Source: Candidatus Kaiserbacteria bacterium
GTDB taxonomy: Bacteria > Patescibacteriota > Minisyncoccia > Phycocordibacterales > UBA2100
Reading direction: 5' to 3'
DNA: 60,294 nucleotides
NCBI GenBank assembly: GCA_016217965.1
Contig: JACRFI010000002.1
Location: 1-60,294, forward strand
Shown here: positions 1 through 60,294 of the stretch, in pieces
Position numbering within the stretch: the first letter of the stretch is position 1
Layout of the letters: each line of letters begins with the position of its first letter
Notes under the pieces: model-generated
The model's input: the letters and a program-made list of their open reading frames with translations, nothing else
Told to the model about the DNA's origin: nothing
Database searches by the model: none
Made by a program: the position numbers and the translations under genes

Positions 1-2
1 GC

Positions 3-149
3 TTCAACGAACTCCTGATCGACTGGCTCCTCTGGTACAACACCGAGAGACCCCATGAATCGCTGGGCATGATCTCTCCTTTGCGGTATATTGTTCGTGA
101 CTTAACAGCACACCAGTGCCAAATGTGGTGGACTCGTACACAGGTTTGA
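3..149 (+). CDS. 3' end of an IS-type DDE transposase/integrase (rve-like core), truncated by the window edge
   Basis: Frame 3 reads FNELLIDWLLWYNTERPHESLGMISPLRYIVRDLTAHQCQMWWTRTQV*. The YNxxRPHxxLG motif is the conserved tail of the integrase-like catalytic core of IS3/IS481-type transposases. TGA stop at 147-149. No start lies inside the window, so it is absent from the ORF track. Confidence 0.7.
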   Translation, partial: FNELLIDWLLWYNTERPHESLGMISPLRYIVRDLTAHQCQMWWTRTQV

Positions 150-210
150 CAGACCCCCTCTTCCTACATATAATCCCGCCACGTTTAAGAAGTAAAAACC
201 TCAACAAACT

Positions 211-534
211 ATGAAAAAAGAGGAAAAAAAGAAGACACTTGCGGTTTCTCCGCTCGCTGATCGAGTGCTTGTGCGCCGCGTAGGCAAAGACGAGGAAAAA
301 TCTCCTGCAGGAATAATTATCCCGGACACGGCGACCAAAGAAAAATCTAAAGTTGGGGTAATTGTGGCTGTGGGCCCGGGGCGCTTTGGGGAAGAGGGCG
401 ACCTCATTCCGATGTCCGTTAAGGCCGGAGCGAAAGTCATTTTCAATGCAGGTTGGGACAACGAAGTGGATCTCGGAGATGACGAAGAATATTTCCTCGT
501 TAAGGAGTCAGACATATTAGGAACCATTAAATAA
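211..534 (+). CDS. groES: co-chaperonin GroES
   Basis: 107 aa. PLADRVLVRR...AGIIIPDTAKEK...GVIVAVGPG... is the canonical Cpn10 pattern. Lies immediately upstream of groEL. Confidence 0.95.
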   Translation: MKKEEKKKTLAVSPLADRVLVRRVGKDEEKSPAGIIIPDTATKEKSKVGVIVAVGPGRFGEEGDLIPMSVKAGAKVIFNAGWDNEVDLGDDEEYFLVKESDILGTIK

Positions 535-541
535 ATTCTGT

Positions 542-2200
542 ATGGCAGCTAAAAAAGTAATTTTTGACGCGGAGGTACGAGGCGCCCTCAAGAGAGGAGT
601 GGATATCGTCGCAGGCGCTGTGCGCGTGACGCTTGGCCCACGAGGGAGGAATGTCGCACTTGGTAAATCATGGGGAGGCCCTACTATCACGAACGACGGC
701 GTTTCTATCGCGAAAGAAATCGAACTTGCAGATAAGTTTGAGAACATGGGTGCGGCTATCGTGAAAGAAGTTGCCACGAAAACGAACGACAAAGCGGGCG
801 ATGGCACTACAACTGCAGTCGTTCTCACTCAGGCGATAGTGCATGAAGGCCTGAAGCGCACGGCGCTTGGGGCGAATGCGATGATGGTTCGCCGTGGCAT
901 CGAAAAGGCTGCAAAAGACGCCGTTGAGCAGCTTCGAAAAGATGCACGGGAAGTTAAGGGCAAAAACGAAATACGCCAAGTGGCATCGATTTCTGCAGAA
1001 TCAGAGGAGCTCGGAAAGACGATTGCGGATGTTGTTGAGAAAGTAGGAAAAGATGGCGTTGTTACCGTCGAGGAATCGCAGACAACGGAGACGAGCTACG
1101 AGTATGTAGAGGGACTTGAATTCGACCGCGGCTACGTTTCTGCGTACATGATAACCAATGCCGACAGAATGGAGGCGGAGATGCGCGATGCTCACATAAT
1201 GATCACAGATAGGAAGATCTCAACCGTCAAAGAAATATTGCCGCTTCTCGAAAAATTGGCGCAATCTGGGAAGCGCGACCTCCTCATCATTGCAGATGAC
1301 GTCGAGGGTGAGGCGCTTGCAACGTTCATCGTTAATAAATTGAAAGGGGCGTTCAATGTGCTCGCGGTCAAAGCACCGGGATACGGCGATAGGAAGAAAG
1401 ATTTGCTCCAGGACATTGCCATCACTGTTGGTGCGCAGGTAATTTCAGAGGACCTTGGCATCAAATTGGAGAATGCGGATCTCTCAATGCTCGGCAGGGC
1501 AAATCGTGTCGTTGCAACAAAAGATTCGACAGTCATCGTAGGCGGCAAAGGCAAGAAATCTGAGATCGAAGCTCGCGTCACGAGCCTTAAGAAGCAGGCG
1601 GAAAATACAGATTCTAAATTCGATAAAGAGAAAATCGACGAGCGTATTGCGAAGCTCTCTGGTGGAGTTGCAGTCATCCGTGTTGGTGCCGCAACAGAAA
1701 CCGAGATGAAGTATCTCAAGGACAAGATAGAGGATGCAGTGAACGCGACCAAGGCGGCTATTGCGGAAGGCATCGTATCTGGCGGAGGTTCAGCTCTCGC
1801 AAAGGTTGGAGAGAAACTTTCCCGCAAAGTCGACCCGAAGGCGCATGATGAGCACACGATAGGGTATCGTATCCTTCTCACCGCGCTTTCTGCTCCACTT
1901 CTTCAAATCGCAAAGAATTCGGGACGTGAAGACGGACCAGTCGTTCTTCAGGAAATCATCAAGAAGGGTGGAAACTTCGGCTACAATGCCGCAAGCGAAT
2001 CTGTTGATGCTGAGATAGTAGACATGTTCGAAGCAGGCATCATTGACCCAGTGAAAGTAACGCGTAGCTGCGTTGAAAATGCAGCATCAGCTGCTGCAGT
2101 TCTTCTCACTACAGAAGCGGCGGTTGCGGACGAACCCGAAGACAAGAAAGCGGCACCTGCTGGAGGTATGCCAGGGGGGATGGGAGGGGAAGACTACTAG
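542..2200 (+). CDS. groEL: chaperonin GroEL
   Basis: 552 aa. AGDGTTTA motif, full-length Cpn60 similarity, and a GGM-like C-terminal tail (GGMPGGMGG). Confidence 0.97.
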   Translation: MAAKKVIFDAEVRGALKRGVDIVAGAVRVTLGPRGRNVALGKSWGGPTITNDGVSIAKEIELADKFENMGAAIVKEVATKTNDKAGDGTTTAVVLTQAIVHEGLKRTALGANAMMVRRGIEKAAKDAVEQLRKDAREVKGKNEIRQVASISAESEELGKTIADVVEKVGKDGVVTVEESQTTETSYEYVEGLEFDRGYVSAYMITNADRMEAEMRDAHIMITDRKISTVKEILPLLEKLAQSGKRDLLIIADDVEGEALATFIVNKLKGAFNVLAVKAPGYGDRKKDLLQDIAITVGAQVISEDLGIKLENADLSMLGRANRVVATKDSTVIVGGKGKKSEIEARVTSLKKQAENTDSKFDKEKIDERIAKLSGGVAVIRVGAATETEMKYLKDKIEDAVNATKAAIAEGIVSGGGSALAKVGEKLSRKVDPKAHDEHTIGYRILLTALSAPLLQIAKNSGREDGPVVLQEIIKKGGNFGYNAASESVDAEIVDMFEAGIIDPVKVTRSCVENAASAAAVLLTTEAAVADEPEDKKAAPAGGMPGGMGGEDY

Positions 2201-2227
2201 CATTCCGTAGGCTGACAAGACAGAAAA

Positions 2228-2260
2228 CACCCCTATCGACCTCGTAGGTCGATAGGGGTG
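2228..2260. repeat. REP-like perfect palindrome (copy 1), probably also the bidirectional terminator between groEL and the RAYT gene
   Basis: cacccctatcgacc-tcgta-ggtcgataggggtg forms a 14-15 bp perfect stem followed by tttatt. The core atcgacctcgtaggtcgat recurs at 2773-2793 and, inverted, at 2976-3000. Confidence 0.75.
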
Positions 2261-2261
2261 T

Positions 2262-2957
2262 TTATTCGTGCAGCAGGTCTTTAATTGGTTCAATATTTAC
2301 ATCCTCAAGGTAACGAGCGATATCCTTCTTGTAGTTTCTATGTTCATCTCCGAAAAGATCAGTTGAGATTATCGAAGGGAAATTCGATCTGCCAGAATAG
2401 TCTTGAAAGCTGCTCCATCGATAATTTTCGAGATGTTTCAAAGCAGCAGGCGGATTTTTAACCGTCAAATCGCGCCATTGATCCGCGCCTTTCAAGAAAT
2501 CGAGCGGATTCAAATGAATGTAGTTCATAATGTGCATAAAGTGTGCGTCAGTGGCAATTCGTACTTTTTTCGTTCGTCCTTGAAACAACGTTCCCGCTCG
2601 TTTGTATCGTTCGTTGAAATATTTTGCATAACCGACATTGAGTTTCATCAAAAACTTTGTGATTCCGTTGTCGACTCTGGACGAGAGCAGTAAATGGTAA
2701 TGATTGCCCATAAGACACCAGGCATGTATATCCACGATTTGTTTTCTCTTGTCAGGCTTATATCCATCTTTATATCGACCTCGTAGGTCGATAGATTCCA
2801 CAGATTTGGTTGTACGCGAGTAAAAGTATTCGGTGTTCTCGGCTGGTTTTGAGTCGTTGAAGATAAATAGATCGTGGACAAAACGGTGCCGATCTTGATC
2901 ATCGAGAAATATTGTTCGCTTATCAACACCGCGATTAAGAACATGGTAAAGCTCCAT
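2262..2957 (-). CDS. REP-associated tyrosine transposase (RAYT; IS200/IS605-like Y1 HUH transposase)
   Basis: 231 aa. YHVLNRG...IF N-terminus, HUH motif in CLMGNHYHLLL, and catalytic-Tyr region NYIHLNP. Flanked by inverted copies of one palindrome. Confidence 0.8.
   Translation of the reverse strand: MELYHVLNRGVDKRTIFLDDQDRHRFVHDLFIFNDSKPAENTEYFYSRTTKSVESIDLRGRYKDGYKPDKRKQIVDIHAWCLMGNHYHLLLSSRVDNGITKFLMKLNVGYAKYFNERYKRAGTLFQGRTKKVRIATDAHFMHIMNYIHLNPLDFLKGADQWRDLTVKNPPAALKHLENYRWSSFQDYSGRSNFPSIISTDLFGDEHRNYKKDIARYLEDVNIEPIKDLLHE
2773..2793. repeat. REP-like palindrome (copy 2) lying inside the RAYT coding sequence
   Basis: tatcgacc-tcgta-ggtcgata, same core and loop orientation as copy 1. 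Encodes ...SIDLRGRY... of the RAYT. Confidence 0.65.
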
Positions 2958-2975
2958 ATGTGAGATCGATTATGT

Positions 2976-3000
2976 CATATCGACCTACGAGGTCGATATG
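2976..3000. repeat. REP-like palindrome (copy 3), inverted relative to copies 1 and 2
   Basis: catatcgacc-tacga-ggtcgatatg. The loop tacga is the reverse complement of tcgta. Sits 19 nt upstream of the RAYT start codon. Confidence 0.75.
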
Positions 3001-3060
3001 TTATCCACTGAATACTTTGCAAGAGGAGGGACGAGCGACTTCCTCTTGTAGAATTGGGGC

Positions 3061-3615
3061 ATGCAGCCGGAGCATAAAACCCCAGAGCATTTTTTGGGCG
3101 AATTGTTCGTTCTTGCGAGCGCAAGTTTGCTTCTCGTTTTTATTCTCCAGATCCCACCTACACAGGCTGCGCAAGGCTCGGGAAATATTGCGTGTAAAGG
3201 CACAGCAAAAAATTATAAATGCAATTACAAGGACAAAGGTTGCCAGAAAAAAGATAAGAATAAAGGGCAGCCGTACAAAAAAGATTTGCCATGCCAAGAG
3301 ACATGTGGCAAAAGCGGCGGAGTAGCTAAGGGCAAATGTGTGTTTGAAGGGACGGGGCGTTGTAAAACAACGACAACATGCCAAGGGAAAGTTCCGAAGA
3401 AGGTTGATCCAAGCGGGAATCCAAAAAAAGAGGAAGGGAAGGGGGGAGAGGGAATGCCTAAGTTGCCGGATCCGCCGAAGGGGGACGAGAAGAAACCTGA
3501 GCAACCAAAAAAAGATGACCAGAAAGAAAATGCTGTGTGCCAGTACAGTTGGCTCACAGAATCGCAGAGACAAGCTCTAAAATGCCCGCCGGCAAATACC
3601 ACCACACAAAGCTGA
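3061..3615 (+). CDS. small secreted Lys/Cys-rich protein, paralogous to the head of the giant protein at 5667
   Basis: 184 aa. The N-terminal hydrophobic segment HFLGELFVLASASLLLVFILQIPPTQAAQG aligns by eye with HFFGLLLMLLSISLLLALIVEIPTSRAANA of the 1918-aa ORF. Carries 10 Cys in a very K-rich mature part. Confidence 0.6.
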   Translation: MQPEHKTPEHFLGELFVLASASLLLVFILQIPPTQAAQGSGNIACKGTAKNYKCNYKDKGCQKKDKNKGQPYKKDLPCQETCGKSGGVAKGKCVFEGTGRCKTTTTCQGKVPKKVDPSGNPKKEEGKGGEGMPKLPDPPKGDEKKPEQPKKDDQKENAVCQYSWLTESQRQALKCPPANTTTQS

Positions 3616-3698
3616 GAACGATGGAGGCGTTAAAATCAGGCCGTGCTGCAGCAAAATGCGGGCGCCGACAGTGTCTGGAAGAAGCTGCTGGATTGCAT

Positions 3699-4823
3699 CT
3701 AGCGAGCATCTTGCCGACGCTCCGCTTCCTCAATGCCGATAGCAAGGTTTGGTTCTTTGTCGTGTAATCCGAATTCTTGCCCAAGTTCATGTTCCCGGAA
3801 AAGGGAATAGGACTTGCGCATCGCGTCTGGCTTTTGGAAGAACGCATGTGCGCGCGCTGACTCGTTCAGGTCTGTATGACGCATGACTGGCCCTACAGAT
3901 TTCCAACCGTCCTTCGTGAGTACCACAGCGTGTCCGCCTGAAATACCCTCGGGCAGCAGCTCTCCATTTTCATTTAGTCTTGCTTCGGTTGAGCGAAATG
4001 AGATCATGTATGCGTCTTCAGGTACCGTGTACTGTGCGGTTGGAACGGGCATCGCAAAGGACGCATAGAAACCCGGCTCCCCATCCTTCCGCACCCAGTA
4101 CACACCCACAGGCTCACCCAGGACGCTTGCATCTGTGACGCTCGAGTCAAACACGGGAAGCTGTTCCGGGCTGGGTATTTCCCCGTCTTTCGGCCGCCGA
4201 ATCGAATTATCGAATCTTTCGCCCTCTGGTGTGAAGAATGGCTTCGCGAATCTTTCTGTTGCTATTTTCACATGATGTCCAGGAGCAACAAAAAGCGGCT
4301 CAAATTCTCCCGCTTCGTTCTCGACATTGGCATAGTATCCATTACTGAATCCATCGGCGCCTTCTTGTGTCTCAAAGGTGAGCGCCTCCGCAGCTATCTG
4401 GAGCGGTGTGATATCCGATTTTCCAGCTAACTCCGGAGGCAGCGTCGACGCCAGCCCTCTGTTATTTAAGGCATCAGTTAAATTTTCTGACGCAGTTTCG
4501 ACTATCTCCAAAACGTGCTTCCGTACGTCATTGTCGGTGTTTTCGTCGGTCAGGCACTTGTAGTATTTCCCTCCTTTCTGAAGGGCGTGCTTTATGAAAG
4601 TCATCTGCTTTTCCAGTGGGATACTGTTGTGCAAAATCCCGGCTTCGAATTCTGGGAACGAGAGGAGCTTCTTTTGCACCTCTGCCGGCACGTGCTTGAA
4701 CGCTCGCGCCGGCGGGGCTTGCAGCTCTGGCGTTTTTTCTTTTGCAGCTGCGCCTCCAGCAGCGATTCCCAGCGCTGCTGCTCCTCGTGTCGCGATTTTT
4801 CTCAAATTCTTGAAGTGGTCCAT
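3699..4823 (-). CDS. hypothetical exported protein
   Basis: 374 aa ORF. The N-terminus RKIATRGAAALGIAAGGAAA is signal-like. No family recognised. Co-directional with 4839-5456. Confidence 0.55.
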   Translation of the reverse strand: MDHFKNLRKIATRGAAALGIAAGGAAAKEKTPELQAPPARAFKHVPAEVQKKLLSFPEFEAGILHNSIPLEKQMTFIKHALQKGGKYYKCLTDENTDNDVRKHVLEIVETASENLTDALNNRGLASTLPPELAGKSDITPLQIAAEALTFETQEGADGFSNGYYANVENEAGEFEPLFVAPGHHVKIATERFAKPFFTPEGERFDNSIRRPKDGEIPSPEQLPVFDSSVTDASVLGEPVGVYWVRKDGEPGFYASFAMPVPTAQYTVPEDAYMISFRSTEARLNENGELLPEGISGGHAVVLTKDGWKSVGPVMRHTDLNESARAHAFFQKPDAMRKSYSLFREHELGQEFGLHDKEPNLAIGIEEAERRQDAR

Positions 4824-4838
4824 GGAGAAGCGGTTTTT

Positions 4839-5456
4839 CTAGCTTACCGCAGATGATCCGTCGTGAGGTTGAGGAGTTGTGGGGTTCTTTTCTTCTTCAA
4901 TTCTATTTTCCAATATCCACCGCGTGAGCGCATTAAGAATGTCGCTCTCGGGATATTTCATATTGTAACGGTCCATGCCAAACAGATCCCTCACTCGCGC
5001 CGTAAGTTTCTTAAGGTTTTTCTCAAGTTCAATTTCATCTTGCGCAGAATCTGTGCCCTTGACAGAAGACTGATATCCGGAGCGAAGGTCTTCGGAAAGA
5101 GTCTTCAATATACCCATCAATTCCGGTAGCTTTTTGTCCCATTGTTCATTTGAGAAGGTTTCTTTGAAAGAGCCGAGCGCATATGCCGCGGGTTTCTCTT
5201 GTTTCGAATTCTCCTTTAGCATCTTTTTCACCTCATCGTGTGCGTCGTCTACCGCTTTCCGCCATCTACCGAGCGCGTTCTCGAACTGTTTTACTGTCGG
5301 ACTTTTTTCCGGTTGATGGGCGGGGTCTTCATACGATTGGCGAGGTTTTGGGTGTACTTGTTCTACGGAGGGTGCAGCAATTCCCGCTTGCGCTGCGAAA
5401 ATCTGCGCCCCTGCCACTACACCTCTCGCAAGTACATCAAACCCCTTTCGCTTCAT
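4839..5456 (-). CDS. hypothetical exported protein
   Basis: The ORF track gives 4839-5498. The start was moved to MKRKGFDVLARGVVAGAQIFAAQAGIAAP (signal-peptide-like), because the upstream 14 codons overlap a repeat terminus. Confidence 0.5.
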   Translation of the reverse strand: MKRKGFDVLARGVVAGAQIFAAQAGIAAPSVEQVHPKPRQSYEDPAHQPEKSPTVKQFENALGRWRKAVDDAHDEVKKMLKENSKQEKPAAYALGSFKETFSNEQWDKKLPELMGILKTLSEDLRSGYQSSVKGTDSAQDEIELEKNLKKLTARVRDLFGMDRYNMKYPESDILNALTRWILENRIEEEKNPTTPQPHDGSSAVS

Positions 5457-5468
5457 GACAAAAGTGTA

Positions 5469-5594
5469 CCCGGTAGTGAAATTTCGGCTAGTGTACATCT
5501 GTGACTATGTTTCTGTCGCGATTTTCATGTAGATGCAATTGGTAATTCGTCAACCGAAGCGCCTGCGGCGCAAGCCGAAATTCTACTAACCGGG
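5469..5594. repeat. TIR-bounded intergenic element, copy E1
   Basis: The termini cccggtagtgaaatttcggc ... gccgaaattctactaaccggg are inverted repeats. A second copy lies at 15707-15839 with the two termini swapped. Confidence 0.65.
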
Positions 5595-5666
5595 TGTAGC
5601 ATGCGAGCGCGGCGTGGACAGTGGATCTTAAGCTTGGTTTTGCTTGTACAATAGGGAGACATAGCC

Positions 5667-8600
5667 ATGTTTGTTAAGTCTCATAGGGAGGGACATTTTT
5701 TTGGGCTGCTTTTGATGCTTCTAAGCATCAGCCTTTTGCTTGCACTGATTGTCGAGATACCTACTTCAAGAGCTGCGAATGCTCCAATGGGAGATCCAAG
5801 TCCTCAGTGCATGGGAGATTACTGCACATTCAAACCTTTTAAAGGGAGTCCGTATCTTACAGGTAGTTGTGCGGAACCTAAGCAAGGGGAAAAACCGACG
5901 AAAGATGGTCTCATTGGGAAACCATGTCAGGTCACAAAAAATGTTACGACATGCACCGGAAAGTGTCTTGGCGAGCAACCACTTTGCGGTAATGCTACTT
6001 CTTGCAATGGCGAAAAAACGAAAGATGCAAAAGAAACCGAAAAGAAAGCGATAGAGGACTATGAGGACAACCAACAGAAAGCATCGGAAAAACCCAAACA
6101 AGCACCTGAAAGTCCCAACGACTCTGGAGGAGATGCACCGAAAGAAGACTCACAGCAACCGGGCAACAAAGGTCCGCAAACAGGCATGGAGCCTGATTTT
6201 TCCAAATATGGAGAATGGTCGCAGCCGCCACAGCAAAGCCCGCCTTCGAACTCGCCGCCGAGTAGCTCTCCTGATTTTAAATTTAGCGATTTTGGGGAAA
6301 GAGGCAGCATTCAGCCGTCGCAAACGGATGAGAGGTTCAGTGATTTCGGCGAGGGTGGCAACCCTCCACAGTCGGGAAAAACGGGTCCGCAGCCGAGTAC
6401 GTTTGGAAATCCTCCGCCTCAGGGTAGTGGGGGCGACGATTCGCAGGGGGACGGTATTGGCGATAAGCTCGGCGAGATCGCATCCAAAGCAAAGGATGCG
6501 TTAAAAGATTCTGCGACGGATTTTGGTGAACTTCTCGATGACCTAAAAAAGTGGTTGGAAGATTTGAGAGAGCAGTTGAAAGGTGAAGTGGAGAAACCAT
6601 CACCGACTCCGTCGATTGGAGATGAGATTGCAAAGGGAGAAACAAAACCAGAGTTAGATCCCTCTGGGGCGAAACGAGAAAGACTGGATAAAGGCACGAT
6701 CAATTCTGGGAAAGGTGCCAATGTCTGCGCCTTGGGAGTTTGCGGGAAACAATTTACAAGAGATCAGTTGAATAATTTAAAAGGAAAAATTATTCCGGGC
6801 GTGAGGACATCAAAGTTTAATGAAGTTGAGGGAACTGCATATGGAGGAAAAAATAATCCGAATGCGTTTACGACGGCAAGTAAAGAGTTTCCGGCGGGGG
6901 CACGTATCTTGGAATATAACCTAAAGACAGGCGATACAGTGGCAGTGAGTGTCAACGATACAGGTCCATTTGTTGCGGGACGCTATCTTGATACAACTCC
7001 AGCGGGGTTGAACGCCGCAAAGTTGGGAGATTTAAGCAATCCCGATGTTGCATACATGGGGCAAACTGGACCGACGGGATATATGGGTAAATATAGCAGC
7101 TTCGATGACGCAATTGCTGCGTATGAGGCGAGACAAGGTGTTGGTAGTGGTCCGTATTCATCTCCTGTCGCAAGCACTTTGCCGCCATTCAGCCCGCCTC
7201 CGGTAAATTATCCCGGTCCATCGTTCACGAATGAGACTGCGCCCGATTCTTGGTATGACAATTCGGGATGGGATTATTCCGGTTTTGAGAATGTGACGGA
7301 TTGGAATGACTTGTCGAGCACCTATGTGCAGGAAGAAGGTTTGTATTCAGGGCAGCAGGGTGGGCAAGAGCTCGGGAGTGACCCCGATCCAGGATTTGAA
7401 AATGAGACAGGTGGCAATGATCCAGACCCGGGATTCGAGAATGAGGTGGATGGTAATGATCCTGATCCAGGATTTGAAAACGACCTGCCGCCCACTGTAC
7501 CTGGTGCCCGTCAGCTTGGCGATGAGTTGCCAGTCGAAGGCTTTAGACCAGACCCAGGTTTCGAGAACTATTTGGGCAATGACCCTGATCCCGGATTCGA
7601 AAACGAGCAGGTGGGTAATGATCCAGACCCTGGGTTTGAAAATGAGATAGATGGCAATGACCCTGACCCTGGTTTCGAGAACGATGCCGATTTTGACTCA
7701 GAGCAGGAACGGCTTAGTGAACTTGAACGAGCAGGAAAAGAGTTGCAACGACAGGAGGACGAAACCTTTGCAAGTACTATGGCTAGAAATCTCCAAGACT
7801 GGACGGAGCAAGCATTTGCGAGCGACATGGCGCGAAATATCCAAGAGTGGACAGAGACACGGCTTGCGGAAATACAGCAAGCAGCGATTGACAGACTGAG
7901 TGGGGACACGTGGGAGAAATATCTTGATTGGGATTATGGAGAGCCGACTCCGGAAGGCGATGATGTGGCTGAGCAACCGGGTGACCAGTTTAAGCAAAAG
8001 GATACGTTTGATCCCGAAGAAGAGCGCTTGGCAGAGCAAAAGAGCCTGGGAGATGAATTGCAGCGGCAAGCCGAAGAGAAAGCAGCAGAAAAAGAGAAGA
8101 GAGCAGAGGAGATAGCAAAAAATCTCGACAATGAAGATGTCGAGAGAGGGAAGGAAATGTCTCAACCGGAGGATGAGGTCGCGAAACAAGCACGACAAGA
8201 ACAGCAGAAGAAGGAAGAAGAGGAAAAGCGAGCCGCAAAACAGAAAGAAGTCGATGAGGCGATGAAAAAGAGCGCGGAAGCCGATAAGGTGAAAGAGGAG
8301 GCACAAAAACGCGCGGAGGCGGCTGATAAAAGGATAGAGGAAAGAAGCAAGGCACTAAGCGATGCCACGGAAAAGAAGAAGAAAGCAGAAGAGGCGGCGA
8401 AGAAAAGTGGTGGCGCACTTAAGCAAGCAAAAGATAATTTGAACGAGAATGTAAATGGCATCAAAAATCTAAAAGGTGCTGCTGAACGGGGGCTGCGTAC
8501 GGCGGAGGAGGTGGGCAAACAGACAGGAGACGAGGATCAGGTAAGAAGCAAAGCGCGTGCCGCGATAGGGCGAATTGACACGGACCCTCTTCGGGACGCG

Positions 8601-11423
8601 GCAGAAAGCCCATTGCTGTCCCAGAAGCAAAAAGATAGCCTTATTGGTACTGCTAATCGGGTAGACAGAAATAGTGAACGGATAGAAACCTTGGGTACGA
8701 ACGGAGGGTCTGTTGCCGAGATGAGAAGTCTCGCGAGTAGATCAATTGATGATTTGGGAGGGGCTCTTTCAACAGCGCAAGCTGGCTTAAAAAATGAAAA
8801 CACAACGCTCACAGTTCAGGCTGCAAGTGACGCACGGGCACTCAGTGTTGCCACAGCAGAATTTAACAATGCTGGGAAGTCACTGTGGTCCTCTGCAATC
8901 TCTGCAGATAGAGCATGGAGTTCCTACTATGAAGCGGACGAGGCATCATTGAATGCATACATAGAGTCGTGGAAAGTCTCGGGTGAGGGCTGGGATCTTG
9001 GTGACATACAAACCTATACTCCTGGACTTCCTGGATCGGGAGATATAGTGCCAGGATTTGTCGCTCCGCCTACCGACCAAGGGGATCTTCTTAGTATGGA
9101 TTCTTCTGCATGGAATTACGACGCTGAAGGTTGGGTCAAGACCGATTGGGATAGCGAGTCCGTGTTGAAGGTGACGGAAGATAAAGTATTCGAGTCCATA
9201 CTTGGAGAAGATACGCGAGCTTGGCAGCAGGTCGAACAAATGCTTGCTGATGAGCAAGAACAAGCCATACAGAGATTTCTTAAGCGATGGGAAAATGAAC
9301 CAGAAAACTGGGAAACAGCGGTAGATCCTTGGCGCCCGCTTTCCGCTGCAGCTCAGGAGAAAGCTGATGAATTGCAAAAAAAGATTGCTGCGGAGCATGA
9401 AAAGATACGAGCCGCTAAGGCGCGGCTTGAAGCGGGATATGGAACTGATTTTGAAAAAATCCCGACTCGAAAATTATTTGGGGAGTCAGAAGCGAACAAA
9501 TGGCGAGACGATCTCTGGACTGCACAAAAAGACTTGGCGCAATACGAAGCCGATCTAGCAAAGGTTAAGAGAGACGATATTGATGCCGGATACATTGACA
9601 CGGCAGGTGAAATGAACAAGGCGGATCTGGCTGCGCGAGATGCTCTCTCGGGGCAATTACGAGAGCACGAGGAAAAACTGGAATCGGTTATTGCAGCGGA
9701 GAGGCAAGAACGCAACAACGTAGTCCAGCAATATATAGATGACAAGCGTATGACGAGAGATATGTTAGAGGCTGTGACAAAGGAAAGCCGAGGAATAACT
9801 GAGGGAGCGTTAGGAAAGGATTGGGAGAAAGGGAAGTTTTTCGGATTTGCACGTGACCTGCAATATTTGCAATTAGCTCGGGAGGATGCGCTGATACGGT
9901 CCGACGGGTGTGGCGAAAATTGTGCGATAAAACTATATCCGGAAGGATCGCAGCCACCAACGCAGTGGGATAGGGCTGTTGCCGCAGTTAAGGCATGTTT
10001 TGGTTTCTGCGGTGATGCGACTCCAACTCAAATTCCGACCGAAGTTCCCACAACAGATTGGTCAGCGTATAAGGATTCAGATGTTCTATCGTACAGACCT
10101 GAATCACCGCTCGACCATGATATCCCTGGAGATGATGTTGCGGAGCAGCCAGGAAGAATTTTCGACGATGGACAGCTGGATCAACCGCATGATTATGATG
10201 GCGACGAAGAATATGCAAAGTTAAACAATGAGCAGAAAGAGAACGCGATACGTGCATTGCAAGATCAATATAAGGAAGCCTATGCCGAATTCAAAAATGC
10301 TGATCGTAACGATACGCAGAAATTGTTTAGCGCACTAAGAGCGCAAAATGATCGAAATGAGTTTTTTGCGAGGCTTCAGGAAGATCAAAGCTATCAAGAA
10401 TACATGAAGAATAGACCGATAACGGTGTCAGATTTGCCCGATGGTGATGACCTCGAGGACAATGAAATTTTCGGGGTTTCGTATAACAAAGAGAGTGCAA
10501 AATTAATGGAGGAATTAGAGACGTGGATCAAGGACGACTGGGATAAACATTACAAGGACGTACCGCCTGAACCTCCAACGAGATCTGTTGCTCCGTCTGC
10601 GACGAAAGTAGAGCCACCAGATCCGTTTCCCGCTGATGCGACCGATGTGCCGGAAAATGTAAAGAGGCCGCCGAAAGACGAGCCGGATTTTCCTGCGGAT
10701 GCGACTGATGTGCCGGAGAGCGTGAAGCGACCTCCGAAAGCCGAGACTCCTCCTCCTGCTGCCGCTAAAACGCCACCGACGCCAGGCCCTACAGCTTCGG
10801 GGCCCGGTCCAGGCCCTTCGGGAGGCAATGCAGACGCGAGTGGCTCTGGCTCTGGTTCTGGGGGAGGTCTTGGCGGAATCTTTGAAAAGCTGATGAATGC
10901 GCTCAAAGATTTCTTTAAACCAAAAGAGCAAAAGCAGAACCAGCAACAACAGCAAGCGCAGCAAGGGCAGCAGACGCCACCAGCGATAGCCTCTATCTTT
11001 GCGCGCCCACCGACGGTCAAGAAAGGTGAGAAGACACGTTTGATATGGGGAAGTGTGAACACAACGAGTTGCATCGTATTTGATGAACTTAGCAATGAGG
11101 TTGCGAGAGGCACTTCTGACGGAGCTGCGACAACGACCGCACTTTTTGCGACGACAAAATTCAAAGTTACTTGCCAGGGGAAAAATGGCTCCCAAGCCTC
11201 AGCAAGCACACAGGTAACTGTCACGGCAGCAACTCCTACGTTAAATAAAACAAAAACGAATACTACAACCACAAAAACCAACACAAACACGCAAACGAAA
11301 ACGCAAACTAATACGAACACAAACACAGAGACTCAAACAAATACCGGGGCCAAGAATAGTACTGACGAGATATGCCACCCATCACTGCCGTACGATGAAT
11401 TTGTCGCGTGCGTGCTTCGTTGA
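5667..11423 (+). CDS. giant (1918 aa) modular surface/secreted protein with an RlpA-like DPBB module
   Basis: Single uninterrupted ORF with these parts:
- signal anchor, aa 11-33
- 8-Cys head, aa 48-113
- P/S/G-rich linker
- aa ~385-456 EGTAYGG..TASKEF..VSVNDTGPFVAGRYLDTTPAGLNAAKLG, resembling the RlpA/DPBB signature
- 8x DPDPGFEN, aa 571-672
- long E/K/A-rich coiled-coil-like region
- several internal duplications
- beta-rich Ig-like ~75 aa followed by a T/N/Q low-complexity tail. Confidence 0.8.
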   Translation: MFVKSHREGHFFGLLLMLLSISLLLALIVEIPTSRAANAPMGDPSPQCMGDYCTFKPFKGSPYLTGSCAEPKQGEKPTKDGLIGKPCQVTKNVTTCTGKCLGEQPLCGNATSCNGEKTKDAKETEKKAIEDYEDNQQKASEKPKQAPESPNDSGGDAPKEDSQQPGNKGPQTGMEPDFSKYGEWSQPPQQSPPSNSPPSSSPDFKFSDFGERGSIQPSQTDERFSDFGEGGNPPQSGKTGPQPSTFGNPPPQGSGGDDSQGDGIGDKLGEIASKAKDALKDSATDFGELLDDLKKWLEDLREQLKGEVEKPSPTPSIGDEIAKGETKPELDPSGAKRERLDKGTINSGKGANVCALGVCGKQFTRDQLNNLKGKIIPGVRTSKFNEVEGTAYGGKNNPNAFTTASKEFPAGARILEYNLKTGDTVAVSVNDTGPFVAGRYLDTTPAGLNAAKLGDLSNPDVAYMGQTGPTGYMGKYSSFDDAIAAYEARQGVGSGPYSSPVASTLPPFSPPPVNYPGPSFTNETAPDSWYDNSGWDYSGFENVTDWNDLSSTYVQEEGLYSGQQGGQELGSDPDPGFENETGGNDPDPGFENEVDGNDPDPGFENDLPPTVPGARQLGDELPVEGFRPDPGFENYLGNDPDPGFENEQVGNDPDPGFENEIDGNDPDPGFENDADFDSEQERLSELERAGKELQRQEDETFASTMARNLQDWTEQAFASDMARNIQEWTETRLAEIQQAAIDRLSGDTWEKYLDWDYGEPTPEGDDVAEQPGDQFKQKDTFDPEEERLAEQKSLGDELQRQAEEKAAEKEKRAEEIAKNLDNEDVERGKEMSQPEDEVAKQARQEQQKKEEEEKRAAKQKEVDEAMKKSAEADKVKEEAQKRAEAADKRIEERSKALSDATEKKKKAEEAAKKSGGALKQAKDNLNENVNGIKNLKGAAERGLRTAEEVGKQTGDEDQVRSKARAAIGRIDTDPLRDAAESPLLSQKQKDSLIGTANRVDRNSERIETLGTNGGSVAEMRSLASRSIDDLGGALSTAQAGLKNENTTLTVQAASDARALSVATAEFNNAGKSLWSSAISADRAWSSYYEADEASLNAYIESWKVSGEGWDLGDIQTYTPGLPGSGDIVPGFVAPPTDQGDLLSMDSSAWNYDAEGWVKTDWDSESVLKVTEDKVFESILGEDTRAWQQVEQMLADEQEQAIQRFLKRWENEPENWETAVDPWRPLSAAAQEKADELQKKIAAEHEKIRAAKARLEAGYGTDFEKIPTRKLFGESEANKWRDDLWTAQKDLAQYEADLAKVKRDDIDAGYIDTAGEMNKADLAARDALSGQLREHEEKLESVIAAERQERNNVVQQYIDDKRMTRDMLEAVTKESRGITEGALGKDWEKGKFFGFARDLQYLQLAREDALIRSDGCGENCAIKLYPEGSQPPTQWDRAVAAVKACFGFCGDATPTQIPTEVPTTDWSAYKDSDVLSYRPESPLDHDIPGDDVAEQPGRIFDDGQLDQPHDYDGDEEYAKLNNEQKENAIRALQDQYKEAYAEFKNADRNDTQKLFSALRAQNDRNEFFARLQEDQSYQEYMKNRPITVSDLPDGDDLEDNEIFGVSYNKESAKLMEELETWIKDDWDKHYKDVPPEPPTRSVAPSATKVEPPDPFPADATDVPENVKRPPKDEPDFPADATDVPESVKRPPKAETPPPAAAKTPPTPGPTASGPGPGPSGGNADASGSGSGSGGGLGGIFEKLMNALKDFFKPKEQKQNQQQQQAQQGQQTPPAIASIFARPPTVKKGEKTRLIWGSVNTTSCIVFDELSNEVARGTSDGAATTTALFATTKFKVTCQGKNGSQASASTQVTVTAATPTLNKTKTNTTTTKTNTNTQTKTQTNTNTNTETQTNTGAKNSTDEICHPSLPYDEFVACVLR

Positions 11424-11459
11424 TGCGTGGAGACGGGGCTATGATATAGTGCCCACTGT

Positions 11460-11708
11460 ATGTTAACGAGTAAGGATATAGATAAGATCATCGCAGTTGT
11501 CGCCACAAAGGAAGATGTTCGTCAACTTAACGAGCGAGTCGATAAACTCGAGCGAACACAGCAACAAATCCTGTCGGCAATCGACCGACTTGCCACCGCG
11601 ATAGAAAAACAAAATCTTCAAGTCGCAGCAATGGCAATGCAATTAGATCGCCATGAAAAGTGGATACGCCAGATAGCGAAACAGGCGGGAGTCAAATTAT
11701 CAGACTAG
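11460..11708 (+). CDS. small coiled-coil protein, hypothetical
   Basis: 82 aa ORF with a heptad-like sequence (VRQLNERVDKLERTQQQILSAIDRLATAIEKQ). No family recognised. Confidence 0.45.
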   Translation: MLTSKDIDKIIAVVATKEDVRQLNERVDKLERTQQQILSAIDRLATAIEKQNLQVAAMAMQLDRHEKWIRQIAKQAGVKLSD

Positions 11709-11719
11709 CAATATCAATT

Positions 11720-12277
11720 ATGGCACTCATCATCGTCTTAGGAGCAGCGGCCCTTCTTATCATCTGGGTTATTTTTGCCTACAACAGGCTGGTGAGCCTC
11801 ACGAATCGTTCAGAAGAAGCTTGGTCGGATATTGATGTGCAATTGAAGCGCCGATACGACCTCATCCCGAATCTTGTTGAGATGGTAAAAGGATATGCTT
11901 CGCACGAAGCGGGTACTTTGCAGAAGGTGACCGAGGCGCGCACGAAAGCAATGGGTGCGCAGACGGTAGGAGAGCATGCGGCGGCGGAAAATATGCTGAC
12001 CGGTGCGCTAAAATCTTTGTTTGCGGTTTCGGAGAGCTATCCAGACCTTAAAGCGAACACTAATTTCGTAGAACTCCAGCGCGAACTATCCGATACGGAA
12101 AATAAGATACAGGCAGCGCGGCGCTTCTATAACACTGTCGTGCAAGATCTTCAGAACGCGCTTGAGCAATTCCCGTCAAATATCATCGGAAACATCTTTG
12201 GCTTTAAGACGAGAGAATTCTTCGCGCTCGGAGAAAACGAACAGGCGGCAAAGGATCCCGTTAAGGTTCAATTTTAG
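11720..12277 (+). CDS. lemA: LemA family protein
   Basis: The start was moved to MALIIVLGAAALLIIWVIFAYNRLV (TM helix plus YNRL). WSDIDVQLKRRYDLIPNLV and ARRFYN are typical LemA motifs. Confidence 0.88.
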   Translation: MALIIVLGAAALLIIWVIFAYNRLVSLTNRSEEAWSDIDVQLKRRYDLIPNLVEMVKGYASHEAGTLQKVTEARTKAMGAQTVGEHAAAENMLTGALKSLFAVSESYPDLKANTNFVELQRELSDTENKIQAARRFYNTVVQDLQNALEQFPSNIIGNIFGFKTREFFALGENEQAAKDPVKVQF

Positions 12278-12307
12278 GGTATAGCCACTAGGGTTTAGGG
12301 TATAGGG
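12275..12307. repeat. period-7 TAG array (TAGGGTA-like x5), left inverted repeat of the four-helix-bundle cassette
   Basis: tagggta tagccac tagggtt tagggta taggg has TAG every 7 nt. The first TAG is the lemA stop codon. It matches 27 of 33 positions of the reverse complement of 12680-12712. Confidence 0.8.
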
Positions 12308-12308
12308 C

Positions 12309-12668
12309 ATGCAATCCTATCGAGAACTCATCGTTTGGCAGAAAAGTAGAAAGTTTGTAACTGAAGTTTATCGTCTTACCGAGAACTTCCCGAAGTCGGA
12401 AATGTTTGGCCTTACAAGCCAAATGCGACGCGCGGTTGTTTCAATACCTGCGAACATTGCGGAAGGATATGCGCGTAAGCACAGAGCAGAATATATTCAA
12501 TTTTTGAGGATAAGTTATGGATCGGGAGCCGAACTTGAGACATTTTTGCTGCTTATTGAGGATTTGAAATATGTTACGGCAGAAGATTTGCGGTCTATCA
12601 GCGAAAAGTTGCAAGAAATTATGAGGATGCTAAATAAATTGATTGATTCTCTGAAGCCAAAGTCTTAA
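12309..12668 (+). CDS. four-helix-bundle protein (23S rRNA intervening-sequence protein family)
   Basis: 119 aa. YRELIVWQKS..., SQMRRAVVSIPANIAEGY and GSGAELETFL are hallmark motifs of this family. Confidence 0.85.
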   Translation: MQSYRELIVWQKSRKFVTEVYRLTENFPKSEMFGLTSQMRRAVVSIPANIAEGYARKHRAEYIQFLRISYGSGAELETFLLLIEDLKYVTAEDLRSISEKLQEIMRMLNKLIDSLKPKS

Positions 12669-12679
12669 TTTGCATTTAA

Positions 12680-12712
12680 CCCTATTGGCTATACGCTAGT
12701 GGCTAAACCCTA
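12680..12712. repeat. period-7 CTA array, right inverted repeat of the four-helix-bundle cassette
   Basis: CTA occurs at 12682, 12689, 12696, 12703 and 12710. The array is the reverse complement of the left array. Confidence 0.8.
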
Positions 12713-12717
12713 TCTCT

Positions 12718-13623
12718 ATGGCATCTTTGTATACTCAGCAAGGTAAGAATATCCGAAAGACGTGGCTTCTCATGACCGCGTTCTTCCTGATGGTCATCGC
12801 GATCGGATATTTCATTGCGTGGTATCTCCAGGAGCCGGGGCTTTTGTATGTTGCGGTTGCGTTCTCCGTCATGATGAATATCACTGCGTATTGGTTTTCT
12901 GACAAGATTGCGCTTGCCGCGACGGGGGCGAAAGAGGCCGACCCGAATGAGTTTCGCGAGCTGCACCGAATTGTTGAGAATCTCGCGATAACCGCCGGGC
13001 TTCCGAAGCCGCGTGTGTACGTTATTAACGACCCGGCGCCAAATGCGTTTGCTGCCGGAAGAAATCCGGAGCACGCCGTTGTCAGCGTCACCACAGGCCT
13101 CTTATCGATCTTAGATAGAAGTGAGCTAGAGGGCGTGATAGCACACGAGCTCTCGCACATTGGGAACCGAGACATCCTCGTCATGACAGTAGCGGTCGTT
13201 CTCGCGGGCTTTATTTCTGTGATAGCAGACCTATTCCTCCGCATGACATTCTGGGGCGGTGGGCGAGACAGAGACAACAAGGGGAATGCGCTTATTATGA
13301 TTCTTGGGCTTGTCGGCGTTATTCTCGCACCTATCGCGGCGCAGCTCATCCAACTCGCAATTTCGCGGAAACGCGAATTTTTGGCGGACGCTTCCGGGGC
13401 TTTGCTTACGAGGTATCCAGATGCACTTGCATCGGCGCTCCAGAAAATTTCCTCATACGACGCGCCGATGCAGCGGGCAAGCCACGCGACAGCGCATCTG
13501 TTCATTTCGAATCCGTTCGGTGCAGGTGCACAAGGTGGAAAATTCATCGCAAAGCTTTTCTCCACACATCCGCCAGTTGGGGAACGTGTTACGGCTCTCA
13601 TGGGGATGCGCGGCAAGGTGTAA
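12718..13623 (+). CDS. htpX: M48-family zinc protease HtpX
   Basis: 301 aa. HELSHIGNRD (HExxH), four TM segments and the STHPPVGERV tail. Confidence 0.9.
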   Translation: MASLYTQQGKNIRKTWLLMTAFFLMVIAIGYFIAWYLQEPGLLYVAVAFSVMMNITAYWFSDKIALAATGAKEADPNEFRELHRIVENLAITAGLPKPRVYVINDPAPNAFAAGRNPEHAVVSVTTGLLSILDRSELEGVIAHELSHIGNRDILVMTVAVVLAGFISVIADLFLRMTFWGGGRDRDNKGNALIMILGLVGVILAPIAAQLIQLAISRKREFLADASGALLTRYPDALASALQKISSYDAPMQRASHATAHLFISNPFGAGAQGGKFIAKLFSTHPPVGERVTALMGMRGKV

Positions 13624-13629
13624 ACGCCT

Positions 13630-14169
13630 ATGAAAATCTCTCGCGGGAGATTCGTTCGCACGGATATCTGGCGGGAAGGAGAGTATCTCGATCTCTGGAG
13701 CGTGCCGCATTTCTTGTCGGGGATAATGACGGCGCTCGGTCTGTATCTATTGAATTTTCGCGGCATTTCCGCATTCGTAATCGCGTTCCTCATCTTTGTC
13801 GTGTATGAGATGTTCGAGGTAATCGCGAAGATAGAGGAAACGCGGATGAACCGAGCTCTGGATGTGGTGGTAGGGATGGTGAGTTTTGCACCGGCATTTT
13901 TTCTTTCTGCGGGATTTTCACAGACACAACTGTGGTTTACATTTTCTGCGGTCACTATCTTGGACGGAACCTTGAGCTATTTTGGTTGGCTTGCATCCAA
14001 GAAGGCATCGGTCTTGGAAGAGAATGTGCGGCGCGAGTTTGAATTGGAGCGCGCAAAAATGAAGGAACGCCGTGATCGTTTCCGCGAAAGGTTCCGCTTG
14101 CAGAAATCTCGCATGAGAAAACGGTGGTACGAGAGGAAGAGAAAAGATGCGACGTTCTCTCCGAAATGA
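13630..14169 (+). CDS. hypothetical membrane protein with a basic C-terminal tail
   Basis: 179 aa. About 4 hydrophobic helices followed by an R/K/E-rich tail (ERAKMKERRDRFRERFRLQKSRMRKRWYERKRK). Confidence 0.5.
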   Translation: MKISRGRFVRTDIWREGEYLDLWSVPHFLSGIMTALGLYLLNFRGISAFVIAFLIFVVYEMFEVIAKIEETRMNRALDVVVGMVSFAPAFFLSAGFSQTQLWFTFSAVTILDGTLSYFGWLASKKASVLEENVRREFELERAKMKERRDRFRERFRLQKSRMRKRWYERKRKDATFSPK

Positions 14170-14208
14170 TATAACTCTCTCGTCTTTGTTCTTTTTTGTT
14201 GATACTGC

Positions 14209-14295
14209 GGAGAGGTGGCTGAGTGGTCGAAAGCACACGTTTGGAGTACGTGCATCCGGGAAACTGGATCGAGGGTTCGAATCCCTCCCTCTCCG
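14209..14295 (+). tRNA. tRNA-Ser (GGA)
   Basis: Acceptor GGAGAGG/CCTCTCC, anticodon stem CACGT/ACGTG with loop TTGGAGT, long variable arm, T-arm GAGGG-TTCGAAT-CCCTC. No encoded CCA. Confidence 0.9.
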
Positions 14296-14331
14296 CAGTG
14301 TTTGCAATGGATTTCGAGCTATAATTCTCGG

Positions 14332-15159
14332 ATGGCATTCAAATATTTTTCACATAACGGCGAGTTGAAGCCCGCTTCTGAGGCGGTCATACCGCTTTCC
14401 AACATCGAGTATTCGTACGGATTCGGCGTCTACGAGACCATCCGAGTTGCGGACAAGATACCGTATTTCCTCCTCGACCATATCGAGCGTCTTGGAGAAT
14501 CGGCGCGCATCATTGGACTTGAGCATGGCTTTTCCGGCGAGCAGTTGGAAACGCATATCTTGGAGCTTATCAAAAAGAACGACGTCGAGACCGCGAATCT
14601 AAAGATACTTCTCATCGGGGCGAAGGAAAAAGAAAATGCCCAACTTTTTATACTGTGCTTGAATCCGCTCTTTCCGGATAAAAAACTCTACCGAGAGGGC
14701 GCAACGTTCGTCACGTACGAATACGAACGAGCTTTTCCGCATGCAAAAACATTGAACATGCTCCAGAGCTATCTGGCGTATCGGAAGGCCAAAGAGGCCG
14801 ATTGCTACGACGCACTTCTCATAAATCGGGAAGGCTGCATCACCGAAGGAACGCGCACGAACTTTTTCTGTATAAAAGGAAAGACGCTCATTACGCCGCC
14901 GGAGAGCGAGATACTCCTTGGGGTCACGCGAAAGGCAGTTCTCAAAGCCGCCACTCAGAATGGTTATGAGCTGGAGGAGAAGGTTGTCACGTGGGGCGAC
15001 TTGAGGAATGCAGACGGAGCGTTCGTCACGAGCACGTCGTCAAAAATAATCCCAGTTCGCCGCATAGACGACCAGGAATTTCACGGACCCGAAGCGCTGA
15101 AAGAATTGATGCGACTGTACGATGCATTTCTTGATACCTGTAATGGGAAGATGGAATAG
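14332..15159 (+). CDS. class IV (branched-chain/D-amino-acid) aminotransferase
   Basis: The track ORF begins inside the tRNA, so the start was moved to MAFKYFSHNGEL. YGFGVYETIR, EGTRTNFF and LLGVTRK fit fold-type IV PLP enzymes. Confidence 0.75.
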   Translation: MAFKYFSHNGELKPASEAVIPLSNIEYSYGFGVYETIRVADKIPYFLLDHIERLGESARIIGLEHGFSGEQLETHILELIKKNDVETANLKILLIGAKEKENAQLFILCLNPLFPDKKLYREGATFVTYEYERAFPHAKTLNMLQSYLAYRKAKEADCYDALLINREGCITEGTRTNFFCIKGKTLITPPESEILLGVTRKAVLKAATQNGYELEEKVVTWGDLRNADGAFVTSTSSKIIPVRRIDDQEFHGPEALKELMRLYDAFLDTCNGKME

Positions 15160-15201
15160 TGGCTATGGTATACTAGCTTTCTTAAAATCGAATTCGCTCA
15201 C

Positions 15202-15702
15202 ATGAAATACTTGCTTGCCGTCGTAATTATTCTTGCCGCGGGAGGCGTCTTTTTCTGGCAATACCAAAAAGCCGACGTGCCTCTCCAGGAATCGAATCAG
15301 CAACAAAATGCTGCCGGGAACCCATTTGGCGACGGCGCTCGAACTGTGGGGAACTTGGATGACGATGAGAATGAAACCGAAGATGAGGACGAAGACGGGA
15401 TGACCGGTACAAATGCGGGCGGAGGGACAGGAAGTACGGGAGGCGGGGGCACACCAGGTGCGATAGTGACAAGAGCAACTCTCAGCACACACAACAAAGT
15501 TGCAGACTGCTGGATCGCGTACAAGGGAGTCGTCTATGACATCACGAACTGGTTGCCGCGTCACCCTGGTTCCGCCGGTGCCATTGCGCCGTATTGCGGC
15601 AAAGCAGAGGAATTTTCGGCTGCATTTAATAAGCAGCACGGAACTAGCAAGGAAACCAGATTGAAACAAGAGGGGACTGTAGAAGGAACGCTTTCGAACT
15701 GA
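15202..15702 (+). CDS. membrane-anchored cytochrome b5-like heme-binding domain protein
   Basis: N-terminal TM helix, acidic/Gly-rich linker, then LSTHNKVADCWIAYKGVVYDITNWLPRHPG (cyt-b5 pattern). Confidence 0.7.
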   Translation: MKYLLAVVIILAAGGVFFWQYQKADVPLQESNQQQNAAGNPFGDGARTVGNLDDDENETEDEDEDGMTGTNAGGGTGSTGGGGTPGAIVTRATLSTHNKVADCWIAYKGVVYDITNWLPRHPGSAGAIAPYCGKAEEFSAAFNKQHGTSKETRLKQEGTVEGTLSN

Positions 15703-15706
15703 CATG

Positions 15707-15839
15707 CCCGGTAGTAGAATTTCGGCTTGTCTCATCTGAACAGATCAACGACAGTCAACTATGAATCAAAAGTGCAACATAGCGTGTTCTTACGACAGCG
15801 ACATTGCGCTGCGCGCCAGCCGAAATTTCACTAACCGGG
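15707..15839. repeat. TIR-bounded intergenic element, copy E2
   Basis: Termini cccggtagtagaatttcggc ... gccgaaatttcactaaccggg. The right terminus ends 2 nt before the ATG at 15841. Confidence 0.65.
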
Positions 15840-15840
15840 T

Positions 15841-16209
15841 ATGAGACCTTCTCCGCAATGGGGGCTACTTGTCGTGCGTGTGGGACTCGCAGGAGTGCTT
15901 TTGTGGTTCGGTGCGCAGCAGCTTCTCCATGCAGCCGATTGGGTGGGGTACGTGCCCGCGTATGCGACATCACTCTCTGGTCTTTCTGCGGTGACAATAG
16001 TGCTTGCGAATGGCAGTGCGGAAATAGCATTCGGGCTCCTGCTTCTTTTGGGGCTTTTTACGCGGATATCTGCGCTCATCATGGGTGTGCACTTGGCTCT
16101 CATCGCACTTTCGCTCGGGCTGAACCAGATAGGTGTGCGTGATTGGGGGCTAGCGGCTGCATTATTTGGTCTTGCGATCGCGGGGCCGGGGATGTGGAGC
16201 CTCGATTAG
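15841..16209 (+). CDS. DoxX-family membrane protein
   Basis: 122 aa, 4 TM. LVVRVGLAGVLLWFGAQQL and GLFTRISALIM are DoxX-like. Confidence 0.65.
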   Translation: MRPSPQWGLLVVRVGLAGVLLWFGAQQLLHAADWVGYVPAYATSLSGLSAVTIVLANGSAEIAFGLLLLLGLFTRISALIMGVHLALIALSLGLNQIGVRDWGLAAALFGLAIAGPGMWSLD

Positions 16210-16282
16210 TTACGCACACCAGATCCTGGCACTTCCAAGGGGAGCCAGATATGATTTCGGTATAGCGGGGTAATTTTTTTAT

Positions 16283-16690
16283 ATGTTTGAAATTAATTTG
16301 TGGGCGATACTTGGCGCGGCGGTAGCAAACGTGGTTCTCGGCATGGTCTGGTACCACCCAAAAGTGTTCGGCTCGATGTGGATGCGCCTCGCAAATGTCT
16401 CTCCGGAAACATCGGCCAGGGTGAATAAGCAGATGCCGATACGAGTTTTCTTTGGCTTTCTCTCGAGCTTGATCATTGCGTACGTTCTTGCGAACCTTGG
16501 CATAATCCTAGGAATATTCGATGTTATCGGCGCAATTTTGGACCTCGCGTTTTCCGCGTGGATAGGATTCGTTGCGCCAGTCCTTCTTGGTGCCGTGTTG
16601 TGGGAAGGGAAAAGTTTGAAGTTGTACGCGATAAATGCTGGGTACTGGCTCGTTAGCCTAATTGTGATGTCGGTCGTACTTTTGTTGTAA
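16283..16690 (+). CDS. DUF1761-family membrane protein
   Basis: 135 aa. The N-terminus AILGAAVANVVLGMVWYHPKVFGSMWM is typical of DUF1761. Confidence 0.6.
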   Translation: MFEINLWAILGAAVANVVLGMVWYHPKVFGSMWMRLANVSPETSARVNKQMPIRVFFGFLSSLIIAYVLANLGIILGIFDVIGAILDLAFSAWIGFVAPVLLGAVLWEGKSLKLYAINAGYWLVSLIVMSVVLLL

Positions 16691-17139
16691 TGAACCAAAA
16701 GCCGCTACTTGGGTACATTGCGATCGTGGTCCTGTTTGGGGCCGCGGCGTGCGGCTTGTACTGGCAAACGCTCGTTGAGAAAGAGCAGGTACGCACGGTA
16801 TTCATAGACGAGCTGCGCATACGTGCGACAGTTGCAGACACGCTTGCTGCGCGCGCAAAAGGTCTCAGTGGGCGGACAAGCTTGCCAGAAGGAGAGGGGA
16901 TGCTATTCATTTTCAAGGATGATGCTGCGCATGGGATATGGATGAAGGATATGTTGTTTCCGATCGACATTTTGTGGGTATCCAAAGAGAAGCAGGTAGT
17001 ACACATAGAGAGTAACGTATCTCCTGACAGTTACCCAAACGTGTTCAGGCCGCCATATGCTGCTCGATATGTCGTAGAGTTACCAGCGGGGGCCGCACAA
17101 AGAAATTCTGTTGTAAATGGAAGTGAGGTTGAATTCTGA
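16690..17139 (+). CDS. DUF192-family protein
   Basis: 149 aa. GLSGR..L...EGMLFIF......WMKDMLFPIDILW matches the DUF192 core. Confidence 0.7.
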   Translation: MNQKPLLGYIAIVVLFGAAACGLYWQTLVEKEQVRTVFIDELRIRATVADTLAARAKGLSGRTSLPEGEGMLFIFKDDAAHGIWMKDMLFPIDILWVSKEKQVVHIESNVSPDSYPNVFRPPYAARYVVELPAGAAQRNSVVNGSEVEF

Positions 17140-17145
17140 CACATT

Positions 17146-17178
17146 GCAAAAGCGAGCAGAAGCTTTCGCTCTGCTCGC
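17146..17178 (-). terminator. rho-independent terminator of rnpB
   Basis: On the minus strand, GCGAGCAGAGC-GAAA-GCTTCTGCTCGC is followed by TTTT. Confidence 0.6.
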
Positions 17179-17590
17179 CTTCGCTACGCTAGTAAGCCGG
17201 ATTTTGTCTTATCTCACCGAAGCCTTGGCGAAGGCGGATCTGCCTACGCTAAAGCTTCGGCAAGACGAAGCAACTATGTATCTAAGGATCGTTGTTGCCA
17301 ACAACCTCAAGCGGCTCTTCCAGCAGTGATTTCAATTGAGAATCACGGCTGGACGCGGCCTTGCACGCAGGTAGGAATTTTGCCGTTTCAATCTTGCGTT
17401 TCCACAAGCATCACCCCTTCGGGGGTCTCGGGCTCTCGCCCTCGACGTTTCTGCTCGCATCCCTATGCTCTCGCACGACGGGCGTTACCCGCTACCATTC
17501 TGCCGATTCCATCCGAAGAAGAAATTGGCGCGTGTCCGGACTTTCCTCTCCAGCTTTACGCCGGAGCAGCTGCCTTGCGCAGGCGAATAC
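17175..17590 (-). ncRNA. rnpB: RNase P RNA (bacterial type A)
   Basis: On the minus strand:
- GAGGAAAGTCCGGAC (CR-I/P4), reverse complement of 17533-17547
- ACAAAATCCGGCTTAC (CR-V/P4), reverse complement of about 17191-17206
- GGGTAACGCCCG (P11/12-like)
- P3 hairpin CTCCGGC-GTAAA-GCTGGAG
- 5' TCGCCTGCGC pairing with 3' GCGAAGGCGA as P1
The ends are approximate, +/-15 nt. The locus has no credible ORF. Confidence 0.88.
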
Positions 17591-17695
17591 TATGCCACAT
17601 TTTTTGCTGATTTTCCAATGTTGGCTGCGACAGGTGGATAAAGGAGCGGAAAATGGTTTCAAAAAAATGGTACAATCTGCGAATTGCCATCCGCA

Positions 17696-19963
17696 ATGCT
17701 TGAAGATATGCGCACATTCTCAGAGACCGCAACAAGATGGAGTCTGACTCTACTTGCCACGCTCCTGCCGCTTTTTGTGATTCCGGGAGCTGCGACGACG
17801 ACGCCTCAATCCAAGATGCTGCTCTCCAGTGTTCTTGTAGCGATTGCGGCGGTTTTTTGGACGATAAGCTTCTTTTATCGCGGTACGTTGCTTCCACGGA
17901 ATATGCTCGTTCTCGCCAGCGTGCTTCTCCCCATCACGTATGCGCTCTCTTCTCTCATTGCTGGTTGGCCGAGCTCTTCGATACTGAGCGGGCTTGGCGA
18001 GCAGGACACACTCGCGGCGATGTGTATTTGGTTTGCGTCGTTGGTCATTGCTGCCTCGGTATTCAGCGAGACACGTTCGCGCGTTTTTTTTCTCAGGGCG
18101 GCACTTCTTGGGGGGTTTGTAATGGCACTGTTTCAGGCGGCTCGGCTCTTTTTTCCTGAAGCGCTTTCGTTTGGGCCACTTACAAGCCAGATCTCGACGG
18201 TAGCCGGAAGTTGGCACGATCTTGGCATTGTCTTAGGCCTATTCGCTATCATCGGAGCGGTATTCTACAGGTCAGAAAGCAGCGCGCTGTGGCGATATGC
18301 CGCTCTTCTTGTCGCCTCGCTCTCATTTCTTTTTCTCATAGTGATAAACATGTCCGATATATGGTATGTGCTTGCGGGAGTGCTTGCGCTCATCACGGCA
18401 TATATGTGGTTCACTGCCACGATTTCTTACACAGAAAAATTCATGCTTCCTGGGCTTTGCATCGCCGCGCTCCTTCTTGGATATTTTGGCACCTTTGTCC
18501 ATGAGAACTTGCCTTCAAAGATGCAGGTCGTTGCGGTAGAGGTGCGGCCTTCGTGGAGTGGCACGTTTTCAATAGGGAAGCAGGCTCTTGAAGAGTCGCG
18601 CACGCTTTTCTTTGGGTCCGGGCCAAACACGTTTGTCCGGAATTGGGCGCTCCATAAGCCAGCATCAGTGAACGCAACACAATTTTGGGGATTTGATTTC
18701 AGTGCCGGAGTTGGCGTTGTCCCGACCGCTTTCGTAACACTTGGCCTCTTTGGGCTCATTGCATGGCTTCTGATATCGCTCACATTTTTCTTTTCGCTTT
18801 GGAGGCGGTTTCGGCAGCTTGAGCCACTTTCGAGTGAGTCGACAATGCAATTCGCAATTGCCGGTGCCGTACTATATCTTCTCGTATTCCATATTACGTA
18901 TGCGCCTGGCATAGCTATCTCGGCGCTTCTTTTCTTGTTTCTTGGGCTTTTCGCAGCGGCGCGTTCTGGTGTGGGGCAACTCAAGGAAGCGCCTTTGGTT
19001 TCAGAAACAGGAGAACGCGCTCAAGGTATATATGAAAAAGTCGTTGTGTGCATTTTTGCTGTGATCGCCGTAAGTGCATGTGGTATATCACTGCAAGCTC
19101 TTGCGTCTGACATTCAGCTGAATCAAAGCATTCAGGCGTATGCAAAGACCGGTGATATTGCCGCTTCGAGAAAAAAGATAGAGCGCTCTCTTTCTATATG
19201 GCCATCAAATGACAGAGCCCACCGGGCGGCGGTTGAACTTGGCATCTTGCAGCTCCAGGCACTTGCAGCGAGCCAGGATGCCGCAGAGCAGCAGCGCCTT
19301 GAATCCACACTCTCAGAAACAATCGGCCATGGCCTTGCGGCAGTTGAGATAGACAAGAACGATTACCAGAATTGGCTCACCCTGGCGATACTCTACCAGC
19401 AACTCGCAGGAGCGGGCATATCGGGCGCATACGAGCAGGCAAAGAATGCTTTTGCGAAAGCGCAGGAAGAAAATCCGACGAATCCGCTGCTTGCCTTTCG
19501 GCTTGCGCAGCTTGAGGCAGTGGAGGGGAACAGAGAAGTAGCGCTGAAGAATTTGAACGATGCAGTTACGATGAAGCCAGACTTCGCGGCCGCCTACTTT
19601 CTTGCATCGCAACTTTTTGCACAGGGAAGTCAGCTTCAAGAAGCAATACAATCCGCTGCAACCGCGGCGCAGCTTGTGCCTGATGATCCTCTCGCTTGGT
19701 ATAACCTGGGGACCATGCTCTACGCAGCAGGAAGGTATCCGGAATCGGCCTCAGCATTCGCGCAGGCAGTTAGTTTAAACAACGATTACTCAAACGCACT
19801 GTTCATGCAGGCGCTTGCGTTGAACCAATCTGGCGATGGAGAACATGCCCTCTCGCTACTTATGAGGGTGGCCGAACTCAATCCGAGCGACGGAACTATA
19901 CCCGTCATCATCCAGAATTTGAAGGACGGCAAAGAACCTCTTTCCGGACTCTCGGGCGCATAA
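17696..19963 (+). CDS. polytopic membrane protein (O-antigen-ligase/Wzy-like) fused to C-terminal TPR repeats
   Basis: About 450 aa with at least 10 TM helices, followed by about 300 aa of TPR-like repeats (AYFLASQLFAQGSQLQEAI..., AWYNLGTMLYAAGRYPESA...). The start is uncertain (17684, 17696 or 17708). Confidence 0.55.
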   Translation: MLEDMRTFSETATRWSLTLLATLLPLFVIPGAATTTPQSKMLLSSVLVAIAAVFWTISFFYRGTLLPRNMLVLASVLLPITYALSSLIAGWPSSSILSGLGEQDTLAAMCIWFASLVIAASVFSETRSRVFFLRAALLGGFVMALFQAARLFFPEALSFGPLTSQISTVAGSWHDLGIVLGLFAIIGAVFYRSESSALWRYAALLVASLSFLFLIVINMSDIWYVLAGVLALITAYMWFTATISYTEKFMLPGLCIAALLLGYFGTFVHENLPSKMQVVAVEVRPSWSGTFSIGKQALEESRTLFFGSGPNTFVRNWALHKPASVNATQFWGFDFSAGVGVVPTAFVTLGLFGLIAWLLISLTFFFSLWRRFRQLEPLSSESTMQFAIAGAVLYLLVFHITYAPGIAISALLFLFLGLFAAARSGVGQLKEAPLVSETGERAQGIYEKVVVCIFAVIAVSACGISLQALASDIQLNQSIQAYAKTGDIAASRKKIERSLSIWPSNDRAHRAAVELGILQLQALAASQDAAEQQRLESTLSETIGHGLAAVEIDKNDYQNWLTLAILYQQLAGAGISGAYEQAKNAFAKAQEENPTNPLLAFRLAQLEAVEGNREVALKNLNDAVTMKPDFAAAYFLASQLFAQGSQLQEAIQSAATAAQLVPDDPLAWYNLGTMLYAAGRYPESASAFAQAVSLNNDYSNALFMQALALNQSGDGEHALSLLMRVAELNPSDGTIPVIIQNLKDGKEPLSGLSGA

Positions 19964-19999
19964 CTTTTCAAGATGTTTCCCAGGAAGTAGTCTCTCTCT

Positions 20000-21718
20000 A
20001 TGATAGGAACCATCCGCCAAGGATTTGCCCTGACGGGAAGAGCGTTCGAATATTTGTCGAGAGAAGTACGCGGCATGCATGCAGCGGCGTATATGCTGGC
20101 TCTCTCCTCTCTCGTTTCGTCTCTTCTTGCACTCTTTAGAGATAGGCTACTTGCGCATACATTCGGCGCTGGCCATGAGCTCGATCTCTATTATGCAGCG
20201 TTCAGGATACCTGACCTCTTATTCGTTGGCATTGGCTCCCTCGTGTCTGCGTATGTTCTCATTCCAGTTCTCGCGAGCCGTGCCGAAGAAGCGCAGCGGC
20301 GATACATTGATGCGGTATTGGTCACCTTCTCGCTTATTGCCATCTGTGCGTGCGGCGTAGCGGCTCTTTTCTCTCCCGCACTTCTCTCGTGGCTTTTTCC
20401 CGCTCTATCGTCTGGCCCGTCATCTGGGACGCTTCTTTCTCTTACGCTCGTTTTGCTCATCCAGCCGGTACTTCTTGGGCTTTCGAATATTCTTGCCGCT
20501 GTAACCCAATTTCGCCACCGATACGCGCTCTATGCCTCTGCGCCCATCCTTTACAACCTCGGCATTATTATCGGCATAGTGGTGTTATATCCGCGAATGG
20601 GGCTCATTGGCCTTGGGTGGGGCGTGTGCCTCGGTGCGCTCCTCCATGGACTTATCCAACTTCCACCCATACTGAAGGAGGGATATGTACGCTCCATCTC
20701 CATACGCTTCGAGTTTAAAGCGATTGTGGGGACAGCTTTGGTCTCGGTCCCACGCGCACTTGCGCTTTCGATGGCGCAACTCGCATTCCTCGGACTCCTG
20801 GTTATAGCTGGAAGCCTTGCGGAGGGTTCAATTGCGATATTCATGCTCGCGTTCAATTTGCAGGCAGTCCCTCTTGCGATTATCGGGGCATCGTACTCTG
20901 TCGCAGCGTTTCCAACGCTCGCACAACTGTCGAAAAGCGGCTCAGCAGAGTTCGTGAATTACGTGGCGACTGCAGCTCGGCACATCTTTTTCTGGTCCAT
21001 GCCCGCACTATGCCTTGCCGTTGTGCTTCGTGCGCACATTGTCCGTGTAGTCCTTGGCTCCGGTGAGTTCGATTGGACAGACACCCGCCTCACCGCCGCT
21101 GCGCTTGCCCTCTTTGTCGTTTCTCTTGCGGCTCAGGGAGTATCTCTCCTTCTTGTGCGAGCATATTACGCAGCAGGGAAGACGGGCGTGCCGCTTTTCG
21201 TATCGGGGCTCACGGCACTAGGCACACTTCTTCTCAGCGTCTTGGCGCTCGGTGCCGTACGTGATGCTCGCGCGCTCCTTTTTCTTGAATCGCTTCTCAG
21301 GGTTGATTATGTTCCTGGAGCCGAAATGCTTGCGCTTCCGTTTTCCTACGCGCTCGCATCTATTATCGGCGCTGCCGCGCTAGCATACGTATTCGATAAG
21401 GAGTACAAGGGATTTCTCTCACTCGTGGGAAGGGCGTTCGGGGAAAGCTTGACCGCCGGCTTTCTTGGAGCGCTTGTTGCGTATGGTGCGCTGGTTATCC
21501 TTGGTACCGTCACGCTGACATCCACGCTCGCTTCAATACTTATGCGAGGAGGGCTTTCGGGCATAGCAGGGCTCGTCGTTGCCGCGTTTGTGTATTACGC
21601 GCTTGGGAATCGCGAATACTCTGAAACAGTGCAGGCTCTGGCGAGGAAAATATGGCGGGGTGGCGAGCCTATTTCATCTGGGGAAGATACGAACGCGACG
21701 CATAGCGCCGTTCTCTGA
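20000..21718 (+). CDS. murJ: lipid II flippase MurJ
   Basis: 572 aa, about 14 TM. LALFRDRLLAHTFGAGHELDLYYAAFRIPDLLF is the MurJ/MviN N-terminal signature. Confidence 0.85.
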   Translation: MIGTIRQGFALTGRAFEYLSREVRGMHAAAYMLALSSLVSSLLALFRDRLLAHTFGAGHELDLYYAAFRIPDLLFVGIGSLVSAYVLIPVLASRAEEAQRRYIDAVLVTFSLIAICACGVAALFSPALLSWLFPALSSGPSSGTLLSLTLVLLIQPVLLGLSNILAAVTQFRHRYALYASAPILYNLGIIIGIVVLYPRMGLIGLGWGVCLGALLHGLIQLPPILKEGYVRSISIRFEFKAIVGTALVSVPRALALSMAQLAFLGLLVIAGSLAEGSIAIFMLAFNLQAVPLAIIGASYSVAAFPTLAQLSKSGSAEFVNYVATAARHIFFWSMPALCLAVVLRAHIVRVVLGSGEFDWTDTRLTAAALALFVVSLAAQGVSLLLVRAYYAAGKTGVPLFVSGLTALGTLLLSVLALGAVRDARALLFLESLLRVDYVPGAEMLALPFSYALASIIGAAALAYVFDKEYKGFLSLVGRAFGESLTAGFLGALVAYGALVILGTVTLTSTLASILMRGGLSGIAGLVVAAFVYYALGNREYSETVQALARKIWRGGEPISSGEDTNATHSAVL

Positions 21719-21784
21719 GGGGTGGTACTCTGCCCGACACACGACTAGCGTGTGAACGGGCTTCGCGCACGCTACACTACACGT

Positions 21785-23563
21785 ATGAATATCCGAAATT
21801 TCTCAATAATCGCGCACATTGATCATGGAAAATCAACGTTGGCAGACAGAATGCTCGAACTCACGGGCACAATAGAAAAGCGAGAAATGCAGGAACAGGT
21901 GCTCGATAAGATGGACTTGGAGCGAGAGCGCGGCATCACGATAAAAATGGCGCCTGTTCGCATGGGGTGGAAAAAAGGTGGGACAGAGTATGTCTTGAAT
22001 CTCATTGACACCCCGGGGCACGTCGATTTTTCGTATGAAGTGTCACGTGCTCTCACCGCTGTTGAAGGCGTCATTCTCCTTGTTGACGCGACGCAAGGTG
22101 TGGAAGCTCAGACGCTCTCCGTGCTCTCTGTTGCGAAGGAGTTAGGGAGAATCATCATCCCGGTTGTATCGAAGATAGATTCTCCAAATGCACGCATAGC
22201 CGATATAACAACCGAGCTTGCCATCTTGCTTGGGATCGAAGAGACCCAGATCCTGGGTTGTAGTGGCAAGACGGGAGAGGGGGTCGGGGCTCTTCTTGAT
22301 GCAATAGTCGATCGCATACCTCCTCCCGACGTTCTGAACGTTGGTGCACAAGGACTCATTTTTGATTTCGGCTATTCTGACCACAGAGGTATCATCGTGT
22401 ACCTGCGCATCTTCGGGGGAGAGTATAAGAAAGGCGATTACCTCCGATTTGTTGCAGCGGATGCAGATTTTATCGCGCTCGAGGTGGGAGCACTTACGCC
22501 AAAAGAGACCCCAAGAGCGTCCCTCTCCGGTGGAGAAATAGGGTACATCGTGACCGGAATAAAAAAGCCTGGCATCGCATCGGTCGGCGATACGATAACG
22601 CAAGCGAAAAAACCCGCGCCCGCACTCCACGGCTACCAAGCGCCTACCCCAGTCATCTGGGCAAGCGTGTACCCAGAATCTCAAGACGATCTTTCAGTGC
22701 TGCGGCAGTCGCTAGACAAATTAAAACTTTCTGACTCGTCCCTTTCATACGAGGAAGAGTCGTCCGGGGTCATGGGCCGTGGTTTTCGGTGCGGGTTTCT
22801 TGGCATGTTGCATTTGGAAATCATCATCGAACGCTTGAGGCGGGAATTCAATATGGCGCTCGTTGTGACGCAGCCAACGACCGTGTATGAGATAACGAAA
22901 ACGAATGGCGCTGTCGAAGAGATATATGCCCCAGCTCGTTTTCCAGACGACGGCACGGCGAAGCTTGTCCGCGAAAAGTGGGCGAGTGTCACGATACTCA
23001 CTCCACCACCGTACATTGGTGCGATATCACAGCTGCTCTATGACCATGAAGCAGCTGTAGGCAACACAGAGACGCTTCCGGATGGGAAAGTGGAATTGCA
23101 CGCAGAAATGCCGCTTCGGGAACTAATGCGCGGATTTTTTGATCGCCTGAAGAGCGCATCTTCCGGGTTTGCGTCGCTTTCATATGAGATATTGGGCCTA
23201 AGAGAAGCGAATGTTGTGCGACTTGACGTCTTGGTGGCCGAAGAGATGGTTCCCGCATTCTCTCGCATTGTTTCCGAAAGACGTCTCAATACGGAGGCTG
23301 AGAATTTGGTGGAGAAATTAGAAGAGCTGTTGCCAAAGCAGCTCTTCGAGTTGAAGATCCAAGCGAAAGCACACGGTCGCATCATTGCATCGCGCCGCAA
23401 GAGCGCTATGCGAAAGGACGTCACCGGGTATCTTTATGGAGGTGACATTACGCGGAAAATGAAACTGCTCGAGAAACAAAAGAAAGGGAAGAAGAAGATG
23501 CTTGCCCGTGGCAAGGTCGATATTCCGAACGAGGTGTTTCTAAAAGTGGTTCGTGAGTCCTAA
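21785..23563 (+). CDS. lepA: translation elongation factor 4 (LepA)
   Basis: The start was moved to MNIRNFSIIAHIDHGKSTLADR. DTPGHVDF, the full LepA C-terminal domain and YGGDITRKMKLLEKQKKGKK. Confidence 0.95.
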   Translation: MNIRNFSIIAHIDHGKSTLADRMLELTGTIEKREMQEQVLDKMDLERERGITIKMAPVRMGWKKGGTEYVLNLIDTPGHVDFSYEVSRALTAVEGVILLVDATQGVEAQTLSVLSVAKELGRIIIPVVSKIDSPNARIADITTELAILLGIEETQILGCSGKTGEGVGALLDAIVDRIPPPDVLNVGAQGLIFDFGYSDHRGIIVYLRIFGGEYKKGDYLRFVAADADFIALEVGALTPKETPRASLSGGEIGYIVTGIKKPGIASVGDTITQAKKPAPALHGYQAPTPVIWASVYPESQDDLSVLRQSLDKLKLSDSSLSYEEESSGVMGRGFRCGFLGMLHLEIIIERLRREFNMALVVTQPTTVYEITKTNGAVEEIYAPARFPDDGTAKLVREKWASVTILTPPPYIGAISQLLYDHEAAVGNTETLPDGKVELHAEMPLRELMRGFFDRLKSASSGFASLSYEILGLREANVVRLDVLVAEEMVPAFSRIVSERRLNTEAENLVEKLEELLPKQLFELKIQAKAHGRIIASRRKSAMRKDVTGYLYGGDITRKMKLLEKQKKGKKKMLARGKVDIPNEVFLKVVRES

Positions 23564-23651
23564 TTCTGAACGAGGCCTGCCCCGTAGCCAACCGAGCAAA
23601 GCGAGGTTGTGGTACCGGGGTGTTCTTGAAGGTTGTTCGCGAGAGCTAGGC

Positions 23652-23741
23652 CTACCCAAGGAGGGCAATCACACCTGGCGCGAAGAAGAGCGTCATTGCG
23701 AGGGCGATAATGACGGCGAGGACCGCCCAAATGACCTTCAT
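23652..23741 (-). CDS. possible 29-aa hydrophobic micro-protein
   Basis: Minus strand reads MKVIWAVLAVIIALAMTLFFAPGVIALLG*, preceded by GGAAAG. It falls below the ORF-track length cutoff and has no homology support. Confidence 0.25.
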   Translation of the reverse strand: MKVIWAVLAVIIALAMTLFFAPGVIALLG

Positions 23742-23794
23742 GACTTTCCGTGTTCTATGATGAAAAAGAAAACTCACGGGGTATAGTATACGGG

Positions 23795-24166
23795 ATGGCG
23801 ATTTTTTCTCAAAGGAACGATCCTGTACGGCTTTTGAAGCGCCGGCTCTTGTTGGTAGTAATGCTCATATTAGTTGCGGTGGCTGTTCGCGGGGTGTGGG
23901 GTGTGTACCAGAAAGAAAGGGAGTCCAGACAGTTGCGAGAGGAAGCAGAATTCCAGCTTGAGGGGCTCGAAGGCCGAGAGGCGGCACTTCGCTCGGACCT
24001 CGCGGCTCTGAAGAGTGACCGAGGCATGGAAGAAGTGTTGCGGGAGGAATATGAGCTCGCAAAGGAAGGCGAGGGGCTTATCGTCATCGTGGAGCCGCCC
24101 GCTCCTCCACCGCAAGAAGCCTCTGCGGCGAGCCTATGGCTACATAAAGCGTTTCCGTGGTGGTAA
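23795..24166 (+). CDS. septum formation initiator (FtsB/DivIC-like)
   Basis: The start was moved to MAIFSQ. One TM helix is followed by a coiled coil (QLREEAEFQLEGLEGREAALRSDLAALKSD...EEVLREEYELAKEGE). Confidence 0.55.
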   Translation: MAIFSQRNDPVRLLKRRLLLVVMLILVAVAVRGVWGVYQKERESRQLREEAEFQLEGLEGREAALRSDLAALKSDRGMEEVLREEYELAKEGEGLIVIVEPPAPPPQEASAASLWLHKAFPWW

Positions 24167-24170
24167 ATTG

Positions 24171-24241
24171 TGCGGGCGAGGGGAATCGAACCCCTATCTA
24201 ATGCTTGGGAAGCATTCATTCTACCACTGAACTACGCCCGC
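24171..24241 (-). tRNA. tRNA-Gly (CCC)
   Basis: The reverse complement is GCGGGCG TA GTTC AGTGGTA GAAT G AATGC TTCCCAA GCATT AGAT AGGGG TTCGATT CCCCT CGCCCGC A. Confidence 0.9.
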
Positions 24242-24287
24242 ATGGTATACTTGTCTCGTTAACCGTCGTAAGAATACGAAATTATTT

Positions 24288-24533
24288 ATGCCGACACAAC
24301 CTCAGGTAACAATCTACACAACACCGACCTGCCATTTTTGCGGAGAAGCAAAGGGGTTTTTCCAAGAGCATAAGGTTGCATACACGGAGCACAATGTCGC
24401 GACGGATCTCGCTAAACGCAAGGAGATGATAGAGAAAAGCGGCCAGATGGGGGTTCCTGTTATATATGTCGGCGACCAGCTCGTTGTGGGGTACGACCAA
24501 GACAAGTTGAAACAGTTTCTCAGCATTCAGTAG
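24288..24533 (+). CDS. glutaredoxin-like protein (NrdH/YruB type)
   Basis: 81 aa. VTIYTTPTCHFCGEAK (CxxC) and GVPVIYVGDQLVVGYD. Confidence 0.85.
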   Translation: MPTQPQVTIYTTPTCHFCGEAKGFFQEHKVAYTEHNVATDLAKRKEMIEKSGQMGVPVIYVGDQLVVGYDQDKLKQFLSIQ

Positions 24534-24542
24534 AAATTGCTT

Positions 24543-24676
24543 GGATTGCGAATCTCTTTCTCGGCATAAATTTTTTGCCGTCGCTATCTGGCGCTGCTGC
24601 GCCAGCGCTCGGTCTCGGCCTCGTCAGGCCTGCGAAGACGGCAAAAAACTTACGCCTTCGACGAGTTTCGCAATCC
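24543..24676. repeat. branched-hairpin intergenic repeat, copy A1
   Basis: Outer stem GGATTGCGAAtCTC/GAGtTTCGCAATCC. Long stem GGCATAAATTTTTTGCCGTC/GACGGCAAAAAACTTACGCC. Inner hairpins CTGGCGC-TGCT-GCGCCAG and GGCCT-CGTC-AGGCC. The near-homologous copy is at 47051-47176. Confidence 0.8.
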
Positions 24677-24695
24677 TTAGTAGAGTAGTGTTGTT

Positions 24696-24767
24696 GCCCT
24701 CGTAGTTCAATGGATAGAACGAACCGTTCCTAATGGTTTGATGTCAGTTCGATTCTGGCCGAGGGCA
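24696..24767 (+). tRNA. tRNA-Arg (CCT)
   Basis: GCCCTCG TA GTTC AATGGATA GAAC G AACCG TTCCTAA TGGTT TGAT GTCAG TTCGATT CTGGC CGAGGGC A. Confidence 0.9.
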
Positions 24768-24795
24768 TTGAACAGCAGTGAGATGTCCTCGACCA

Positions 24796-24927
24796 GGAAG
24801 GGGGTCGGGGAACGGGAGTTCCCCGTGGAGGAAGGCAGCGAAGCGTTGGAAAACCGTGGGCGACCAAGAAAATAACGAGTGCAATGAGTATATTTTCTGA
24901 AGTACTCTTGTGGTGTTTCCAAAGTGC
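24796..24927 (+). repeat. tRNA-trailer element, copy R1 (candidate structured RNA)
   Basis: The ~60-nt core GGGGTCGGGGAACgGGAGTTCCCCGTGGAGGAAGGCAGCGAAGCGTTGGAAAaCCGTGGG starts 28 nt after tRNA-Arg. The same core lies 39 nt after tRNA-Phe. The closing strand GTGTTTCCAAAGTGC is displaced by a ~55-nt insertion. Confidence 0.6.
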
Positions 24928-25040
24928 CGAAGAGCACAACAGTTTCTCCACGTTAGGTTTGTGGATAACGTCTGATAGGGCGTTTCGAAATGCGGGGTAC
25001 AATTATGGGAATCATTATTTACAACACTAATAAGATAACC

Positions 25041-25271
25041 ATGGGTAAAAAACACCTTTTGAAGTGCTGGTTGTGGAAGATATTGTGGGGACTAAGCGTA
25101 CTCGCCTTTGCGTTGGCTTGGGTGAGCGTCCTTAGAAAAGCGCCGATAGGACAATTTGATCCTCTGTTCCTTTTCTGGAACGCGCTTATTCTTGGAGTCC
25201 TTGCCGTTCCTATAAAGCTCGATTGCCAAACATGCGAGACCTGTTCAGTAGCTCCGCCGAGAGCGATGTAA
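25041..25271 (+). CDS. small two-TM protein with a C-terminal CxxCxxC
   Basis: The start was moved to MGKKHLLKCWLWKILWGLSVLAFALAWV. The second TM is ALILGVLAVPI, and the protein ends DCQTCETCSVAPPRAM. No family recognised. Confidence 0.45.
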   Translation: MGKKHLLKCWLWKILWGLSVLAFALAWVSVLRKAPIGQFDPLFLFWNALILGVLAVPIKLDCQTCETCSVAPPRAM

Positions 25272-25272
25272 T

Positions 25273-25446
25273 ATGGGTTGGGGCGAAACCACAGTCGAGC
25301 AAGATTTTGCTGCATTGTCGAAGTTAATCGATGGTTTAGAGCCAGAGAACGTGCGTGCGGAAAAAACCAAGTTGGAGAACGAGCTCGAGAAGCTTCGTGT
25401 CAAGCTGCGGACCATCATTCGCGAGAAAATTGGGTTCAAGAACTAG
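25273..25446 (+). CDS. 57-aa coiled-coil micro-protein (not in the ORF track)
   Basis: MGWGETTVEQDFAALSKLIDGLEPENVRAEKTKLENELEKLRVKLRTIIREKIGFKN*. Begins 1 nt after the preceding stop and ends 2 nt before the next ATG, so the packing suggests an operon. Confidence 0.4.
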   Translation: MGWGETTVEQDFAALSKLIDGLEPENVRAEKTKLENELEKLRVKLRTIIREKIGFKN

Positions 25447-25448
25447 TC

Positions 25449-25760
25449 ATGGATGATCTTGACCGAACGGAGCTTGAGCAGATTCTCAAACTCACGAAAG
25501 AGAACAATCGCATGCTGCACGCAATGCGGCGGAATGCGTGGCTATCCGGCATATTCAAGGTTCTCCTGTGGGCGGCGTTCATAATTATCCCGTTCTGGCT
25601 CTATATGCAGTATCTTGCGCCGGTAATGCAAAGCGCCATGGATACCATGAATCAAATACAAGGGACTGGAGCTAAAGCACAAGCGCAGTTCGGTGAGCTC
25701 AACAACGCAATGCAGAAACTGCAGAATCTTTATCCCCAATATTTTCAGGGGCAGCAATAA
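25449..25760 (+). CDS. small membrane protein, hypothetical
   Basis: The start was moved to MDDLDRTELEQILK. It has one TM helix (GIFKVLLWAAFIIIPFWLYMQYL) and a Q-rich tail. Confidence 0.5.
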   Translation: MDDLDRTELEQILKLTKENNRMLHAMRRNAWLSGIFKVLLWAAFIIIPFWLYMQYLAPVMQSAMDTMNQIQGTGAKAQAQFGELNNAMQKLQNLYPQYFQGQQ

Positions 25761-25780
25761 ATGCTATAGTCTTGCGCGAA

Positions 25781-25854
25781 GCCTGGATAGCTCAGGTAGT
25801 TAGAGCATTCCCCTGAAGAGGGAAGGGTGGTCAGTGCAAGTCTGACTCCAGGCA
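25781..25854 (+). tRNA. tRNA-Phe (GAA) with a non-canonical T-loop
   Basis: GCCTGGA TA GCTC AGGTAGTTA GAGC A TTCCC CTGAAGA GGGAA GGGTG GTCAG TGCAAGT CTGAC TCCAGGC A. The cloverleaf is good, but the T-loop reads TGCAAGT, with G where U55 is expected. Confidence 0.75.
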
Positions 25855-25893
25855 CAAAGAGCAATGCGATTTTGGGGCGGGAGTCAGACTTTG

Positions 25894-25968
25894 GGAAGGG
25901 GTCGGGGAACTGGAGTTCCCCGTGGAGGAAGGCAGCGAAGCGTTGGAAACCGTGGGTTTCCAAAGCGC
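25894..25968 (+). repeat. tRNA-trailer element, copy R2 (candidate structured RNA)
   Basis: Same core as R1, differing by one substitution and one 1-nt indel. Hairpins GGGGAAC-TGGA-GTTCCCC and TTGGAAAC-CGTGG-GTTTCCAA. Confidence 0.6.
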
Positions 25969-26009
25969 AACTCGCGTAGCGAGCGAGCAGGTTAGACTCC
26001 AGGCACAGG

Positions 26010-26402
26010 TTATTTCTTGAGAATGAGTTGGTCGACGATCGCTTGAACAGATTCGATCTGCGTGTTTGTAGGGTTTCGAGGGATCAGATCTAAGAATTGG
26101 TGGAGGACCCATGCGGGATGATCTCGCACAAGATCTTCCACTCGACCTTGCGTTCGCGGATCTTTTTGCATCCGCTCGATCATTGCACGAAAATCTCTAT
26201 CACGCTGTATGACTTCGAGAGTTTTAGCTTTGAGCGTAAGTGCGGCGTGGTCGAGCGCAGAATTCGCATGCGGCTCATCGCCACTATGTTCACAATCATC
26301 TTTTATTCGTTCGATCACTGCTGGCACCGCAGCAGTGATCAATTCATTTTCGAGCTTACTACCATTCCAATCTTGGTTGGCCTCTAATCTCATTTCGGCC
26401 AT
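26010..26402 (-). CDS. hypothetical protein
   Basis: About 130 aa, acidic and helical. Last gene of the valS-to-hsp20 minus-strand gene string. No family recognised. Confidence 0.5.
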   Translation of the reverse strand: MAEMRLEANQDWNGSKLENELITAAVPAVIERIKDDCEHSGDEPHANSALDHAALTLKAKTLEVIQRDRDFRAMIERMQKDPRTQGRVEDLVRDHPAWVLHQFLDLIPRNPTNTQIESVQAIVDQLILKK

Positions 26403-26407
26403 ATTTA

Positions 26408-26902
26408 TCACCGGCTCCTCACTTTCAGTTTGGTCTGCCTCTTTTTATTTATTTTTGGAAGACGGATCATGAGTATCCCGTGCTTTTCGGATGCTTCGGC
26501 AAGTTCGACATCGACTTCTTCCGGGAGAAGTATGGTCCTTGAAAATGCTCCCCAGTATAATTCTCGTTGAAAGTAACTGTCCTCGTCGACTTCACGCTCA
26601 TCTTCACGGGAGCCACTAATCGTGAGCATTTCGCGAGTAAGGGCAATATCGATGGTTGCGGGCTGTACGCCAGCAACAAGCGCCTTCACAACGATAGCAT
26701 CGGGTGTCTGGTACACATCCACAGCCAGTTCACCTCCACCCTCTGTCTGGGGAAACGTGGGGTCATCCTCGGTCGCCATGTGCGCATGCCTTTCCTTACC
26801 GGCACCATGGAACTGGAGGTGTTCCGCTTGCGGGTCATCAAAATAGTCATCGTACTGGTTTCCGCTCCCGGTCAGCCGTTGAAAAAATGAGGGTTTTGCC
26901 AT
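26408..26902 (-). CDS. Hsp20/alpha-crystallin small heat-shock protein
   Basis: 164 aa. VDVYQTPDAIVVKALVAGV...LTISGSRE...FSRTILLPEEVD...ASEKHGILMIRLPK. Confidence 0.88.
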   Translation of the reverse strand: MAKPSFFQRLTGSGNQYDDYFDDPQAEHLQFHGAGKERHAHMATEDDPTFPQTEGGGELAVDVYQTPDAIVVKALVAGVQPATIDIALTREMLTISGSREDEREVDEDSYFQRELYWGAFSRTILLPEEVDVELAEASEKHGILMIRLPKINKKRQTKLKVRSR

Positions 26903-26921
26903 GTTGCTGTGGTCCGTGTCG

Positions 26922-27617
26922 TTATTTTCTAAATCTTGGCTTGATGCGCTTTACAAATTCTACTCCTGCAAGAACAGCGATGACGCCGCCCCACACTATA
27001 GCAAACGTTCGGAGCAGATGCTCTTCCGGCGCGTTAAGTATAAGGAAATTAAAGCCGCTGTGCAAAAGAGCGGCGAGGATAACTCCTCCGAGAACGTACC
27101 AGCCGTGGATCCGGTGTGGCTTGTAGAAAGAGAACGCGAGCGCCATTCCGACAACGGCAGATGAAAGCACGTGGAGGAGGGTGGCACCGACAAAACGCAG
27201 GTTTCCGGTCATTATGGTTTCGACCGGTGAGCCGCCGGCAAGCGGACTTAAGAGAAAAAGCGTGTTTTCAAGCGCTGCAAAGCCGAGCGCAACTGTAATC
27301 ATGTAGATAACAGGGTCTATCGGCTCGTCGTCTTCTCGCCGCCACAGTACTGTGATGCGGGCAGCAATATATTTCATGACTTCCTCTATGATGGACCAGG
27401 CGGTAAAGATAGCAGTAGTACTGAAGAGAAAATGGGCAACGTACTTTTGGATCGGGATGACGAGACCCACTGTCACCATGCCGGCAAGAAACGCGAGTGC
27501 AATGAGTTTCTTCGGCTCGGGGTGTGCCCTGTCTTCTCGGCGCCAGAACCAGAGCCACGCAAGAGCAGGAAACACACCTCCGGCGACGGCGGCAAGTACT
27601 GGTGCGAGATCGCTCAT
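26922..27617 (-). CDS. PrsW-family intramembrane metalloprotease
   Basis: 231 aa, multi-TM. EEVMKY (ExxK), ENTLF and HVLSSAVVG...LHSGFNF match the PrsW motifs. Confidence 0.7.
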   Translation of the reverse strand: MSDLAPVLAAVAGGVFPALAWLWFWRREDRAHPEPKKLIALAFLAGMVTVGLVIPIQKYVAHFLFSTTAIFTAWSIIEEVMKYIAARITVLWRREDDEPIDPVIYMITVALGFAALENTLFLLSPLAGGSPVETIMTGNLRFVGATLLHVLSSAVVGMALAFSFYKPHRIHGWYVLGGVILAALLHSGFNFLILNAPEEHLLRTFAIVWGGVIAVLAGVEFVKRIKPRFRK

Positions 27618-28069
27618 AGCGTTCTCATAACATTTTCCAATTGCTCTGTCGTTATAGAGTACGTCCGAAGTCTGTCGATATCGTTGGCCCCAAATAGATC
27701 AAAAAGCCACGTAATAGCCTTGCTGTGTGGGGCTTCTTTCGCAATGCGCCCATACATTCTGTTAAGATGGGGTTTTGTAGCTTCCGCATGAAAATACACG
27801 GTGTCAATTCCTTCTTTTTTCATAACATCTAGAAGTTTTTCGATTAGCCCTTTCGCGATATTTGCTGTGCGGAATCGTGGCCCAATGTCGAGATACTCAA
27901 TATACATATGCCTACGCAAACGCGGCATACGTTTTATCGTATAATCGATGCTTCCTCTGCCACCCGCGAGATGAATTATGCCTCCTTCATTTGATCCAAG
28001 TACGAACCACTCGCCCGTATGCTTTTTACCCGGTTTCTCATCGTGAAGTGACAGCCTATTTATTCTCAT
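27614..28069 (-). CDS. possible GNAT-like acetyltransferase, hypothetical
   Basis: 151 aa. IEYLDIGPRFRTANIAKGLIEKLLDVMKKEGIDTVYFHA resembles GNAT motif A. The assignment is weak. Confidence 0.35.
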   Translation of the reverse strand: MRINRLSLHDEKPGKKHTGEWFVLGSNEGGIIHLAGGRGSIDYTIKRMPRLRRHMYIEYLDIGPRFRTANIAKGLIEKLLDVMKKEGIDTVYFHAEATKPHLNRMYGRIAKEAPHSKAITWLFDLFGANDIDRLRTYSITTEQLENVMRTL

Positions 28070-30290
28070 GCACTGGCCATCTGGCCACCATAAGTATATC
28101 AGTATCTTTTTTAGGAAGTTTCTGCCATATTGCTTCAGTTACAAATGGCATGAAAGGATGGATAAGTTTGAGGGAGAGTGAGAGGATTTCGTATAGAAGC
28201 CGTGCGCGAGAGAGTTTCGCAGCAGCGCCTGCCCCGTTAGAGGTTGAAGGCTCTCTAATGGGGTCGCCATCTTTAAAAATATTCTTTGACTCCTCCAGTA
28301 TCTCCGACGCAAACCTATCCCACACAAAGTGGTACAGTTTTTCCGCGGCGATGTAGAGCCGATAATTCTCCATATCTTTAGTCACGTCCTCCGCAAGCGC
28401 TTTTGCTTCGTCTAGGAGCGCCGTGTCAGCATCACTCATCTTGGCATCGAGGTCGCTCTCGTTCACGCTTTCGAGCACGAATCGAGCTACGTTCCACAAT
28501 TTGTTCGAGAACAGCTTGTACGCCTTAATTTTTTGCTCGGAGAGTGCCATGTCCATTCCGGGCGTATTGCCGACAAGAAGTGCCATTCGGAGCGCGTCTG
28601 TGCCGTACGTTTCCGTCATCTGCAGGGGATTGATGACATTGCCCTTGCTCTTGCTCATCTTCTGCCGCTGCGCGTCGCGAACAAGCCCATGGAGATACAC
28701 GTCTTTGAATGGGACTTCACCGGTGCGATAGAGCCCGAGCATAATCATGCGCATCACCCAGAAAAAGAGAATGTCGTAACCGGTTTCCATCACGGATGTC
28801 GGATAAAATGCCTTGAAATCCGGCGAGTCAGGATATCCGAGCGTCGCGAACGGCCATTGGCCTGAAGAGAACCACGTATCGAACGTATCAGGGTCTCTCG
28901 AGACGATTCCACCACAATGCGGGCATTTCTCCACAGGTTCTGTGCTCACTATGGGTTCCGAACATTTTGCATGAAGGCGGTCTAGTCCGCCGCTGTATTC
29001 ACAAAACCATGCTGGTATCGGGATACCCCACACTATTTGCCTCGATATATTCCAGTCGCGAAGTTGGTCCAGCCAGTTGAAATATATCTTCCTATATTGC
29101 TCGCTCACGAATGTGATGCGTCCATCTTCAACCGCTTTTCGCGCAAGGTCCGCAAGCGGTTTTATCTTTACGAACCATTGTGGCAAGACGCGCGGCTCAA
29201 GAATATCGTGTTCGCTTTTGTAATTCACGAGCACGTTGTGCGTGTAGTTCTCGTCTACTTTTACCAACATTCCCTTTTCCTCGAGGTCGCGAGCCGTTGC
29301 GGCGCGTGCCTCCAGGATCTTCATGCCGGCATATTTCCCGCACTTCTCGTTCAATCGTCCGAATTGGTCAATGACTTCGACGATGGGGAGATCGTGTCGC
29401 TGCGCAACGGCAAAGTCATTCGGGTCATGTGCGGGTGTTATCTTCACCACCCCTGTGCCGAATTCCATGTCCACATATTCATCAGCAATGACCTTTAATT
29501 TCACAGGCCCTATCAAGCCCTCGAACTCGATTTCTTTCCCGACCCATTCCTTGTACCGTTCATCGCGCGGATTGACTGCAACCGCTGTGTCGCCGAATTT
29601 CGTCTCTGGCCGGACAGTTGCAAGCACAAAGGGACCATACTTCAGGTAGTAGAGTGGGTCTTGGCGTTCGACGGTCTTGGTTTCAAGATCAGAAAGGGAC
29701 GTTTGGTATTTTGTGCTCCAGTGCACAGGGCGTGAGCCGCGGACGATAAGCCCATCATCGTACATTTTTTTGAATGTGCCGTAGACAGTCGATATTATTT
29801 TCGGATCAAGCGTGAATGTATTCCTGCTCCAGTCGCACGAGGCACCCAGCTGCCGCAACTGTCCCTCCATGAATTTTTTGTTCTCAAGCGTGAAGGCAAG
29901 TGTTTCTTTGTAGAATTCCTCTCGTTGCATCTTGAACCGCGAACGTCCTTCTTTTTCCAATTTCTTTTCAAAGACTATCTGTGTCTCGAATCCAGCGTGG
30001 TCTGCGCCCGGCAGCCAGAGAGTTTTAAACCCTCGCATGCGTTTGTATCGAATGAGGAGGTCTTGCAGTGTGACGAAAAGTGCATGGCCCACGTGCAGCG
30101 AGCCATTCGCATTTGGCGGGGGCATAATTATTGTGTACGGGTCTTGATGCTCCTTTGGCAGGTTGTCCGGATTGAAGTACCCGCTCTTTTCCCAGAGCGC
30201 GTAGATGTCGGGCTCTGCCTCTGTGGGGTTATAGGGCTTCAGGAATATTTCCGGGGCGCTACCTCGTGTTTCCTCCCCGTTAGAAGCCAT
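28056..30290 (-). CDS. valS: valine--tRNA ligase (short form)
   Basis: PPPNANGSLHVGHAL (HIGH), KMSKSKGN (KMSKS) and a CP1 editing domain. The start was moved to MASNGEE; the alternative is 30329. The long C-terminal coiled coil is absent. Confidence 0.93.
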   Translation of the reverse strand: MASNGEETRGSAPEIFLKPYNPTEAEPDIYALWEKSGYFNPDNLPKEHQDPYTIIMPPPNANGSLHVGHALFVTLQDLLIRYKRMRGFKTLWLPGADHAGFETQIVFEKKLEKEGRSRFKMQREEFYKETLAFTLENKKFMEGQLRQLGASCDWSRNTFTLDPKIISTVYGTFKKMYDDGLIVRGSRPVHWSTKYQTSLSDLETKTVERQDPLYYLKYGPFVLATVRPETKFGDTAVAVNPRDERYKEWVGKEIEFEGLIGPVKLKVIADEYVDMEFGTGVVKITPAHDPNDFAVAQRHDLPIVEVIDQFGRLNEKCGKYAGMKILEARAATARDLEEKGMLVKVDENYTHNVLVNYKSEHDILEPRVLPQWFVKIKPLADLARKAVEDGRITFVSEQYRKIYFNWLDQLRDWNISRQIVWGIPIPAWFCEYSGGLDRLHAKCSEPIVSTEPVEKCPHCGGIVSRDPDTFDTWFSSGQWPFATLGYPDSPDFKAFYPTSVMETGYDILFFWVMRMIMLGLYRTGEVPFKDVYLHGLVRDAQRQKMSKSKGNVINPLQMTETYGTDALRMALLVGNTPGMDMALSEQKIKAYKLFSNKLWNVARFVLESVNESDLDAKMSDADTALLDEAKALAEDVTKDMENYRLYIAAEKLYHFVWDRFASEILEESKNIFKDGDPIREPSTSNGAGAAAKLSRARLLYEILSLSLKLIHPFMPFVTEAIWQKLPKKDTDILMVARWPVHENK

Positions 30291-30468
30291 ACCAAATCTG
30301 TGTAGGGCTGATAATCTCGGATGTTGCAAGTTTCGCGAAGCTTCTAACGGGGTCCATCAAGCGATGGTAGCAAATACCGCCTCATTTCGCGAGAGAACGG
30401 ATGTTCTTGCAGAGCGTCCGGCTGCAGGCTACCATGGGGGGCATTACGCTAATCTCATAGACGGATAT

Positions 30469-30891
30469 ATGGCTGGCATAACAGTGAAGCAGGTTACGCA
30501 ACTTAAAGTAGTTGTCGCACATGTACCCGGCTCGCTCGCGAGAGTTGCCGAGGCGCTCCAGAAGGCTGATGTGAATATCGAGGGAACATGCCATACCGAA
30601 GGAACGGATGAGACAGCACCTTTCCGAATGATTGTTGATAAGCCTGACGAGGCGAAGAAAGCGATCGAGTCTCTCGGAGAGCCTGTAACATTCGAGCAAT
30701 GCCTTTCGGTGCAAAGCGAAGATGACAAACCGGGATTCATAGCAAGAGTTGCGCGCAAACTTGGGGCCGCAAGTATAAACATTCAGGCTATTTACCACAC
30801 ATCATCCGGAAGGGGCGGAAGCGCAACGATGTATATTTCTGTCGACAAGGCGAACTTGCCAAAAGCACTCGAACTCTTAAAGTCCCTCTAG
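30469..30891 (+). CDS. tandem ACT-domain protein
   Basis: There are two repeats of the ACT-like pattern (LKVVVAHVPGSLARVAEALQKADVNI; SVQSEDDKPGFIARVARKLGAASINI). The start is uncertain (30364 or 30469). Confidence 0.6.
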   Translation: MAGITVKQVTQLKVVVAHVPGSLARVAEALQKADVNIEGTCHTEGTDETAPFRMIVDKPDEAKKAIESLGEPVTFEQCLSVQSEDDKPGFIARVARKLGAASINIQAIYHTSSGRGGSATMYISVDKANLPKALELLKSL

Positions 30892-31973
30892 TTCCCGGTG
30901 TTATCCAGCTTGAGAGCGCCATTCGCACTGAGAGAGTGTGCATCGGGAAATTCTTTTCTTTGTGCGCGGAAGTAACCCGCGAGCGCAATCATCAGTGCGT
31001 TGTCCGTTGAGAATTCCTGTGGGGGAATGAGGAGCAAGATACCGGCCTTTTCACATTCTTCAGCGAATCGTGCGCGTATGTGTTTGTTTGCAGAGACACC
31101 GCCGCCGATAACGATGCTCTTGGCGCCATGTTCCTCTGCAGCGCGCATCGTTTTCGATATCAGGACATCGGCGGCGGTGTCTTCGAATTCTCTCGCGATT
31201 TGTCTCTTTAATTCATCGCTCAGTGGTGAATGAGCCTCGACCATTCTCAGTACTGAGGTTTTTAAACCAGAGAACGAAAAATCGAAATTTTTCTCATGTA
31301 TCATTGGGCGAGGCAACTTGAAATGCGCTTCTAGCTTGGAGCTCCTGGCTTCAAGGGCAAGGCGGGAAATATGCGGGCCTCCGGGATAAGGTAGGCCAAG
31401 CATGCGTGCAACCTTGTCGAACGCTTCTCCCACAGCGTCGTCCCGCGTGCGTCCAATATACTCGTATCGCATCCATTCCCTCGAGAGTATTAATTCAGTA
31501 TGGCCGCCCGAAATTAACAACGAAAGCATTGGAAATTGTATTTCATTTGAAATTTGAAATTTGAAATTTGAAATTGCATCGTTTCCGCTCGTGAGGGCGG
31601 AAATGATGATATGTCCTTCCATATGGTTAACAGGCACGACAGGGATGTTCCATTTTTTTGAGAGCTCTTGCGCAAAATTGATTCCCGTCCATAAGCATGG
31701 CTCGAGCCCGGGGCCGTGAGTCACTGCTATCGCATCTATCTGAGGCGCGTCAGGCCCTCCGAGCACTTGCTGAAGGAGGCGAGGTAGATTTTCTTTGTGT
31801 TTGTTCTTTGCAAGGTTTGGATATATGCCGCCGTACTTCGCGTGCAAGTCCGATTGGGAATCAACCACATTAGCCAAGATCTCGAAAGAAAAATCTGTGC
31901 CAAATTTGCCGCTCGCTTCTATCAGCGCGACTCCGGTGTCGTCCGCGGAGGTCTCGATTCCAAGAATTTTCAT
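30888..31973 (-). CDS. tsaD: tRNA N6-adenosine threonylcarbamoyltransferase TsaD
   Basis: MKILGIETSADDTG, VNHMEGH, LLISGGHT and VIGGGVSAN. The start was moved to MKILGIE. Contains a heptamer-repeat-encoded insertion. Confidence 0.92.
   Translation of the reverse strand: MKILGIETSADDTGVALIEASGKFGTDFSFEILANVVDSQSDLHAKYGGIYPNLAKNKHKENLPRLLQQVLGGPDAPQIDAIAVTHGPGLEPCLWTGINFAQELSKKWNIPVVPVNHMEGHIIISALTSGNDAISNFKFQISNEIQFPMLSLLISGGHTELILSREWMRYEYIGRTRDDAVGEAFDKVARMLGLPYPGGPHISRLALEARSSKLEAHFKLPRPMIHEKNFDFSFSGLKTSVLRMVEAHSPLSDELKRQIAREFEDTAADVLISKTMRAAEEHGAKSIVIGGGVSANKHIRARFAEECEKAGILLLIPPQEFSTDNALMIALAGYFRAQRKEFPDAHSLSANGALKLDNTGN
31545..31572. repeat. perfect heptanucleotide tandem repeat (ATTTGAA x4) inside tsaD
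   Basis: catttgaaatttgaaatttgaaatttgaaattgc. On the coding strand, AATTTCA x4 encodes ISNFKFQISN. Confidence 0.9.
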
Positions 31974-32030
31974 CCCGCAGTTATAGCGCATTATGCGGCC
32001 TGCAGCCACCAGGAGGGTTATAATTGCCAC

Positions 32031-33812
32031 ATGGTTGCACGTTGGCGAGAAGACATACCGCTTGATACGAACCCCTTCAGGTTCTTTTTGTTTATTTCAA
32101 AGGCGCATTGGAGGGTGGCAGTCGTTTCGATGTTAGCAGTTATCGCTGCGGGCCTGTGCGCCGCGTACACTGCATATACATTCAAGCTTATTGCCAATGC
32201 GGCTTTGGCGTTGCCACAAGAAAGTGCATACCAGAATCTTTTGTGGGGCAGCGGTTTATATCTTGCATCACTCTTGGCGGCAAAAGCGTTTTGGCGCCTG
32301 AGCGGCTTTGTCGGGGCAGAGTGGGCGACCGGATCTCGCGCGAGCGCGAGACATGCGCTTACCGCATATGTCACGCTTCACAGCCGTACCTATTTTTCGA
32401 ACCGCTTTGCAGGTTCCATCGCAAATAAGATCGGGCATGCCTCGAGTGGCATGGTGGACATGGTGGAACTTCTCTTATGGGAGTTCATGGAACTTTTCGT
32501 TGCAGTGATAACGAGCTTCTTTATCGCTTTTTTCGCGTCTCCGTCTATTGCTCTTATTTTTTTGGTGTGGGTCATCGTTGTTGCTGTTCTGAATTCGTAC
32601 TTTGCATACAAGCGTACGCCGCTTTCAGCAAAGGCGCAGCAACTCGAAACGAGCCTTACTGGCAAAACTGTTGATCTATTATCCAACATCACTGCGATGC
32701 AGGAGTACGCTCGGCGGCCGTTCGAGATAGTGCGCCTCAAGGATGCGATCGACGAACGCCGTTTGGCAGGGCTTAGGAACTGGTGGTATGGCGAGCGGGT
32801 ACTCGTTATCAACAATGTGTTGCAGACATTTTTCGGAGCAGCAATGCTCTATACCGCCATCAAGCTAGCCATGCTTGGCAGCATTTCTCCAGGCGATGTC
32901 GTTTTGATCATCACCATTATTTTCCGCATAGAGGGTCTCCTGCAGACATTGGGTTCCAATTTGAACAAAGTGTCGAATGTATGGGGAGAGATAGAAGAGA
33001 GCCTCAACGAAATAGTTGAGCCGCACGAAATCCCGGATAGGGAGGACGCGATTGATCTCGTTGTGTCGGAAGGCAAGATCGACGTCAATACTATTTCATT
33101 CGCGTACGAAGAAACGCAGGTATTCCAGCATCTTTCCATTCACGTCGAAGCCGGGCAGCGTGTCGGGCTTGTGGGAAGGAGCGGCTCGGGCAAAAGCACG
33201 TTGATGCGTCTCCTTCTGCACCACCATGATATTCAGGGTGGTTCTATTACCATCGACGACACTGACATCGCAGGAGTGAAGCAGGAGAGTTTGCGCAGAG
33301 CGATTTCCATTGTGCCTCAGGAGCCGCTCCTCTTTCATCGAACTGTGCTTGAGAATATCGGATATGGTAAACCAAATGCGAAGAAGAAAGACATCGTCGA
33401 AGCAGCAGAACTCGCGCAGGCGCACGAATTCATTGAGAATCTTCCTCAAGGCTACAATTCAGTCGTGGGGGAACGGGGTATTAAGCTCTCTGGTGGAGAG
33501 CGCCAGCGTGTTGTGATCGCCCGCGCGATCCTAAAAAATGCGCCAATACTCCTTTTGGATGAAGCCACGTCTGCGCTTGATAGCGAGAGTGAGGTTGCGA
33601 TCCAAGAAGCCTTGAAGAAATTGATGCAAGGGAAGACGGTGATCGCCATTGCCCATCGCCTCTCGACTTTGCGGGAGATGGACCGGCTGCTCGTCATGGA
33701 GAAGGGCAAGATCATTGAAGACGGAACGCATGATGAACTGCTCCGGAAAGGCGGCAAATATTCTGATCTGTGGACCCACCAGGCTGGCGGATTCTTGCAG
33801 GATGATGAATAG
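32031..33812 (+). CDS. ABC transporter, fused permease/ATPase (MsbA-like exporter)
   Basis: The start was moved to the ATG at 32031, divergent from tsaD. Six-TM domain, Walker A GRSGSGKST, signature LSGGERQR, Walker B ILLLDEATSALD. Confidence 0.9.
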   Translation: MVARWREDIPLDTNPFRFFLFISKAHWRVAVVSMLAVIAAGLCAAYTAYTFKLIANAALALPQESAYQNLLWGSGLYLASLLAAKAFWRLSGFVGAEWATGSRASARHALTAYVTLHSRTYFSNRFAGSIANKIGHASSGMVDMVELLLWEFMELFVAVITSFFIAFFASPSIALIFLVWVIVVAVLNSYFAYKRTPLSAKAQQLETSLTGKTVDLLSNITAMQEYARRPFEIVRLKDAIDERRLAGLRNWWYGERVLVINNVLQTFFGAAMLYTAIKLAMLGSISPGDVVLIITIIFRIEGLLQTLGSNLNKVSNVWGEIEESLNEIVEPHEIPDREDAIDLVVSEGKIDVNTISFAYEETQVFQHLSIHVEAGQRVGLVGRSGSGKSTLMRLLLHHHDIQGGSITIDDTDIAGVKQESLRRAISIVPQEPLLFHRTVLENIGYGKPNAKKKDIVEAAELAQAHEFIENLPQGYNSVVGERGIKLSGGERQRVVIARAILKNAPILLLDEATSALDSESEVAIQEALKKLMQGKTVIAIAHRLSTLREMDRLLVMEKGKIIEDGTHDELLRKGGKYSDLWTHQAGGFLQDDE

Positions 33813-33845
33813 CCAAGCTATATTTTTCTGCTATATTGTTCGCAC

Positions 33846-33917
33846 GCGCGGTTAGCTCAGTGGTAGAGCATCTTCTTGACGTGAAGAGGGCCGGGGGTTC
33901 AATCCCCTCACCGCGCA
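33846..33917 (+). tRNA. tRNA-Val (GAC)
   Basis: GCGCGGT TA GCTC AGTGGTA GAGC A TCTTC TTGACGT GAAGA GGGCC GGGGG TTCAATC CCCTC ACCGCGC A. Confidence 0.9.
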
Positions 33918-33921
33918 CTGA

Positions 33922-34545
33922 ATGGAGACGATTCAGCTTCAAAATAATCTCGGCACCTGTGTTTTAAAGGCGTCTGGGATGCTTCAAAGAGGGGGAGTTA
34001 TCATCTATCCTACAGACACGTTGTACGGACTTGGTGCGGATGCGCTCTCGGATGAGGCGGTAGCGAAAGTCTATGAGATAAAGGGGAGAAATGAAGGGAA
34101 GCCGATGCATGCGGTGTTTGCGGACATGGAGATGGTACGGGAGTACGCAGAAGTGAATGACACTGCGGAAAAACTTGCGGAGAGGTTTTTGCCAGGAGCA
34201 CTTACCCTTATTCTAATAAAGAAGCCGCAGTTTAATGCGGGATTTGTGAAAGGAATTGATACCATAGGCGTTCGCATCCCTGATAATGAATTTTGCTTGG
34301 AACTCGCCAGAACATTTGGCAAACCGTATACGGCCACTAGCGCGAATATTGCGGGCCAGGTACCTCAACTCTCCGTAGAAAAAGTATTGGAACAATTGGG
34401 ACCGAATGCAAAAGGTGTTGACCAGGTGATCGATGGCGGGGTGCTTTCGATGCGGCAACCGACGACGGTGGTACGCGTAGCAAACGGAGAGATTTTTATT
34501 TTGCGCGAGGGTGCGATACTGAAAGAGGAAATTTTGGCAACATAA
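33922..34545 (+). CDS. tsaC: L-threonylcarbamoyladenylate synthase (TsaC/YrdC/Sua5 family)
   Basis: 207 aa. GGVIIYPTDTLYGLGADA, KGRNEGKPM and TATSANIAG. Confidence 0.88.
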   Translation: METIQLQNNLGTCVLKASGMLQRGGVIIYPTDTLYGLGADALSDEAVAKVYEIKGRNEGKPMHAVFADMEMVREYAEVNDTAEKLAERFLPGALTLILIKKPQFNAGFVKGIDTIGVRIPDNEFCLELARTFGKPYTATSANIAGQVPQLSVEKVLEQLGPNAKGVDQVIDGGVLSMRQPTTVVRVANGEIFILREGAILKEEILAT

Positions 34546-34588
34546 AGTCCGACCCTTGCACAACAGCTCGTGCCAGGGATCGGTTGCC

Positions 34589-34753
34589 TCAGGACGGATC
34601 CGCGTCGTCTCGCTTTTCGTCGCGCCGACCTTTGAACTGCGTGTACATCGCGTAAGCGACTGCAGCTCCAATCAGCACAAGTACGAGCGTTAGACCGAGC
34701 CATCCAGGCAATAAAGTGTCGTCCGATGTTGGAAGTGTTTGCAAGAAGTGCAT
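34589..34753 (-). CDS. possible 54-aa single-TM micro-protein (not in the ORF track)
   Basis: Minus strand reads MHFLQTLPTSDDTLLPGWLGLTLVLVLIGAAVAYAMYTQFKGRRDEKRDDADPS*, preceded by the purine-rich GGGAGAGAAGAG. No homology support. Confidence 0.35.
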   Translation of the reverse strand: MHFLQTLPTSDDTLLPGWLGLTLVLVLIGAAVAYAMYTQFKGRRDEKRDDADPS

Positions 34754-34861
34754 CAGCGCTTCTCTTCTCTCCCGGTGTTTCCCTCAATCTGCCTTCGCCG
34801 GAAGTCGTGGCAGCGGGATCGGAACTCGCGCGATTATCCCACGAATTTCCGAATAATCAAG

Positions 34862-35503
34862 TTATTCTTTTGCGCCATCTGCAACGCGCCAGAGATACCA
34901 ACTTGCGACCGATGCGTGTTCGCGCCAATCTTTGGCAAGTTTTTCCATTTTCTTGTGGTCGGGGAGGGTGCGTAGTTTATAGAGGATCTGAAAACCCTTT
35001 CGAATACCCAAGTCTCCTGTGGGGAGAATATCGGGGCGATTCAGAGAAAAGATGAGAAACATATGCGCGGTCCATACGCCGATTCCTTTGACTGCGGTTA
35101 GTGCTGCGATTATCTCGTCGTTTGTGAGGCGATCATGAGTTTTATGCTTGATAGTTCCATCAGAGAATTTTTTGGCGAGATCCTTGAGGTATTTGATTTT
35201 TTGTGGTGAGAGCCCTGCCGAGCGCATCTTTGCCTCGGAGATTTTGAGTACTTGCTCAGGAAGAGGGAATTTTCTCGCAGCGGGTTTTTCCCAATCTATC
35301 GGACCGTCAAGGCGAATGCCAAAAAGCGCGACGAATTTCTTGTAGATAGATATTGCGGCACTTCCCGATATCTGTTGGTAGATTATCGCGCGCGAGAGCG
35401 CTTGGAATGCATTCTTGCCCCGCCGCAATTTCGGCGGGCCGTGCTGTTTGATAAGTTGCGCAAATTTTGCATGTTGTGAAAGTTGTCTTAGTGCTTCTTT
35501 CAT
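34862..35503 (-). CDS. HhH-GPD DNA glycosylase (AlkA-like 3-methyladenine glycosylase II)
   Basis: 213 aa. LTAVKGIGVWTAHMFLIFSLNRPDILPTGDLGIRKG is the helix-hairpin-helix plus catalytic Asp region. Confidence 0.8.
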   Translation of the reverse strand: MKEALRQLSQHAKFAQLIKQHGPPKLRRGKNAFQALSRAIIYQQISGSAAISIYKKFVALFGIRLDGPIDWEKPAARKFPLPEQVLKISEAKMRSAGLSPQKIKYLKDLAKKFSDGTIKHKTHDRLTNDEIIAALTAVKGIGVWTAHMFLIFSLNRPDILPTGDLGIRKGFQILYKLRTLPDHKKMEKLAKDWREHASVASWYLWRVADGAKE

Positions 35504-35628
35504 AGAGCATGTTCAAAAAGTTCTCAGATGCGAGGCGCGGGGATGGCGGCGCTTGAGACGTATAAGCATACGTTGAAAGTGACGCTGGGGCCCCGCAACG
35601 AAGCAGGTGGGACTTTTTGGACTTGCTC

Positions 35629-36078
35629 TTACCATGTTCCGGTGTTTTGCATGCTCTGCCATGGTTCATCGATAGGGAGCGTGGGACCTATCTGGAGAAG
35701 TTCAATAGAAATTCCATCTGGAGACTTGATGAATGCCATGCGTCCGTCACGCGGAGGGCGATTGATCGTGACTCCGAGTCTCTGGAGCCGTTCACAGTAT
35801 TCGTAGATATTTTCGACCGCGTATGCGAGATGCCCGAAATTTCTACCGCCGGCGTATTCCTCAGTATCCCAATTGTATGTTAGCTCGAGGAGTGGCGCTT
35901 TCTTTTTTTCCAGGTCGACAGTATCTCCGGGCGCCTTTAGGAACACGAGCGTAAAGCGCCCTTTCTCGTTTTCTTTTCGTTCGACCTCTTGGAGCCCAAG
36001 TTTATTGCAATAGAAATCCAAGGATTCTTCGAGATTTTTTATTCGGACCATCGTATGCAAGTAGTGCATAAGGGCCAT
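35629..36078 (-). CDS. gloA: lactoylglutathione lyase / VOC-family glyoxalase I
   Basis: 149 aa. [42 protein letters not shown] and [14 protein letters not shown]. Confidence 0.8.
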
Positions 36079-36731
36079 TATACTCTCAAGCGTTGCCGTA
36101 TGATGCGCAGAGTTTCTTCACCGGATCTGTCGTGCATTTCATTCGCGGATATGTTTACGTGGGCAAGGGCACGATAACGTTTAAGACGCTCGGAAAGAAG
36201 CGTGGGGTACTGCCTGCGCAGAGCTGTTTCTTCGGACTCGCCTAGATTGATGCTAAAAAAATCACCCCACGCTACCGGTTTTGGTTCGCGAAAGAAGCGG
36301 TCGATCATTTGTTGTAAAGAATTTTCTCCCACATCGAGGTGGATGATAAGACAGTTATCGCCAAGAATTTCGAGCGTATCCTTATCTAACTGCGCGACAC
36401 TTCCCGTTGTATCGAACACCAGATTCTTGTCAGTTTGCATCGATGCCTCCTTGGTGAAATTGTTTTCAAGTTCGAGATACTTCTTTTCCCGATCTTCGTA
36501 CCCGGGGGAAGATGGGTATCCAATCCACGAAGATATCTCATCCATGTTCTTGAATCCCAGCGCCTTTTGTATTTCTTCATCCACGTGATACCACTGGAAT
36601 CCTAGTTCTTGTTGCAATACTTTTGAACGGAAGCTTTTGCCACAGTTGGACATCCCAATGAACGCGATTCTGCACGTGTTGTTGTCTATGTGTGCGTCGA
36701 ATTCCTCGGGTTTTAGCATGTCCATTTTCAT
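36078..36731 (-). CDS. P-loop NTPase, shikimate-kinase-like small kinase fold
   Basis: 217 aa. Walker A is [12 protein letters not shown]. The stop overlaps the gloA start. The specific function is unknown. Confidence 0.5.
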
Positions 36732-36883
36732 AAAAGGTTTTAAATTTTTTTTCGCTCTCCTCGGCTCGGAAACGAGAAAGAGTACTTTCTCATTTCGCTC
36801 GCTCTACGTCGGCGATAAACCTGGACAGCCTACCATAGAGCCTGCAGCAAAGCATTTGACCTACGGGCTATAGGCGTGGAGTA

Positions 36884-37876
36884 CTACGTGGAGAGGTGGC
36901 TGTATACCAATTCTGAAATCGTCTTTATCACAGACTTCGCGGCATCGAGCGTTTTTGCGCGAGTCATGACGCAAAGAAGATATGGATGGTCGGGTTTGTA
37001 GATTATCCCGCAATCGTGAAGTTCTTCTCCTACAGGCGCTCCATCCTTCTGAGCAACATGTTCACCATATTTATGCGAAACAACTATTCCCTCAGGTATT
37101 CCTGCTGCAAGTCCGTCTTTGTACGTTGTGCGCGAAAGGATCTCGAGTGCTCGTTCAGATGCGCTTGGAGTTAGGTATGTGCCGTTAAAAAGTGTCCTGA
37201 AAAAAAGCGCATATGTTTCCGTCGGAATTCGGTACGTCGCAGAATCATCTCCAGGATCAGTAATGCCAAGCCGCCGGTAGACACTTGCAAGTAGGTCGGG
37301 GTCTATTCTATTCACAAGCGTAAAGGTTGCCCCATTGTCCGAGTCTATGATCATTTTTTCAATGAGTTCTTGGATCGTGTAGCTGCGCCCCGATGTAAGT
37401 TGCGACGGTGCTTCATATTTGTCCCCGACTGATATAGGTACGTATACGATCTTGCGTTGGAGGAGTGAGGGGTCGGATTCCTCGGCTTTAAAGTATGCAA
37501 TCATGAGTGGCACTTTCAGGAGGCTGGCAGGATAGTAGGCAGTATCTTCGTTGACCCCGATCCAGCGAGAGGCTTCTGTGTCGCGATAGTATACCGAGAT
37601 GCTTTCCGCGGTGCCGTCCTGTAATTTTTCGTGTATCAGTGTCTCCACTTTTCGCTTCAGTTCTGCATATTCCGGCAGGACTGTTGCTTGCGGCGTCTCG
37701 TATGCGACGAGGGCATGTACGAAACGAAAGCTCTCGTCGTTGGCGCGGAGAGGGTAAGATGAATTCAAGAAATTGCGTTCACGCCAATTGAGATTCAGGA
37801 ACGCAGCGCCATATCCAAGCACTACTCCTATGGCAAGAATGAGGATCACGTGCCAGTACTTTCTCACGTACTTCAT
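36884..37876 (-). CDS. class A beta-lactamase-like serine hydrolase, membrane anchored
   Basis: 330 aa. N-terminal TM helix, SLLK (SxxK), SDN in IDSDNGAT, and a KTG-like HKYG. Confidence 0.6.
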   Translation of the reverse strand: MKYVRKYWHVILILAIGVVLGYGAAFLNLNWRERNFLNSSYPLRANDESFRFVHALVAYETPQATVLPEYAELKRKVETLIHEKLQDGTAESISVYYRDTEASRWIGVNEDTAYYPASLLKVPLMIAYFKAEESDPSLLQRKIVYVPISVGDKYEAPSQLTSGRSYTIQELIEKMIIDSDNGATFTLVNRIDPDLLASVYRRLGITDPGDDSATYRIPTETYALFFRTLFNGTYLTPSASERALEILSRTTYKDGLAAGIPEGIVVSHKYGEHVAQKDGAPVGEELHDCGIIYKPDHPYLLCVMTRAKTLDAAKSVIKTISELVYSHLST

Positions 37877-37897
37877 GAGCGTATCCTAGCAGACTGT

Positions 37898-37969
37898 TGA
37901 CCCTACCGGGAATCGAACCCGGGTTAACACATTGAAAACGTGCTGTCCTAACCACTAGACGATAGGGCC
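37898..37969 (-). tRNA. tRNA-Glu (TTC)
   Basis: The reverse complement is GGCCCTA TC GTCT AGTGGTTA GGAC A GCACG TTTTCAA TGTGT TAAC CCGGG TTCGATT CCCGG TAGGGTC A. Confidence 0.88.
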
Positions 37970-38087
37970 CCTGCTTCGCCAAGGCTACGCAGGGCAAGCC
38001 TTGTACTCGAAGACAGAGGCATAGTAGCGCAAAAGTGGGCAGAAAAAAAGTGTTCAAATTTCAGTCGTTCTGCTACACTCGCGGGTT

Positions 38088-38172
38088 GGAGAGGTGCGTG
38101 AGTGGTTGAAACGAGCGGTTTCGAAAACCGCCATGTCGCAAGGCATCGGGAGTTCGAATCTCCCCCTCTCCG
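38088..38172 (+). tRNA. tRNA-Ser (CGA)
   Basis: Acceptor GGAGAGG/CCTCTCC, anticodon arm GCGGT-TTCGAAA-ACCGC, long variable arm, T-arm GGGAG-TTCGAAT-CTCCC. Confidence 0.9.
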
Positions 38173-38194
38173 AAATGGGTGATAGACTGCCGGC

Positions 38195-38461
38195 ATGATC
38201 GAACTTGCGGATATTTTTGGGTATGCAGGCACTGTGACCGCGGTTGGATTCATGATTCCGCAAGTCTTCAGGACATATAAGACGAAAAGTGTTGAGGATA
38301 TTTCGTGGGGAATGCTCTCAGTTTTTCTCCTGAACTGTTTTTTCTGGACCACATACGGAATACTAGAGAACTCGATGCCGGTAATATTGGCGAATTCCAT
38401 CGCCGGCGCCGTTGTATTGATTCAAATCACTCTTAAGATTCTGTATCGCAATAATCCCTAA
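38195..38461 (+). CDS. SemiSWEET / PQ-loop transporter
   Basis: 88 aa, 3 TM. The PQ motif lies in FMIPQVFRTYKTKS. Confidence 0.72.
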   Translation: MIELADIFGYAGTVTAVGFMIPQVFRTYKTKSVEDISWGMLSVFLLNCFFWTTYGILENSMPVILANSIAGAVVLIQITLKILYRNNP

Positions 38462-38480
38462 GTTTGCTAGATTGCGTCCC

Positions 38481-39755
38481 ATGGAAAGTCACGCCCGCTA
38501 CCATGAGGCGATACGGTATCTCGAATCATTCGCTCGCGAGAAGGGTGCGCCGGATTACATGCGGGACCAGAAGAATCCCGCCGTGTATCTGAAGAGGATG
38601 AAGCGTTTGTTAAGGCTAGTTGGAAACCCTGAGAAGCATTTTAAGTTTGTGCACGTGACCGGCACATCTGGAAAAGGCACTGTTGTCTCGATGGTGCATG
38701 AATCGCTTCGTGCCGCAGGAAAGCGTGTCGGCAGCTTTACATCTCCGTACGTGGTTGCTGCGATCGAGAAAATCCAGGTGGATGATTTGTATATTTCTCC
38801 GAATGACTTTGCAGATATTGTAGAAGAATTGAAACCCACCATCGAGAAAGAACATCTGGAAGGAGCGTTCGGTAGCCCTACGTATTTCGAAGTCTTTTTT
38901 GCAGTTGCGCTCATCTATTTCAAACGCCGAAAATGCGAGTGGGTGCTTCTCGAGGTCGGCGCAGGGGGACGGTATGATGCGACGAACATTATCGAGAAGC
39001 CAGCTGTTACTGCAGTCACAAGTATCGATTATGACCACGTGCAAATCCTGGGTAAAACGCTCCTTTCCATTGCGGACAACAAAGCGGGAATTATAAAAAA
39101 AGGTTCAGCATTTTTTACTACCGAAAAAAGAAAAGCGCTTCTGTCGCTCTTTCGGCGCACTTGCCAAGGAAAGGATGCGGCATTCACCGCACTTCCTGCG
39201 GTAAATGATTATCAGGAAAATAATAAAACGTTGGCGAGAGCGATATGTCGAAGTATCGGCATTCCCGACACAGACATTGAAAAAGGGATACGCACAGCAA
39301 AGCTTCCGTGCAGGTTCGAAGTGATGGAGGCTCAGCCCCGAGTTGTTCTTGATGGCGCACACAATCGGGCAAAAATGCGGAGCACTGCGTCAAACGTGCG
39401 AGCGATCCAGTTTGGCAAGCTGCACCTCATTGTCAGTGTAAAAGACGACAAAGACCTTAGCCCAGTACTCGGCGAGATAGTTCCGCTTACAGACAATATC
39501 TATGTGACAGAGTTTTTCTCGCCAACTCTAAAGAGCGCGCGTCTTGAGGACATTGCGCGGGTTGCAACATCACTGGCAAAGAAAGGTACAGCAATACGTA
39601 TCGTGCCGAACGCTGCCGATGCATATGCAGCAGCGAGGGGTATTGCAAAGCACGACGATGTCATTCTTGTGACAGGCTCGTTCTATCTCGCGGGTGAGTT
39701 GCGTAAAGGTTGGTATTCGGAAGACTGGGTGCTCGAACACAGAAAAAGCTTCTAG
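38481..39755 (+). CDS. folC: folylpolyglutamate synthase / dihydrofolate synthase (Mur-ligase family)
   Basis: VHVTGTSGKGTV P-loop, EVGAGGRYDATN and DGAHN. The start was moved to the ATG at 38481. Confidence 0.88.
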   Translation: MESHARYHEAIRYLESFAREKGAPDYMRDQKNPAVYLKRMKRLLRLVGNPEKHFKFVHVTGTSGKGTVVSMVHESLRAAGKRVGSFTSPYVVAAIEKIQVDDLYISPNDFADIVEELKPTIEKEHLEGAFGSPTYFEVFFAVALIYFKRRKCEWVLLEVGAGGRYDATNIIEKPAVTAVTSIDYDHVQILGKTLLSIADNKAGIIKKGSAFFTTEKRKALLSLFRRTCQGKDAAFTALPAVNDYQENNKTLARAICRSIGIPDTDIEKGIRTAKLPCRFEVMEAQPRVVLDGAHNRAKMRSTASNVRAIQFGKLHLIVSVKDDKDLSPVLGEIVPLTDNIYVTEFFSPTLKSARLEDIARVATSLAKKGTAIRIVPNAADAYAAARGIAKHDDVILVTGSFYLAGELRKGWYSEDWVLEHRKSF

Positions 39756-39780
39756 GTGCTAGCTTTCAGCTTCTAGCTTA
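39753..39780. repeat. period-7 TAG array (reverse-orientation CTAGAAG family)
   Basis: taggtgc tagcttt cagcttc tagctta. The first TAG is the folC stop. The reverse complement matches CTAGAAGCTGAAAGCTAGCACCTAGAAG at 51206. Confidence 0.75.
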
Positions 39781-39791
39781 AAATACTAGAC

Positions 39792-40391
39792 ATGTCGTTC
39801 GACTATCATGTGATACTCGGCACTATCGCCGCCGGCGGTAGCCTGATTGGATACGCACTCTACTTTCGCAGCATCATACAAGGCATCACAAAGCCTCATC
39901 CGTTCACATGGTTCATATTTTTCATCATCGATGGCACGGTGTTTGTGGCGCAACTAGTGAGCGGAGCGGGCCCTGGTGCGTGGGTGATAGGTGTGAGTTC
40001 TTTTATGAACAGTATCGTGTTTCTCTTTGCATTGGTGCGAGGTGAAAAACGCATTGTCAGGGTAGATTGGGTATGTCTCATTTGCGCGTTCCTCGGCATC
40101 GTTCTTTGGTGGATTACGAGCGAACCGTTCCTGGGGGTACTATTTGCAACAGCAGCCGATGCAATTGCGAAAATTCCTACGTTCCGAAAATCATATCTAC
40201 GGCCAAACGAAGAATCGGTGAGTTTGTGGTCGCTTGATATCATCAAGTTTTCTCTAGGTCTTGTGGCCCTTTCATCTTTTACCGTTACAACGGCTATTTT
40301 TCCCGCAGAAGCAGCGATAACAAACGTTTTGCTCGTTGGATTTGTCTTGCTTCGCAGGAGGCAACTTGCGCATAAACTTTCGAATTTATAG
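39792..40391 (+). CDS. hypothetical polytopic membrane protein
   Basis: 199 aa, about 6-7 TM. No family recognised. Confidence 0.5.
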   Translation: MSFDYHVILGTIAAGGSLIGYALYFRSIIQGITKPHPFTWFIFFIIDGTVFVAQLVSGAGPGAWVIGVSSFMNSIVFLFALVRGEKRIVRVDWVCLICAFLGIVLWWITSEPFLGVLFATAADAIAKIPTFRKSYLRPNEESVSLWSLDIIKFSLGLVALSSFTVTTAIFPAEAAITNVLLVGFVLLRRRQLAHKLSNL

Positions 40392-40417
40392 TTCCCCTGT
40401 TACGATAGGCGCATCCT

Positions 40418-41242
40418 ATGGATCGGGACTTCATGAGGCTCTTGGACTCAAGATGGGAGCAAGGCCTTTTTTTATGTGTTGGGCTCGATCCTGGATACGA
40501 AAAAATACCACAATCGGTGCGCTCTTCCAGTGTAGAGGAGACATTCCTCACATTCAATAAGGCGATCATAGATGCGACCAAGGATATTGTGTGTGCGTTC
40601 AAGCCGAATCCTGCGTTTTACGAAGCGCAAGGCATAGAGGGTTGGAAGGCACTCCAATCGACCGTCGATTACATACACGCTGTCGCGCCGGACGTACCGG
40701 TCATTTTGGATGCGAAGCGAGGAGACATAGGAAATACAAACGTCGATTATGCGAAAATGGCATTTGATAATTTCGGCGCAGATGCGATAACAGTACAGCC
40801 ATATGCAGGAGGCGAGGCGCTTGAGCCATTCTTGGATAGGAGTGATAAAGGCGTGTTCGTGTTGGTTCGAACATCAAACGGCGGAGCCCGGGAATTCCAG
40901 GATCTTGAGATAGGAGGGAAGAAGCTGTATGAAATTGTTTCCGGCGCTACAGTCGGATGGAACAAGAATGGAAATGTTGGTGTGGTCGTAGGAACGACAT
41001 ATCCGAAAGAGATCGGAGAAGTCCGCGCAATTGTTGGTGATATGCCAATTTTAATGCCCGGAGTTGGAGCGCAGGGAGGCGACCTCGAGGAGTCTGTGCG
41101 CCTCGGGAAGAACAGCAAAGGCAAGGGATTCATAATAAATGTCTCGCGAGCCGTGATTTTTGCCTCTCAGAAAGATGATTTTGCAGAAGCAGCGCGAGCG
41201 AAATCGCAGGAACTTCATAGCGCAATACAAAAAGCACTGTAG
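40418..41242 (+). CDS. pyrF: orotidine-5'-phosphate decarboxylase (type 2)
   Basis: 274 aa. LCVGLDP, ILDAKRGDIGNT and PGVGAQGG. Confidence 0.9.
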   Translation: MDRDFMRLLDSRWEQGLFLCVGLDPGYEKIPQSVRSSSVEETFLTFNKAIIDATKDIVCAFKPNPAFYEAQGIEGWKALQSTVDYIHAVAPDVPVILDAKRGDIGNTNVDYAKMAFDNFGADAITVQPYAGGEALEPFLDRSDKGVFVLVRTSNGGAREFQDLEIGGKKLYEIVSGATVGWNKNGNVGVVVGTTYPKEIGEVRAIVGDMPILMPGVGAQGGDLEESVRLGKNSKGKGFIINVSRAVIFASQKDDFAEAARAKSQELHSAIQKAL

Positions 41243-41243
41243 T

Positions 41244-41888
41244 ATGGGGAGCACTATGACAGAGCCTGACGTACTTGATCTATTGGAGAGGGTGGGAGCA
41301 TTTCGAAAAGGGCATTTTGTTTTGACGCACGGCAGGCACACTGATACGTATATCAACAAAGACGCCATTTATCCGTACACGCGAGAGACTTCGACACTGT
41401 GCCGGGCGATGGCGGAACAATTCAAGGATTCAAAAGTGGAAGCGGTCATCGGGCCTGCGGTTGGAGCAGCCATACTCTCCCAGTGGGCAGCCTATCATCT
41501 TACCGAAATGAACGGCCGGGACGTGCTTGGCGTTTATGCTGATAAAGACGGGCTCGGCGGATTCATATTGAAGCGCGGATATGACAAGCTCATTGCGGGA
41601 AAACGCGTCGTTGTCGTTGAAGACCTGATGACAACGGGCGGTTCGGTGAAGAAAGTCATTGATATTGTTCGCGCGTGCGGTGCAGAGGTCGCAGGCGTCG
41701 GTGTTGTATGCAATCGTGGCGGCGTCGAGCCCAAGGATATTTCGAATCCGCCGAAATTGGTTTCTCTGGTGAATGTGCAACTTGATTCATGGGAAGCTGC
41801 TGACTGTTCGCTTTGTGAGAGAAAGATACCGGTGAACCTCGATGTCGGCCACGGAAGGGAATTCGTCGCCAAAAATGCCAACCACTAA
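41244..41888 (+). CDS. pyrE: orotate phosphoribosyltransferase
   Basis: The start was moved to MGSTMTEPD. GHFVLTHGRHTDTYINKD and the PRPP loop VVVVEDLMTTGGS. Confidence 0.88.
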   Translation: MGSTMTEPDVLDLLERVGAFRKGHFVLTHGRHTDTYINKDAIYPYTRETSTLCRAMAEQFKDSKVEAVIGPAVGAAILSQWAAYHLTEMNGRDVLGVYADKDGLGGFILKRGYDKLIAGKRVVVVEDLMTTGGSVKKVIDIVRACGAEVAGVGVVCNRGGVEPKDISNPPKLVSLVNVQLDSWEAADCSLCERKIPVNLDVGHGREFVAKNANH

Positions 41889-42918
41889 CAAAACACTGCA
41901 GATCATGCTCGTATTCTCAGCGGCAGTTCTCTTGTTGCCGTTTTTTTTGTACGCGCACGAAGTGTATGTTTTAACTCCTGAAGAAATACTGCATGGGCTA
42001 GTAACGCCTCCCGCCTCGCCGACTCACGTGATGATGGAAAATTTCTCGCAGTTCATGTTCTGGGCGATAGTGACAGGCATTGCGCTCCCGACGCTTTTTT
42101 TGATGTCGCTTTCGCGCAGAATCGAGCGAGTCTTCACTCCCTTCTTCGCGAGAACAAGAAAATATGCGCTGCATCTTGTCCGTATCGGCGTTGGAGCGAG
42201 CCTGCTTACCTTCGCATATGCCGGTGCGGTATTCGGGCCGGAGCTCCCCCTCCAGGGTGTTTTTGGGGCGTACTCTTCTTTGGTTATGGCTATGCTTGCT
42301 GCGGCGGGCGCTGCCATTCTCTTCAACACATACAGCCGCCTGGGCGGAGCACTTCTCTTGGCGGTGTACATAGGGGCACTATTCGGGCGCGGGGCATATG
42401 TGTTCACATACATCGAGTACGCGGCTGCTGGAATATTCTTTCTAGTAGGCGATGCAAGCGCCGCGGGCGGCGGAGCCACGTGGCAGCGCATCCAGAAAAA
42501 ATTAGAGAAATTTCGGCCATACCGATTTCTGATACTACGCGTCGGGTTCGGTCTTTCTGTGATGTTTGCATCCATATATGCAAAGGTTATTTACGGGACG
42601 CTTGCGCTAACGGTCGTCGAGAAGTACGACCTTACAAGCTACTGGCTGTTCTCTTCGTTTAGCCCTGAATTTTTGGTACTTGGCGCTGCAATCGTCGAAT
42701 TCCTATGCGGGCTCTTGATAGCTCTTGGTATTGAGGTTCGCCACACTGCCGTCTTCCTCGCGTTCTGGCTCACTCTCTCACTCGCGTATTTCCAAGAAAT
42801 GGTCTGGCCGCATATCATTCTCTTTGGGCTCGGCGGGGCATTCTTTTTGTACGGGTATGACTGGTACTCTATTGAGGGGCGGTTCTTCAAGTATGGGAAT
42901 CGGGAAGCTGTGCTATAG
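41875..42918 (+). CDS. hypothetical polytopic membrane protein
   Basis: About 347 aa, about 8 TM. Overlaps the pyrE end by 14 nt. No family recognised. Confidence 0.5.
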   Translation: MPTTNKTLQIMLVFSAAVLLLPFFLYAHEVYVLTPEEILHGLVTPPASPTHVMMENFSQFMFWAIVTGIALPTLFLMSLSRRIERVFTPFFARTRKYALHLVRIGVGASLLTFAYAGAVFGPELPLQGVFGAYSSLVMAMLAAAGAAILFNTYSRLGGALLLAVYIGALFGRGAYVFTYIEYAAAGIFFLVGDASAAGGGATWQRIQKKLEKFRPYRFLILRVGFGLSVMFASIYAKVIYGTLALTVVEKYDLTSYWLFSSFSPEFLVLGAAIVEFLCGLLIALGIEVRHTAVFLAFWLTLSLAYFQEMVWPHIILFGLGGAFFLYGYDWYSIEGRFFKYGNREAVL

Positions 42919-42974
42919 ATGCGTTTTTTTCGATCGCGTGGTAGGGTGGAAGCGTTACAAGAAGAGAAAAAGGT

Positions 42975-43421
42975 ATGAACAAAAAAATCATTTTTGCGCT
43001 TGTTGCTCTCGTTGCCGTTGCAGCAGTACTTTACATCGTGTGGCCGCAACTTGCTTCCGCACCAGCAGACACGCAGCAAAAAAATACAGATAGCGTTATT
43101 CCAGACACCTATGATGCGCTTATTTCATACACAGAAGAAGGGTACAGCCCATCTAGCGTGACGATAAAGAAAGGGCAGTCGGTGCGATGGACCAATGACG
43201 CGGCGAGTGACGTAGAAACGTGGCCTGCTTCCGCTGTACACCCGACGCACTCCATCTATCCGGAAACGACGGGCAATGACTGTCTTGGCAGCGCATTCGA
43301 CGCGTGCCGTGGCTTGAAGAAGGGAGGCGTGTGGCAATTTACATTCAACGAGGTTGGTGAGTGGCGTTTCCACGACCATCTCCACCCTTCGAAGACGGGC
43401 GTTGTCATCGTGACGGAGTGA
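42975..43421 (+). CDS. membrane-anchored cupredoxin-like domain protein
   Basis: 148 aa. Signal anchor, then VTIKKGQSVRWTNDA...H...WQFTFNEVGEWRFHDHLHPSKTGVVIV, which is a plastocyanin/cupredoxin-like beta sandwich with His ligand candidates. Confidence 0.6.
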   Translation: MNKKIIFALVALVAVAAVLYIVWPQLASAPADTQQKNTDSVIPDTYDALISYTEEGYSPSSVTIKKGQSVRWTNDAASDVETWPASAVHPTHSIYPETTGNDCLGSAFDACRGLKKGGVWQFTFNEVGEWRFHDHLHPSKTGVVIVTE

Positions 43422-43542
43422 CGCGAAACTCTTTCTCGGCAGGTGTTTCGTCAACCACGAAAAATTTCTGCTGAAATTTTTCTCCGTCCGTCGCCACTCC
43501 TCCCGAGGGTTTCCGAAACACCTGCCTTCGACGAATTTCGCG
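43422..43542. repeat. branched-hairpin intergenic repeat, copy B1
   Basis: GCGAAACTCTTTCTC...GACGAATTTCGC outer stem. GGCAGGTGTTTCG/CGAAACACCTGCC stem. Inner hairpin GAAAAATTTC-TGCT-GAAATTTTTC. Fills the gap between the convergent cupredoxin and trxB genes. Confidence 0.75.
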
Positions 43543-43551
43543 GTAGGAGAA

Positions 43552-44478
43552 TTATTTGGTGGAATGCAAATGATAGTAGATATCTTCAAGAGCTTTGACT
43601 GCATCTCCTGCTGCGATGTTGTTCTGATGGTAGAGCCCATCGGTCGCATCTCCTGCCGCCCAAATTCCAAGTTGTGAGGTCCGCTGTGTTTGTGGGTCAA
43701 CTTTTATGTAGTTCCACTGGTTCAACTCGACGACACCTTTCACGAGTTCGGTCGAGGGGAGCATGCCTATCTCAACAAATATGCCCGCGACTGGAAGTTC
43801 AGACATTTCTCCGGTTTTTACGTTCTTTACAACCAGGCTTTGAACGAACTTCTCGCCTTTGACCTCGATTGGTTCGGTGTTTAGGAGCGCTTTCATATTC
43901 GGATGCTTTAGAACGCCCTCTACCGTCGCGGCATCAGCTTTATCAAATACCTCCCCGCGGTGAATGAGCGTGACTGATTTTGCATAGGCAAGGAGTTGGG
44001 CTGCCGTCTCAAATCCCGCATTTCCTCCTCCAACGACGATGGTGTCTTGGTCAGCAAACAGTGGCCCATCGCATGAGGCACAGTAGGTGAGGCCCTTGTT
44101 CTCGAACTCCTTCGCTCCGGGGATCTCAAGTTGGCGGCGGTTGCCACCGGTTGCAACGAGGACAGCGCGAGCTTCATATGTACCTTTTTTTGTTGTTATA
44201 GAGAATCCGGAGGCAGTCTTTGCTACTTTATCGGCGCGCTCACCGAGGCGTACGTCTACCCATTCTCCTGCGTATGCGCGAACGTGTTTTTCAAAAAGTA
44301 TCGCGAGGTCATTGCCTGTCACTTTTTCCATGCCTATCCAATTTTGAATCTCCGTTGAAACGGTGCTCTGTCCGCCGAAGTGTTCGACGATAAGAATGGT
44401 TTTTAGGCGCTTGCGTGCAGCGTATACTGCCGCAGCGGTTCCTGCTGGGCCACCACCAACAATTGCCAAGTCATACAT
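43552..44478 (-). CDS. trxB: thioredoxin-disulfide reductase
   Basis: The start was moved to MYDLAIVGGGPAGTAAA. Redox CASC in TYCASCDG, and the second Rossmann GGGNAG. Confidence 0.92.
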   Translation of the reverse strand: MYDLAIVGGGPAGTAAAVYAARKRLKTILIVEHFGGQSTVSTEIQNWIGMEKVTGNDLAILFEKHVRAYAGEWVDVRLGERADKVAKTASGFSITTKKGTYEARAVLVATGGNRRQLEIPGAKEFENKGLTYCASCDGPLFADQDTIVVGGGNAGFETAAQLLAYAKSVTLIHRGEVFDKADAATVEGVLKHPNMKALLNTEPIEVKGEKFVQSLVVKNVKTGEMSELPVAGIFVEIGMLPSTELVKGVVELNQWNYIKVDPQTQRTSQLGIWAAGDATDGLYHQNNIAAGDAVKALEDIYYHLHSTK

Positions 44479-44497
44479 AATTCGGCAATTGTAAGCT

Positions 44498-44564
44498 CCA
44501 AGTTCCAATTTCCAAAATCCAACGAGAATTCTTTGGAATTTGTTTCTTGGGATTTGGGATTTCC
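44498..44564. repeat. inverted pair of heptamer arrays (CCAANNN x4 / TTGGNNN x4)
   Basis: ccaagtt ccaattt ccaaaat ccaacga ... ttggaat ttgtttc ttgggat ttgggat. Together they can form a long imperfect hairpin just downstream of the ftsZ stop. Confidence 0.7.
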
Positions 44565-44565
44565 A

Positions 44566-45738
44566 TCATTTCCTTCGCAGAAATGATGGTAACCCTCCCC
44601 ACGCATCCTCGTCATCTTCCGGAGGGGTGCCTGTGTTTCGAGGGGCAGGATCCTTTGTGGCAGTTTCTTTTTCGGGAGGTGGTTCTGGTTTACGCTCAAT
44701 ACGGACTGGAGGAAGGTCATCGGGCTTGCGTGGCGAGAGGCGCTGGGGCCCAAATAATTGCCGGCCTCCACCTGGTGGGCTTTCTGGGAATCCTGTCGCA
44801 ATGACAGTCACGCGTACCTGGCCCTTTTTGAGTGCGTCGTCTGTAACTGCGCCGAAAATGACTTTTGCTTCTGGGTCTATTGCTTCGGTAATAACGTTTG
44901 CCGCATCTTGTATCTCGAGCATGCCCAGGTCTTCTCCGCCCGCGATAGAGAAGAGGACGCCTTTCGCGCCCGAAATAGATACTTCGAGGAGGGGAGAGTT
45001 GATGGCAGCTTTTGCCGCAACCTCGGCTCGCTTTTCCCCCATGCCTGTGCCGATACCCATCAATGCGGAGCCCGCGTTCTGCATGATGGTGCGTACGTCG
45101 GCAAAGTCCACGTTGATTATGCCAGTGGTTGTGATGAGGTCGGAAATGCCCTCGACCGCCTGCTTCAAGATGTCATCGCACATCGCGAATGCGTTCTTAA
45201 TGCCCGTATCGCGCGAAACGATGGCGAGGAGTTTGTCGTTAGGGATGATGATGACAGCGTCAACAGCCTTCCGCAATTCTGTTATGCCTTGCTCGGCGAG
45301 GCGCATGCGCTGCGCGCCTTCGAATGCAAATGGGCGGGTTACAACGCCCACTGTCAGGGCGCCAAGCTCCCTTGCGATCTTGGCAACGACGGGCCCTGCG
45401 CCGGTTCCTGTGCCGCCTCCCATACCGCCGGTTATGAAGACCATATCAGAGCCCTTGAGGGCATCTTGAATTTCCTCGCGAGTTTCTTCCGCAGATTGTT
45501 TGCCGAGGTCAGGATTCATTCCGGTGCCGAGGCCGCGTGTCAAATTCTTGCCGATGTGTATCTTTTTCTTTGCTTTTGATTTGTGGAGGTCTTGCGCGTC
45601 GGTATTTATAGAAATGAAATCGACTCCCTGCACATGCGAGGAGACCATGTGATTAATGGCATTTCCGCCCGAGCCTCCAACGCCTACAACCCGTATCCGG
45701 GCAAAGGATTCCACGTCGGGTTTTACCTGTTTTGCCAT
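44566..45738 (-). CDS. ftsZ: cell division protein FtsZ
   Basis: 390 aa. [29 protein letters not shown] and a P-rich C-terminal linker. Confidence 0.97.
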
Positions 45739-45841
45739 TGTTGGACATCATATCAGGTTCGATAAAAAGGCAATCATTGACCTAATGGCTAAAACATTTT
45801 GCTATGCAAATGATCGCCCCACGAGAGCGTATATGAGGCTT

Positions 45842-47014
45842 TTAGGGCAGCAGTGTCCTGAAACCGCTTTTTACTGAATCAATTGCGCGCGAGAGCACCT
45901 CGCCGAACGTCTCAGAAGGGCCAGCGTTTTCTTCGGCGTATCCCCACCTACACAGGCCGTATGCCACAGCCCACGTCGCATCGAGGCTTCCGAGGCGAGA
46001 GACACCGGAGGGCAGTCCTATCTGCGAAGGAAGTTTTAGCGTGGATTTTGCGACGTCCGAGACAAATTGCGAGCCGGCTCCGCCTCCGGTTATGACGATG
46101 CCCGCGGGGAGAAGGCGATGCCTGTTTATGGAACGAAGGTGTGTGTTAACAAGCGAGAACATTTCTTTGAGGCGGCCTGTTATCACGCTCGCCATCTTTC
46201 TGGGAGGAATATCACTTCCGGTGACGGCGCCGCGCTTCATCTGCTCTGCTTCGTGAAGTGGAAGTTGAAATGAGAGCGCAATGGCATGTGTGATATCGGA
46301 CGAACCGATGGGGAAGACTTTCATCGAGATGGGGACGTCGTTGTCATACACAATTATTGAGAGCGTTTCCGCGCCGATGTTCGCGAGAACCACTCCGGCA
46401 GTTTTCTGTGCTTTCGTCAGTGTGACGAAACTCGCGGCAAGGGGAGAAGCCATGAACCCCTCAACTTCGATGCCCGCGGATTCAACTGCATCTATCAGGT
46501 CATCGTGGTGCTGCGTGAGCATTGAGATGATAAGTGTGTCCACCGACAGCTTGGTTCCTTGTAGCCCATGGGGCCGTCCTCGTATCGCGGTGCCGTCTAT
46601 TCGGTACTCAAGCGGTATCGTGTGGAGGATAGTACGGTTTAGGAGCTTGGAGATGGCCTTCTTTTCGCTTTCGCGCAGGGCGCGCTCTATTTCGCGCTCG
46701 CTTGCTACGCCGCCGGATGTTGTGAGAGTGATATCGCCCGTCGAACGCAGCTCTTCAACAGATACGCCACCCATCGCGATGCGAGCGCTTCTTACGTTCA
46801 CTCTGGAAGCTTGGGCGGCGCGCCCCACAGCTTCTTTGATGCTTCGCGTTACCTCTCCTCCATCCACAATATATCCATGGCGCATGCCCTTAGATGCAGC
46901 AGAGCCAGTGCCAACGATGGACATCGGGAGGTCAGGCGAATCTGGTGCCGAAGCGATGACGACTTTCACGTGATGCGTGCCAATGTCAATTCCGGTATAA
47001 AGCCTCCGAGCCAT
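45842..47014 (-). CDS. ftsA: cell division protein FtsA
   Basis: 390 aa. The actin-like ATPase motifs TGIDIGTHHVKVV and ITGGGAGS. Lies upstream of ftsZ. Confidence 0.92.
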   Translation of the reverse strand: MARRLYTGIDIGTHHVKVVIASAPDSPDLPMSIVGTGSAASKGMRHGYIVDGGEVTRSIKEAVGRAAQASRVNVRSARIAMGGVSVEELRSTGDITLTTSGGVASEREIERALRESEKKAISKLLNRTILHTIPLEYRIDGTAIRGRPHGLQGTKLSVDTLIISMLTQHHDDLIDAVESAGIEVEGFMASPLAASFVTLTKAQKTAGVVLANIGAETLSIIVYDNDVPISMKVFPIGSSDITHAIALSFQLPLHEAEQMKRGAVTGSDIPPRKMASVITGRLKEMFSLVNTHLRSINRHRLLPAGIVITGGGAGSQFVSDVAKSTLKLPSQIGLPSGVSRLGSLDATWAVAYGLCRWGYAEENAGPSETFGEVLSRAIDSVKSGFRTLLP

Positions 47015-47050
47015 ACAAGTAGCCTATTGTAACTCGTTTTTTAAAGGAAT

Positions 47051-47176
47051 CACGGGACTCTTTCTCGGCATAACTTTTTTGCCGTCGCTATCTGGCGTTG
47101 CTACGCCAGCGCTCGGTCTCGGCGCCGTCGCGCCTGCGAAGACGGCAAAAGAGTTATGCCCTCGACGAGTTCCGTG
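47051..47176. repeat. branched-hairpin intergenic repeat, copy A2
   Basis: Same architecture as A1, with paired changes: CTGGCGT-TGCT-ACGCCAG, GGCGC-CGTC-GCGCC, and outer stem CACGGGACTC/GAGTTCCGTG. Its 3' 23 nt overlap the ybeY C-terminus and stop. Confidence 0.8.
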
Positions 47177-47552
47177 AGAAGATTTTAAGATATTTTGCTT
47201 CAAGTTGGTCCATTTTTTTTCCGTGAGCATGCCCTTTGAGATGGAGGCATGCATGGATAAATAAAAAAGCGGCGCGCTCATTCAGTGAGACATTGAATTC
47301 GCGGGCCTCGCGCTTTGTTTTTTGTAGATTCAATAGTATCTCGCCTTCGTCTTTTGCGTACGGGAAGGAAAGAACATTGGGCGAATAGCTTTTCTTTCTA
47401 TATTTTTTGTTCAATGCCGTTGCAAGAGAGTCTCCACACACGACGAGTGAAAGTGAATAGTGCTCTCCCAGTATTTTTTTTGCCAATGTTCCAAACGGAA
47501 CACGCGGCAAAGGGCCGCGGGTAGTTTTGTGTACATTGAACTCGAACGCCAT
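47154..47552 (-). CDS. ybeY: rRNA maturation endoribonuclease YbeY
   Basis: 132 aa. HACLHLKGHAH is the HxxxHxxxxxH zinc motif. The start overlaps the rpsU stop (TAATG). Confidence 0.82.
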   Translation of the reverse strand: MAFEFNVHKTTRGPLPRVPFGTLAKKILGEHYSLSLVVCGDSLATALNKKYRKKSYSPNVLSFPYAKDEGEILLNLQKTKREAREFNVSLNERAAFLFIHACLHLKGHAHGKKMDQLEAKYLKIFSRNSSRA

Positions 47553-47890
47553 TAGCGTGCGATTGGAGTGTCCTCGCCGAATCGTGCTGGAGTAGCCGGA
47601 ACACCGCTTTCTCGCTGAGGGGAAGCAGAAGTTTGTGGCCTGTTTTGGTATCCTCGGCGCTGCGGTGTTTCCACTGCCTTGCCTTCCTTTACAAGACGCT
47701 TGAATTCGTCGCGGCGCTTGATTCGTTTCAATGCACGCTTCTTTGCGACCGCTTTTGATGTATTGCGCGAGTAGTAGCGGCGTTTCCTGGACAGCTGGAT
47801 GAGTCCCGTGCCTTGTACGCGGCGAGAGAACTTGCGAATGACCGCAAGCGGACTTTCATTTCCCGATTTACTCACTTCTGCATTTACCAT
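47552..47890 (-). CDS. rpsU: 30S ribosomal protein bS21 with a long C-terminal extension
   Basis: The N-terminal ~60 aa (ESPLAVIRKFSRRVQGTGLIQLSRKRRYYSRNTSKAVAKKRALKR) fit S21. They are followed by about 50 extra P/R/Q-rich residues. Confidence 0.7.
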   Translation of the reverse strand: MVNAEVSKSGNESPLAVIRKFSRRVQGTGLIQLSRKRRYYSRNTSKAVAKKRALKRIKRRDEFKRLVKEGKAVETPQRRGYQNRPQTSASPQRESGVPATPARFGEDTPIAR

Positions 47891-47909
47891 GTGGGCGCAA
47901 CAATACCAC

Positions 47910-47952
47910 TAGAATAGGTGATAGGCAATAGGTTTTAGGGATTGGGAATAGA
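47910..47952. repeat. period-7 TAG array (TAGGNNN family)
   Basis: tagaa taggtga taggcaa taggttt tagggat tgggaa tagag. Same vocabulary as the arrays flanking 12309-12668. Confidence 0.65.
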
Positions 47953-48007
47953 GGGGAGATAAAAAGCGTCCGGACGAAAGATTTGGATCCTCGTTTTGTA
48001 TCCCCCC

Positions 48008-48038
48008 TTAGAAGCTGGGACCTAGAAGCTAGCAGCTA
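48008..48038. repeat. period-7 CTAG array (CTAGAAG family)
   Basis: ttagaag ctgggac ctagaag ctagcag cta. The final CTA is the TAG stop of the minus-strand hisS-like gene. Confidence 0.75.
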
Positions 48039-49223
48039 CACTGTTGCTACCGCTTTGTACCTCCTTAGATATCCTGGCAGTTCGGTGACAGGCACTGCTT
48101 CCTGGGAGTTGGTCGCGACTTCGCGCACAAGGACCGTTCCTTCCATCGCTTCCTTGTGACCCATGATAAGGAGGTGAGAGACGTTTGTTTTTTTCGCTCT
48201 CTCCATCTGCTCACCCAAACGCTCGTGCATCAGCGACTGATGGACCGGGATGTCCGCTTGGCGCAAGGTTTCTAGGACCGAGAGTGCTTTCCGGCGTGCC
48301 TCCATTCCGAGGTGGGCAAAATACAATGCTGGCATTGCTCGCACCGTGGGCTTCATGCGAGTTTTTCCTCGCAGTTCGCATGCAATGGACACCACGGCTG
48401 CCGGAGTTTCGCGGGTTGCGAACCGGGTAGCCAAGGGGTCATATCTGCCGCCGCTCGCAAAGGGAATGCGAGAGCCGGTTTCTTCGTCTACTGTTGCAAT
48501 TTCGAACAGCGTGTGTGCCCAAAAATCGCGGCTACCGAGGACGCTGGGCGAGAGTTCGTATGGCACACCGAATACTTCCAAATATTCCAACAGGTCCCAG
48601 AATCGTTTTCTCTCGTCCTCGGTCAGATATTCCATGCTTTGTGGCGCACGTGGCGTAGCTGGGTGACCTTTCTCAAAAAGTTGCGTCAACGTGCCAAGCG
48701 GGTCCGTCGCAGCGCGGGGGCGCAGAGTCGGTGAGATGCTATCAATGTGCTTCCGGAGGAATGTGCCTACATCGCGCACGAATCGAGAAGATGAATCCAT
48801 CGCGCCAATGGAATTTATTGCAAGTACGCGGCGGTTGATGCCAGCGTCGGCTGCGATAGCATCCGCAACGACAATGAGAAGCGCTTCTGCCATCGCATGG
48901 GGCGCGCCGACGACGTGCAGTTCGATCGTGTGGCATGGCATATTCGAGCGATCGCGCGCCGCGTTTTTATTCAGCCGCCAGATGAGGAGCGTTTCTTCCG
49001 GTTTGCGCGAACACGATACGCACAGTTTCGCGGATGACATGAGTGTGCGTTCGTCGCGGCGCGCGAATGAGATATCGGGTTCGCGCTTCGAAGATGGTGG
49101 AGCAGGAAGCCGGACGCGCTGCAGCCGATCAATGGGAAGGAACCCGTAATATTCCGCGATCCGTATTGCGCCTCCGAGGAATCCTGCAGTATTTTGGTGC
49201 CGCGTGTCTTTCAATCTAATCAT
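48036..49223 (-). CDS. histidyl-tRNA-synthetase-like class II protein (divergent motif 2)
   Basis: 395 aa. LAINSIG, SRDFWAHTLFE, ASGGRYDPL and a C-terminal anticodon-binding-like domain (HLLIMGHKEAMEGTVLVREV) align by eye with HisRS. The LRPEGT and FRHERPQxGRxRQF regions are not recognisable. Confidence 0.6.
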   Translation of the reverse strand: MIRLKDTRHQNTAGFLGGAIRIAEYYGFLPIDRLQRVRLPAPPSSKREPDISFARRDERTLMSSAKLCVSCSRKPEETLLIWRLNKNAARDRSNMPCHTIELHVVGAPHAMAEALLIVVADAIAADAGINRRVLAINSIGAMDSSSRFVRDVGTFLRKHIDSISPTLRPRAATDPLGTLTQLFEKGHPATPRAPQSMEYLTEDERKRFWDLLEYLEVFGVPYELSPSVLGSRDFWAHTLFEIATVDEETGSRIPFASGGRYDPLATRFATRETPAAVVSIACELRGKTRMKPTVRAMPALYFAHLGMEARRKALSVLETLRQADIPVHQSLMHERLGEQMERAKKTNVSHLLIMGHKEAMEGTVLVREVATNSQEAVPVTELPGYLRRYKAVATV

Positions 49224-49233
49224 GCGCGTTTCG

Positions 49234-49890
49234 TTAGTCTTCTAAATATCTTGCTTCCGCTGGCAAGATGCCAAGTTTCGAAAGAGGGAAAAGACGAAGG
49301 AGAACGCGCCCGACAATATTTTCTCGTGGCAGCACTCCCCATGTGCGTGAGTCCGAAGATACACGTCGGTTGTCTCCCATGACGAAATATTGTCCCTCTC
49401 CTAATGTTTCGGTTGCGCTTTGTGGGCCGCCAAGGTTTTCAATCGCAAGGTACGGCTCTTCAATATAAAACCCGTCGGGATGTTCGGCGTTTTGTATGGT
49501 GATCCCGGCACCATTTACTGTCACTGTTTCTCCGGGGAGCCCAATGACTCGTTTTATTAGTGTGCGCGAATACTCTTGGGGCAAATGAAAGACGATAACA
49601 TCTCCGCGGGACGGCTCTTCTATGCGATACGATATCCTGTCGGTGATGAGATAGTCCCAGTTTTGGAAATTTGGCTCCATGGAGCTGCCGGAAACGACAT
49701 ACGGTGCCGCTATAAAGAAGCGGATGAAGAGCGCAAGCCCGAGAGCGAGAATTGTGTAGCCAAAAAGAGCCCCTCGCCCTGGCGAATTGCCGGCATTTTG
49801 CGCCGCTTCTCTCATTCCACTCGCTGGCGCGGCTTCAAACTGGTCATTTGTGGAGATTCCATCCCGTTTATTTTGAAAAAGTTCACTCAT
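49234..49890 (-). CDS. lepB: signal peptidase I
   Basis: 218 aa. VSGSSMEPNF (catalytic Ser), LIKRVIGLPGE (Lys) and GDNRRVSSDSR. Confidence 0.9.
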   Translation of the reverse strand: MSELFQNKRDGISTNDQFEAAPASGMREAAQNAGNSPGRGALFGYTILALGLALFIRFFIAAPYVVSGSSMEPNFQNWDYLITDRISYRIEEPSRGDVIVFHLPQEYSRTLIKRVIGLPGETVTVNGAGITIQNAEHPDGFYIEEPYLAIENLGGPQSATETLGEGQYFVMGDNRRVSSDSRTWGVLPRENIVGRVLLRLFPLSKLGILPAEARYLED

Positions 49891-49971
49891 GAGTGACTTA
49901 CAACGGGCAACACGCTCGACAGTATACTACCAAGTGTGATTGACACCAAGTGAAGGTGGTGTTGTGTCGAC

Positions 49972-50090
49972 AAAAACTCTTTTTCGGCGCAGGGTTTCCG
50001 TCGCACGGATATTTTTCTGCTGAAAAATTCCTCGAGCTCGCGCCGATCGCGCTCGCTAGGCGCCGTTAACCCTGCGCCTCAGCGAGTTTT
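49972..50090. repeat. branched-hairpin intergenic repeat, copy B2
   Basis: AAAAACTC/GAGTTTTT outer stem. GGCGCAGGGTT/AACCCTGCGCC stem. Inner hairpin GGAtATTTTTC-TGCT-GAAAAATTCC. Lies between the divergent lepB and pth genes. Confidence 0.7.
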
Positions 50091-50143
50091 TTATGTACAA
50101 ACAGCTTTAGTAAGTGCGTTTGCGTCTGGTACTATGCCGGAAT

Positions 50144-50737
50144 ATGACTTGGGTCGTTGTCGGGCTAGGAAATCCGGGAGGGGAGTATGAAAATACGCGC
50201 CACAACGCTGGGCGTATGGCGGTTGCGCAATTCGTGAAGTCAAAAAAAGTTGGTGAGTGGAAAATTGATGCAAAAGCGAAAGCGCTTGTCGCGCGCGGGA
50301 TGATAGAGCGCTCTCTTGCGGTATTTGTACTGCCGGAAACGTATATGAATAAATCCGGGGGTGCACTTTTGAAGTTCGTGAAGAGCATGAAGGCAGCCGA
50401 ACACCTCGTCATTGTCTACGACGACCTCGATTTGCCACTCGGTTCGATGAAAATTTCCTATGATCGCGGCAGTGGCGGGCACAAAGGCATCGAATCAGTG
50501 ATGCGCGCGGTGAAGACGAAACGATTCTGGCGCATTCGAATCGGAGTTTCCGCGTCGACCGCATCTGGGGAGATAAAAAAACCGCTGGGAGAGAAAAAAG
50601 TGAACGATTTTATCCTCGATGTGTTCAAGCCGCACGAATTCGGAGCGCTAAAGCCCGTTTTCAAACGTGTCGAACATGCGCTCGAAACAATTCTGCTCGA
50701 AGGCGGAATGAGGGCGATGAATCAGTTCAATGGGTAG
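50144..50737 (+). CDS. pth: peptidyl-tRNA hydrolase
   Basis: The start was moved to MTWVVVGLGNPGGEYENTRHNAG. YMNKSG and GSGGHKG. Confidence 0.92.
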   Translation: MTWVVVGLGNPGGEYENTRHNAGRMAVAQFVKSKKVGEWKIDAKAKALVARGMIERSLAVFVLPETYMNKSGGALLKFVKSMKAAEHLVIVYDDLDLPLGSMKISYDRGSGGHKGIESVMRAVKTKRFWRIRIGVSASTASGEIKKPLGEKKVNDFILDVFKPHEFGALKPVFKRVEHALETILLEGGMRAMNQFNG

Positions 50738-50769
50738 CTTCTAGGTGCGAGCTTCTAGAAGCGAGCTTT
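50735..50769. repeat. period-7 TAG array (CTAGAAG family, reverse orientation)
   Basis: tagcttc taggtgc gagcttc tagaagc gagcttt. The first TAG is the pth stop. The array ends at the stop of the convergent gene 50769-51101. Confidence 0.75.
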
Positions 50770-51101
50770 TATATTGATTGGGGTTTTTCAGGTATGTTCA
50801 ATATCTGAGTTACGTGTTGGTCAATCATAAATGGTTGTTCCATGCCTTTTTGATGTCCGCTGTCAAGAAGGTCTCGCGTCATTTTTACAACCGCTTTTCT
50901 TTCCTCGCTAGTAATACCCGTTTTTGCGTCAGAGTTCATTAAATCTTCCGCTTTTCCTAATAGATCTCTCATGGATTTGTTAAATTCGTCTTGCGAGTTC
51001 TTGCCAATAGCACCCTCTGCTGCCTTCGTAAGCTTTTCGGCATCTCTTCCAAGTTGTCGCGGAGAGTCCTGTTTATTTCTCTGAAAAAGTCCACGCATCA
51101 T
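50769..51101 (-). CDS. hypothetical helical protein
   Basis: 110 aa, K/E/D-rich. No family recognised. Confidence 0.45.
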   Translation of the reverse strand: MMRGLFQRNKQDSPRQLGRDAEKLTKAAEGAIGKNSQDEFNKSMRDLLGKAEDLMNSDAKTGITSEERKAVVKMTRDLLDSGHQKGMEQPFMIDQHVTQILNIPEKPQSI

Positions 51102-51205
51102 AATTCTCGAAGGTTATTGATATAGTTTAACGATAACTCGAAAATCAATCTTTCACACCGTCGCATGGGGATAGCATCCGAAGGTGTTTGTGACCCTCCC
51201 TTTGT

Positions 51206-51238
51206 CTAGAAGCTGAAAGCTAGCACCAAGAAGCTATG
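51206..51238. repeat. period-7 CTAG array (CTAGAAG family)
   Basis: ctagaag ctgaaag ctagcac caagaag cta. The final CTA is the TAG stop of rpsA. Confidence 0.75.
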
Positions 51239-52391
51239 CTACCGGCTTCAACGTCATTCTTCGTTCCTTTGGTTCGAAGAGCGTGATTGTGAACGGATAC
51301 ACTTTTCCAAGTTCCAATTTCGCGCGGAGTTCCGGCTCGTCTTTGAATTCTGAGATGTGCACGAGTCCTGCGACGCCTTCTTCTATCGATGCGAGCGCGC
51401 CATGTTTGTTGTACTTGATGACGACTGCATCCACTTTCTGGTCTTTTTTGTATTTTGCCGCAGCTGCTTTCCATGGATCGTCGGCGAGAGCCTTGATGGA
51501 GAGCGAAACCTTGTCGTCTTTTATCTCAATTACTTTTACTTTCACCGCTTCGCCGACTTTGTAGCGAGTCTTCGGATTCTCCACGAGCGCCCAATCCATT
51601 TCGGAGATGTGCACCAGCCCTTCGAGGCCTTCTTCGAGTTTAACGAAGACGCCGAAATCAGTCGCACCCGTGACGATGCCATCAAGCGTATCGCCGACAC
51701 CGTATTTTTCGACGAGTGAAGAGCGCTCAGATGTGCCCGCGCCCTTCTCGCTGAAAATAAGTTTCTGCTCTTTCGGGTTCGCAGTGATAATGAGGACTTC
51801 GATGCGTGTTCCAACTAACTTTTTGAGTTCGACGAAAATCTTGTCTTTGTCTCCATCAGGAACGCGCGGGTAGTGCGCGGGAGCGAGTTGCGATGCGGGA
51901 AGGAATCCTTGGAGCCCATTCCACGCGATGATAAGCCCGCCTTTGTTTGCGTCGGTTACGGGGAGCTCAAATACTGTTTTCTTTTGCGTTGCCGTTTCAG
52001 CCTCGTTCCAAATGAGTGCTTGGCGCGCTTCGCGCAAGGAGAGCTCAATGTAGCCCTCTGTATTGTCGGTGCCAACGACTTTCGCCGTAATGGTGTCTCC
52101 AATGTGGACGTTCTTCAATGCCTCGCGTGCCGAGAGATATTCACGGCCGTAAATGATGCCTGTACCAAAAGGATGCAGGTCAACGAACACGCGTGCTCGC
52201 CCGACTGCTATGACCGGACCTTCGACGACGTCATCTATCGCCGGCGGTTTTGGCGCCGACTGCAGAAGCTCGTCCATCGGCCCCTGTTTTGCCACCACTT
52301 TTTCCTCTTCTTCTGCGTCTTCTACATCACGAGTCTTTTCAGACTCTTTAGTTGCTGTCGCTAACATTGTATTTTGCGGTACCTTCTGCAC
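51234..52391 (-). CDS. rpsA: 30S ribosomal protein S1 (four S1 domains)
   Basis: 385 aa. Repeated S1 OB-fold motifs (GxVxxVxxFGxFVxL..GxxGLxHISE) occur four times. Confidence 0.88.
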   Translation of the reverse strand: MQKVPQNTMLATATKESEKTRDVEDAEEEEKVVAKQGPMDELLQSAPKPPAIDDVVEGPVIAVGRARVFVDLHPFGTGIIYGREYLSAREALKNVHIGDTITAKVVGTDNTEGYIELSLREARQALIWNEAETATQKKTVFELPVTDANKGGLIIAWNGLQGFLPASQLAPAHYPRVPDGDKDKIFVELKKLVGTRIEVLIITANPKEQKLIFSEKGAGTSERSSLVEKYGVGDTLDGIVTGATDFGVFVKLEEGLEGLVHISEMDWALVENPKTRYKVGEAVKVKVIEIKDDKVSLSIKALADDPWKAAAAKYKKDQKVDAVVIKYNKHGALASIEEGVAGLVHISEFKDEPELRAKLELGKVYPFTITLFEPKERRMTLKPVA

Positions 52392-52481
52392 CTTCCGTAT
52401 CTGTCGTGAGGCAGGTGGGTATAAACCGCTTCCTATTAATAATCTCCCACAAGGGAGAGGCGCAATATATATGACAATAAG

Positions 52482-52580
52482 TTAGAAGTCAAAAGGCAAA
52501 AGTCAGAAGTTACTGTTATAATCCCGCCATGTATTTCTGTTTTTCCTATAAGCTAGAAGTTAGCACCTAGAAGCTATGAT
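52482..52580. repeat. two adjacent period-7 arrays upstream of, and running into, the 52576 start codon
   Basis: First array: ttagaag tcaaaag gcaaaag tcagaag (52482-52509). Second array: ctataag ctagaag ttagcac ctagaag ctATGat (52546-52580). Confidence 0.7.
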
Positions 52581-53196
52581 ACTCACGTACCACGAGGGAG
52601 AATGCATACGCGCGAGCGCGGGGGACACAACATTGGTTCTCGGCCCCATCTCAAAAGCAAGCAAGAACTTTAAGCCGACAAATTTTGGTGCCGATGTCGC
52701 GTTCGTTTCTCTCAATCATCCCGACATGAACGGCGCAGCCGAAGCAAGCCGTGGAGAGAAGCAGCCGTTCATTATTTTGGGGCCTGGAGAATATGAAGTG
52801 AAAGGCATTACGGTAGCCGGATTTCCATCGAAATCGAAATATGGGGGCGAGGAAAAAATAAATACGGTGTACGCGATAGATTTTGACGGCCTATCTGTTT
52901 TTTACCTCGGCGCTATTTCCGAACCTGAGTTGCCCAAGGACCTCTTGGAGATGGATGCCCCGGATATCGTCATTCTTCCGATAGGGGGCGGCGAAGTGCT
53001 TTCTCCAGCTGATGCCCAAAAACTTGCGGTGATGCTCGAAGCAAAGATCGTGATTCCTGTCCACTATGATGCGAAGACATTGAAGGTCTTCTTGAAGGAG
53101 GCAGGAGATGAGGCCGTGAAGCCAATCGAAAAGCTTACGTTGAAACCGAAGGACATTGTGGGGAAAGAGAATGAAGTCGTCGTTCTTAGCGTCTAG
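52576..53196 (+). CDS. MBL-fold metal-dependent hydrolase (UPF0173-like)
   Basis: 206 aa. The beta-lactamase-fold pattern is visible (DVAFVSLNHPDMNG; ILPIGGG; VIPVHYD). The assignment has moderate support. Confidence 0.55.
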   Translation: MILTYHEGECIRASAGDTTLVLGPISKASKNFKPTNFGADVAFVSLNHPDMNGAAEASRGEKQPFIILGPGEYEVKGITVAGFPSKSKYGGEEKINTVYAIDFDGLSVFYLGAISEPELPKDLLEMDAPDIVILPIGGGEVLSPADAQKLAVMLEAKIVIPVHYDAKTLKVFLKEAGDEAVKPIEKLTLKPKDIVGKENEVVVLSV

Positions 53197-53220
53197 CTTC
53201 TAGGGGCTAGTTTCTAGTTT
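53193..53220. repeat. period-7 CTAG array
   Basis: ctagctt ctagggg ctagttt ctagttt. The first TAG (53194-53196) is the stop of the MBL-fold gene. Confidence 0.75.
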
Positions 53221-53250
53221 TCGTGCAATAATGTAGCGGCGTGCATTTTC

Positions 53251-53280
53251 CTAGGAGCTAAAAGCTAGCAACTAGAAGCT
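53251..53280. repeat. period-7 CTAG array
   Basis: ctaggag ctaaaag ctagcaa ctagaag ct. Ends 6 nt before the ATG at 53287. Confidence 0.75.
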
Positions 53281-53286
53281 TTTCAT

Positions 53287-53643
53287 ATGGTTCTCCAAAA
53301 AGCAGTCGACAATCTGAAGGATAAGTCGAACGACGAGAAAAAAGCCGTCGCAAGCGGTGTTGCCATCGGCGTTGTCGTAATTCTTCTTGCGGCGTGGGGC
53401 TTTCTTTTCGTGAAGAAATTGCAGAAAGGGACAGAGCTGCAGCTTGGTGGGGGCGCTCAATCGGAATTTGATTTTGAGTCGGTCAAGAAAGCGCAACAGC
53501 AGCTGAAGCAAGATTTCCAGTACTCCGCAGACGAACTTCGTGCCATCAGGGATTCTGCTGTTTCGGGGCAGGTTGGCACGGAAGTGCAGACAGGAGGGGG
53601 CTCGCAGAGTGAGCCGTTCGATGCTCCTCAGGACTCATTTTAA
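53287..53643 (+). CDS. hypothetical single-TM protein
   Basis: 118 aa. The TM helix is AVASGVAIGVVVILLAAWGFLFV, followed by a Q/E-rich tail. No family recognised. Confidence 0.5.
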   Translation: MVLQKAVDNLKDKSNDEKKAVASGVAIGVVVILLAAWGFLFVKKLQKGTELQLGGGAQSEFDFESVKKAQQQLKQDFQYSADELRAIRDSAVSGQVGTEVQTGGGSQSEPFDAPQDSF

Positions 53644-53683
53644 GCTTTTTTCTGAGACGGTTTTGTGATAAAATGCGCGGCGA

Positions 53684-56179
53684 ATGGCTCGTAAGAATAC
53701 TCCAACTGATGTGGCTCCTCCAGCACGAGATCCTTCTCTCGGCGTTGTCGCACGCTCTATCACCACGGAGATGCGTGAATCGTATCTCGATTATGCGATG
53801 TCCGTCATCACGGCGCGCGCGCTTCCCGATGTACGCGATGGATTGAAACCGGTGCACCGCCGCATTCTTTTTGCGATGCAGGAATTGGGGCTCACAGCAT
53901 CAGCAAAAACGAGAAAATCTGCAACGGTCGTTGGCGAGGTTCTCGGCAAATACCACCCGCATGGCGATGCGGCTGTGTACGAATCGATGGTGAAAATGGC
54001 GCAAGATTTTACGCTGCGCTATCCGATGATCATCGGACAAGGAAACTGGGGTTCTATTGATGGGGATGCGGCAGCCGCAATGCGATACACGGAAGCAAAA
54101 ATGTCGCGCCTCGCAGGAGAGATGCTGAAAGATATCGAAAAAGACACCGTAGATTTTCGACCGAACTATGACAACACAAAGCAAGAGCCAACAGTCCTTC
54201 CCGCTGCCGCGCCAAATCTTCTCATCAATGGGACTCTCGGCATCGCGGTCGGGATGGCATCAAACATTCCCCCGCACAATCTTAGAGAAGCTTGCAATGC
54301 CGCCGTACATCTCATTGAGAATCCCGAGGCGACAACAGATGATCTCCTACAATTCATACAAGGTCCGGATTTTCCAACAGGCTGCATGGCGTTCAATCAG
54401 AAAGATCTCGCGCATGCCTATGCGACCGGGCGCGGGGGTGTCGTCGTGCGCGGGGATGCGGAGATAATAGAAGGGAAGAAAGAAGACTACAGCATCGTCA
54501 TCACATCTATTCCTTACCGCGTGAACAAAGCGGACCTTCTCCAAAAGATAGCGGACCTGGTACACGAGAAGAAACTTGAAGGCATCCGCGATGTGCGCGA
54601 TGAATCCACAAAAGACATCCGTGTTGTAGTGGAGTTGAAGAACAACGCCAACGCGCAGACGGTCCTTAACTACCTCTATAAACATACGCAACTGGAAGAA
54701 ACATTTCATTTCAATGTTGTCGCACTCGTTGACGGAGTTCCGCAAACACTTTCTCTTAAAGCGCTTCTCCAATCGTTCATCTTGCATCGAAAAGAGGTCG
54801 TCACGAGGCGCACGAAATTCGACCTGCGGAAAGCTGAAGAGAGGGAGCATATCCTCCTCGGCCTCAAGAAGGCGCTCGACCACATTGACGAGATCATCAA
54901 ACTCATCAAGAAATCGAAGGACGTGAATGATGCGCGGGCGTCTCTCATGAAGGTTTTCAAATTCTCAGAGATACAGGCGAATGCCATACTCGACATGCGC
55001 CTCCAAAAACTTGCCGGCCTCGAGCGAAAGAAAATAGAGGACGAACTTAAGGAAGTGCAGGCTCTCATCGAGGAACTCACCGCACTCCTTAAGAGCGAAA
55101 AGAAATTAATGGGCCTCATCGAGAAAGAAATTTCTGAGATCGGCGAGAAATATGGCGACGACCGTAGGACAAAAATTGTGAAGCGCGCAGCGCAGCTTCT
55201 TTCTGCCGAGGACTTGGTTGCCGATGAAGACTCTGTTCTTGTCTTAACGCAGGGCGGATACATCAAGCGGACGAACCCAAATGAATACCGCCGTCAGAAG
55301 CGGGGAGGGATCGGGGTAGTCGATCTGGATACTAAAGAGGAAGATTTTGTCACGCAGTTTTTGACCGCGAGCGCACACAGCGACCTTCTCTTTTTCTCTG
55401 ACAGGGGCAAGGCGTACCAGCTAAAAATGTACGAGCTCCCAGAAGGAAAGCGCGCGACCAAGGGCAAGTCCATCATGAACTTCCTCTCGCTTGAGCAGGG
55501 TGAAAGTATCACGTCAATTTTGCCAATGCCGAAGAACGTCAAAGGAAGTGACGGACTCTCTCTTCTTATGGCAACAAAGCAGGGGACCGTAAAGAAAACG
55601 GCGGCCGACAAATTCAGAGAAGTCCGCAGAAGCGGGCTGTTAGCGATTTCGCTGGATAAAGGTGACTCGCTCATTTCTGCCCAATTCGCGCGAAAAGGCG
55701 ATTCGGTCATTCTCACGACGGCAAAAGGCCAATCGATCCGCTTTGCAGAGGAAGAAGTTCGCGAGATGGGACGGCAGGCGGCGGGTGTGCGCGGCATGAG
55801 GCTTTCTTCAGGAGATTCCATCGTGGGCGCGGACGTGGTGCAAAAAGAGGCGAAAGATGGCTCACTTCTAGTTATTTCTTCCACTGGATATGGGAAGAAA
55901 ACGAAACTGTCTGAATATAAGATACAGGGGCGTGGCGGAAGCGGCATAAAAACCATGTCAATCACAGCAAAGACGAAACAGCTTGTCGGCGCAGCTGTGC
56001 TCATTGAAAAAGGCGGAGAACTCGTTGCGATGTCGAAAAAGAGCCAGACTATTCGAACAGGGCTCGATGAGATACCGACGCTCTCACGCGCGACGCAGGG
56101 CGTGCGCGTCATGAAAATGCGCGAAGGGGATCAGGTTGCATCTTTCGTTGTGTTTGGGGTTGTCGAGGGTGAAGAATAA
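53684..56179 (+). CDS. gyrA: DNA gyrase subunit A
   Basis: 831 aa. [32 protein letters not shown] (catalytic Tyr) and C-terminal beta-pinwheel repeats. Confidence 0.97.
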
Positions 56180-56240
56180 TTGCCAACATAGTGTTGCTGT
56201 CCAGCAAGTTCGGCGATTTTTCGCTGTATAATGCGTAGCG

Positions 56241-56810
56241 ATGAATACGGAGCCTTCGGGGAAGCAGGCGGCGCCTTTTGCACACCCGCGACGGAACGTG
56301 GCAGCGCTCGGCATCCAGCCGGGCATGAAAATCGCGGATTTCGGCGCGGGAAGTGGCGCGTATGTGCACGCGATAGCAAATGAGCTATCCGGCAGTGGAA
56401 CGGTGTATGCCGTTGACGTCCAGAAAGACCTTTTGCGCAGAATAAAGAATGACGCGCTCAAGCGAGGGCTTCATAATGTGGAAGTCGTGTGGGCGGATAT
56501 CGAGAAGCCTGGCGCATCAAAGATAAAAGAGCACATGCTCGATCTGGTGCTTATCTCGAATCTTCTCTTTCAATTGCAGAACCACAAGGTCCCCTTCGTA
56601 GAAGCGCATCGCATTTTGAAAAAAGAAGGACGTCTCGCCGTCATTGATTGGAATGACTCGTATGGAGGCATCGGGCCAATAAAATCTCACGTGGTTCCAA
56701 AGGGTGAAGTGATATTGTTAGCGAACAATGCCGGGTTCGAGCTCGCGAGAGAATTTTCTGCCGGAACGCACCACTACGGCCTTATCTTCAGGGTGGCGAG
56801 GAACACGTAG
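56241..56810 (+). CDS. class I SAM-dependent methyltransferase
   Basis: 189 aa. Motif I is KIADFGAGSGAY, with an acidic residue after beta-2 (VYAVDV). The substrate is unknown. Confidence 0.7.
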   Translation: MNTEPSGKQAAPFAHPRRNVAALGIQPGMKIADFGAGSGAYVHAIANELSGSGTVYAVDVQKDLLRRIKNDALKRGLHNVEVVWADIEKPGASKIKEHMLDLVLISNLLFQLQNHKVPFVEAHRILKKEGRLAVIDWNDSYGGIGPIKSHVVPKGEVILLANNAGFELAREFSAGTHHYGLIFRVARNT

Positions 56811-56824
56811 TATCATTTGGATGT

Positions 56825-58123
56825 ATGTCGAAACTTTCTTTCTTCCAGATAGTCATACTCTCGGTCTTCGGAGCTCTCGCAATAGGCGGCGTCATGATAT
56901 TCGCGTTTGTTGTCGGAGGTTCGGGTGGTGAGGGCATTGGCGAAGTCGAGATATGGGGCACGCTCGATGCGGGAGCATTCTCTGTAGTTCTGCGGCAGCT
57001 CTCAGACGAGGATAGCCGCCTTAAGGCGGTCACCTACGTGCAGAAAGATGAAGCGACATTTTCACGGGATGTGACAGATGCTCTCGCTTCTGGCTCTGGG
57101 CCAGAGCTATTCATACTTCGGAACGATTATGCCGAGCGTGATGGCGCAAAGGCTGTGGCGATTCCATTTGCGTCGTTCTCGGAAGAGCAGTTCCAGAATA
57201 CGTTCATCGAGGCGGCCAGCCCGTTTGTGGGAGGGGATGGCATCCGAGGTGTGCCGTTCGCGGCAGACCCACTCGTCTTGTATTGGAATCGCGATCTTAT
57301 GGGGAGTGCGGGTTTCTCTCAAGCGCCACAATACTGGGGTGATTTTTATGACATCGCGTCGAAGGCGACGATGAAGGACGACACTAATACCGTAAAGAAA
57401 AGCGGCGTCGCGTTGGGTGAATATTCAAATGTGAATCACGCAAAGGATATTCTCGCGCTCCTCATATTGCAGGCTGGAGGCAGAATAACGTCGCGTGATA
57501 GCACGGGAAAACTCTCGACGGCGCTAGTGTCTCGTGCGGGGGACACACAGCAACCTTCAGAGTCTGCGGTCAGGTTCTTCACAGAATTCGCGAATCCTAT
57601 TAAGACGTACTATTCATGGAACCGTGCTCGCCCAGAGAGCAGACAGACGTTCGCGACAGGGGACTTGGCACTGTATGTAGGCCTTGCGAGCGAGGAGCCG
57701 TTGATACGCAGGCTGAATCCAAATTTGAATTTCGCGGTTGCCCCTGTGCCACAGATAAAGGGCGGGAATCGATCGCTGGATGTCGCGCATGTGTACGCAT
57801 TTGCTGTGCCGAAAGCAAGCGCGAACCGAGAGGGCGCACTTACTGTCGCGTACCTACTGGCTTCGCAAAAGCCATCTCAGCTTCTCTCTCAAGCGCTTGG
57901 CATCCCTTCGGCGAGAAGAGATGTCCTTGCTATGCCGCTTTCGGGGCGTGATGATCTATTTAATAAACAGGCCATTATCGCTCGCAGCTGGACAGACCCG
58001 GATCCGGAAAAGACGGATACAATATTTCGCGATATGATTGAATCCATCACCTCCGGCGCCGCGCGGCTTTCCGAGGCGATACAGCGCGCAGACCAGGCGA
58101 TGACGCAGCTTATGAGCATATGA
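56825..58123 (+). CDS. extracellular solute-binding protein (family 1, MalE-like), membrane anchored, with no adjacent permease
   Basis: 432 aa. N-terminal TM anchor. The pattern IWGTLD..., PELFILRNDY, PFAADPLVLYWNRDL and LALYVGLASE is typical of ABC substrate-binding proteins. Confidence 0.6.
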   Translation: MSKLSFFQIVILSVFGALAIGGVMIFAFVVGGSGGEGIGEVEIWGTLDAGAFSVVLRQLSDEDSRLKAVTYVQKDEATFSRDVTDALASGSGPELFILRNDYAERDGAKAVAIPFASFSEEQFQNTFIEAASPFVGGDGIRGVPFAADPLVLYWNRDLMGSAGFSQAPQYWGDFYDIASKATMKDDTNTVKKSGVALGEYSNVNHAKDILALLILQAGGRITSRDSTGKLSTALVSRAGDTQQPSESAVRFFTEFANPIKTYYSWNRARPESRQTFATGDLALYVGLASEEPLIRRLNPNLNFAVAPVPQIKGGNRSLDVAHVYAFAVPKASANREGALTVAYLLASQKPSQLLSQALGIPSARRDVLAMPLSGRDDLFNKQAIIARSWTDPDPEKTDTIFRDMIESITSGAARLSEAIQRADQAMTQLMSI

Positions 58124-58482
58124 TGCACCTTAGGCACAAAGCACAATTTACACTTGTCTTCTTACTTTGCTTTTGTGCCGTAGTTTTGCCGTTCGCATTT
58201 GCTGCAGCAGCAACAAGCCTAGAGAATCCCACGAAATTTCCGACCATCGAGAAATTCATCGAAGGTGTATTAAAGGCGGTGGTCTATATAGCACTTCCGG
58301 TCATTGCACTGTTCATGGTCTATGCCGGTTTCAAATATGTGTCTGCCAGAGGCGACATTGGAAAAATAAAAGAGGCTCACACAAATTTTCTGTACGTCGT
58401 TATTGGCGCAATTCTCATTCTTGGCGCGTGGGTGTTCGCAACATTGATTGGCGGCACGGTTTCGCAGCTTGTCGGGCCATGA
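58120..58482 (+). CDS. TrbC/VirB2-like pilin-type small membrane protein, paralogue 1
   Basis: 120 aa. Signal peptide ending AFAAAA, then two TM helices separated by the charged loop SARGDIGKIKEAHTN. ATGA overlaps on both sides. Confidence 0.6.
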   Translation: MMHLRHKAQFTLVFLLCFCAVVLPFAFAAAATSLENPTKFPTIEKFIEGVLKAVVYIALPVIALFMVYAGFKYVSARGDIGKIKEAHTNFLYVVIGAILILGAWVFATLIGGTVSQLVGP

Positions 58483-58871
58483 ATAAGAAGCTTTATATTG
58501 CTTCGGCGTTTTGTCTCACGTTCTTGCCAATTGCCGCCTCGGCTGCGTCGCCGAGAACCTATCGCGAGCTTGTCGTGTACATAGTGAATATCATGAATTA
58601 TGCGGTGGGAACGCTCATCATTCTCGGGCTTGTCATCTACCTGTTTGGAGCGGCACGAAATATCTTGAAGGCAAAAGATGGCGATTCGAGCGCCAGCCGG
58701 AAATTTCTTCTGATGGGCATTGCCATTCTTTTTGTAATGGTTTCTATTTGGGGCATTCTCGAACTTTTGCAAAACACATTCCTCTCCGGGGGTCTGTTTG
58801 ACCCGGGAGGTGGAGAAGAGACTATAGATGACTGCGCTTTCGGCGACCCGAGTTGTTCCATAGGTTTTTAA
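58479..58871 (+). CDS. TrbC/VirB2-like pilin-type small membrane protein, paralogue 2
   Basis: 130 aa from the internal ATG (MNKKLYIASAFCLTFLPIAASAAS). Two TM helices, the shared motif FVMVSIWGILELLQ, and a C-terminal Cys pair. Confidence 0.6.
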   Translation: MNKKLYIASAFCLTFLPIAASAASPRTYRELVVYIVNIMNYAVGTLIILGLVIYLFGAARNILKAKDGDSSASRKFLLMGIAILFVMVSIWGILELLQNTFLSGGLFDPGGGEETIDDCAFGDPSCSIGF

Positions 58872-58872
58872 T

Positions 58873-59169
58873 ATGCGTAACCGAGTTCATTCGCGTCTTC
58901 TCTCTATTGCGGTTTCGGCAGCGGTACTTCCGGGCATTGCCGGAGCGCTCACGATGCGGGAGGCATACGAGTCTGTATCGCCGCTTCTGTATGGCGCTAT
59001 TGGTTTTTTTGGCGCTGCCGCCGTCCTAGCGCTTGGTGGGGGATTGATCATATATTTCTCACGCATGGCACTCGACAATCGTGTGGAAGGGATAGACGTA
59101 ATGATCAAAGCCGTGCAAATTCTGTTTGTAGTCGTCATTCTCGTCGCGGTAGTGGCGCTCATTGAGTGA
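58873..59169 (+). CDS. pilin-type small membrane protein, paralogue 3
   Basis: 98 aa. Signal-like N-terminus, then two TM helices separated by SRMALDNRVEGID. Confidence 0.5.
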   Translation: MRNRVHSRLLSIAVSAAVLPGIAGALTMREAYESVSPLLYGAIGFFGAAAVLALGGGLIIYFSRMALDNRVEGIDVMIKAVQILFVVVILVAVVALIE

Positions 59170-59282
59170 CTCCGATCGGCATGCGTCTCGCGGGTCGCCT
59201 CTCTAGATGCATGTCTGCCTCCCTATAACTTATCCACACAGTAGAGTCTCAGGCGCGCGTGGACTGCCGAGAAGGGGATAGA

Positions 59283-59684
59283 ATGAGAGCACTTAGGAAC
59301 CATTTAATTTATTTTTCTATGAGCGCACGGTTTGCTTCGATAGTTGCCGCAGGAACACTGATACTTCCGGCAATCGCTTCTGCCCAGACTCTTCTCAATA
59401 CGTTGGCGCTCATCAATACGTTCCTCAACGCCCTCATCGGGCTTTTCATCACCCTCGCTATCGTCGCGTTCTTCTGGGGGCTCATCAAGTACCTCGTCAA
59501 CATGAACAACGAGTCGGCGAAGGAGGGCATTCAGATAATGCTCTGGGGCGTTATTGCTATCTTCGTCATGGTTTCTATCTGGGGAATCATTCGTCTCCTC
59601 CAGGCAACGTTCCGCGTGACTTCAACTGACCCGGTCATTCCGAAGGGTATACAGATAAATACGGGAGGGACAGGTTTCAATTGA
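59283..59684 (+). CDS. TrbC/VirB2-like pilin-type small membrane protein, paralogue 4
   Basis: The start was placed at the ATG after GAAGGGGA. Signal ...LILPAIASAQ, two TM helices, and the motif FVMVSIWGIIRLLQ shared with paralogue 2. Confidence 0.6.
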   Translation: MRALRNHLIYFSMSARFASIVAAGTLILPAIASAQTLLNTLALINTFLNALIGLFITLAIVAFFWGLIKYLVNMNNESAKEGIQIMLWGVIAIFVMVSIWGIIRLLQATFRVTSTDPVIPKGIQINTGGTGFN

Positions 59685-59720
59685 TGATCGAGTTCGTCAC
59701 TAAATCTCAAAGCGAGCGTA

Positions 59721-59820
59721 GTGCGAGAAAAGCTTCTGAAGGGGCTCTGCAGGCCGGCGGGCCGAAGCCCGAGCGATTTTTCAGCAGAAAAATTGCGTAC
59801 CCGGAAGAAGCTTTTCGCGC
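59721..59820. repeat. branched-hairpin intergenic repeat, copy B3 (reverse orientation)
   Basis: On the reverse complement: GCGAAAAGCTTCT...AGAAGCTTTTCTCGC outer stem, CAATTTTTC-TGCT-GAAAAATCG hairpin, and CGGGC-TTCG-GCCCG hairpin. Lies between pilin paralogues 4 and 5. Confidence 0.65.
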
Positions 59821-59838
59821 GCCTAGTGAGTAACACCT

Positions 59839-60156
59839 ATGGATGCTGGTGTCACATTGATGCAGAGGATAGACGAGCTGATACTACAGCCGACCATCTA
59901 TCTCATTTTGACGGCCGGGCTACTTGTCTTCATCTACGGGCTGGTCCAATTCATTTGGCATGTTCGCGAGGGCACGGATCATAAAGAGGGGCTTAACCAC
60001 ATGTTGTGGGGAATTATCGGGATGTTCATCATGGTGTCCGTGTACGGCATCATTAGCCTCATCATCAACACTATCGGCTCAGACCCAACCAATCCCGATG
60101 TGAGCCGCATCAATAACGTTACGCCAGCTTCAGGATTTTTCAGCCCTATCAAATAG
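59839..60156 (+). CDS. pilin-type small membrane protein, paralogue 5
   Basis: 105 aa. Two TM helices separated by HVREGTDHKEGLNH. The motif FIMVSVYGIISLI is related to paralogues 2 and 4. No obvious cleavable signal. Confidence 0.5.
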   Translation: MDAGVTLMQRIDELILQPTIYLILTAGLLVFIYGLVQFIWHVREGTDHKEGLNHMLWGIIGMFIMVSVYGIISLIINTIGSDPTNPDVSRINNVTPASGFFSPIK

Positions 60157-60294
60157 TGAGTATCTACAACGCTGCTCGAACCTATTTTAGCACCAACGCC
60201 GACTGACTCGCACGCACGCGCCGCGTGCGCTGTTGCTCCAACCCTGATCGTGCGCCCCGATCCGGTGGTGGCTCGTCCGCCCCCGCGCGGAGTA

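Follow-up and report, generated by a model that had tools for sequence, protein, structure and literature searches.

The window examined here, a 60,294-nucleotide stretch of DNA from an ultra-small, groundwater-type, Kaiserbacteria-like member of the Paceibacteria (CPR/Patescibacteria), carries a gene for a giant protein in which a double-psi beta-barrel (DPBB) of the RlpA family is the only recognisable part of catalytic type. We put the probability at about 0.85 that the gene is genuine and belongs to a Kaiserbacteria-like CPR bacterium, that its product is exported through the Sec pathway and that everything outside the DPBB serves as scaffold, the parts of which would be a disulfide-rich head, linkers, an array of PxFxN motifs, a charged helix, a Trp-rich helical region and a C-terminal module. 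The modular and unusual architecture that the original prediction had described from the letters of the sequence was largely recovered (Table 1), with corrections to the signal sequence, the barrel, the motif count and the charged segment that are given below.

The 1918-residue open reading frame is a real gene. It runs without interruption, as predicted, behind a Shine-Dalgarno-like site, it has positional orthologues in four other contigs, and the chance of 1918 random codons staying free of stops is ~1e-40. Independent assemblies hold orthologues with both the N-terminal head and DPBB and the C-terminal Ig-like module in the same chromosomal slot, and this sharing of both ends argues against a fragmented frame; the copies of the repeats within the gene differ at 12-39% of bases, so that a collapsed assembly is unlikely. 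A scan for promoter and terminator consensus sequences around the gene gave scores no better than those of shuffled sequence.

Table 1. Features of the giant gene and its product; nucleotide positions are those of the window
Feature	Residues (aa)	Position (nt)	Strand	Basis or remark
Shine-Dalgarno-like GGGAG		5654..5658	+	8 nt 5' of ATG; from sequence
Whole open reading frame, 1918 codons without stop, then stop	1-1918	5667..11423	+	ORF reading; sole DPBB-encoding ORF of the window
N-terminal signal sequence	1-36	5667..5774	+	n-region K4/R7, h-region aa 11-29, TSRA|ANA
8-Cys head	44-115	5796..6011	+	Cys 48, 53, 68, 87, 96, 100, 107, 113
P/S/G/Q-rich low-complexity linker	116-334	6012..6668	+	composition; partly conserved with P0002
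Extended DPBB module	335-492	6669..7142	+	AF2 mean pLDDT 90.8, pTM 0.87
Module N-extension	335-380			helix, hairpin with C354 and C359 (five residues apart), helix
RlpA-type double-psi beta-barrel core	381-465	6807..7061	+	D431 (NDTGPF), D442 (GRYLDTT)
Module C-extension	466-492			strand and helix
Nine short P/S-G/S-F-E/T-N motifs	518-672	7218..7682	+	6 DPDPGFEN, 1 RPDPGFEN, 2 degenerate
Tandem FAS[TD]MARN[LI]Q[DE]WTE pair	701-730	7767..7856	+	kept in P0002
Charged E/K/R/A segment	787-912	8025..8402	+	candidate ER/K single alpha-helix spacer
Acidic, Trp-rich, probably helical middle	913-1650	8403..10616	+	alignment, composition
Tandem 21-aa duplication with FPADATDVPE[NS]VKRPPK		10626..10739	+	76% DNA identity
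Gly-rich stretch, then amphipathic helix GGIFEKLMNALKDFF	~1735-1748	10869..10910	+	alignment; AF2 helix, low confidence
Ig-like beta-sandwich	1774-1853	10986..11225	+	pLDDT >93; W1794, C1802, C1836 conserved
T/N/K/Q low-complexity tail		11238..11420	+	C1903 and C1915; this orthologue only; predicted disordered

The assignment of the enzymatic module to the RlpA-type DPBBs, as originally proposed, was confirmed by matches in PDB, Pfam and NCBIfam, by a reciprocal profile search and by the predicted fold of the proposed segment (aa 385-456). The best PDB sequence match is 4avr_A (E=1.1e-8, with a gapless alignment). TIGR00413 and Pfam DPBB_1 (PF03330) match at E=1.8e-7 and E=2.1e-5, both below their curated cut-offs (31.3 bits against 82.15 and 25.1 bits against 28.8, respectively); the Pfam cut-off is passed by the orthologue P0002 (74.6 bits) and by the subfamily members P0006, P0008 and P0009. 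A profile of the subfamily found 2249 proteins at E<=1e-5, with PF03330 present in 120/120 among the matches listed. The structural comparison by Foldseek likewise placed 4avr first (TM 0.83 normalised to the target, rmsd 1.7 A), followed by a phage hub DPBB, kiwellin, expansins and barwin, the top matches all being DPBB proteins, and in a library of viral structures (BFVD) phage RlpA-like proteins ranked first, phage '3D' proteins being distant matches at the level of fold only. As to the choice between a DPBB and 3D or expansin-like folds, the signature is of the RlpA type, Pfam returned no match to the 3D domain (PF06725) or to the MltA-specific domain at E<=10 and no expansin D2/CBM63 domain, and the expansin matches of Foldseek cover D1 only. 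The protein behind 4avr, PA4485 of P. aeruginosa, is a stand-alone RlpA-like DPBB and the closest match to the core in both sequence and structure; however, it consists of one ~95-residue domain, and the match spans about half of the extended module.

The original prediction had the barrel lacking the stretch between TASGE-F and the P-x-G strand. This deletion does not exist: neither PA4485 nor E. coli RlpA needs a gap when aligned with the giant, and the stretch had appeared to be missing because of a misalignment, TAYGG being the counterpart of TASGE and TTASKEFPAGA that of TAAHRTLPFGA. The DPBB is complete and is enlarged by a family-specific add-on rather than shortened. This add-on, ~70 residues that pack against the core, marks a rare subfamily: the whole extended module is covered by only 8 clusters among 1.84 billion representatives, a profile from a 4-sequence alignment found no relatives in 185,579 GTDB species genomes, and a metagenome scan added one good locus (L003) and one weak one. 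One member of the family, P0005, additionally carries a PG_binding_1 domain (67.6 bits), which links the family to peptidoglycan.

Conservation within the barrel points to a working enzyme. All 12 columns that are invariant across 68 sequences are kept in the giant, including N430, D431, G433, P434, F435, R439 and D442, the last being the equivalent of the catalytic Asp; D442 and D431 are invariant in 8/8 subfamily members and in 68/68 aligned sequences. The Arg of the NDRGPF motif, nearly invariant elsewhere, is replaced by Thr in 6/8 subfamily members. Residue S148 of E. coli RlpA aligns with D442. The E. coli protein is inactive, its catalytic Asp being replaced by Ser (PMC9712689). Since the giant retains all family-invariant residues, including the Asp lost in E. 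coli, the DPBB should bind the glycan strands of peptidoglycan, and it probably cleaves them as a lytic transglycosylase. That the giant is an exported protein directed at peptidoglycan is well supported.

The protein looks exported: its cysteines are paired and, apart from one hydrophobic segment at the N-terminus, no part of it is capable of spanning a membrane. That segment, the only one with a Kyte-Doolittle mean >1.6 over 19 residues, had been called a signal anchor; a cleavable signal peptide is the likelier reading, as the relatives of the giant carry classical AxA-type cleavable signals and the sequence TSRA|ANA follows the h-region here, and we consider cleavage probable. The predicted eight-cysteine head was found (8 Cys within aa 48-113), with 8/8 of its cysteines kept in the alignment with P0002, and throughout the giant 18/18 cysteines lie in close pairs; a PDB sequence search with the head gave no meaningful match and Pfam none. 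The known means of surface attachment that we searched for gave the following: (i) the combination of LPXTG and a TM segment is absent from the giant, the sole LPxxG-like string (LPGSG, aa 1121) being internal; (ii) no hydrophobic segments were found beyond aa 8-35; (iii) aa 1-40 hold no lipobox; (iv) neither Pfam nor NCBIfam matched an SLH domain; and (v) the T9SS Por_Secre_tail (TIGR04183) is absent, NCBIfam at E<=10 having matched RlpA alone, and a 65-aa tail separates the Ig-like domain from the C-terminal end.

Between head and C-terminus the scaffold is a succession of low-complexity, repetitive and charged regions. The P/S/G-rich stalk of the original prediction stands as a linker, and the predicted array of DPDPGFEN motifs is present, although its count of eight is not: six copies are exact, one reads RPDPGFEN and two are degenerate (PSFTN and SGFEN). 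The DNA copies of the array are 71-88% identical and the encoded peptide is identical, which suggests that the array is kept by purifying selection; P0002 has repeats of the PSFNN type at the same position. The internal duplications were recovered as described, with FAS[TD]MARN..WTE at aa 701 and 717, GDDVAEQPG at aa 764 and 1488 and FPADATDVPE.VKRPPK at aa 1654 and 1675. The charged segment had been read as coiled coil. It is 52-62% charged and only 7-14% hydrophobic, with 0.4-0.55 i/i+3,4 pairs of opposite charge per residue, and Pro and Gly, absent from aa ~850-912, make up 2-5% of the flanking part; the low hydrophobicity together with the dense pairs of opposite charge suggests an ER/K single alpha-helix over a coiled coil, and such a helix of ~125 residues would measure about 19 nm. 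The region that follows contains a four-Cys cluster (C1415, C1419, C1444 and C1448) and a W.K.DWD..YKDV island that also occurs in P0002; over 729 aa it has no Pfam match and no meaningful PDB sequence match.

The C-terminal module also occurs in neighbouring giants. The predicted Ig-like domain was modelled with high confidence and is common to P0002, P0003, P0008 and P0009 and to the neighbouring giants L1_826, L1_2389 and L086_1701, while the Gly-rich stretch and amphipathic helix are conserved in the alignment of paralogous giants; the T/N/K tail with its terminal Cys pair is also as foreseen. When the C-terminal 194 aa served as query, a word-based search for homologues had no match at E<=1e-3. 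The paralogous giants encoded nearby share the scaffold and C-terminal module but are without the DPBB, and this would make the C-terminal module the likeliest end for attachment or sorting. A possible SLT lytic transglycosylase domain in the 1701-aa neighbouring giant of L086 was set aside as a hint only (Pfam E=0.055, no PDB match).

The giant occupies, as a single copy, a conserved slot between GroEL and LemA–HtpX in five contigs, with orthologues of 1060, 1248, 1722 and 1918 aa. Between loci, identity is 77-89% for GroEL, 81% for LemA and 71% for HtpX, while for the giant the alignment spans 30% of the length at 35% identity (L001) or 10% at 47% (L002); it diverges far faster than the genes around it. 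The shortest orthologue, P0002 ('MAG: rare lipoprotein A', Parcubacteria group bacterium Gr01-1014_8, 1060 aa), follows GroEL and an IS200-like gene and shares the signal peptide, 8-Cys head, linker, DPBB, FAxxMA..LQEWTE pair, PxFxN-type repeats, charged helical region and C-terminal Ig-like domain; it differs in that its DPBB is of the canonical RlpA kind and lacks the add-on, in being half as long and in a middle region that is mostly unalignable. Upstream of the giant lie two divergent ORFs, of 374 and 219 aa, for which Pfam gave no match and the related loci no homologues. A bAvd-like ORF lies 0.9 kb downstream of the giant; the immediate neighbours of this ORF are LemA and HtpX and not a reverse transcriptase. 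We ruled out the giant as a DGR target, as no template/variable repeat pair connects it with any other position of the 60-kb window.

On which wall the enzyme would act is a question on which our confidence is tentative and a little short of even. The reading that we prefer is that the C-terminal Gly-rich/amphipathic-helix and Ig-like module attaches or sorts the giant, that the head and DPBB form a distal payload held away from the cell, and that the DPBB acts on peptidoglycan beyond the producer's own sacculus, where the cell meets a neighbour or host, opening the wall locally. The 'host-contact machine' of the original prediction is in this sense plausible, and the idea has already been proposed in the literature for Patescibacteria, whose lytic transglycosylases are proposed, rather than shown, to compromise host envelopes (PMC11665869). 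Together with these enzymes, the Omnitrophota 'Archaeovorins' (bioRxiv 10.1101/2023.11.21.568195) offer the same concept of large exported proteins with murein-cleaving domains in small, host-dependent bacteria, although the Omnitrophota giants belong to another phylum, are much larger and carry SLT rather than DPBB domains; the likeness is one of concept. Against a target in the host wall counts the thought that the hosts of Kaiserbacteria might be without peptidoglycan.

The strongest alternative, which we consider somewhat unlikely, is that the giant is the RlpA orthologue of its lineage and remodels the cell's own peptidoglycan, either to separate daughter cells or to create space for surface structures, the scaffold being a fast-drifting extension. 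The family is indeed RlpA, as the name and Pfam score of P0002 illustrate, and the known role of RlpA is septal, in the wall of the producer (PMC6895207; PMC9712689). The single-copy position among the housekeeping genes GroEL, LemA and HtpX is conserved in all five contigs, and the organism makes its own peptidoglycan, the window encoding MurJ, a Mur ligase, FtsA and a class IV aminotransferase. Moreover, the DPBB of the giant is the only one in the loci examined, which makes a housekeeping role quite possible. Compared with septal RlpA (P. aeruginosa PA4000; PF03330; TIGR00413), the giant is also exported and has the same gapless core with its invariant residues, but it has no lipoprotein signal and no SPOR domain (PF05036; no Pfam match at E<=10), carries the add-on, has its DPBB embedded in a fibrous protein of 1918 aa, ~350 residues from the N-terminus, falls short of the curated cut-offs (including 18.9 bits against 201 for the bona fide RlpA equivalog NF007953) and comes from a probably monoderm CPR bacterium. 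Further points weigh against action on the cell's own wall: the ~1450 spacer residues, including the probable rigid helix, would be needless for an enzyme at work within a thin sacculus; such extreme divergence, variable length and mosaic domain content are typical of exposed surface proteins; and the same scaffold is carried by paralogues without any enzyme domain.

Action at a neighbour or host can be elaborated further, into a picture that we think unlikely as a whole, in which the GroEL-LemA slot is a hypervariable 'contact locus' that encodes C-terminally attached fibrils, and the RlpA-type enzyme cuts a window in host peptidoglycan. The rigid ER/K helix and the helical stalk would then hold the head and enlarged DPBB tens of nanometres out, the PxFxN array and the DPBB add-on would give specificity for the host wall, and the fast mosaic evolution may reflect host switching or an arms race.

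A further alternative is a DPBB that binds glycan without cutting it, serving either as a non-covalent anchor of the fibril in the cell's own wall, with the Ig-like C-terminus as the distal tip of an adhesin, or, like an expansin or adhesin, as a binder of a host polymer. Non-lytic DPBB binders (expansins, kiwellin, loosenin) are among the fold matches, E. coli RlpA is a structural protein without catalysis (PMC9712689), an RlpA has been reported as a fibronectin binder (PMC11392263), P0005 holds an extra wall-binding domain, and most subfamily members have Thr in place of the NDRGPF Arg. The invariance of D442 and D431, on the other hand, would not be expected had catalysis been lost; the likeness to bacterial expansins (EXLX1), kiwellins, barwin and loosenin is one of DPBB fold (Foldseek E 1e-2 to 5e-4), at an identity of 12-19%, and the giant has the RlpA-type signature and lacks the D2/CBM63 of expansins. 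A purely binding role is, on balance, unlikely.

The remaining explanations are far less probable. That the frame is an artefact (a chimeric or collapsed assembly, the remnant of a pseudogene or a non-coding purine-rich stretch open by accident) is very improbable, for although the window is a metagenomic contig and the gene contains repeats and low-complexity DNA, the independent orthologues, diverged repeat copies, Shine-Dalgarno site and sheer length of the frame speak against it, as do two domains with a confidently predicted fold, the DPBB module and the Ig-like domain. We reject an origin as a prophage tail, hub or lysin protein with an RlpA-like domain, the least probable reading of all: RlpA-like DPBBs do occur as a wall-breaching payload in phage tail machines, large extended assemblies directed at the envelope of another cell (the baseplate hub 8kea_A of cyanophage A-1(L)), and in other phage proteins (BFVD 'rare lipoprotein A'), and PHROG 7930 matches at E=4.3e-6, but these proteins stand in a viral structural context and show no homology to the giant beyond the ~60-95-residue DPBB core, to which the PHROGs matches are confined, while the position is conserved across species, with GroEL, LemA and HtpX flanking the giant in every locus and no phage structural genes.

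To conclude, it has long been asked how ultra-small CPR/Patescibacteria attach to host cells and feed from them, and the locus described here would provide a concrete candidate for a breach of the host envelope, with a 160-residue module that is predicted to fold confidently. Its conserved chromosomal slot allows alleles to be compared across populations, and the paralogous scaffolds with a common C-terminal module may define a way of displaying giant proteins in monoderm-like cells. If the giant is instead the RlpA of its own cell, it would show how, in reduced genomes, a housekeeping wall enzyme came to be joined to a huge scaffold that evolves fast.

As the original prediction had it, the core of the module in the 1918-aa giant protein is a member of the RlpA-like DPBB family, on grounds of sequence significance, fold and catalytic residue, although it scores below curated cut-offs. 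The Pfam DPBB_1 model (E = 2.1e-5; 25.1 bits, just missing the gathering score of 28.8), TIGR00413 rlpA (E = 1.8e-7) and the P. aeruginosa DPBB protein PA4485 (PDB 4avr; E = 1.1e-8, 56 residues without a gap) all matched it. A deletion between TASGE-F and the P-x-G strand had also been claimed; this does not hold, since the alignments to 4avr and E. coli RlpA are gapless, and the stretch seemed to be missing because TASKEF had been aligned to TASGE-F, the true pairing being TAYGG with TASGE and TTASKEFPAGA with TAAHRTLPFGA. An Asp is reported to be catalytic in P. aeruginosa RlpA, and the E. coli protein to lack activity because Ser takes its place (PMC9712689). When 68 sequences, canonical RlpA domains among them, were aligned, 12 columns were invariant, and the giant retains all of them (A391, G393, A404, P409, G422, N430, D431, G433, P434, F435, R439 and D442). 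In a gapless alignment with what we take to be the E. coli RlpA sequence (362 aa, equal to the NF007953 profile length), S148 (RVISLS) stands opposite D442 (GRYLDTT), and D442 is the predicted equivalent of the catalytic Asp.

A sensitive search of aa 335-499 against 1.84 billion cluster representatives returned 1802 proteins at E<=1e-3, but the whole 165 residues were covered by just eight, namely the window protein and its relatives P0003-P0009, the remaining matches being restricted to a core of ~65 residues. A profile of the eight retrieved 2249 proteins at E<=1e-5; among the matches listed (120 of 2249), PF03330 is present in every one, many of them under the name RlpA. AlphaFold2, run on the 68-sequence alignment, predicted a DPBB for the segment, with a mean pLDDT of 90.8 and a pTM of 0.87 over the whole module, and Foldseek ranked 4avr first in the PDB (target-normalised TM 0.83, rmsd 1.7 A), followed by a cyanophage baseplate hub DPBB (8kea), kiwellins, expansins, loosenin and barwin. 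These fold matches span just ~95 of the 165 residues (query-normalised TM ~0.5), and the rest, an N- and a C-extension, is an addition peculiar to this rare eight-member subfamily; no copy of the extended module turned up among 185,579 GTDB species representatives.

The module is embedded in a long, probably exported scaffold. The sole segment hydrophobic enough to span a membrane had been taken for a signal anchor; because TSRA/ANA follows it and the signal peptides of the relatives are of the classic cleavable kind (...STAHA/AP, ...IAYA/SQ, ...PAAA/DF), we infer a signal peptide instead. The 8-Cys head and the P/S/G-rich stalk were recovered, as was the low-complexity T/N/K tail closing in a Cys pair (C1903 and C1915), and all 18 Cys of the protein sit in close pairs. 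The supposed coiled-coil-like stretch is indeed E/K/A-rich (52-62% charged, only 7-14% hydrophobic, Pro/Gly absent over aa ~850-912 and at 2-5% in the flanking part), but its 0.4-0.55 opposite-charge i/i+3,4 pairs per residue point to a single alpha-helix of the ER/K type rather than a coiled coil; the stretch would be ~19 nm long if helical. The 729-aa middle region gave no meaningful PDB match and no Pfam family match. The beta-rich C-terminal domain was confidently modelled as an eight-strand beta-sandwich (pLDDT >93) with generic Ig-like Foldseek matches (macroglobulin MG, SoxY, KIR, PKD-like), while the Q-rich linker and T/N tail were modelled as disordered.

A word-based search found two homologues, P0002 (1060 aa), annotated 'MAG: rare lipoprotein A, Parcubacteria group bacterium Gr01-1014_8', and P0003 (1722 aa). 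In the window, the homologues' loci and the related loci L003 and L086, the giant occupies one chromosomal slot, 3' of GroES-GroEL and 5' of LemA-HtpX, an IS200-like gene and small exported ORFs sometimes intervening after GroEL. Between the window and related loci, GroEL is 77-89%, LemA 81% and HtpX 71% identical; for the giant, identity is 35% across an alignable 30% of its length in L001 and 47% across 10% in L002, and lengths in the different loci range from 1060 to 1918 aa. It is a fast-diverging mosaic, with a head like that of P0002 (8/8 Cys conserved) and a DPBB module like those of P0003 and P0004 (55-60%). The C-terminal Gly-rich/amphipathic-helix and Ig-like module recurs in DPBB-less neighbouring giants (826 and >2357 aa in L001; 1701 aa in L086). 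The giants with and without a DPBB therefore make up a paralogous scaffold family, in which a signal peptide and Cys-rich head are followed by a long low-complexity/helical middle and the shared C-terminal module, the DPBB being one possible payload. A further link to peptidoglycan is that the DPBB-bearing P0005 also carries a PG_binding_1 domain (67.6 bits).

The two L001 giants lie immediately 3' of P0002 and have its Cys-rich head design, with no recognisable enzyme domain. The L086 slot holds two giants; the 1701-aa one, upstream of P0005, combines a signal peptide with a Cys-rich head and tandem C-terminal Ig-like domains, and gives a faint hint of an SLT lytic-transglycosylase domain (Pfam E=0.055; no PDB sequence confirmation).

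As to function, the giant would be exported by Sec and its signal peptide cleaved; the paired cysteines would form disulfides outside the cell; the DPBB would bind and probably cleave peptidoglycan glycan strands via D442, as a lytic transglycosylase; and the ER/K helix and helical middle may serve as a spacer. We tentatively favor action outside the producer's own sacculus (probability about 0.4), for three reasons: (i) the paralogues share the C-terminal module, usually the attachment or sorting end; (ii) the scaffold far exceeds the length needed within a thin wall; and (iii) the protein has evolved in the manner of exposed contact proteins. A serious, if somewhat unlikely, rival is a self-directed role in the producer's own wall, the established function of the RlpA family, in an organism that makes its own peptidoglycan and in which no other DPBB was seen in the window or related loci; septal-ring RlpA, however, has a lipobox and a SPOR domain, and the giant, having neither, is not a bona fide RlpA of that type. 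That the DPBB purely binds or anchors is improbable, both Asp residues being invariant. An expansin identity was rejected, as the D2 domain is absent, and the giant is not an MltA/3D protein, LPXTG-anchored, a T9SS cargo or, as far as repeats in the window show, a DGR target.

An artefact is unlikely. The ORF is a genuine gene, unbroken over 1918 aa as first described (chance of 1918 stop-free codons ~1e-40 under a uniform codon model), with a Shine-Dalgarno GGGAG 8 nt 5' of the ATG, and it looks, from sequence, to be expressed. Long antisense ORFs occur because the coding strand is purine-rich (GC skew +0.18 to +0.25 and AT skew +0.19 to +0.30 along the gene). The three internal duplications were found exactly where claimed; the DPDPGFEN array is present, though not eightfold, with six exact copies, one RPDPGFEN and two degenerate units. 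The PDPGFEN-encoding DNA units are 71-88% identical with identical peptide, and a 63-nt tandem pair shows 76% DNA identity; such divergence with the peptide kept argues against assembly collapse and favors purifying selection on the motif. A phage origin is likewise unlikely; phage 'rare lipoprotein A' proteins are the best Foldseek matches of the module among viral models, but phage matches are confined to the DPBB core. The window comes from a bacterial chromosome (GroEL, LemA, HtpX, MurJ, LepA, LeuRS, Mur ligase, FtsA, GyrA, 7 tRNAs), and its GyrA is 81-85% identical to those of Candidatus Kaiserbacteria/Paceibacterota MAGs, several labelled groundwater isolates.

Among other features, the IS200-like ORF adjoins GroEL in both the window and L001 (34% identity) and looks like a conserved resident gene, not a recent insertion. 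Upstream of the giant, two divergently transcribed ORFs each start with a hydrophobic stretch resembling a signal sequence; neither has Pfam matches or homologues in related loci. A predicted helical 82-aa ORF begins 36 nt past the giant's stop and is missing in L002, where LemA directly succeeds the giant; the listed GTG start of LemA overlaps it, and comparison with L086 suggests that the true start is probably an internal Met. Between LemA and HtpX, its immediate neighbours rather than a reverse transcriptase, lies a 23S-rRNA-intervening-sequence protein (PF05635, 142 bits) with a bAvd-like match (43 bits), which L002 lacks at this site; bAvd proteins are accessory to DGRs, and the window yielded no template/variable repeat pair. 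A 117-nt repeat (90% identical) with a long internal palindrome (GGCATAA.TTTTTTGCCGTC ... GACGGCAAAA), one copy 5' of tRNA-Arg and the other beside the FtsA gene, could represent either a structured repeat or a small RNA. A 57-nt repeat (95% identical, GGGGAAC...GTTCCCC palindrome) lies ~30-40 nt 3' of tRNA-Arg and of tRNA-Phe. This reduced CPR genome also encodes a class A beta-lactamase-family protein (PF13354, 127 bits).

Coordinates of the giant protein's segments and of other features (window unless stated)
Feature	Position	Strand	Description
Giant ORF	5667-11423	+	frame +3, ATG to stop
Hydrophobic segment	aa ~8-35		
Cys-rich head	aa 48-113		eight Cys
Extended module	aa 335-492		
N-extension	aa 335-380		helix, hairpin with C354 and C359 (five residues apart), second helix
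DPBB_1 match	aa 381-443		
TIGR00413 match	aa 389-445		
C-extension	aa 466-492		strand and helix
Degenerate repeat units	aa 518, 538		PSFTN, SGFEN
Charged stretch	aa 787-912		
Ig-like domain	aa 1774-1853		
IS200-like Y1 transposase-family ORF	2262-2957	-	
IS200-like ORF, L001	2359-3066		
Divergent ORF	3699-4823	-	374 aa
Divergent ORF	4839-5498	-	219 aa
Helical ORF	11460-11708	+	82 aa
PF05635 ORF	12309-12668	+	119 aa
117-nt repeat	24554-24670, 47058-47174		
57-nt repeat	24796-24852, 25893-25949		
Beta-lactamase-family ORF	36884-37876	-	
L001 giant	7238-9718	+	826 aa
L001 giant	10071-17143	+	>2357 aa
L086 giant	642-5747	+	1701 aa
L086 giant, SLT hint	aa 1188-1265		

To conclude, patescibacterial lytic transglycosylases attacking host envelopes have already been proposed (PMC11665869), Omnitrophota are known to have giant wall-degrading proteins (bioRxiv 10.1101/2023.11.21.568195), and the 'rare lipoprotein A' annotation of an orthologue was already known. 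What is new here is an enlarged DPBB subfamily fused into a giant hypervariable scaffold, together with its conserved GroEL-LemA slot, shared C-terminal module and selected PxFxN motif array.

Follow-up and report, generated by a model that had tools for sequence, protein, structure and literature searches.

A1 and A2, two branched hairpins in the 60,294-nt stretch of DNA analysed here (the window), are members of a large multi-copy family of structured extragenic elements. The elements are about 120 bases long and widespread in Patescibacteria (CPR). The folded shape of the family is maintained through evolution; its function is unproven. Nothing matched in Rfam 15, in records of plasmids and phages or in the literature, and as far as these resources can tell the family is apparently undescribed.

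The two copies and their surroundings

The window originates from a groundwater metagenome. Its gene content includes lepA, a divIC-like gene, a glutaredoxin gene, several tRNAs, ftsZ, ftsA, ybeY, a gene for S21, lepB and pth. Rfam found 6 tRNAs and ARAGORN 7 tRNA genes. The nearest named relative of the encoded YbeY (59% identity) is from a 'Parcubacteria group bacterium', and an exact look-up of the glutaredoxin protein found no identical sequence on record. The features to which the text refers are the following.

24288 to 24533, + strand: glutaredoxin gene (PF00462, E 3.8e-19), with its stop codon upstream of A1
24543 to 24676, + strand: A1, entire branched hairpin (covariance model 112.1 bits)
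24543 to 24556, + strand: 5' arm of the A1 outer stem, GGATTGCGAATCTC; its partner is 24663 to 24676, GAGTTTCGCAATCC
24560 to 24563, + strand: 5' basal CUCG motif of A1; the 3' counterpart is UUCG at 24657 to 24660
24563 to 24582, + strand: 5' arm of A1 helix P1, GGCATAAATTTTTTGCCGTC; its partner is 24637 to 24656 (20 bp, 2 A:C mismatches)
24580 to 24636, + strand: 57-nt core of A1, with GUC, GC, UAU, P2, C, GC, UCGGUCUC, P3 and UGCGAA in this order
24588 to 24594 with 24599 to 24605, + strand: A1 helix P2, loop UGCU
24617 to 24621 with 24626 to 24630, + strand: A1 helix P3, loop CGUC
24695 to 24768, + strand: tRNA-Arg (CCU), directly downstream of A1
45842 to 47014, − strand: ftsA, with its start codon 37 nt from A2
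47051 to 47176, + strand: A2, entire branched hairpin in the ybeY-ftsA spacer (covariance model 116.4 bits)
47063 to 47066 and 47161 to 47164, + strand: basal CUCG motifs of A2, on both sides of P1
47067 to 47086 with 47141 to 47160, + strand: A2 helix P1, at the base of the A2 core
47084 to 47140, + strand: 57-nt core of A2
47154 to 47552, − strand: ybeY, whose C-terminal tail SRNSSRA and stop codon lie in A2
49974 to 50090, + strand: B1, a distant family member (covariance model 24.9 bits, E 4e-5)
59714 to 59829, − strand: B2, a distant family member (covariance model 30.5 bits, E 1e-6)

The first-pass annotation had described A1 and A2 as collinear and mostly identical, with paired changes in two inner hairpins and an outer stem. 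The coordinates it gave were right, and each of the differences it listed was present. The two copies were 90% identical over 117 nt and 87% identical over 161 aligned columns. The first inner hairpin (P2) reads CTGGCGC-TGCT-GCGCCAG in A1 and CTGGCGT-TGCT-ACGCCAG in A2, and the second (P3) reads GGCCT-CGTC-AGGCC and GGCGC-CGTC-GCGCC, respectively. The outer stem is GCGAATCTC/GAGTTTCGC in A1 and ACGGGACTC/GAGTTCCGT in A2. An additional fourth helix, P1 (20 bp), is located between the outer stem and the junction and is the longest of the element. Folding of either strand of A1 and A2 gave energies of −66 to −77 kcal/mol (z −7.6 to −9.9), which none of 200 dinucleotide shuffles equalled. A 17-mer of the core occurred exactly twice in the 60-kb window, compared with 0.18 occurrences expected even if up to 3 mismatches are allowed.

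A1 shares its strand with the glutaredoxin gene, starts 9 nt past the stop codon of that gene and stops 18 nt short of the tRNA-Arg gene. A2 is antisense to both ybeY and ftsA. Both copies follow the basic plan of the family, with an extra outer helix that encloses the CUCG loop. The outermost 6–11 bp of this outer stem differ copy by copy, so the paired differences there need not be compensatory substitutions by descent. Only the inner CTC/GAG of the A1 outer stem is common to A2 and B1, and the remainder is particular to A1. The sequences immediately flanking the elements are GAA on both sides of A2 and TT or CTT at A1; they are short and hence weak as a test of target-site duplication.

The more distant members B1 and B2 share the same P2, UUUUUC-UGCU-GAAAAA. 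B1 is located in the divergent lepB/pth spacer, and B2 is flanked by two small ORFs resembling type IV secretion pilins. A1, A2 and B1 have a common frame, CTCTTTyTCGGC...GCCyTCrrCGAGTTT (as listed for B1) or ...CGAG. Outside this frame, each of them carries complementary, copy-specific flanks (A1: 11 bp, A2: 8 bp, B1: 5 bp).

Extent of the family

Other copies were collected with two scans that each fixed a different half of the core. One genome per prokaryotic species was scanned with an exact 20-mer from the 5' half, which yielded 12 matches. Seven of these were whole elements and the other five were bare chance matches. All seven true copies were in Patescibacteria MAGs, assigned to Kaiserbacteria, Parcubacteria, Paceibacterota, Saccharibacteria and 'Patescibacteria group'. 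Metagenomes were scanned with a degenerate pattern from the 3' half; this returned 58 loci, mainly from groundwater, representing 55–56 distinct copies. In either scan, the half of the core that the pattern left free was conserved as well, so the conservation cannot be put down to the choice of patterns.

A covariance model trained on 53 copies recovered extra divergent copies in the same loci, which retained GUCGCU, the UGCU loop, AGCGCU, UCUCG and CUGCGA. It also revealed B1 and B2 inside the window. Copies beyond the seed match occurred approximately once per 55 kb of retrieved loci. Extrapolation of this density suggests a copy number of roughly 10–30 per genome of approximately 1 Mb. In the source metagenome, unique flanks had a depth of 39–48x, whereas the summed depth of the core was approximately 2000–2700x. 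Several of the 39–48x contigs terminated inside an element, and a Logan contig terminated just beyond the ybeY stop codon, within A2. The excess depth of the core and the contigs ending in the element indicate that the source genome carries more copies than are seen here.

The first-pass annotation had known of no named family with this architecture, and none was found. Rfam 15 at the gathering threshold reported only tRNAs in the whole window. E-value scans of A1 and of seven loci with typical copies gave chance matches only, namely miRNA-like hairpins of 14–25 bits (gathering 80–112) and RT-3 at 20.6 bits (gathering 40.5). There was no blastn match to plasmid or phage records and no match (0) in a scan of viral contigs. 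Full-text literature searches returned nothing relevant on such an element.

Family anatomy

The copies share a plan that can be written as a stop codon (0–9 nt upstream in most copies), G-CUCG, P1, GC-UAU-P2-C-GC, UCrrUCUC-P3-UGCGAA, P1' and R-CUCG-CUU, where P2 is CUGGnnn-UGCU-nnnCCAG and P3 is GnnnC-CGUC-GnnnC. The 57-nt core is a three-way junction that is nearly invariant in all copies and sits atop a basal stem of approximately 21 bp. The whole element measures 115–135 nt.

P1 usually has 19–23 bp. Its top (yUUUUGCCGUC/GACGGCAAAAr) and its base (GCGG/CCGC) are conserved, and the approximately 8 bp in the middle can have any sequence and are still paired. At its inner end, P1 always reads GUC, also in copies in which the pairing GAC has changed to GCC or CAC. 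Family-wide, the basal CUCG motif occurs on both sides of the P1 base. It follows this base at any stem length between 19 and 36 bp, and a distance x on the 5' side (x from 19 to 35) is matched by a distance of x or x+1 on the 3' side. In the folded strand, the facing motifs make a two-fold symmetric 2x2 loop of pyrimidine mismatches, closed by C-G (C-G / U·C / C·U / G-C). One sub-family (L016, L020, L028, L065) has a second CUCG loop 4 bp below the junction, with a nested CTCG...CTCG enclosing a minimal unit. Two other copies (L049, L052) have a P1 of only 6–7 bp.

Covariation and selection on the fold

Because quasi-palindrome template switching can also give rise to paired changes, the A1/A2 pair alone is inconclusive. 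Two copies are insufficient to establish a selected fold; the wider family does establish selection. The alignment comprised 53 distinct copies, all of them from other genomes. Of its cells, 91% were paired, compared with 72% in shuffles, and 25 of the 38 pairs showed double-sided changes. The covariation score was 0.458, a value that was not reached in any of 500 shuffles (0.124 ± 0.008). When the registers were slid by 1–3 columns, only 37–46% of the cells were paired and the covariation dropped to 0.06–0.09. RNAalifold independently predicted P1, P2 (with a GC/GC extension) and P3, with compensatory changes at 22 of 30 pairs. A small helix that appeared in single-sequence folds (helix 4, UCG/CGA) was not supported: at one of its pairs, 27 copies had G:C and 26 were unpaired, and there was no covariation.

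Orthologous sites could also be compared. After khpA, the locus L017 has CACATG/CATGTG and the locus L069 has CATATG/CATATG, a compensatory change in place. At the orthologous sites after groEL, rnc and the divIC-like gene, the element was kept and the middle stems were unrelated.

These results bear out the proposal, made in the first-pass annotation from A1 and A2, that selection acts on a folded RNA or DNA. The opposing view, that the element is a neutrally decaying repeat without a selected structure and owes its paired changes merely to chance or template switching, is hardly tenable. The approximately eight paired differences between A1 and A2 could in principle be the product of quasi-palindrome template switching, but in more than 55 copies from distinct lineages the three helices persist, 25 pairs covary and the unpaired junction is invariant, and pairing falls to 37–46% in the slid-register controls. 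Neutral decay is effectively refuted by the family-wide covariation and the conservation of the junction.

Position relative to genes

The ORF upstream of the element was on the strand of the element in 38 of 50 cases. Where the neighbouring genes were in tandem, 20 copies were in sense orientation versus 6 in antisense orientation, the latter mostly of the inverted-repeat type. The antisense copies include A2, L023 and one member of the L031 pair; tail-to-tail, BIME-like pairs occur in the family. The downstream gene could be on either strand (28 versus 20). In seven of nine convergent spacers, the element adjoined the stop codon of its sense gene. Most copies were preceded by a stop codon (UAG, UAA or UGA) that was 0–9 nt before GCUCG and sometimes overlapped it.

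According to Pfam, the upstream genes include groEL, rnc (RNase III), khpA, rpmE (L31), murJ, a cytidylyltransferase gene, a divIC-like gene and a dsbA-like gene, which are unrelated housekeeping genes. Judging by C-terminal sequences, rpoD, metK and gyrA are putative further upstream genes. The khpA copy is followed by GAGG and then by the start of the next gene (N-terminus MIHFH...), which we take to be trmD. If this identification is right, the element is intercistronic within a conserved operon. The commonest Pfam families among 96 neighbouring proteins were housekeeping families. The 25 most frequent families included no transposase, HUH, reverse-transcriptase or RAYT family; whole genomes were not scanned.

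Three conventional roles were considered and rejected. A role as a riboswitch or as a leader at the 5' end of the gene downstream was ruled out, as this gene was convergent in 13 cases and the upstream stop codon is adjacent to the element. Apparent −35 and −10 sites after some copies were better explained by the GAGG with which the Shine-Dalgarno sequence of the following gene reads than by a canonical promoter. An intrinsic terminator would need a U tract directly after the hairpin, which is missing; the 3' flank of the family, RCUCGCUU, contains merely 2–5 U at a distance of 5–6 nt from the stem. No terminator-like or promoter-like sites were found at A1 and A2.

Mobility and the insertion in ybeY

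Two related loci (L072 and L073) have the same gene order as the window (pth-lepB-hisS-like-S21-ybeY-ftsA). Their ybeY-ftsA spacers measure 59 and 82 nt and do not match the covariance model, compared with 139 nt including A2 in the window. Likewise, their pth-lepB spacers of 79 and 110 nt lack a model match, compared with approximately 253 nt including B1 in the window. The two loci are distant from the window (YbeY 58–60% identical), so loss of the element is not excluded.

The YbeY of the window ends in ...IFSRNSSRA, and the last seven codons (SRNSSRA) and the stop codon are read from the 3' end of A2. Six of eight aligned YbeY homologs have (A/Y)GF at or near the C-terminus. The best explanation of A2 is that it was inserted here and thereby rewrote the end of ybeY; the copies in the window belong to a dispersing lineage. 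In this lineage (A1, A2 and B1), the inverted flanks are copy-specific and both orientations occur.

A sub-family of approximately 152 nt carries the core within terminal inverted repeats of 17–19 bp (GAGCATGTTTGAAAACC...) and was found at many loci, in either orientation. TA flanked both sides in 2 of 5 cleanly delimited copies and was missing on one side in the other 3. Such conserved terminal inverted repeats of the MITE type are absent in A1, A2 and B1, whose outer stems have only CTC/GAG in common. No empty-site alleles were seen in the source population. Mobility has been shown in part, for some lineages.

Action as RNA or DNA

Our best explanation is that the element is a transcript-level module for 3'-end or intercistronic processing or stability, comparable to REP-like structured extragenic elements. 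We hold this explanation tentatively, with a confidence that falls a little short of even. The element would be part of the mRNA and act in cis, either behind a stop codon or in the gap that separates two cistrons. A conserved protein is inferred to dock at the invariant three-way junction; no binding protein has been shown. The long helix and the symmetric loop at its base may be a site of processing or protection, where a dimeric nuclease specific for double strands, RNase III being one example, could act. This too is an inference, and no cleavage has been shown. As a result, transcript 3' ends would be defined or stabilised and neighbouring cistrons would be uncoupled, as is the case for REP/BIME hairpins and the RNase III signals of phage T7. 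Action as RNA is favoured by the fact that the element is in sense orientation, adjoins stop codons and is placed between cistrons, and by the unpaired junction that is invariant across classes.

Data from RNA are slight. Contigs bearing the core were found in a rhizosphere metatranscriptome and in a wastewater RNA-seq run, and they were few, short and undirected. The core was absent from three groundwater metatranscriptomes and from 1% samples of two very large raw-read runs. A bolder version of the preferred explanation, which we consider possible but not probable, is that the family is a class of functional RNA that is found only in Patescibacteria and has so far gone unrecognised. Proteins would read it as 'punctuation' after stop codons, and the junction and the CUCG/CUCG loop would direct 3'-end formation or cistron separation in organisms whose RNA-processing machinery is minimal. 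Less likely, it would be a new ribozyme.

The mismatches within the helices bear on the choice between RNA and DNA. A helix selected only as RNA is normally far more tolerant of G:U pairs. On the sense strand, isolated mismatches were G:U in 12 cases versus A:C in 29, or approximately 11 versus 16 when copies of the inverted-repeat type or related by descent were excluded. P2 contained no G:U in 159 covarying cells. After related copies were discounted, neither strand showed an excess of G:U. Near-perfect Watson-Crick helices without tolerance of wobble pairs are expected of a DNA hairpin or of hairpin-templated DNA correction. Since such correction could erase G:U in an RNA-acting element too, the mismatch test is not decisive. 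Whether the element acts as RNA or DNA is unsettled, and a purely DNA-level hairpin element is a serious rival.

This rival, which we regard as possible rather than probable, holds that the element is a palindrome of the REP/REPIN, PATE or MITE type and that any effects on RNA are incidental. The hairpin would form in single-stranded DNA, such as the lagging-strand template, and would be recognised by an HUH/Y1 transposase (RAYT-like or IS200/IS605 TnpA-like) or another recombinase. The flanking CTCG would be the cleavage or target tetranucleotide, and the arms would be kept perfect by the needs of the enzyme and by hairpin-templated correction. The near-equal rarity of G:T and A:C in almost perfectly Watson-Crick helices is in line with this. 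So are the direct repeat of CTCG at both hairpin bases, including its nested occurrence in one sub-family and beside the short stems of two copies, the short spacers in relatives at the sites of A2 and B1, the copy-specific inverted flanks of A1, A2 and B1, as if these had been inserted into palindromes, and the inverted repeats and TA flanks of one sub-family. The BIME-like tail-to-tail pairs and the breaking of assemblies at the element point the same way. The GC skew is positive across the window, so that A1 and A2 have the same orientation relative to replication despite lying next to genes on opposite strands, and the sense strand of the element had a positive GC skew at 38 of 55 loci, a count that is confounded by gene strand, with few discordant cases. 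However, the 25 most frequent Pfam families of the neighbouring proteins lack any transposase, HUH or reverse-transcriptase family, and the element had no match in viral contigs, plasmids or phages. The middle stems within one genome are unrelated, which speaks against a recent burst from a master copy. Sites filled in orthologous positions across species and an invariant junction imply long-term purifying selection or a very conserved partner, and orientation to replication alone does not predict that the element directly adjoins the stop codon of its sense gene, including in convergent spacers.

It is improbable that the element instead acts in trans or as a catalyst, in the form of a discrete RNA of approximately 115 nt. 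Such a molecule could be a small RNA with its specificity in the variable stem, or a new ribozyme that cleaves itself and whose junction carries the conserved GUC and CGAA. The invariant junction nucleotides, with GUC retained despite changes of its partner, would suit this proposal, as would a hypervariable P1 middle between conserved ends and symmetric basal motifs that could be marks of excision. Against it, a perfect helix encloses the variable part and makes it unsuited to serve as a guide, the hammerhead core (CUGANGA, GAAA) is absent, and there was no match to an Rfam ribozyme or small RNA. There is no evidence of a discrete RNA, nor is there a promoter-like site beside A1 or A2.

Implications

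Patescibacteria account for a large share of bacterial diversity and have genomes of approximately 1 Mb, and their gene expression is almost unstudied. A near-invariant 57-nt junction that recurs across CPR classes, tens of times per genome and after housekeeping genes, points to a conserved partner, either a protein or an enzyme, and to a process that has not been described. If the element acts as RNA, it would offer a handle on how transcripts are ended, cut and stabilised in CPR, and would constitute a new Rfam family of structured RNA. If it acts as DNA, it would be a new type of hairpin mobile element with the unusual pattern of an invariant apex and a free stem. In practical terms, the element breaks CPR metagenome assemblies and is usable as a lineage marker.

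Comparison with known systems

The REP, BIME and REPIN elements of Enterobacteria and Pseudomonas, which are associated with RAYT, resemble the present family in being multi-copy extragenic hairpins at gene 3' ends or between cistrons, sometimes as inverted pairs. REPs are transcribed within mRNAs and protect the upstream mRNA. However, a REP is a simple imperfect palindrome of 20–40 nt with a 5' GTAG, whereas the element is a three-way junction of 115–135 nt with CUCG flanks. The conservation of REPs does not extend beyond a species group, and REPs depend on a RAYT gene, whereas the apex of the element is conserved from one CPR class to another and no RAYT family was among the 25 most frequent Pfam families of the neighbouring proteins. 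Membership in the REPs was rejected: the multi-copy extragenic enrichment at gene 3' ends is present, but GTAG and the short palindrome are absent.

Correia elements (CREE), ERIC/IRU and other bacterial MITEs are likewise long-hairpin repeats, approximately 100–150 nt in length, and are transcribed together with genes. Correia elements duplicate a TA target and are substrates of RNase III. The 152-nt sub-family, with its inverted repeats of 17–19 bp and its TA flanks, is similar to Correia elements and MITEs. In MITEs, the termini are conserved and the interior drifts; the element shows the reverse, with an invariant apex and a free or copy-specific stem and termini. Unlike MITEs, most of its copies occupy orthologous sites, where they are fixed and in sense orientation.

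Integron attC sites are found directly 3' of ORFs in a fixed orientation and are conserved in structure and not in stem sequence, as is the element. They fold as single-stranded DNA and conserve basal R''/R' inverted sites (RYYYAAC, GTTRRRY), with a variable apex. The element has direct CUCG repeats at its base, an invariant apex and upstream genes that are housekeeping genes rather than cassettes; the basal core sites are missing, with no GTTRRRY, and membership in attC was rejected. PATEs, which are derived from IS200/IS605, share with the element a hairpin and flanking tetranucleotides as possible cleavage or target sites, and maybe an orientation to replication. In contrast to PATEs, the element is a single symmetric hairpin whose left and right ends are not distinct, its copies are not near-identical, and no TnpA turned up among the most frequent families of the neighbouring proteins. 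An origin from a phage or plasmid was rejected on the basis of 0 matches in viral contigs, phages and plasmids. The hammerhead ribozyme was rejected as well: GUC and CGAA are present, but the strand between P2 and P3 is UCrrUCUC and not CUGANGA, and there was no Rfam match.

The RNase III signals of phage T7 (R1.1 type) are repeated intercistronic hairpins in sense orientation, with a helix of approximately two turns and an internal loop. They lack a three-way junction and have no homology with the element in sequence or architecture, so the resemblance is functional only. The 19–23 bp helix of the element and its intercistronic placement would fit an RNase III processing signal, by analogy and without cleavage data. 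Judged by such analogies, the element appears to work most like REP/BIME sequences, Correia-type elements and the RNase III signals of phage T7.

Orientation and distant copies of the element

The GC skew was positive in each 6-kb segment across positions 1–60294, which probably makes the + strand leading over the whole stretch. The two close copies of the branched-hairpin element, A1 and A2, would thus be oriented identically relative to replication, although their gene strands are opposite.

The three-way-junction plan of A1 and A2 recurs in two distant relatives ('family B'), whose hairpin P2 is UUUUUC-UGCU-GAAAAA. B1, which is located in the divergent lepB/pth spacer, also has the outer frame seen in A1 and A2. 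This spacer measures approximately 253 nt in the window, with B1, versus 79–110 nt in relatives. On either side of B2 lies a small ORF that weakly resembles type IV secretion pilins (PF18895).

Family B copies and the ORFs beside B2
49974–50090, + strand: B1
59259–59684: small ORF, one side of B2
59714–59829, − strand: B2
59839–60156: small ORF, other side of B2

Other repeats were also observed in the window. The 57-nt repeat contains a hairpin, GGGGAAC-(4 nt)-GTTCCCC.

Other repeats in the window
24796–24852 and 25893–25949: 57-nt repeat, copies 95% identical, ~30–40 nt 3′ of tRNA-Arg and of tRNA-Phe
39747–39779, 50736–50768 and 53188–53220: 33-nt repeat, AGCTTCTAG-rich, three copies with 70–79% identity
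7374–7723, 10626–10751 and 11238–11338: tandem repeats with periods of ~39, 63 and 12 nt, within the first fifth of the window

Genomic settings of the element family

The element directly followed the stop codon of rnc, the gene for RNase III, in several genomes (loci L007, L008, L068 and also L070). This position is suggestive in view of the ~21-bp double-stranded stem, though it could be a coincidence. In the 'empty' ybeY-ftsA spacer of a relative (locus L073, ~6815–6857), a simple hairpin was present, GCGCTCG-(17 nt)-CGAGCGC, whose arm is identical in sequence to the conserved 5′ flank of the element family, GCGCUCG.

Loci L018, L019, L029, L030 and L048 and their relatives constitute a MITE-like sub-family of approximately 152 nt, in which the same core lies within the terminal inverted repeats GAGCATGTTTGAAAACC/GGTTTTCAAACATGCTC. 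TA was frequently found at both flanks, and the resulting TAG acts as stop codon for some of the ORFs upstream.

Hybrid and paired copies

In source metagenome run X1, a contig at window position 47118 carried a P2 of the family B type (UUCUGCUGAAAAA) fused to a P3 of the A type, which indicates that A/B hybrid copies are present in the same community. One contig of this run had two elements in tandem, with a joint going back 120 nt. A further pair was located just 3′ of gatB in locus L031:

2355–2472, + strand: element copy
2478–2595, − strand: element copy, tail to tail with the former, 5 nt between them

Only the copy adjoining gatB is in the sense orientation. This tail-to-tail arrangement resembles a BIME-style inverted pair.

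Follow-up and report, generated by a model that had tools for sequence, protein, structure and literature searches.

A probable small, gene-less insertion element with an antisense stretch and a covarying core, found at conserved gene ends of Patescibacteria

Introduction

The genomes of CPR/Patescibacteria are tiny and were thought to be poor in mobile DNA. The window analysed in this study, a stretch of 60,294 nt from a contig of a Candidatus Kaiserbacteria bacterium (JACRFI010000002.1, positions 1 to 60,294), contains two nearly identical non-coding sequences, one located behind tRNA-Arg(CCT) and the other behind tRNA-Phe(GAA). These sequences, hereafter R1 and R2, raise the question of what kind of element can stand behind two different tRNA genes with almost the same sequence. 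An earlier note on this DNA proposed either a small RNA cotranscribed with the tRNA, like the 3'-ETS-derived sRNAs of enterobacteria, or a recombination site. In this study, we compared R1 and R2 with copies from the same genome, from related genomes and from metagenomes, and we weigh these two options together with several others.

Results

R1 and R2 share a core with two covarying helices

The window contains two exact copies of a 38-nt segment of the core (24815-24852 and 25912-25949), although none would be expected by chance. As had been noticed before, the cores of R1 and R2 differ only by a single substitution, located in the loop of hairpin P1, and one 1-nt indel, and neither element contains a credible ORF. 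The conserved G-run begins 32 nt past tRNA-Arg in R1 and 42 nt past tRNA-Phe in R2, since the tRNAs end at 24768 and 25855 according to ARAGORN; the distances of 28 and 39 nt given earlier had been counted from slightly earlier starts.

The core is ~65 nt long and consists, in this order, of the G-run, the P1 hairpin, a purine-rich joiner, an optional P2, the P3 hairpin and sometimes a further hairpin, P4. In R1 and R2, P1 is the hairpin GGGGAAC/GTTCCCC, and P3 is the helix TTGGAAACC/GGTTTCCAA, with a 9-bp stem and a 3-nt GTG loop. P2, which is missing from the minimal 65-nt form, mostly has the apex C-GAA-G, and in R1 and R2 it is the mini-hairpin GCGAAGC, known as the extremely stable 'mini-hairpin DNA' motif (PMC13037366). 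P1 and P3 show strong compensatory change. Among 86 distinct copies, 95.7% of the P1 and P3 cells are paired, as compared to 30-72% in slid controls, and both-sided changes are found in 14 of the 17 P1/P3 pairs, a number reached by none of 500 shuffles. Thus, both helices of the earlier note are real and covary, although the loop of the second is 3 nt (GTG) rather than the 5 nt proposed.

Of 41 copies, 38 fold better as the sense strand than as the antisense strand. When R2 is folded from its antisense stretch to its second gene end (see below), a closing stem is formed together with P1, P3 and P4, with z = -2.9 as RNA and -3.6 as DNA. Many copies end with an AAGGAG-like sequence. An Rfam 15 scan with permissive E-values around 16 copies, a check that the earlier note had suggested, matched nothing beyond tRNA and tmRNA.

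An antisense stretch precedes the core and a second gene end follows it

Copies of the element share a common order. Downstream of the end of the target gene (copy A) come a spacer and an antisense stretch (AS), which is separated by 4-6 nt from the core; copy B follows, in some cases after P4. The AS, of 10-22 nt, is complementary to a site, termed X, close to a conserved gene's end, and B is a second, diverged copy of the target running from X to the gene end. Because the working end (A) lies upstream of the element, the gene stays intact. The element itself is gene-less and about 90-200 nt in size. The features of R1 in the window are as follows.

24695..24768, + strand: tRNA-Arg(CCT), the target of R1 (copy A); ARAGORN and Rfam
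24755-24764, + strand: site in tRNA-Arg complementary to the R1 AS, CTGGCCGAGG; read from sequence
24787..24796, + strand: R1 AS, CCTCGACCAG, with 9 of its 10 nt complementary to the T-stem/acceptor 3' strand of tRNA-Arg; read from sequence
24799..24860, + strand: 5' part of the R1 core, also taking in the G-run, the purine-rich joiner and the 5' strand and loop of P3; covariance-model match of 63.3 bits
24806-24813 with 24818-24825, + strand: R1 P1, within the 5' part of the core
24838-24844, + strand: R1 GCGAAGC mini-hairpin, within the 5' part of the core
24861..24915, + strand: nested 55-nt insertion, a different mini-element, in the 3' strand of R1 P3; missing from R2 and from 8 other copies of the same genome
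24916..24924, + strand: 3' strand of R1 P3 (TTTCCAA) and tail; from sequence
24927..24938, + strand: R1 B, a short decayed acceptor 3' end of tRNA-Arg, CCGAAGAGCACA as against CCGAGGGCA; read from sequence, weak

The R1 AS lies directly 5' of the core, and it falls below the shuffle threshold when R1 is taken alone. A search for a repeat of the tRNA-Arg 3' end with a 21-nt probe and up to 3 mismatches gave no match. R1 alone is therefore unconvincing, its own AS and its B both being weak. The features of R2 are the following.

25781..25855, + strand: tRNA-Phe(GAA), the target of R2 (copy A); ARAGORN and Rfam
25840-25849, + strand: site in tRNA-Phe complementary to the R2 AS, GTCTGACTCC; from sequence
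25879..25889, + strand: R2 AS, GGGAGTCAGAC; score of 13.5 against A and 6.0 against B
25896..25967, + strand: R2 core; covariance-model match of 89.4 bits, and folds
25903-25910 with 25915-25922, + strand: R2 P1, within the core
25935-25941, + strand: R2 GCGAAGC mini-hairpin, within the core
25943-25951 with 25955-25963, + strand: R2 P3, within the core
25971..25983, + strand: R2 P4, a small 3' hairpin, CTCGC-GTA-GCGAG; folds
25991..26007, + strand: R2 B, a second tRNA-Phe 3' end; score above all shuffles

Ten nucleotides of the R2 AS, GGAGTCAGAC, pair perfectly with the 3' strand of the T-stem and the start of the acceptor of tRNA-Phe, whereas the pairing with copy B has one mismatch and one wobble. 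The final 13 nt of R2 B are identical to tRNA-Phe, and its T-stem part differs by 2 nt. P4 corresponds in more distant copies to a variable hairpin that separates the core from B.

Two further observations concern the surroundings of these elements. The T-loop of tRNA-Phe (25781-25855) is unusual, TGCAAGT rather than of the TTCGAAT type, and it is kept in five related genomes (G020, G014, G015, G081 and G061). The sequence between tRNA-Gly and tRNA-Arg (24534-24667 of the window) is hairpin-rich and has 20-30x the surrounding depth in the source metagenome contigs, and thus looks like another repeat common to many organisms of the community.

The features of this layout were counted in a set of 147 copies, composed of 66 copies from genomes and 81 distinct metagenome copies among the matches listed. 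In this set, with its metagenome part so limited, the complementarity between AS and A is significant in 86 of 147 copies, and the direct repeat of A and B in 79 of 147. Such repeats, with the gene restored, are seen in R2, the rpmG copy and the copy on contig C11. A is a better pairing partner of the AS than B is in 132 of the 147 copies, again counting metagenome copies among the matches listed. The distance is also constrained: in 40 of 50 significant metagenome cases, among the matches listed, the 3' end of the AS lies 4-6 nt from the start of the core, and a further comparison gave the same register. At tRNA targets, the antisense of one stem half, the 3' one, is also similar to the sense sequence of the 5' half. 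The AS is, however, also significant at non-tRNA targets (rpmG, loci L029, L005 and L027, and others), and it is therefore not an artefact of tRNA self-complementarity or stem symmetry.

The duplications range from 13 to >60 nt and are diverged. The few bases of B beside X always differ from the target, as exemplified by rpmG (AA to TT, TA or TG) and R2 (CT to TA), and the AS matches A beside X, which holds in 5 of 5 genomes for a synonymous A/G site as well. At tRNA targets the junction lies at the border of T-loop and T-stem, and in tRNA-targeting copies of other classes B is preceded by a conserved T-loop look-alike ending with GTGAGAT. All clear B copies lie 60-210 nt past the core start in 74 metagenome copies, among the matches listed. 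A more distant copy B, which would indicate cargo, was found neither up to 8 kb downstream in the genome of the window nor up to 7 kb in the metagenome loci.

The element is widespread and occupies the ends of unrelated genes

The genome to which the window belongs (982 kb in 23 contigs, 94% complete) contains 10 copies of the core. Using a covariance model built from nine copies, we found the core in 41 of 61 relatives, with 1-13 copies each, and in 12 of 150 genomes sampled over the rest of Patescibacteria. Metagenomes gave at least 89 core matches on at least 80 contigs. In contrast to the proposal of a 3'-ETS sRNA cotranscribed with tRNA, only 78 of the 147 copies (the metagenome part being among the matches listed) follow a tRNA, counted as a same-strand tRNA end within 170 nt upstream and comprising at least 15 isotypes. 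The other targets include tmRNA, the 3' ends of rpmG and of rpsI (the latter in three different families), a gene for a proline-rich protein, and the murD 5' end, B at murD being a displaced N-terminus that has a start codon of its own. One copy in the genome of the window lies upstream of murD and antisense to it. Furthermore, a terminator hairpin with a T-run separates tRNA and element in many relatives.

In several loci (L025 at 1380-1581, L037 at 424-1341, L076 and L077), a single tRNA is followed by two or more consecutive cores, each of which has a tRNA-end copy of its own. These are accretion arrays, and tandem arrays are common. As for murD in relatives (L138-L160), many starts have a TATAGT-like -10 box just 6-9 nt upstream of the start codon, a sign that the transcripts may be leaderless.

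The core was not found by a pattern scan of IMG/VR or by BLAST against phage and plasmid collections, and it matched no known mobile-element end. Full-text searches of the literature revealed no description of the element, and a 2026 preprint on noncoding families contains nothing relevant to it. Of the finding that, according to the earlier note, would count against its reading, a scattered core with neither tRNA linkage nor conserved pairing, one half holds: the core is scattered, with only about half of its copies behind tRNAs, but its pairing is conserved.

Sites are patchily occupied and the core itself receives insertions

The tRNA-Phe site is empty in G020, whose tRNA is 99% identical, and occupied in several other species of the genus. 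The spacer between rpmG and tRNA-Trp is occupied in 7 of ~36 genomes of the genus, scattered over rpmG protein variants, and the copies at this site vary in having or lacking P2, in having or lacking nested inserts, and in spacer length. The same site has been occupied repeatedly in unrelated lineages. In the DNA contigs of four runs, we found no empty-site, excised or junction form, only raised depth on repeats. The recombination-site option of the earlier note is borne out in part: the core appears to be the conserved module of an insertion element that is flanked by two copies of the target end and whose sites are patchily occupied, but it is no known mobile-element end.

The 55 nt at 24861-24915 of R1 had been read as a variable loop. 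They are in fact a nested insertion, which interrupts P3 within its 3' strand. This mini-element of ~55 nt starts with CGACCAA, ends with AGTACTCTTGTGGTG and is inserted before TTTCC inside cores. It is present once in R1, once in G022 (L057, about 1750-1804), and 2-3 times in a single core of G020, including the P1 loop (L060, about 1700-1923). The cores concerned in G022 and G020 are rpmG-site copies, with the insert at the same spot as in R1. In the genome of the window, the insert is single-copy.

The spare gene end has evolved as a working gene

In the seven protein-gene cases, 39 of 47 differences between A and B fall at third codon positions (binomial p = 4e-7 against the 47% expected for a neutrally decaying duplicate), and 34 of the 40 changed codons are synonymous. 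This bias indicates that A and B both evolved as working genes, in different lineages, and therefore that one of the two gene-end copies came from another lineage. For rpmG, A is closer than B to the nearest relatives (7 vs 14, and 3 vs 10), which are themselves 10-20% diverged, and similarity is greater among the B copies than among the A copies. Judged by these sequences, the rpmG comparison leans towards A as the native end and B as the foreign one, and the N-termini of murD favour neither copy.

Candidate mobilising enzymes are not tightly linked to the element

Domains of reverse transcriptase (RVT_1), TnpB (PF07282) and IS110 (PF01548) were not found in the 94% complete genome of the window, and on this ground the IS110 bridge RNA and the TnpB omega RNA were rejected as identities of the core. 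The genome encodes ComEC and DprA, one tyrosine recombinase, four large serine recombinases (about 460-555 aa) and three RayT-like HUH Y1 proteins. The genes of the latter two groups are located as follows.

C16:2547-4211: large serine recombinase gene
C22:21818-23368: large serine recombinase gene
C11:144172-145833: large serine recombinase gene
C4:88471-89862: large serine recombinase gene
Window 2262-2957, - strand: RayT-like HUH Y1 gene, 231 aa, with palindromes at 2225-2264, 2772-2793 and 2976-3001
C4:4825-5421: RayT-like paralogue with its own palindromes
C2:89579-90151: RayT-like paralogue with its own palindromes

Three of the serine recombinase genes overlap the 3' ends of tRNA genes (Leu, Ala and Asp) convergently, which looks as if the attachment site lay inside the end of the recombinase gene itself. 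Repeats of tRNA ends were sought around the serine recombinase genes, and none was found. Among the 61 genomes, 26 contain both the motif and a serine recombinase, 15 only the motif, 8 only the recombinase, and 12 neither; the motif-only genomes include one that is 100% complete and has 5 copies.

The 231-aa RayT-like gene is flanked by the perfect palindromes ATCGACCT...AGGTCGAT and has one more inside the gene. Relatives contain up to 14 RayT-like genes per genome of ~0.8-1 Mb. Within the order, RayT-like HUH Y1 genes are found in 38 of 41 motif-positive and in 10 of 20 motif-negative genomes. Over the phylum, HUH Y1 is found in 6 of 12 motif-positive genomes as compared to a background of 47%, and there are complete genomes with 4 core copies and no Y1 domain. 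In the genome of the window, no RayT-like gene adjoins a core copy, and GC skew revealed no strand bias of the cores (6 vs 3). Thus, neither serine recombinases nor HUH transposases are tightly linked to the motif. No cognate HUH Y1 transposase was found, as co-occurrence does not extend over the phylum and the local genes have other palindromes.

Other identities were rejected on structural grounds. An integron attC site would require the core sites RYYYAAC...GTTRRRY, and the purine/pyrimidine pattern of P1 (GGGGAAC...GTTCCCC) does not fit them. A MITE is expected to have terminal inverted repeats of its own and short fixed duplications, whereas here the AS and the start of B are target-derived and the duplications are long and variable. 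A group I or group II intron, a self-cleaving ribozyme, an SRP-like RNA and a small ORF through B were also considered and dropped.

Discussion

Taken together, our results make it quite likely that R1 and R2 belong to a mobile element. In its full form, the reading that we favour, and hold to be probable, is that they are copies of a small gene-less insertion element, widespread in Patescibacteria, which would be mobilised in trans and bear a guide. The covarying core and the fixed register of the AS point to a specific partner and to base pairing as the means by which targets are chosen, and it is on these two grounds that a trans-mobilised, guide-bearing element acting as a single strand is favoured. 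In such a scheme, the element would be mobilised in trans as a folded single strand, the AS would be the guide that pairs with the target at X, and the core would be the handle for a putative protein; each lineage of the element would home to one gene end and carry its own copy of that end. For this combination of guide and scaffold as a mechanism, the chance seems to us close to even, if not somewhat below. The rpmG pattern, in which A is nearer to the relatives and the B copies are alike, fits insertion exactly at X poorly.

The main rival to a guide-bearing element is a spread that needs no dedicated enzyme, namely DNA uptake followed by ordinary homologous recombination or template switching between related cells. 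B would be a portable right arm and the gene itself the left arm, so that the A...B duplication would be recreated automatically, and the AS would fold onto A in the incoming single strand, leaving B free to pair. Such a route would suit the long duplication of variable length, ending at the end of a gene or terminator, that is seen without any mobility gene, as well as the preference of the AS for A over B, the presence of ComEC and DprA, and the existence of elements in genomes with neither of the candidate transposase and recombinase families. A comparable phenomenon, the insertion with long target duplication (ILTD) of restriction-modification cassettes, has been described in the absence of other mobile elements, for the most part in species with natural competence (Furuta et al. 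2010, PMC2853133). However, homology arms alone explain neither the conservation of a covarying 65-nt core over classes nor the fixed 4-6 nt register of the AS nor the retargeting to new genes, and arms of 13-50 nt are short for RecA. We consider this route unlikely.

The other alternatives appear weaker. If R1 and R2 were CIME- or MITE-like remnants of integrase-bearing elements, moved by a large serine recombinase or by a tyrosine integrase acting at the T-loop, the direct repeats of the target 3' end and the restored gene, which are hallmarks of such elements, would be readily understood, and so would the junction of tRNA targets at the border of T-loop and T-stem; three of the four local serine recombinase genes do overlap tRNA 3' ends. 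Yet no copy bearing cargo or a recombinase was seen among 74 metagenome copies (among the matches listed), no long repeats of tRNA ends lie near the recombinase genes, and co-occurrence with serine recombinases is weak. Moreover, one core serves many unrelated targets, unlike a site-specific attP, and the sequence next to the junction differs between the repeats where such recombinases need identity, which makes a remnant quite improbable. Scarcely any better placed is a structured RNA that serves the host, either an sRNA or a 3'-end module cotranscribed with the upstream tRNA or gene, to which the flanking repeats would be incidental. It is true that the element is always co-oriented with the end of its target, that the helices covary with G-U pairs favouring the sense strand, and that many copies end AAGGAG-like, but terminators often separate tRNA and element, the copy upstream of murD is antisense to that gene, orthologous sites are patchily occupied, tandem arrays and nested insertions occur, and Rfam has no matching family; we regard this possibility as very improbable. 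As for a non-autonomous relative of IS200/IS605 or REP elements, similar to PATEs and moved as single-stranded DNA by a RayT-like HUH Y1 protein, with the AS as an IS608-like guide, the probability is smaller still. A guide adjoining a hairpin, the better folding of one strand, the DNA mini-hairpin of great stability at the P2 apex (C-GAA-G or GCGAAGC; PMC13037366) and the enrichment of RayT-like genes within the order all speak for it. This enrichment does not extend over the phylum, however, complete 4-copy genomes lack Y1, and the three local RayT-like genes carry their own, different palindromes, do not adjoin a core copy and are accompanied by no lagging-strand bias.

Returning to the guide-bearing element that we favour, a bolder version can be conceived, which on present evidence is rather doubtful: a programmable mobile element without any protein gene, whose AS guide would direct insertion into any conserved gene end. 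It would use only machinery that is present in every host, such as recombination, replication or competence proteins or an unrecognised universal enzyme, and the spare gene end carried by the element would protect the host. If this were true, it would represent a novel mode of DNA mobility and could serve as a natural model for insertion directed by a guide.

Whichever way the element moves, a single non-coding family is found over the phylum at the ends of tRNA, tmRNA, ribosomal-protein and cell-wall genes, none of which it disables, and it may account for many oddities of 'duplicated gene ends' in Patescibacteria genomes. Since the spare gene ends appear to be foreign alleles, the element would also record gene flow between lineages. 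The design of a guide next to a scaffold suggests target choice by base pairing, and, if the machinery that moves it is found, the element could provide a compact, retargetable insertion system as a tool for organisms that are now becoming genetically tractable.

Comparison with known systems places the element between several of them. Like integrative elements and CIMEs, it is located at a conserved gene end, restores the gene, leaves the displaced end copy as a direct repeat, and forms tandem arrays at one site. Unlike them, it is only about 90-200 nt, has no gene and thus no recombinase inside, shares its ends with no autonomous partner that we found, and uses one core for many unrelated targets, each copy with an antisense to its own target. 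With ILTD it has in common the long and variable target duplication without a mobility gene; ILTD units, in contrast, are kilobase gene cassettes without a shared structured module, whereas the present element has a conserved non-coding fold, and its repeats differ as orthologues do. Enterobacterial 3'-ETS sRNAs are positioned just behind a tRNA, as are R1, R2 and about half of the copies, but the present element is multi-copy and patchy, is also found at protein-gene ends and behind terminators, and is flanked by target repeats.

In the hairpin of the CTX phage attP and in the integron attC, as in the present element, an antisense and a sense copy of the target are able to pair with each other, and the resulting duplex imitates the target, apart from mismatches at the junction. 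CTX attP and attC depend on a single fixed site (dif or attI) and on known recombinases (XerCD or IntI), and the RYYYAAC/GTTRRRY motifs of attC are not present here. IS200/IS605 elements, PATEs and REP/RAYT are small hairpin elements that are read as single strands, as is supposed for the present one, and IS608 has, 5' of its hairpin foot, a short guide which base-pairs with either the cleavage site or the target site. Compared with these, the guide of the present element is 10-22 nt instead of 4 nt, a spare gene end is carried, and a cognate Y1 gene was neither found nor indicated by phylum-wide co-occurrence. The IS110 bridge RNA and the omega RNAs of IscB and TnpB differ from the present element, which is known from DNA alone, has no protein gene and resides in a genome without an IS110 or TnpB domain; what they share with it is a variable target-complementary stretch at a fixed distance from a conserved fold.

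Follow-up and report, generated by a model that had tools for sequence, protein, structure and literature searches.

Tandemly repeated heptanucleotides have been described in several bacterial settings. In cyanobacteria, some of the short tandemly repeated repetitive (STRR) heptanucleotides form hairpins between the co-transcribed genes hupS and hupL, and roles in transcript stability or translational coupling have been proposed for them (PMC2670836); Nostoc heptamer arrays can also overlap start codons (bioRxiv 10.1101/2022.06.06.494920). In the Coxiella intervening sequence (IVS), RNase III cuts a 28-bp stem at the first tandem heptamer upstream of S23p; the heptamer copy number varies, and IVSs with an S23p ORF are regarded as selfish and horizontally spread (PMC4990558). 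GGGNATC heptamers of Xanthomonas and Nostoc (Rehm et al. 2015) are enriched in non-coding DNA at most 50 bp from ORF ends, with 70–75 convergent, stem-loop-capable pairs per genome (PMC4692102); in Xanthomonas such pairs are of GGGAATC. Finally, TAACTGA repeats (MacGregor 2015) of Beggiatoaceae, Cyanobacteria and Bacteroidetes stand in 2–6 copies directly upstream of the start codons of genes without Shine-Dalgarno motifs, and a role in translation has been proposed (PMC4679880).

Here we analyse a 60,294-nt stretch of DNA from Candidatus Kaiserbacteria bacterium (GCA_016217965.1 JACRFI010000002.1:1-60294; hereafter, the window). A sequence-only reading had noticed eleven arrays of degenerate (C)TAGNNN heptamers at its gene boundaries and had suggested that they are six-frame translational insulators, a binding site or a slippage-generated boundary element. 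Like STRRs, these arrays consist of at least three head-to-tail 7-nt units, occur far above chance, and are dispersed, mostly intergenic and of several unit families per genome. Their host, however, belongs to the CPR (Patescibacteria) and not to the heterocystous cyanobacteria of the original STRR definition, their units are different, and they are short (3–6 units), degenerate and usually take up all of the DNA between a stop codon and the next start codon. As in TAACTGA repeats, the heptamer includes a stop codon and sits at start codons, but the TAACTGA system has one dominant unit in nearly always direct repeats (one is indirect), whereas here there are many units, mostly in inverted pairs. 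The units of Rehm et al. are G-rich and are read as G-quadruplex formers, which the CTAGAAG family cannot be, and a text search of that paper showed no link to four-helix-bundle genes (PMC4692102); the solved structure nearest to the four-helix-bundle protein of the window is 2GSC, from Xanthomonas campestris.

Our preferred reading, to which we assign a probability of roughly 0.6 as a whole, is that the arrays represent arms of inverted-repeat elements with heptad periodicity, probably selfish and kept as DNA-level repeats, which lie in the spacers between Kaiserbacteria protein genes and are of one kind with the STRR repeats of cyanobacteria and the stem regions of 23S-rRNA intervening sequences.

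Results

Heptad arrays in the window

All eleven arrays were located where the sequence-only reading had placed them. The elements discussed here are the following:

12275–12307: lemA-side 5' arm of the bracket round the four-helix-bundle gene, TAGGGTA/TAGCCAC heptads; its first TAG is the lemA stop
12309–12668, plus strand: gene for a four-helix-bundle protein (23S-rRNA-IVS, TIGR02436; Avd-like), enclosed by two heptad arrays in inverse orientation
12680–12712: 3' arm, CCCTA-type heptads, complementary to 12275–12307
39747–39791: AGCTTCT-type module with A-rich tail, 97% complementary to 51206–51235; occupies the entire spacer from the stop of the FolC-like Mur ligase (TAG 39753–39755) to the ATG at 39792
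44492–44565: heptad hairpin of CCAAAAT and TTGGGAT units, no TAG, in the ftsZ-to-trxB spacer
47910–47952: TAGGNNN-type array upstream of an S21-like gene
48008–48038: AGAAGCT-type module; its last CTA is the stop of the HisS-like gene (minus strand); orthologous copy in relative L001
50735–50769: array a, AGCTTCT orientation; pth stops at its first TAG; inverted partner of array b
50769–51101, minus strand: 110-aa ORF between arrays a and b, in the variable rpsA/pth spacer; family searches gave no match
51206–51238: array b, AGAAGCT orientation; rpsA (minus strand) stops at its last CTA; orthologous copy in L001
52482–52510: AAGTCAA-type period-7 array directly upstream of the -10 box of the MBL-fold gene; a search for a partner in the window found none
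52517–52570, plus strand: -10 box TATAAT (52517–52522), ancestral leaderless ATG (52529) and 13-codon uORF, which crosses array c and ends at the array TAG 52568–52570, 5 nt before the real ATG
52546–52578: array c, AGAAGCT orientation, between the ancestral ATG and the present MBL-fold ATG (52576); 85% complementary to 53194–53220 (array d)
53187–53220: array d, AGCTTCT orientation; holds the MBL-fold stop TAG 53194–53196; 5' arm of the d/e hairpin
53251–53283: array e, AGAAGCT orientation; 3' arm of the d/e hairpin, 3–6 nt before the ATG at 53287

Period-7 TAG arrays occur in the window far above chance. TAG-to-TAG spacings of 7, 14 and 21 nt were counted 19, 17 and 16 times, as compared to 1–6 occurrences (typically 2–4, about 3) for spacings that are multiples of neither 3 nor 7, and the same test applied to TAA and TGA in the window gave no peak at 7, 14 or 21 nt. 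Self-similarity at lag 7 exceeds that at the other periods from 4 to 12. CTAG is depleted overall and concentrated outside genes: there are 70 copies, an observed/expected ratio of 0.30 from base composition, of which 31 fall in the non-coding 9.5% of the window. The perfect palindrome reported at 50751, GCTTCTAGAAGC, is likewise present.

While the arrays as such stood, three of their described properties had been overstated or were wrong. The supposedly shared 15-mer AGCACCTAGAAGCTA has a single exact match (52562), although seven copies exist at two or fewer mismatches against 0.07 expected; TAG occurs in all three frames of at least one strand in 8 of the 11 arrays, but on both strands in only one; and the array at 52482–52509, classed as (C)TAGNNN, is of the AAGTCAA type with a single TAG. 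Counting any stop codon, all three frames of both strands are covered in 4 of the 11 arrays. At least four unit families are found in the window. Two period-7 features had gone unmentioned in the sequence-only reading, a perfect (ATTTGAA) repeat of 4.4 copies at 31545–31575 and the hairpin at 44492–44565.

Stop and start codons at the arrays

Array TAGs serve as the stops of seven genes and one uORF. As had been claimed, they include the stops of lemA (12275), the FolC-like Mur ligase (39753), the HisS-like gene (48036–48038, minus strand), pth (50735), rpsA (51234–51236, minus strand) and the MBL-fold gene (53194), and it also holds that array c runs into the ATG at 52576 and that 6 nt separate array e from the ATG at 53287. 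Stop codons touching arrays are TAG, TAA and TGA in 26, 13 and 4 cases, with 410, 557 and 378 in the background, so that the TAG share is 60% versus 30%; the rpsA stop is always TAG where an array abuts it, and TAA in most relatives. Seven genomes carry an array insert of 35–50 nt between the leaderless ATG and the real ATG of the MBL-fold gene. In six of the seven the insert length modulo 3 is 2, which gives an ATGA overlap or a stop 5–8 nt upstream; in four of the seven a uORF continues through the array, which offers no stop in its frame. Shine-Dalgarno-like motifs precede only 9% of genes, and the lineage appears to use the Shine-Dalgarno sequence seldom and leaderless mRNAs often.

Could the arrays be selected multi-frame insulators, with TAGs at 7-nt intervals that halt ribosomes in every frame, and on both strands, at gene boundaries? 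The seven gene stops, the uORF that starts at the ancestral MBL ATG and ends 5 nt before the real one, and the enrichment of TAG both at array-touching stops and among units (1.7-fold) would all fit, and since the lineage is Shine-Dalgarno-poor and leaderless-rich, the geometry of stops and starts should matter. However, the survey described below counted 113 units carrying a stop on one strand or both, where 105 were expected, and 37 carrying stops on both strands, where 34 were expected; TAA is under-represented (0.72), and many unit families are entirely stop-free. Furthermore, both-strand TAG coverage is confined to one of the 11 window arrays, four of the seven MBL-leader inserts are read through, and neither the inverted partners nor the arrays in divergent spacers (10% of such spacers) would be explained. 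Insulation as a general rule is thus unsupported, and we consider this explanation quite unlikely.

A dispersed module and its history among relatives

Each (C)TAGAAG array is a copy, in one orientation or the other, of a module of about 31 nt, TAG CTTCTAG GTGCTAG CTTCTAG CTTCTAG, followed by an A-rich tail. The irregular GTGCTAG unit is common to the aligned copies (seven in the window and four in L001), and the copies at 39747–39776 and 51206–51235 are 97% complementary despite a separation of 11 kb. To judge from these alignments, the (C)TAGAAG arrays are one family by descent, dispersed copies of a single module. Orthologous copies stand at the 3' ends of rpsA, pth and hisS in the window and L001, and are absent in relatives L002 and L003. 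The module is well conserved in the window and L001, and this may be due to function instead of homogenisation.

In about 15 of 41 genomes the spacer between ftsZ and trxB contains a heptad hairpin, whose units differ each time; in the spacer between the MBL-fold gene and the next gene the loop is homologous in L001 and L002, with arms that are heptad-periodic only in L001 and the window; and the unit family at the lemA 3' end of the window recurs at the rpsA 3' end in L057 and L064. By these comparisons, the heptad elements are a lineage-wide class, built from many different heptamers, and even close relatives differ by gains and losses of them.

The alternative that each site is a neutral microsatellite, produced by independent polymerase slippage, without element identity and with the heptamer simply the favoured unit, is in line with the report that heptamers outnumber other unit sizes among the long simple repeats of many bacteria (Mrazek 2007, as cited in PMC4679880) and with differences in unit number among Coxiella strains (PMC4990558). 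The L002 arms beyond the MBL-fold gene, which are non-periodic and hold single copies resembling units that are repeated in L001, also agree with it. Nevertheless, it fails to account for copies 11 kb apart that share the same imperfections, for one unit family at different loci, and for inverse-orientation partners far above controls, and we regard it as most unlikely. Among the three roles suggested by the sequence-only reading, the slippage-generated boundary element comes closest, in that tandem 7-nt units do lie at boundaries, but dispersed module copies and inverted pairs go beyond it. In the source-metagenome contigs the arrays show no length variation, and therefore ongoing slippage is not seen here.

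Period-7 arrays across related loci

In a set of 80 related loci we found 146 period-7 arrays, about 12 times as many as for control periods (10–12 each for periods 5, 8, 10, 11 and 13). Non-coding DNA, which makes up about 10% of the sequence, contains 102 of them (about 70%). A reverse-complement partner (at least 16 of 21 positions matching, within 800 nt) was detected for 93 of the 146, as compared to 17, 6 and 13 for direct, reversed and complement controls; for the other 53, including the counterparts of array c in other genomes, no partner was detectable. Partners are mostly 12–100 nt apart, with clusters at about 370 and 526–640 nt, and the pairs form either hairpins of 60–160 nt or brackets round one gene; 54 hairpins occupy their spacers fully. 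In the window, the d/e hairpin has a predicted dG of -36.1 kcal/mol (z -2.6), and inverted pairs bracket the 110-aa ORF (a/b), the MBL-fold gene (c/d) and the four-helix-bundle gene (TAGGGTA-type). The sense strand shows no excess of mismatches that G.U pairing could tolerate (82 vs 84; in a second count, 29 vs 34), a result in favour of maintenance at the DNA rather than the RNA level.

Stable hairpins at gene ends raise the question whether these repeat-built structures terminate transcription or stabilise mRNA 3' ends. Stop codons are indeed followed directly by hairpins of -20 to -40 kcal/mol, the A-richer arm is 5' in 42 of the 54, as in bidirectional terminators, and at the rpsA 3' end arrays replace the canonical terminators of most relatives. 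Against this, convergent spacers have the lowest share of arrays (4%), and divergent spacers (10%) have them as often as co-directional ones do (8.5%); most arrays lack a T-run, solo arrays occur in 5' leaders, and in both L077 and L076 a canonical terminator stands by itself between the arms. We therefore hold a terminator or stabiliser function to be very unlikely. Intrinsic (rho-independent) terminators, which have a GC-rich stem and a T-run and are enriched behind convergent or terminal genes, were also rejected as the identity of the arrays: the frequency is lowest in convergent spacers, and the canonical terminators of relatives look different.

The four-helix-bundle gene and its bracket

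We scanned 35 window ORFs for families (32 against Pfam, three against NCBIfam only). The protein encoded at 12309–12668 matches Pfam PF05635 (E 8e-42), TIGR02436 (E 7e-41) and PDB 2GSC (E 3e-23); inside the a/b, c/d and d/e pairs, family searches show no four-helix-bundle (PF05635 / TIGR02436) ORF. In the predicted fold of the 12275–12712 cassette the arms pair in a stem of about 33 bp (dG -128.5 kcal/mol, z -2.9), and a contig from the same sample joins both arms via a 12-nt loop. IVSs of Coxiella and Leptospira have a four-helix-bundle ORF, complementary termini, a stem of about 28 bp and heptamers beside the ORF start, and the window cassette has the anatomy of such an S23p IVS, including a long predicted stem that would enclose the ORF. 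It differs in lying between protein genes (lemA and a 406-aa ORF) and not in helix 25 or 45 of 23S rRNA; a search for rRNA in the window found none. Most arrays here, moreover, bracket nothing or unrelated genes.

Among 73 metagenomic homologues (GC 33–66%), period-7 flanks are present upstream of 57 and downstream of 39 (controls, 12 and 5) and inverted-repeat flanks in 61 (controls, 10 and 7). In 53 of 57 the arrays keep one orientation with respect to the gene, unit similarity follows protein identity, array density is about 10-fold higher beside four-helix-bundle genes, and ORF-less hairpins with matching units occur on the same contigs. Flanking arrays were seen in four of five inspected plasmid genes of this family (Nostoc, Trichormus (Anabaena), Calothrix, Riemerella), with bracketed genes on Nostoc, Trichormus and Riemerella plasmids. 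Going by these homologues, the heptad bracket round four-helix-bundle (S23p, Avd-like) genes recurs across several bacterial phyla.

This association bears on the suggestion of a binding site. An oligomeric nucleic-acid-binding protein of the HutP/TRAP type might contact one NAG per subunit every 7 nt, as HutP does on UAG-N4 repeats, or the pentameric four-helix-bundle protein might itself be the ligand; by analogy, binding would regulate hairpin formation, termination or translation. HutP sites have TAG-N4 spacing (UAG triplets, N4), equal to that of the TAG families, and xAG holds a fixed position in many units (GTAGTNN, ACAGTGA, CAAGTAT, TAGCTTC). The arrays also travel with a conserved small protein, homologous to the nucleic-acid-handling accessory factor Avd, whose similarity tracks that of the units, but simple linkage would equally produce this correlation. 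There are over 100 different heptamers among the 146 arrays, including A/C-only ones without AG; most unit families are without TAG, many are stop-free (e.g. CCAAAAT, CAAGTAT and ACAGTGA), and several unrelated families coexist within one 60-kb window. This variety argues against a single sequence-specific binding site, and we consider recognition of this kind unlikely.

Short intergenic palindromic doublets with hairpins of about 100 nt, in dispersed families that are patchy between relatives, are also typical of REP, REPIN and MITE sequences, and the heptad arrays do form intergenic inverted hairpin doublets. REP arms, however, are not tandem-periodic and are tied to RAYT. Mobilisation of REPIN-like doublets by the RAYT (IS200-like Y1 transposase) genes of these genomes could be envisaged, given that such genes lie at 2262–2957 of the window and in the rpsA/pth spacer of L001, L002 and L003, that the L001 gene stands between two identical 44-nt array copies, and that hairpin size and intergenic position are as in REPINs (see PMC3116915). 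Yet the palindromes directly beside these genes belong to another sequence class and lack heptad periodicity (ATCGACCTCGTAGGTCGAT in the window, GAACCTCGGACA... in L001), so that no one repeat family both forms the arrays and flanks the window RAYT; L002 and L003 carry the transposase but almost no arrays, and each genome has many unit families. We judge this origin to be very improbable.

Discussion

In this study we have examined heptamer arrays at the gene boundaries of a Kaiserbacteria genome. The slippage and boundary nature proposed by the sequence-only reading survives in part, and insulation finds no support as the organising principle. Under our preferred reading, the elements would be kept at the DNA level as selfish or mobile repeats, and slipped-strand changes in unit number, together with copying between arms and between copies, would generate the observed pattern. 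Inverted arms are present; no transposase, target-site duplication or within-species empty/filled pair at one locus has been demonstrated, and the only candidate duplication, ATG...ATG at the MBL start in seven genomes, is no more than suggestive. The period of exactly 7 is left unaccounted for by this explanation.

An element inserted in one orientation would, through its terminal TAG and further TAGs in the other frames, end the upstream gene at once, and in the other orientation its terminal CTA would run into the ATG to give CTATG. Gene boundaries may thus be just where these elements survive, as they would do no harm there and would supply a TAG stop or a CTATG start. Since Shine-Dalgarno sequences are rare and leaderless mRNAs common in this lineage, an insert placed after a leaderless ATG could be rescued by a short coupled uORF. 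Finally, a co-transcribed inverted pair should form a predicted duplex of 25–33 bp, which would be a natural substrate of RNase III, so that, by analogy with the cleavage known from the Coxiella IVS, transcript cleavage at gene boundaries would be a likely side-effect of carrying these elements.

Heptad arrays mark gene boundaries in the window

CTAG is rare in the window (70 copies at a G+C content of 50.6%, observed/expected 0.30 from base composition), in line with the general avoidance assumed in the sequence-only reading, and 31 of the 70 copies lie outside ORFs, in 9.5% of the window. All eleven arrays listed in that reading are present. TAG-TAG spacings of 7, 14 and 21 nt occur 19, 17 and 16 times, compared with 1-6 times each (typically 2-4) for spacings divisible by neither 3 nor 7. 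CTA peaks in the same way (19 at spacing 7 and 17 at spacing 14), and distance counts across the window gave no peak at heptad spacings for TAA or TGA. At lag 7, 34 windows reach at least 16 of 21 matches, compared with 0-11 for other periods from 4 to 12. Rfam searches of the window at the gathering threshold returned tRNAs only. Several of the arrays form inverted pairs:

50735-50769 and 51206-51238: arrays a and b, a pair bracketing a 110-aa ORF
52546-52578 and 53187-53220: arrays c and d, a pair bracketing the MBL-fold gene, arms 85% complementary
53187-53220 and 53251-53283: arrays d and e, a hairpin with dG -36.1 kcal/mol and z -2.6
12275-12307 and 12680-12712: a pair bracketing a 119-aa gene (12309-12668, plus strand)

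Neighbouring products of 110, 118, 199 and 406 aa have no Pfam or NCBIfam match.

That array TAGs act as genuine stop codons was borne out for lemA, the FolC-like ligase, the HisS-like gene, pth, rpsA and the MBL-fold gene; likewise, array c ends at a start codon and array e ends 6 nt before one. The arrays do not generally place TAG in all three frames on both strands, as had been proposed: a single array of the eleven does so. The array at 52482-52509 is an AAGTCAA rather than a TAG array. The 15-mer said to be common to the arrays is shared in degenerate form, with seven copies at up to two mismatches versus 0.07 expected, and not as an exact word, which occurs once. Elsewhere in the window, a perfect array of 4.4 ATTTGAA units (31545-31575) is coding, lying inside the intact TsaD ORF (30888-32030, minus strand); TsaD is ~36 aa longer than the Pfam model across that span.

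Period-7 arrays and their inverted pairing are lineage-wide

The window derives from a groundwater metagenome; a search for sequencing runs yielded three groundwater DNA metagenomes, which were used here, and no RNA-seq. With RpsA as a query we collected 80 loci from Candidatus Kaiserbacteria and other Paceibacterota MAGs (73-92% identity, ~20 kb covered per genome), in which the genes from trxB through gyrA and further on keep their order. Together, window and loci make up 1.35 Mb, ~90% of it coding according to crude longest-ORF calls, some of whose starts are over-extended into arrays. This sample contains 146 period-7 arrays, of which 102 are mostly intergenic, while periods 5, 8, 10, 11 and 13 give 10-12 each; the arrays are thus found across the relatives' loci and are not restricted to this contig region. 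Array load is patchy: L001, a locus with RpsA 88% identical, is rich, and L002 (92%) and L003 (87%) have almost none. Unit diversity is extreme (GTAGTTC, ACAGTGA, CAAGTAT, TAGGGTT, CCAAAAT, AAAGTCA and others), the commonest unit, AAGCTAG of the CTAG arrays, accounting for 7 arrays of 146.

A reverse-complement partner (at least 16 of 21 positions, within 800 nt) accompanies 93 of the 146 arrays, as compared with 17 for direct, 6 for reversed and 13 for complement controls. Most partners lie 12-100 nt away, and further distances cluster around 370 nt and at 526-640 nt. Heptad hairpins (n = 54) are 61-162 nt long, their dG ranging from -10 to -59 kcal/mol. They begin within ~20 nt past one gene and end within ~25 nt ahead of the next, or slightly overlap the crude calls, and arrays are borne by 8.5% of co-directional, 10% of divergent and 4% of convergent spacers; these distances and spacer classes are approximate because longest-ORF starts sometimes run into arrays. 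The first unit often supplies the upstream stop, and the last CTA often precedes the downstream ATG.

The spacer-type frequencies led us to reject a terminator role. Most relatives carry a canonical A-tract/GC-stem/T-tract terminator after rpsA, and in two loci (L077 and L076) this terminator is itself flanked by heptad arms. General selection for stop codons was considered as well. TAG is 1.7-fold enriched among units and TAA stands at 0.72, but unit statistics over the 146 arrays are near expectation, with 113 units carrying a stop on at least one strand (105 expected) and 37 on both (34 expected), and this explanation was rejected. Since the sense strand shows no preference for G.U-compatible mismatches (82 vs 84; 29 vs 34 in a second test), array complementarity looks DNA-maintained.

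One module, its copies and turnover

Seven copies from the window and four from L001 align to TAG CTTCTAG GTGCTAG CTTCTAG CTTCTAG G followed by an A-rich tail, and share the irregular GTGCTAG unit; 39747-76 and 51206-35, 11 kb apart, are 97% complementary. Judged from these alignments, the CTAG-array family is one module spread by descent. Copies are orthologous between window and L001 at the rpsA, pth and hisS 3' ends and at the MBL 5' end, sites at which L002 and L003 have none.

The spacer between the MBL-fold gene and the next gene holds CTAGCTT arms in the window, GTAGTTC arms in L001 and a non-periodic hairpin in L002. As the arms differ but the hairpin loops of L001 and L002 are homologous, the arms are replaced in situ. 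The ftsZ-to-trxB spacer similarly carries a heptad hairpin in ~15 of 41 genomes, with differing units, and an ordinary GC hairpin or 9-25 nt only in the remainder. Along 50.0-54.0 kb, the metagenome contigs have arrays of unvarying length and include no empty site; over 11.4-13.4 kb, too, source-sample contigs show no length variants indicative of slippage.

The convergent rpsA/pth spacer (window 50738-51233; L001 10934-12633; L002 11060-12844; L042 11150-11561) is a hot spot for cargo: the 110-aa ORF in the window, a RAYT and a GNAT acetyltransferase in L001, a RAYT and two ORFs in L002, a four-helix-bundle gene in L042, and a hairpin only in L050, L054 and L080.

Reading frames accommodate the arrays at stops and starts

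Whenever an array abuts rpsA, its stop codon is TAG, whereas most relatives use TAA. Overall, array-touching stops are TAG in 26, TAA in 13 and TGA in 4 cases, against a background of 410, 557 and 378. On the initiation side, a Shine-Dalgarno-like 4-mer precedes only 9% of ATG-initiated ORFs in the window and the 80 loci, and TAnnnT boxes form a sharp peak ending 6-9 nt upstream of ATGs, which suggests that leaderless mRNAs are frequent in Kaiserbacteria. The MBL-fold gene has a -10 box 6-7 nt from its ATG in most genomes. In seven genomes (window, L001, L007, L021, L033, L051 and L058) an insert of 35-50 nt, each time with a heptad array built from a different unit, separates the ancestral from the real ATG. 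Insert length mod 3 equals 2 in six of the seven (binomial chance probability ~0.007), so that the resulting uORF ends in an ATGA overlap (four cases) or 5-8 nt upstream (two cases, one being the window, uORF 52529-52570).

Arrays bracket four-helix-bundle genes across phyla

The 12309-12668 product is a 23S-rRNA-IVS protein (PF05635, E 8e-42; TIGR02436; 2GSC of Xanthomonas campestris, E 3e-23) and matches Avd, a DGR accessory protein, more weakly. Among the Kaiserbacteria loci there is a single further copy of the gene, in L042; it sits in the rpsA/pth spacer and is likewise bracketed, there by TAGCTTA-type arrays. A metagenome scan yielded 80 homologues (46-71% identity, on contigs of 33-66% G+C), 73 with enough flank. 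Period-7 flanks were found upstream of 57 and downstream of 39 of these (controls 12 and 5), and flanks pair as inverted repeats (at least 15 of 21 positions) in 61 of 73 (controls 10 and 7). The arrays are polar, being purine-rich upstream (53/57) and pyrimidine-rich downstream (31/35); unit similarity climbs with protein identity (Spearman 0.34), and array density within 200 nt of the genes is ~10 times that elsewhere on the same contigs. ORF-less hairpins near these genes use the same units. The best plasmid matches come from Nostoc, Calothrix and Trichormus (Anabaena), which are classical STRR organisms, and from Riemerella, with flanking heptads in four of five regions inspected.

Short-loop hairpins with the TAGGGTT/TAGCCAC units of the window pair lie at the rpsA 3' end of L057 and L064. 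In a source-sample contig over 11.4-13.4 kb the two window arms are joined via a 12-nt loop. As one side matches over only 21 nt, this contig probably comes from another locus or genome. Contig depth in run X1 over the 3' arm (12673-12739) is ~8 times that of the surrounding genome (375 vs 45), and the TAGGGTT/TAGCCAC arm family is therefore apparently abundant across the sampled community. Part of this picture has been published for Coxiella: S23p is encoded inside a 23S IVS closed by a 28-bp stem, and tandem GACAGAT heptamers vary in number between strains, with RNase III cutting at the first repeat (PMC4990558).

Other repeats and ORFs in the window

An IS200-like Y1 transposase gene (RAYT-like, PF01797) occupies 2262-2957 on the minus strand, within 2201-3000. 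The GC-rich palindromes on its two sides, ATCGACCTCGTAGGTCGAT and ATCGACCTACGAGGTCGAT, lack heptad periodicity, and the gene has homologues in the rpsA/pth spacer of L001, L002 and L003. A RAYT/REPIN link for the arrays was rejected, the RAYT-flanking palindromes being a different class.

A second dispersed palindromic family (24543-24676, 43422-43542, 47058-47174, 49975-50080 and 59730-59800) is intergenic, MITE- or REPIN-like and not period-7, with ~120-135 nt copies, 40-nt arms and a ~50-nt loop; two copies are 90% identical over 117 nt. A G-rich 57-nt direct repeat (24796-24852 and 25893-25949, 95% identical), which contains the palindrome GGGGAAC..GTTCCCC, follows tRNA-Arg and tRNA-Phe at a distance of 28-38 nt. 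The conserved 28-nt motif GCGC(A/C)AGCCGAAATT..ACTAACCGGGT occurs at 5568-5595, at 15813-15840 and upstream of pth in L002; ending exactly at an ATG at 15841 and in L002, it is possibly a shared leader or regulatory element. A 1918-aa ORF (5667-11423) with internal tandem repeats of 39, 63 and 12 nt and a weak lytic-transglycosylase-like DPBB domain resembles CPR giant surface proteins.

Discussion

Reports of heptanucleotide repeats began around 1990 with cyanobacteria and came to include Xanthomonas, Beggiatoa and Coxiella; to our knowledge, none has an agreed origin or function. The Kaiserbacteria arrays are of a known kind, that of STRRs, Xanthomonas GGGAATC convergent pairs, TAACTGA repeats and Coxiella IVS heptamers, while their lineage and unit family are new. 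The part worth following up is the cross-phylum bracket around four-helix-bundle genes. Our literature search did not find this link stated, although it may stand in database comments or in papers outside the search.

The architecture, the kinship of the copies, their placement at boundaries, the tie to the four-helix-bundle gene and the fitting of reading frames are observed. As a mechanism we propose inverted-repeat elements, probably selfish and acting at the DNA level, whose arms are the arrays; periodicity and complementarity would be kept up by slippage of units and by copying from arm to arm and from copy to copy. Such elements may persist at gene ends by bringing along a stop (TAG, with additional TAGs out of frame) or a start (CTATG), and co-transcribed arms are predicted to form RNase III-type duplexes. 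A bolder reading is that heptad arrays and the four-helix-bundle (S23p, Avd-like) gene constitute one widespread element with 'full' and ORF-less 'empty' forms, its protein recognising or propagating the 7-nt-periodic arms. We hold this to be tentative, with a probability of roughly 0.3; if true, it would unify cyanobacterial STRRs, Xanthomonas GGGAATC pairs, S23p-type rRNA intervening sequences and the CPR boundary arrays.

For annotation, the repeats supply boundary stop codons, start codons and short uORFs, and ORF callers carry genes on into them. Heptad elements of the architecture seen in those other bacteria are now also known from a reduced CPR genome, one with little non-coding DNA, and there they fill whole spacers from stop to start codon. 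Finally, with the bracket present in 61 of 73 diverse homologues of one conserved small gene, the question of who makes or uses the heptads becomes testable.
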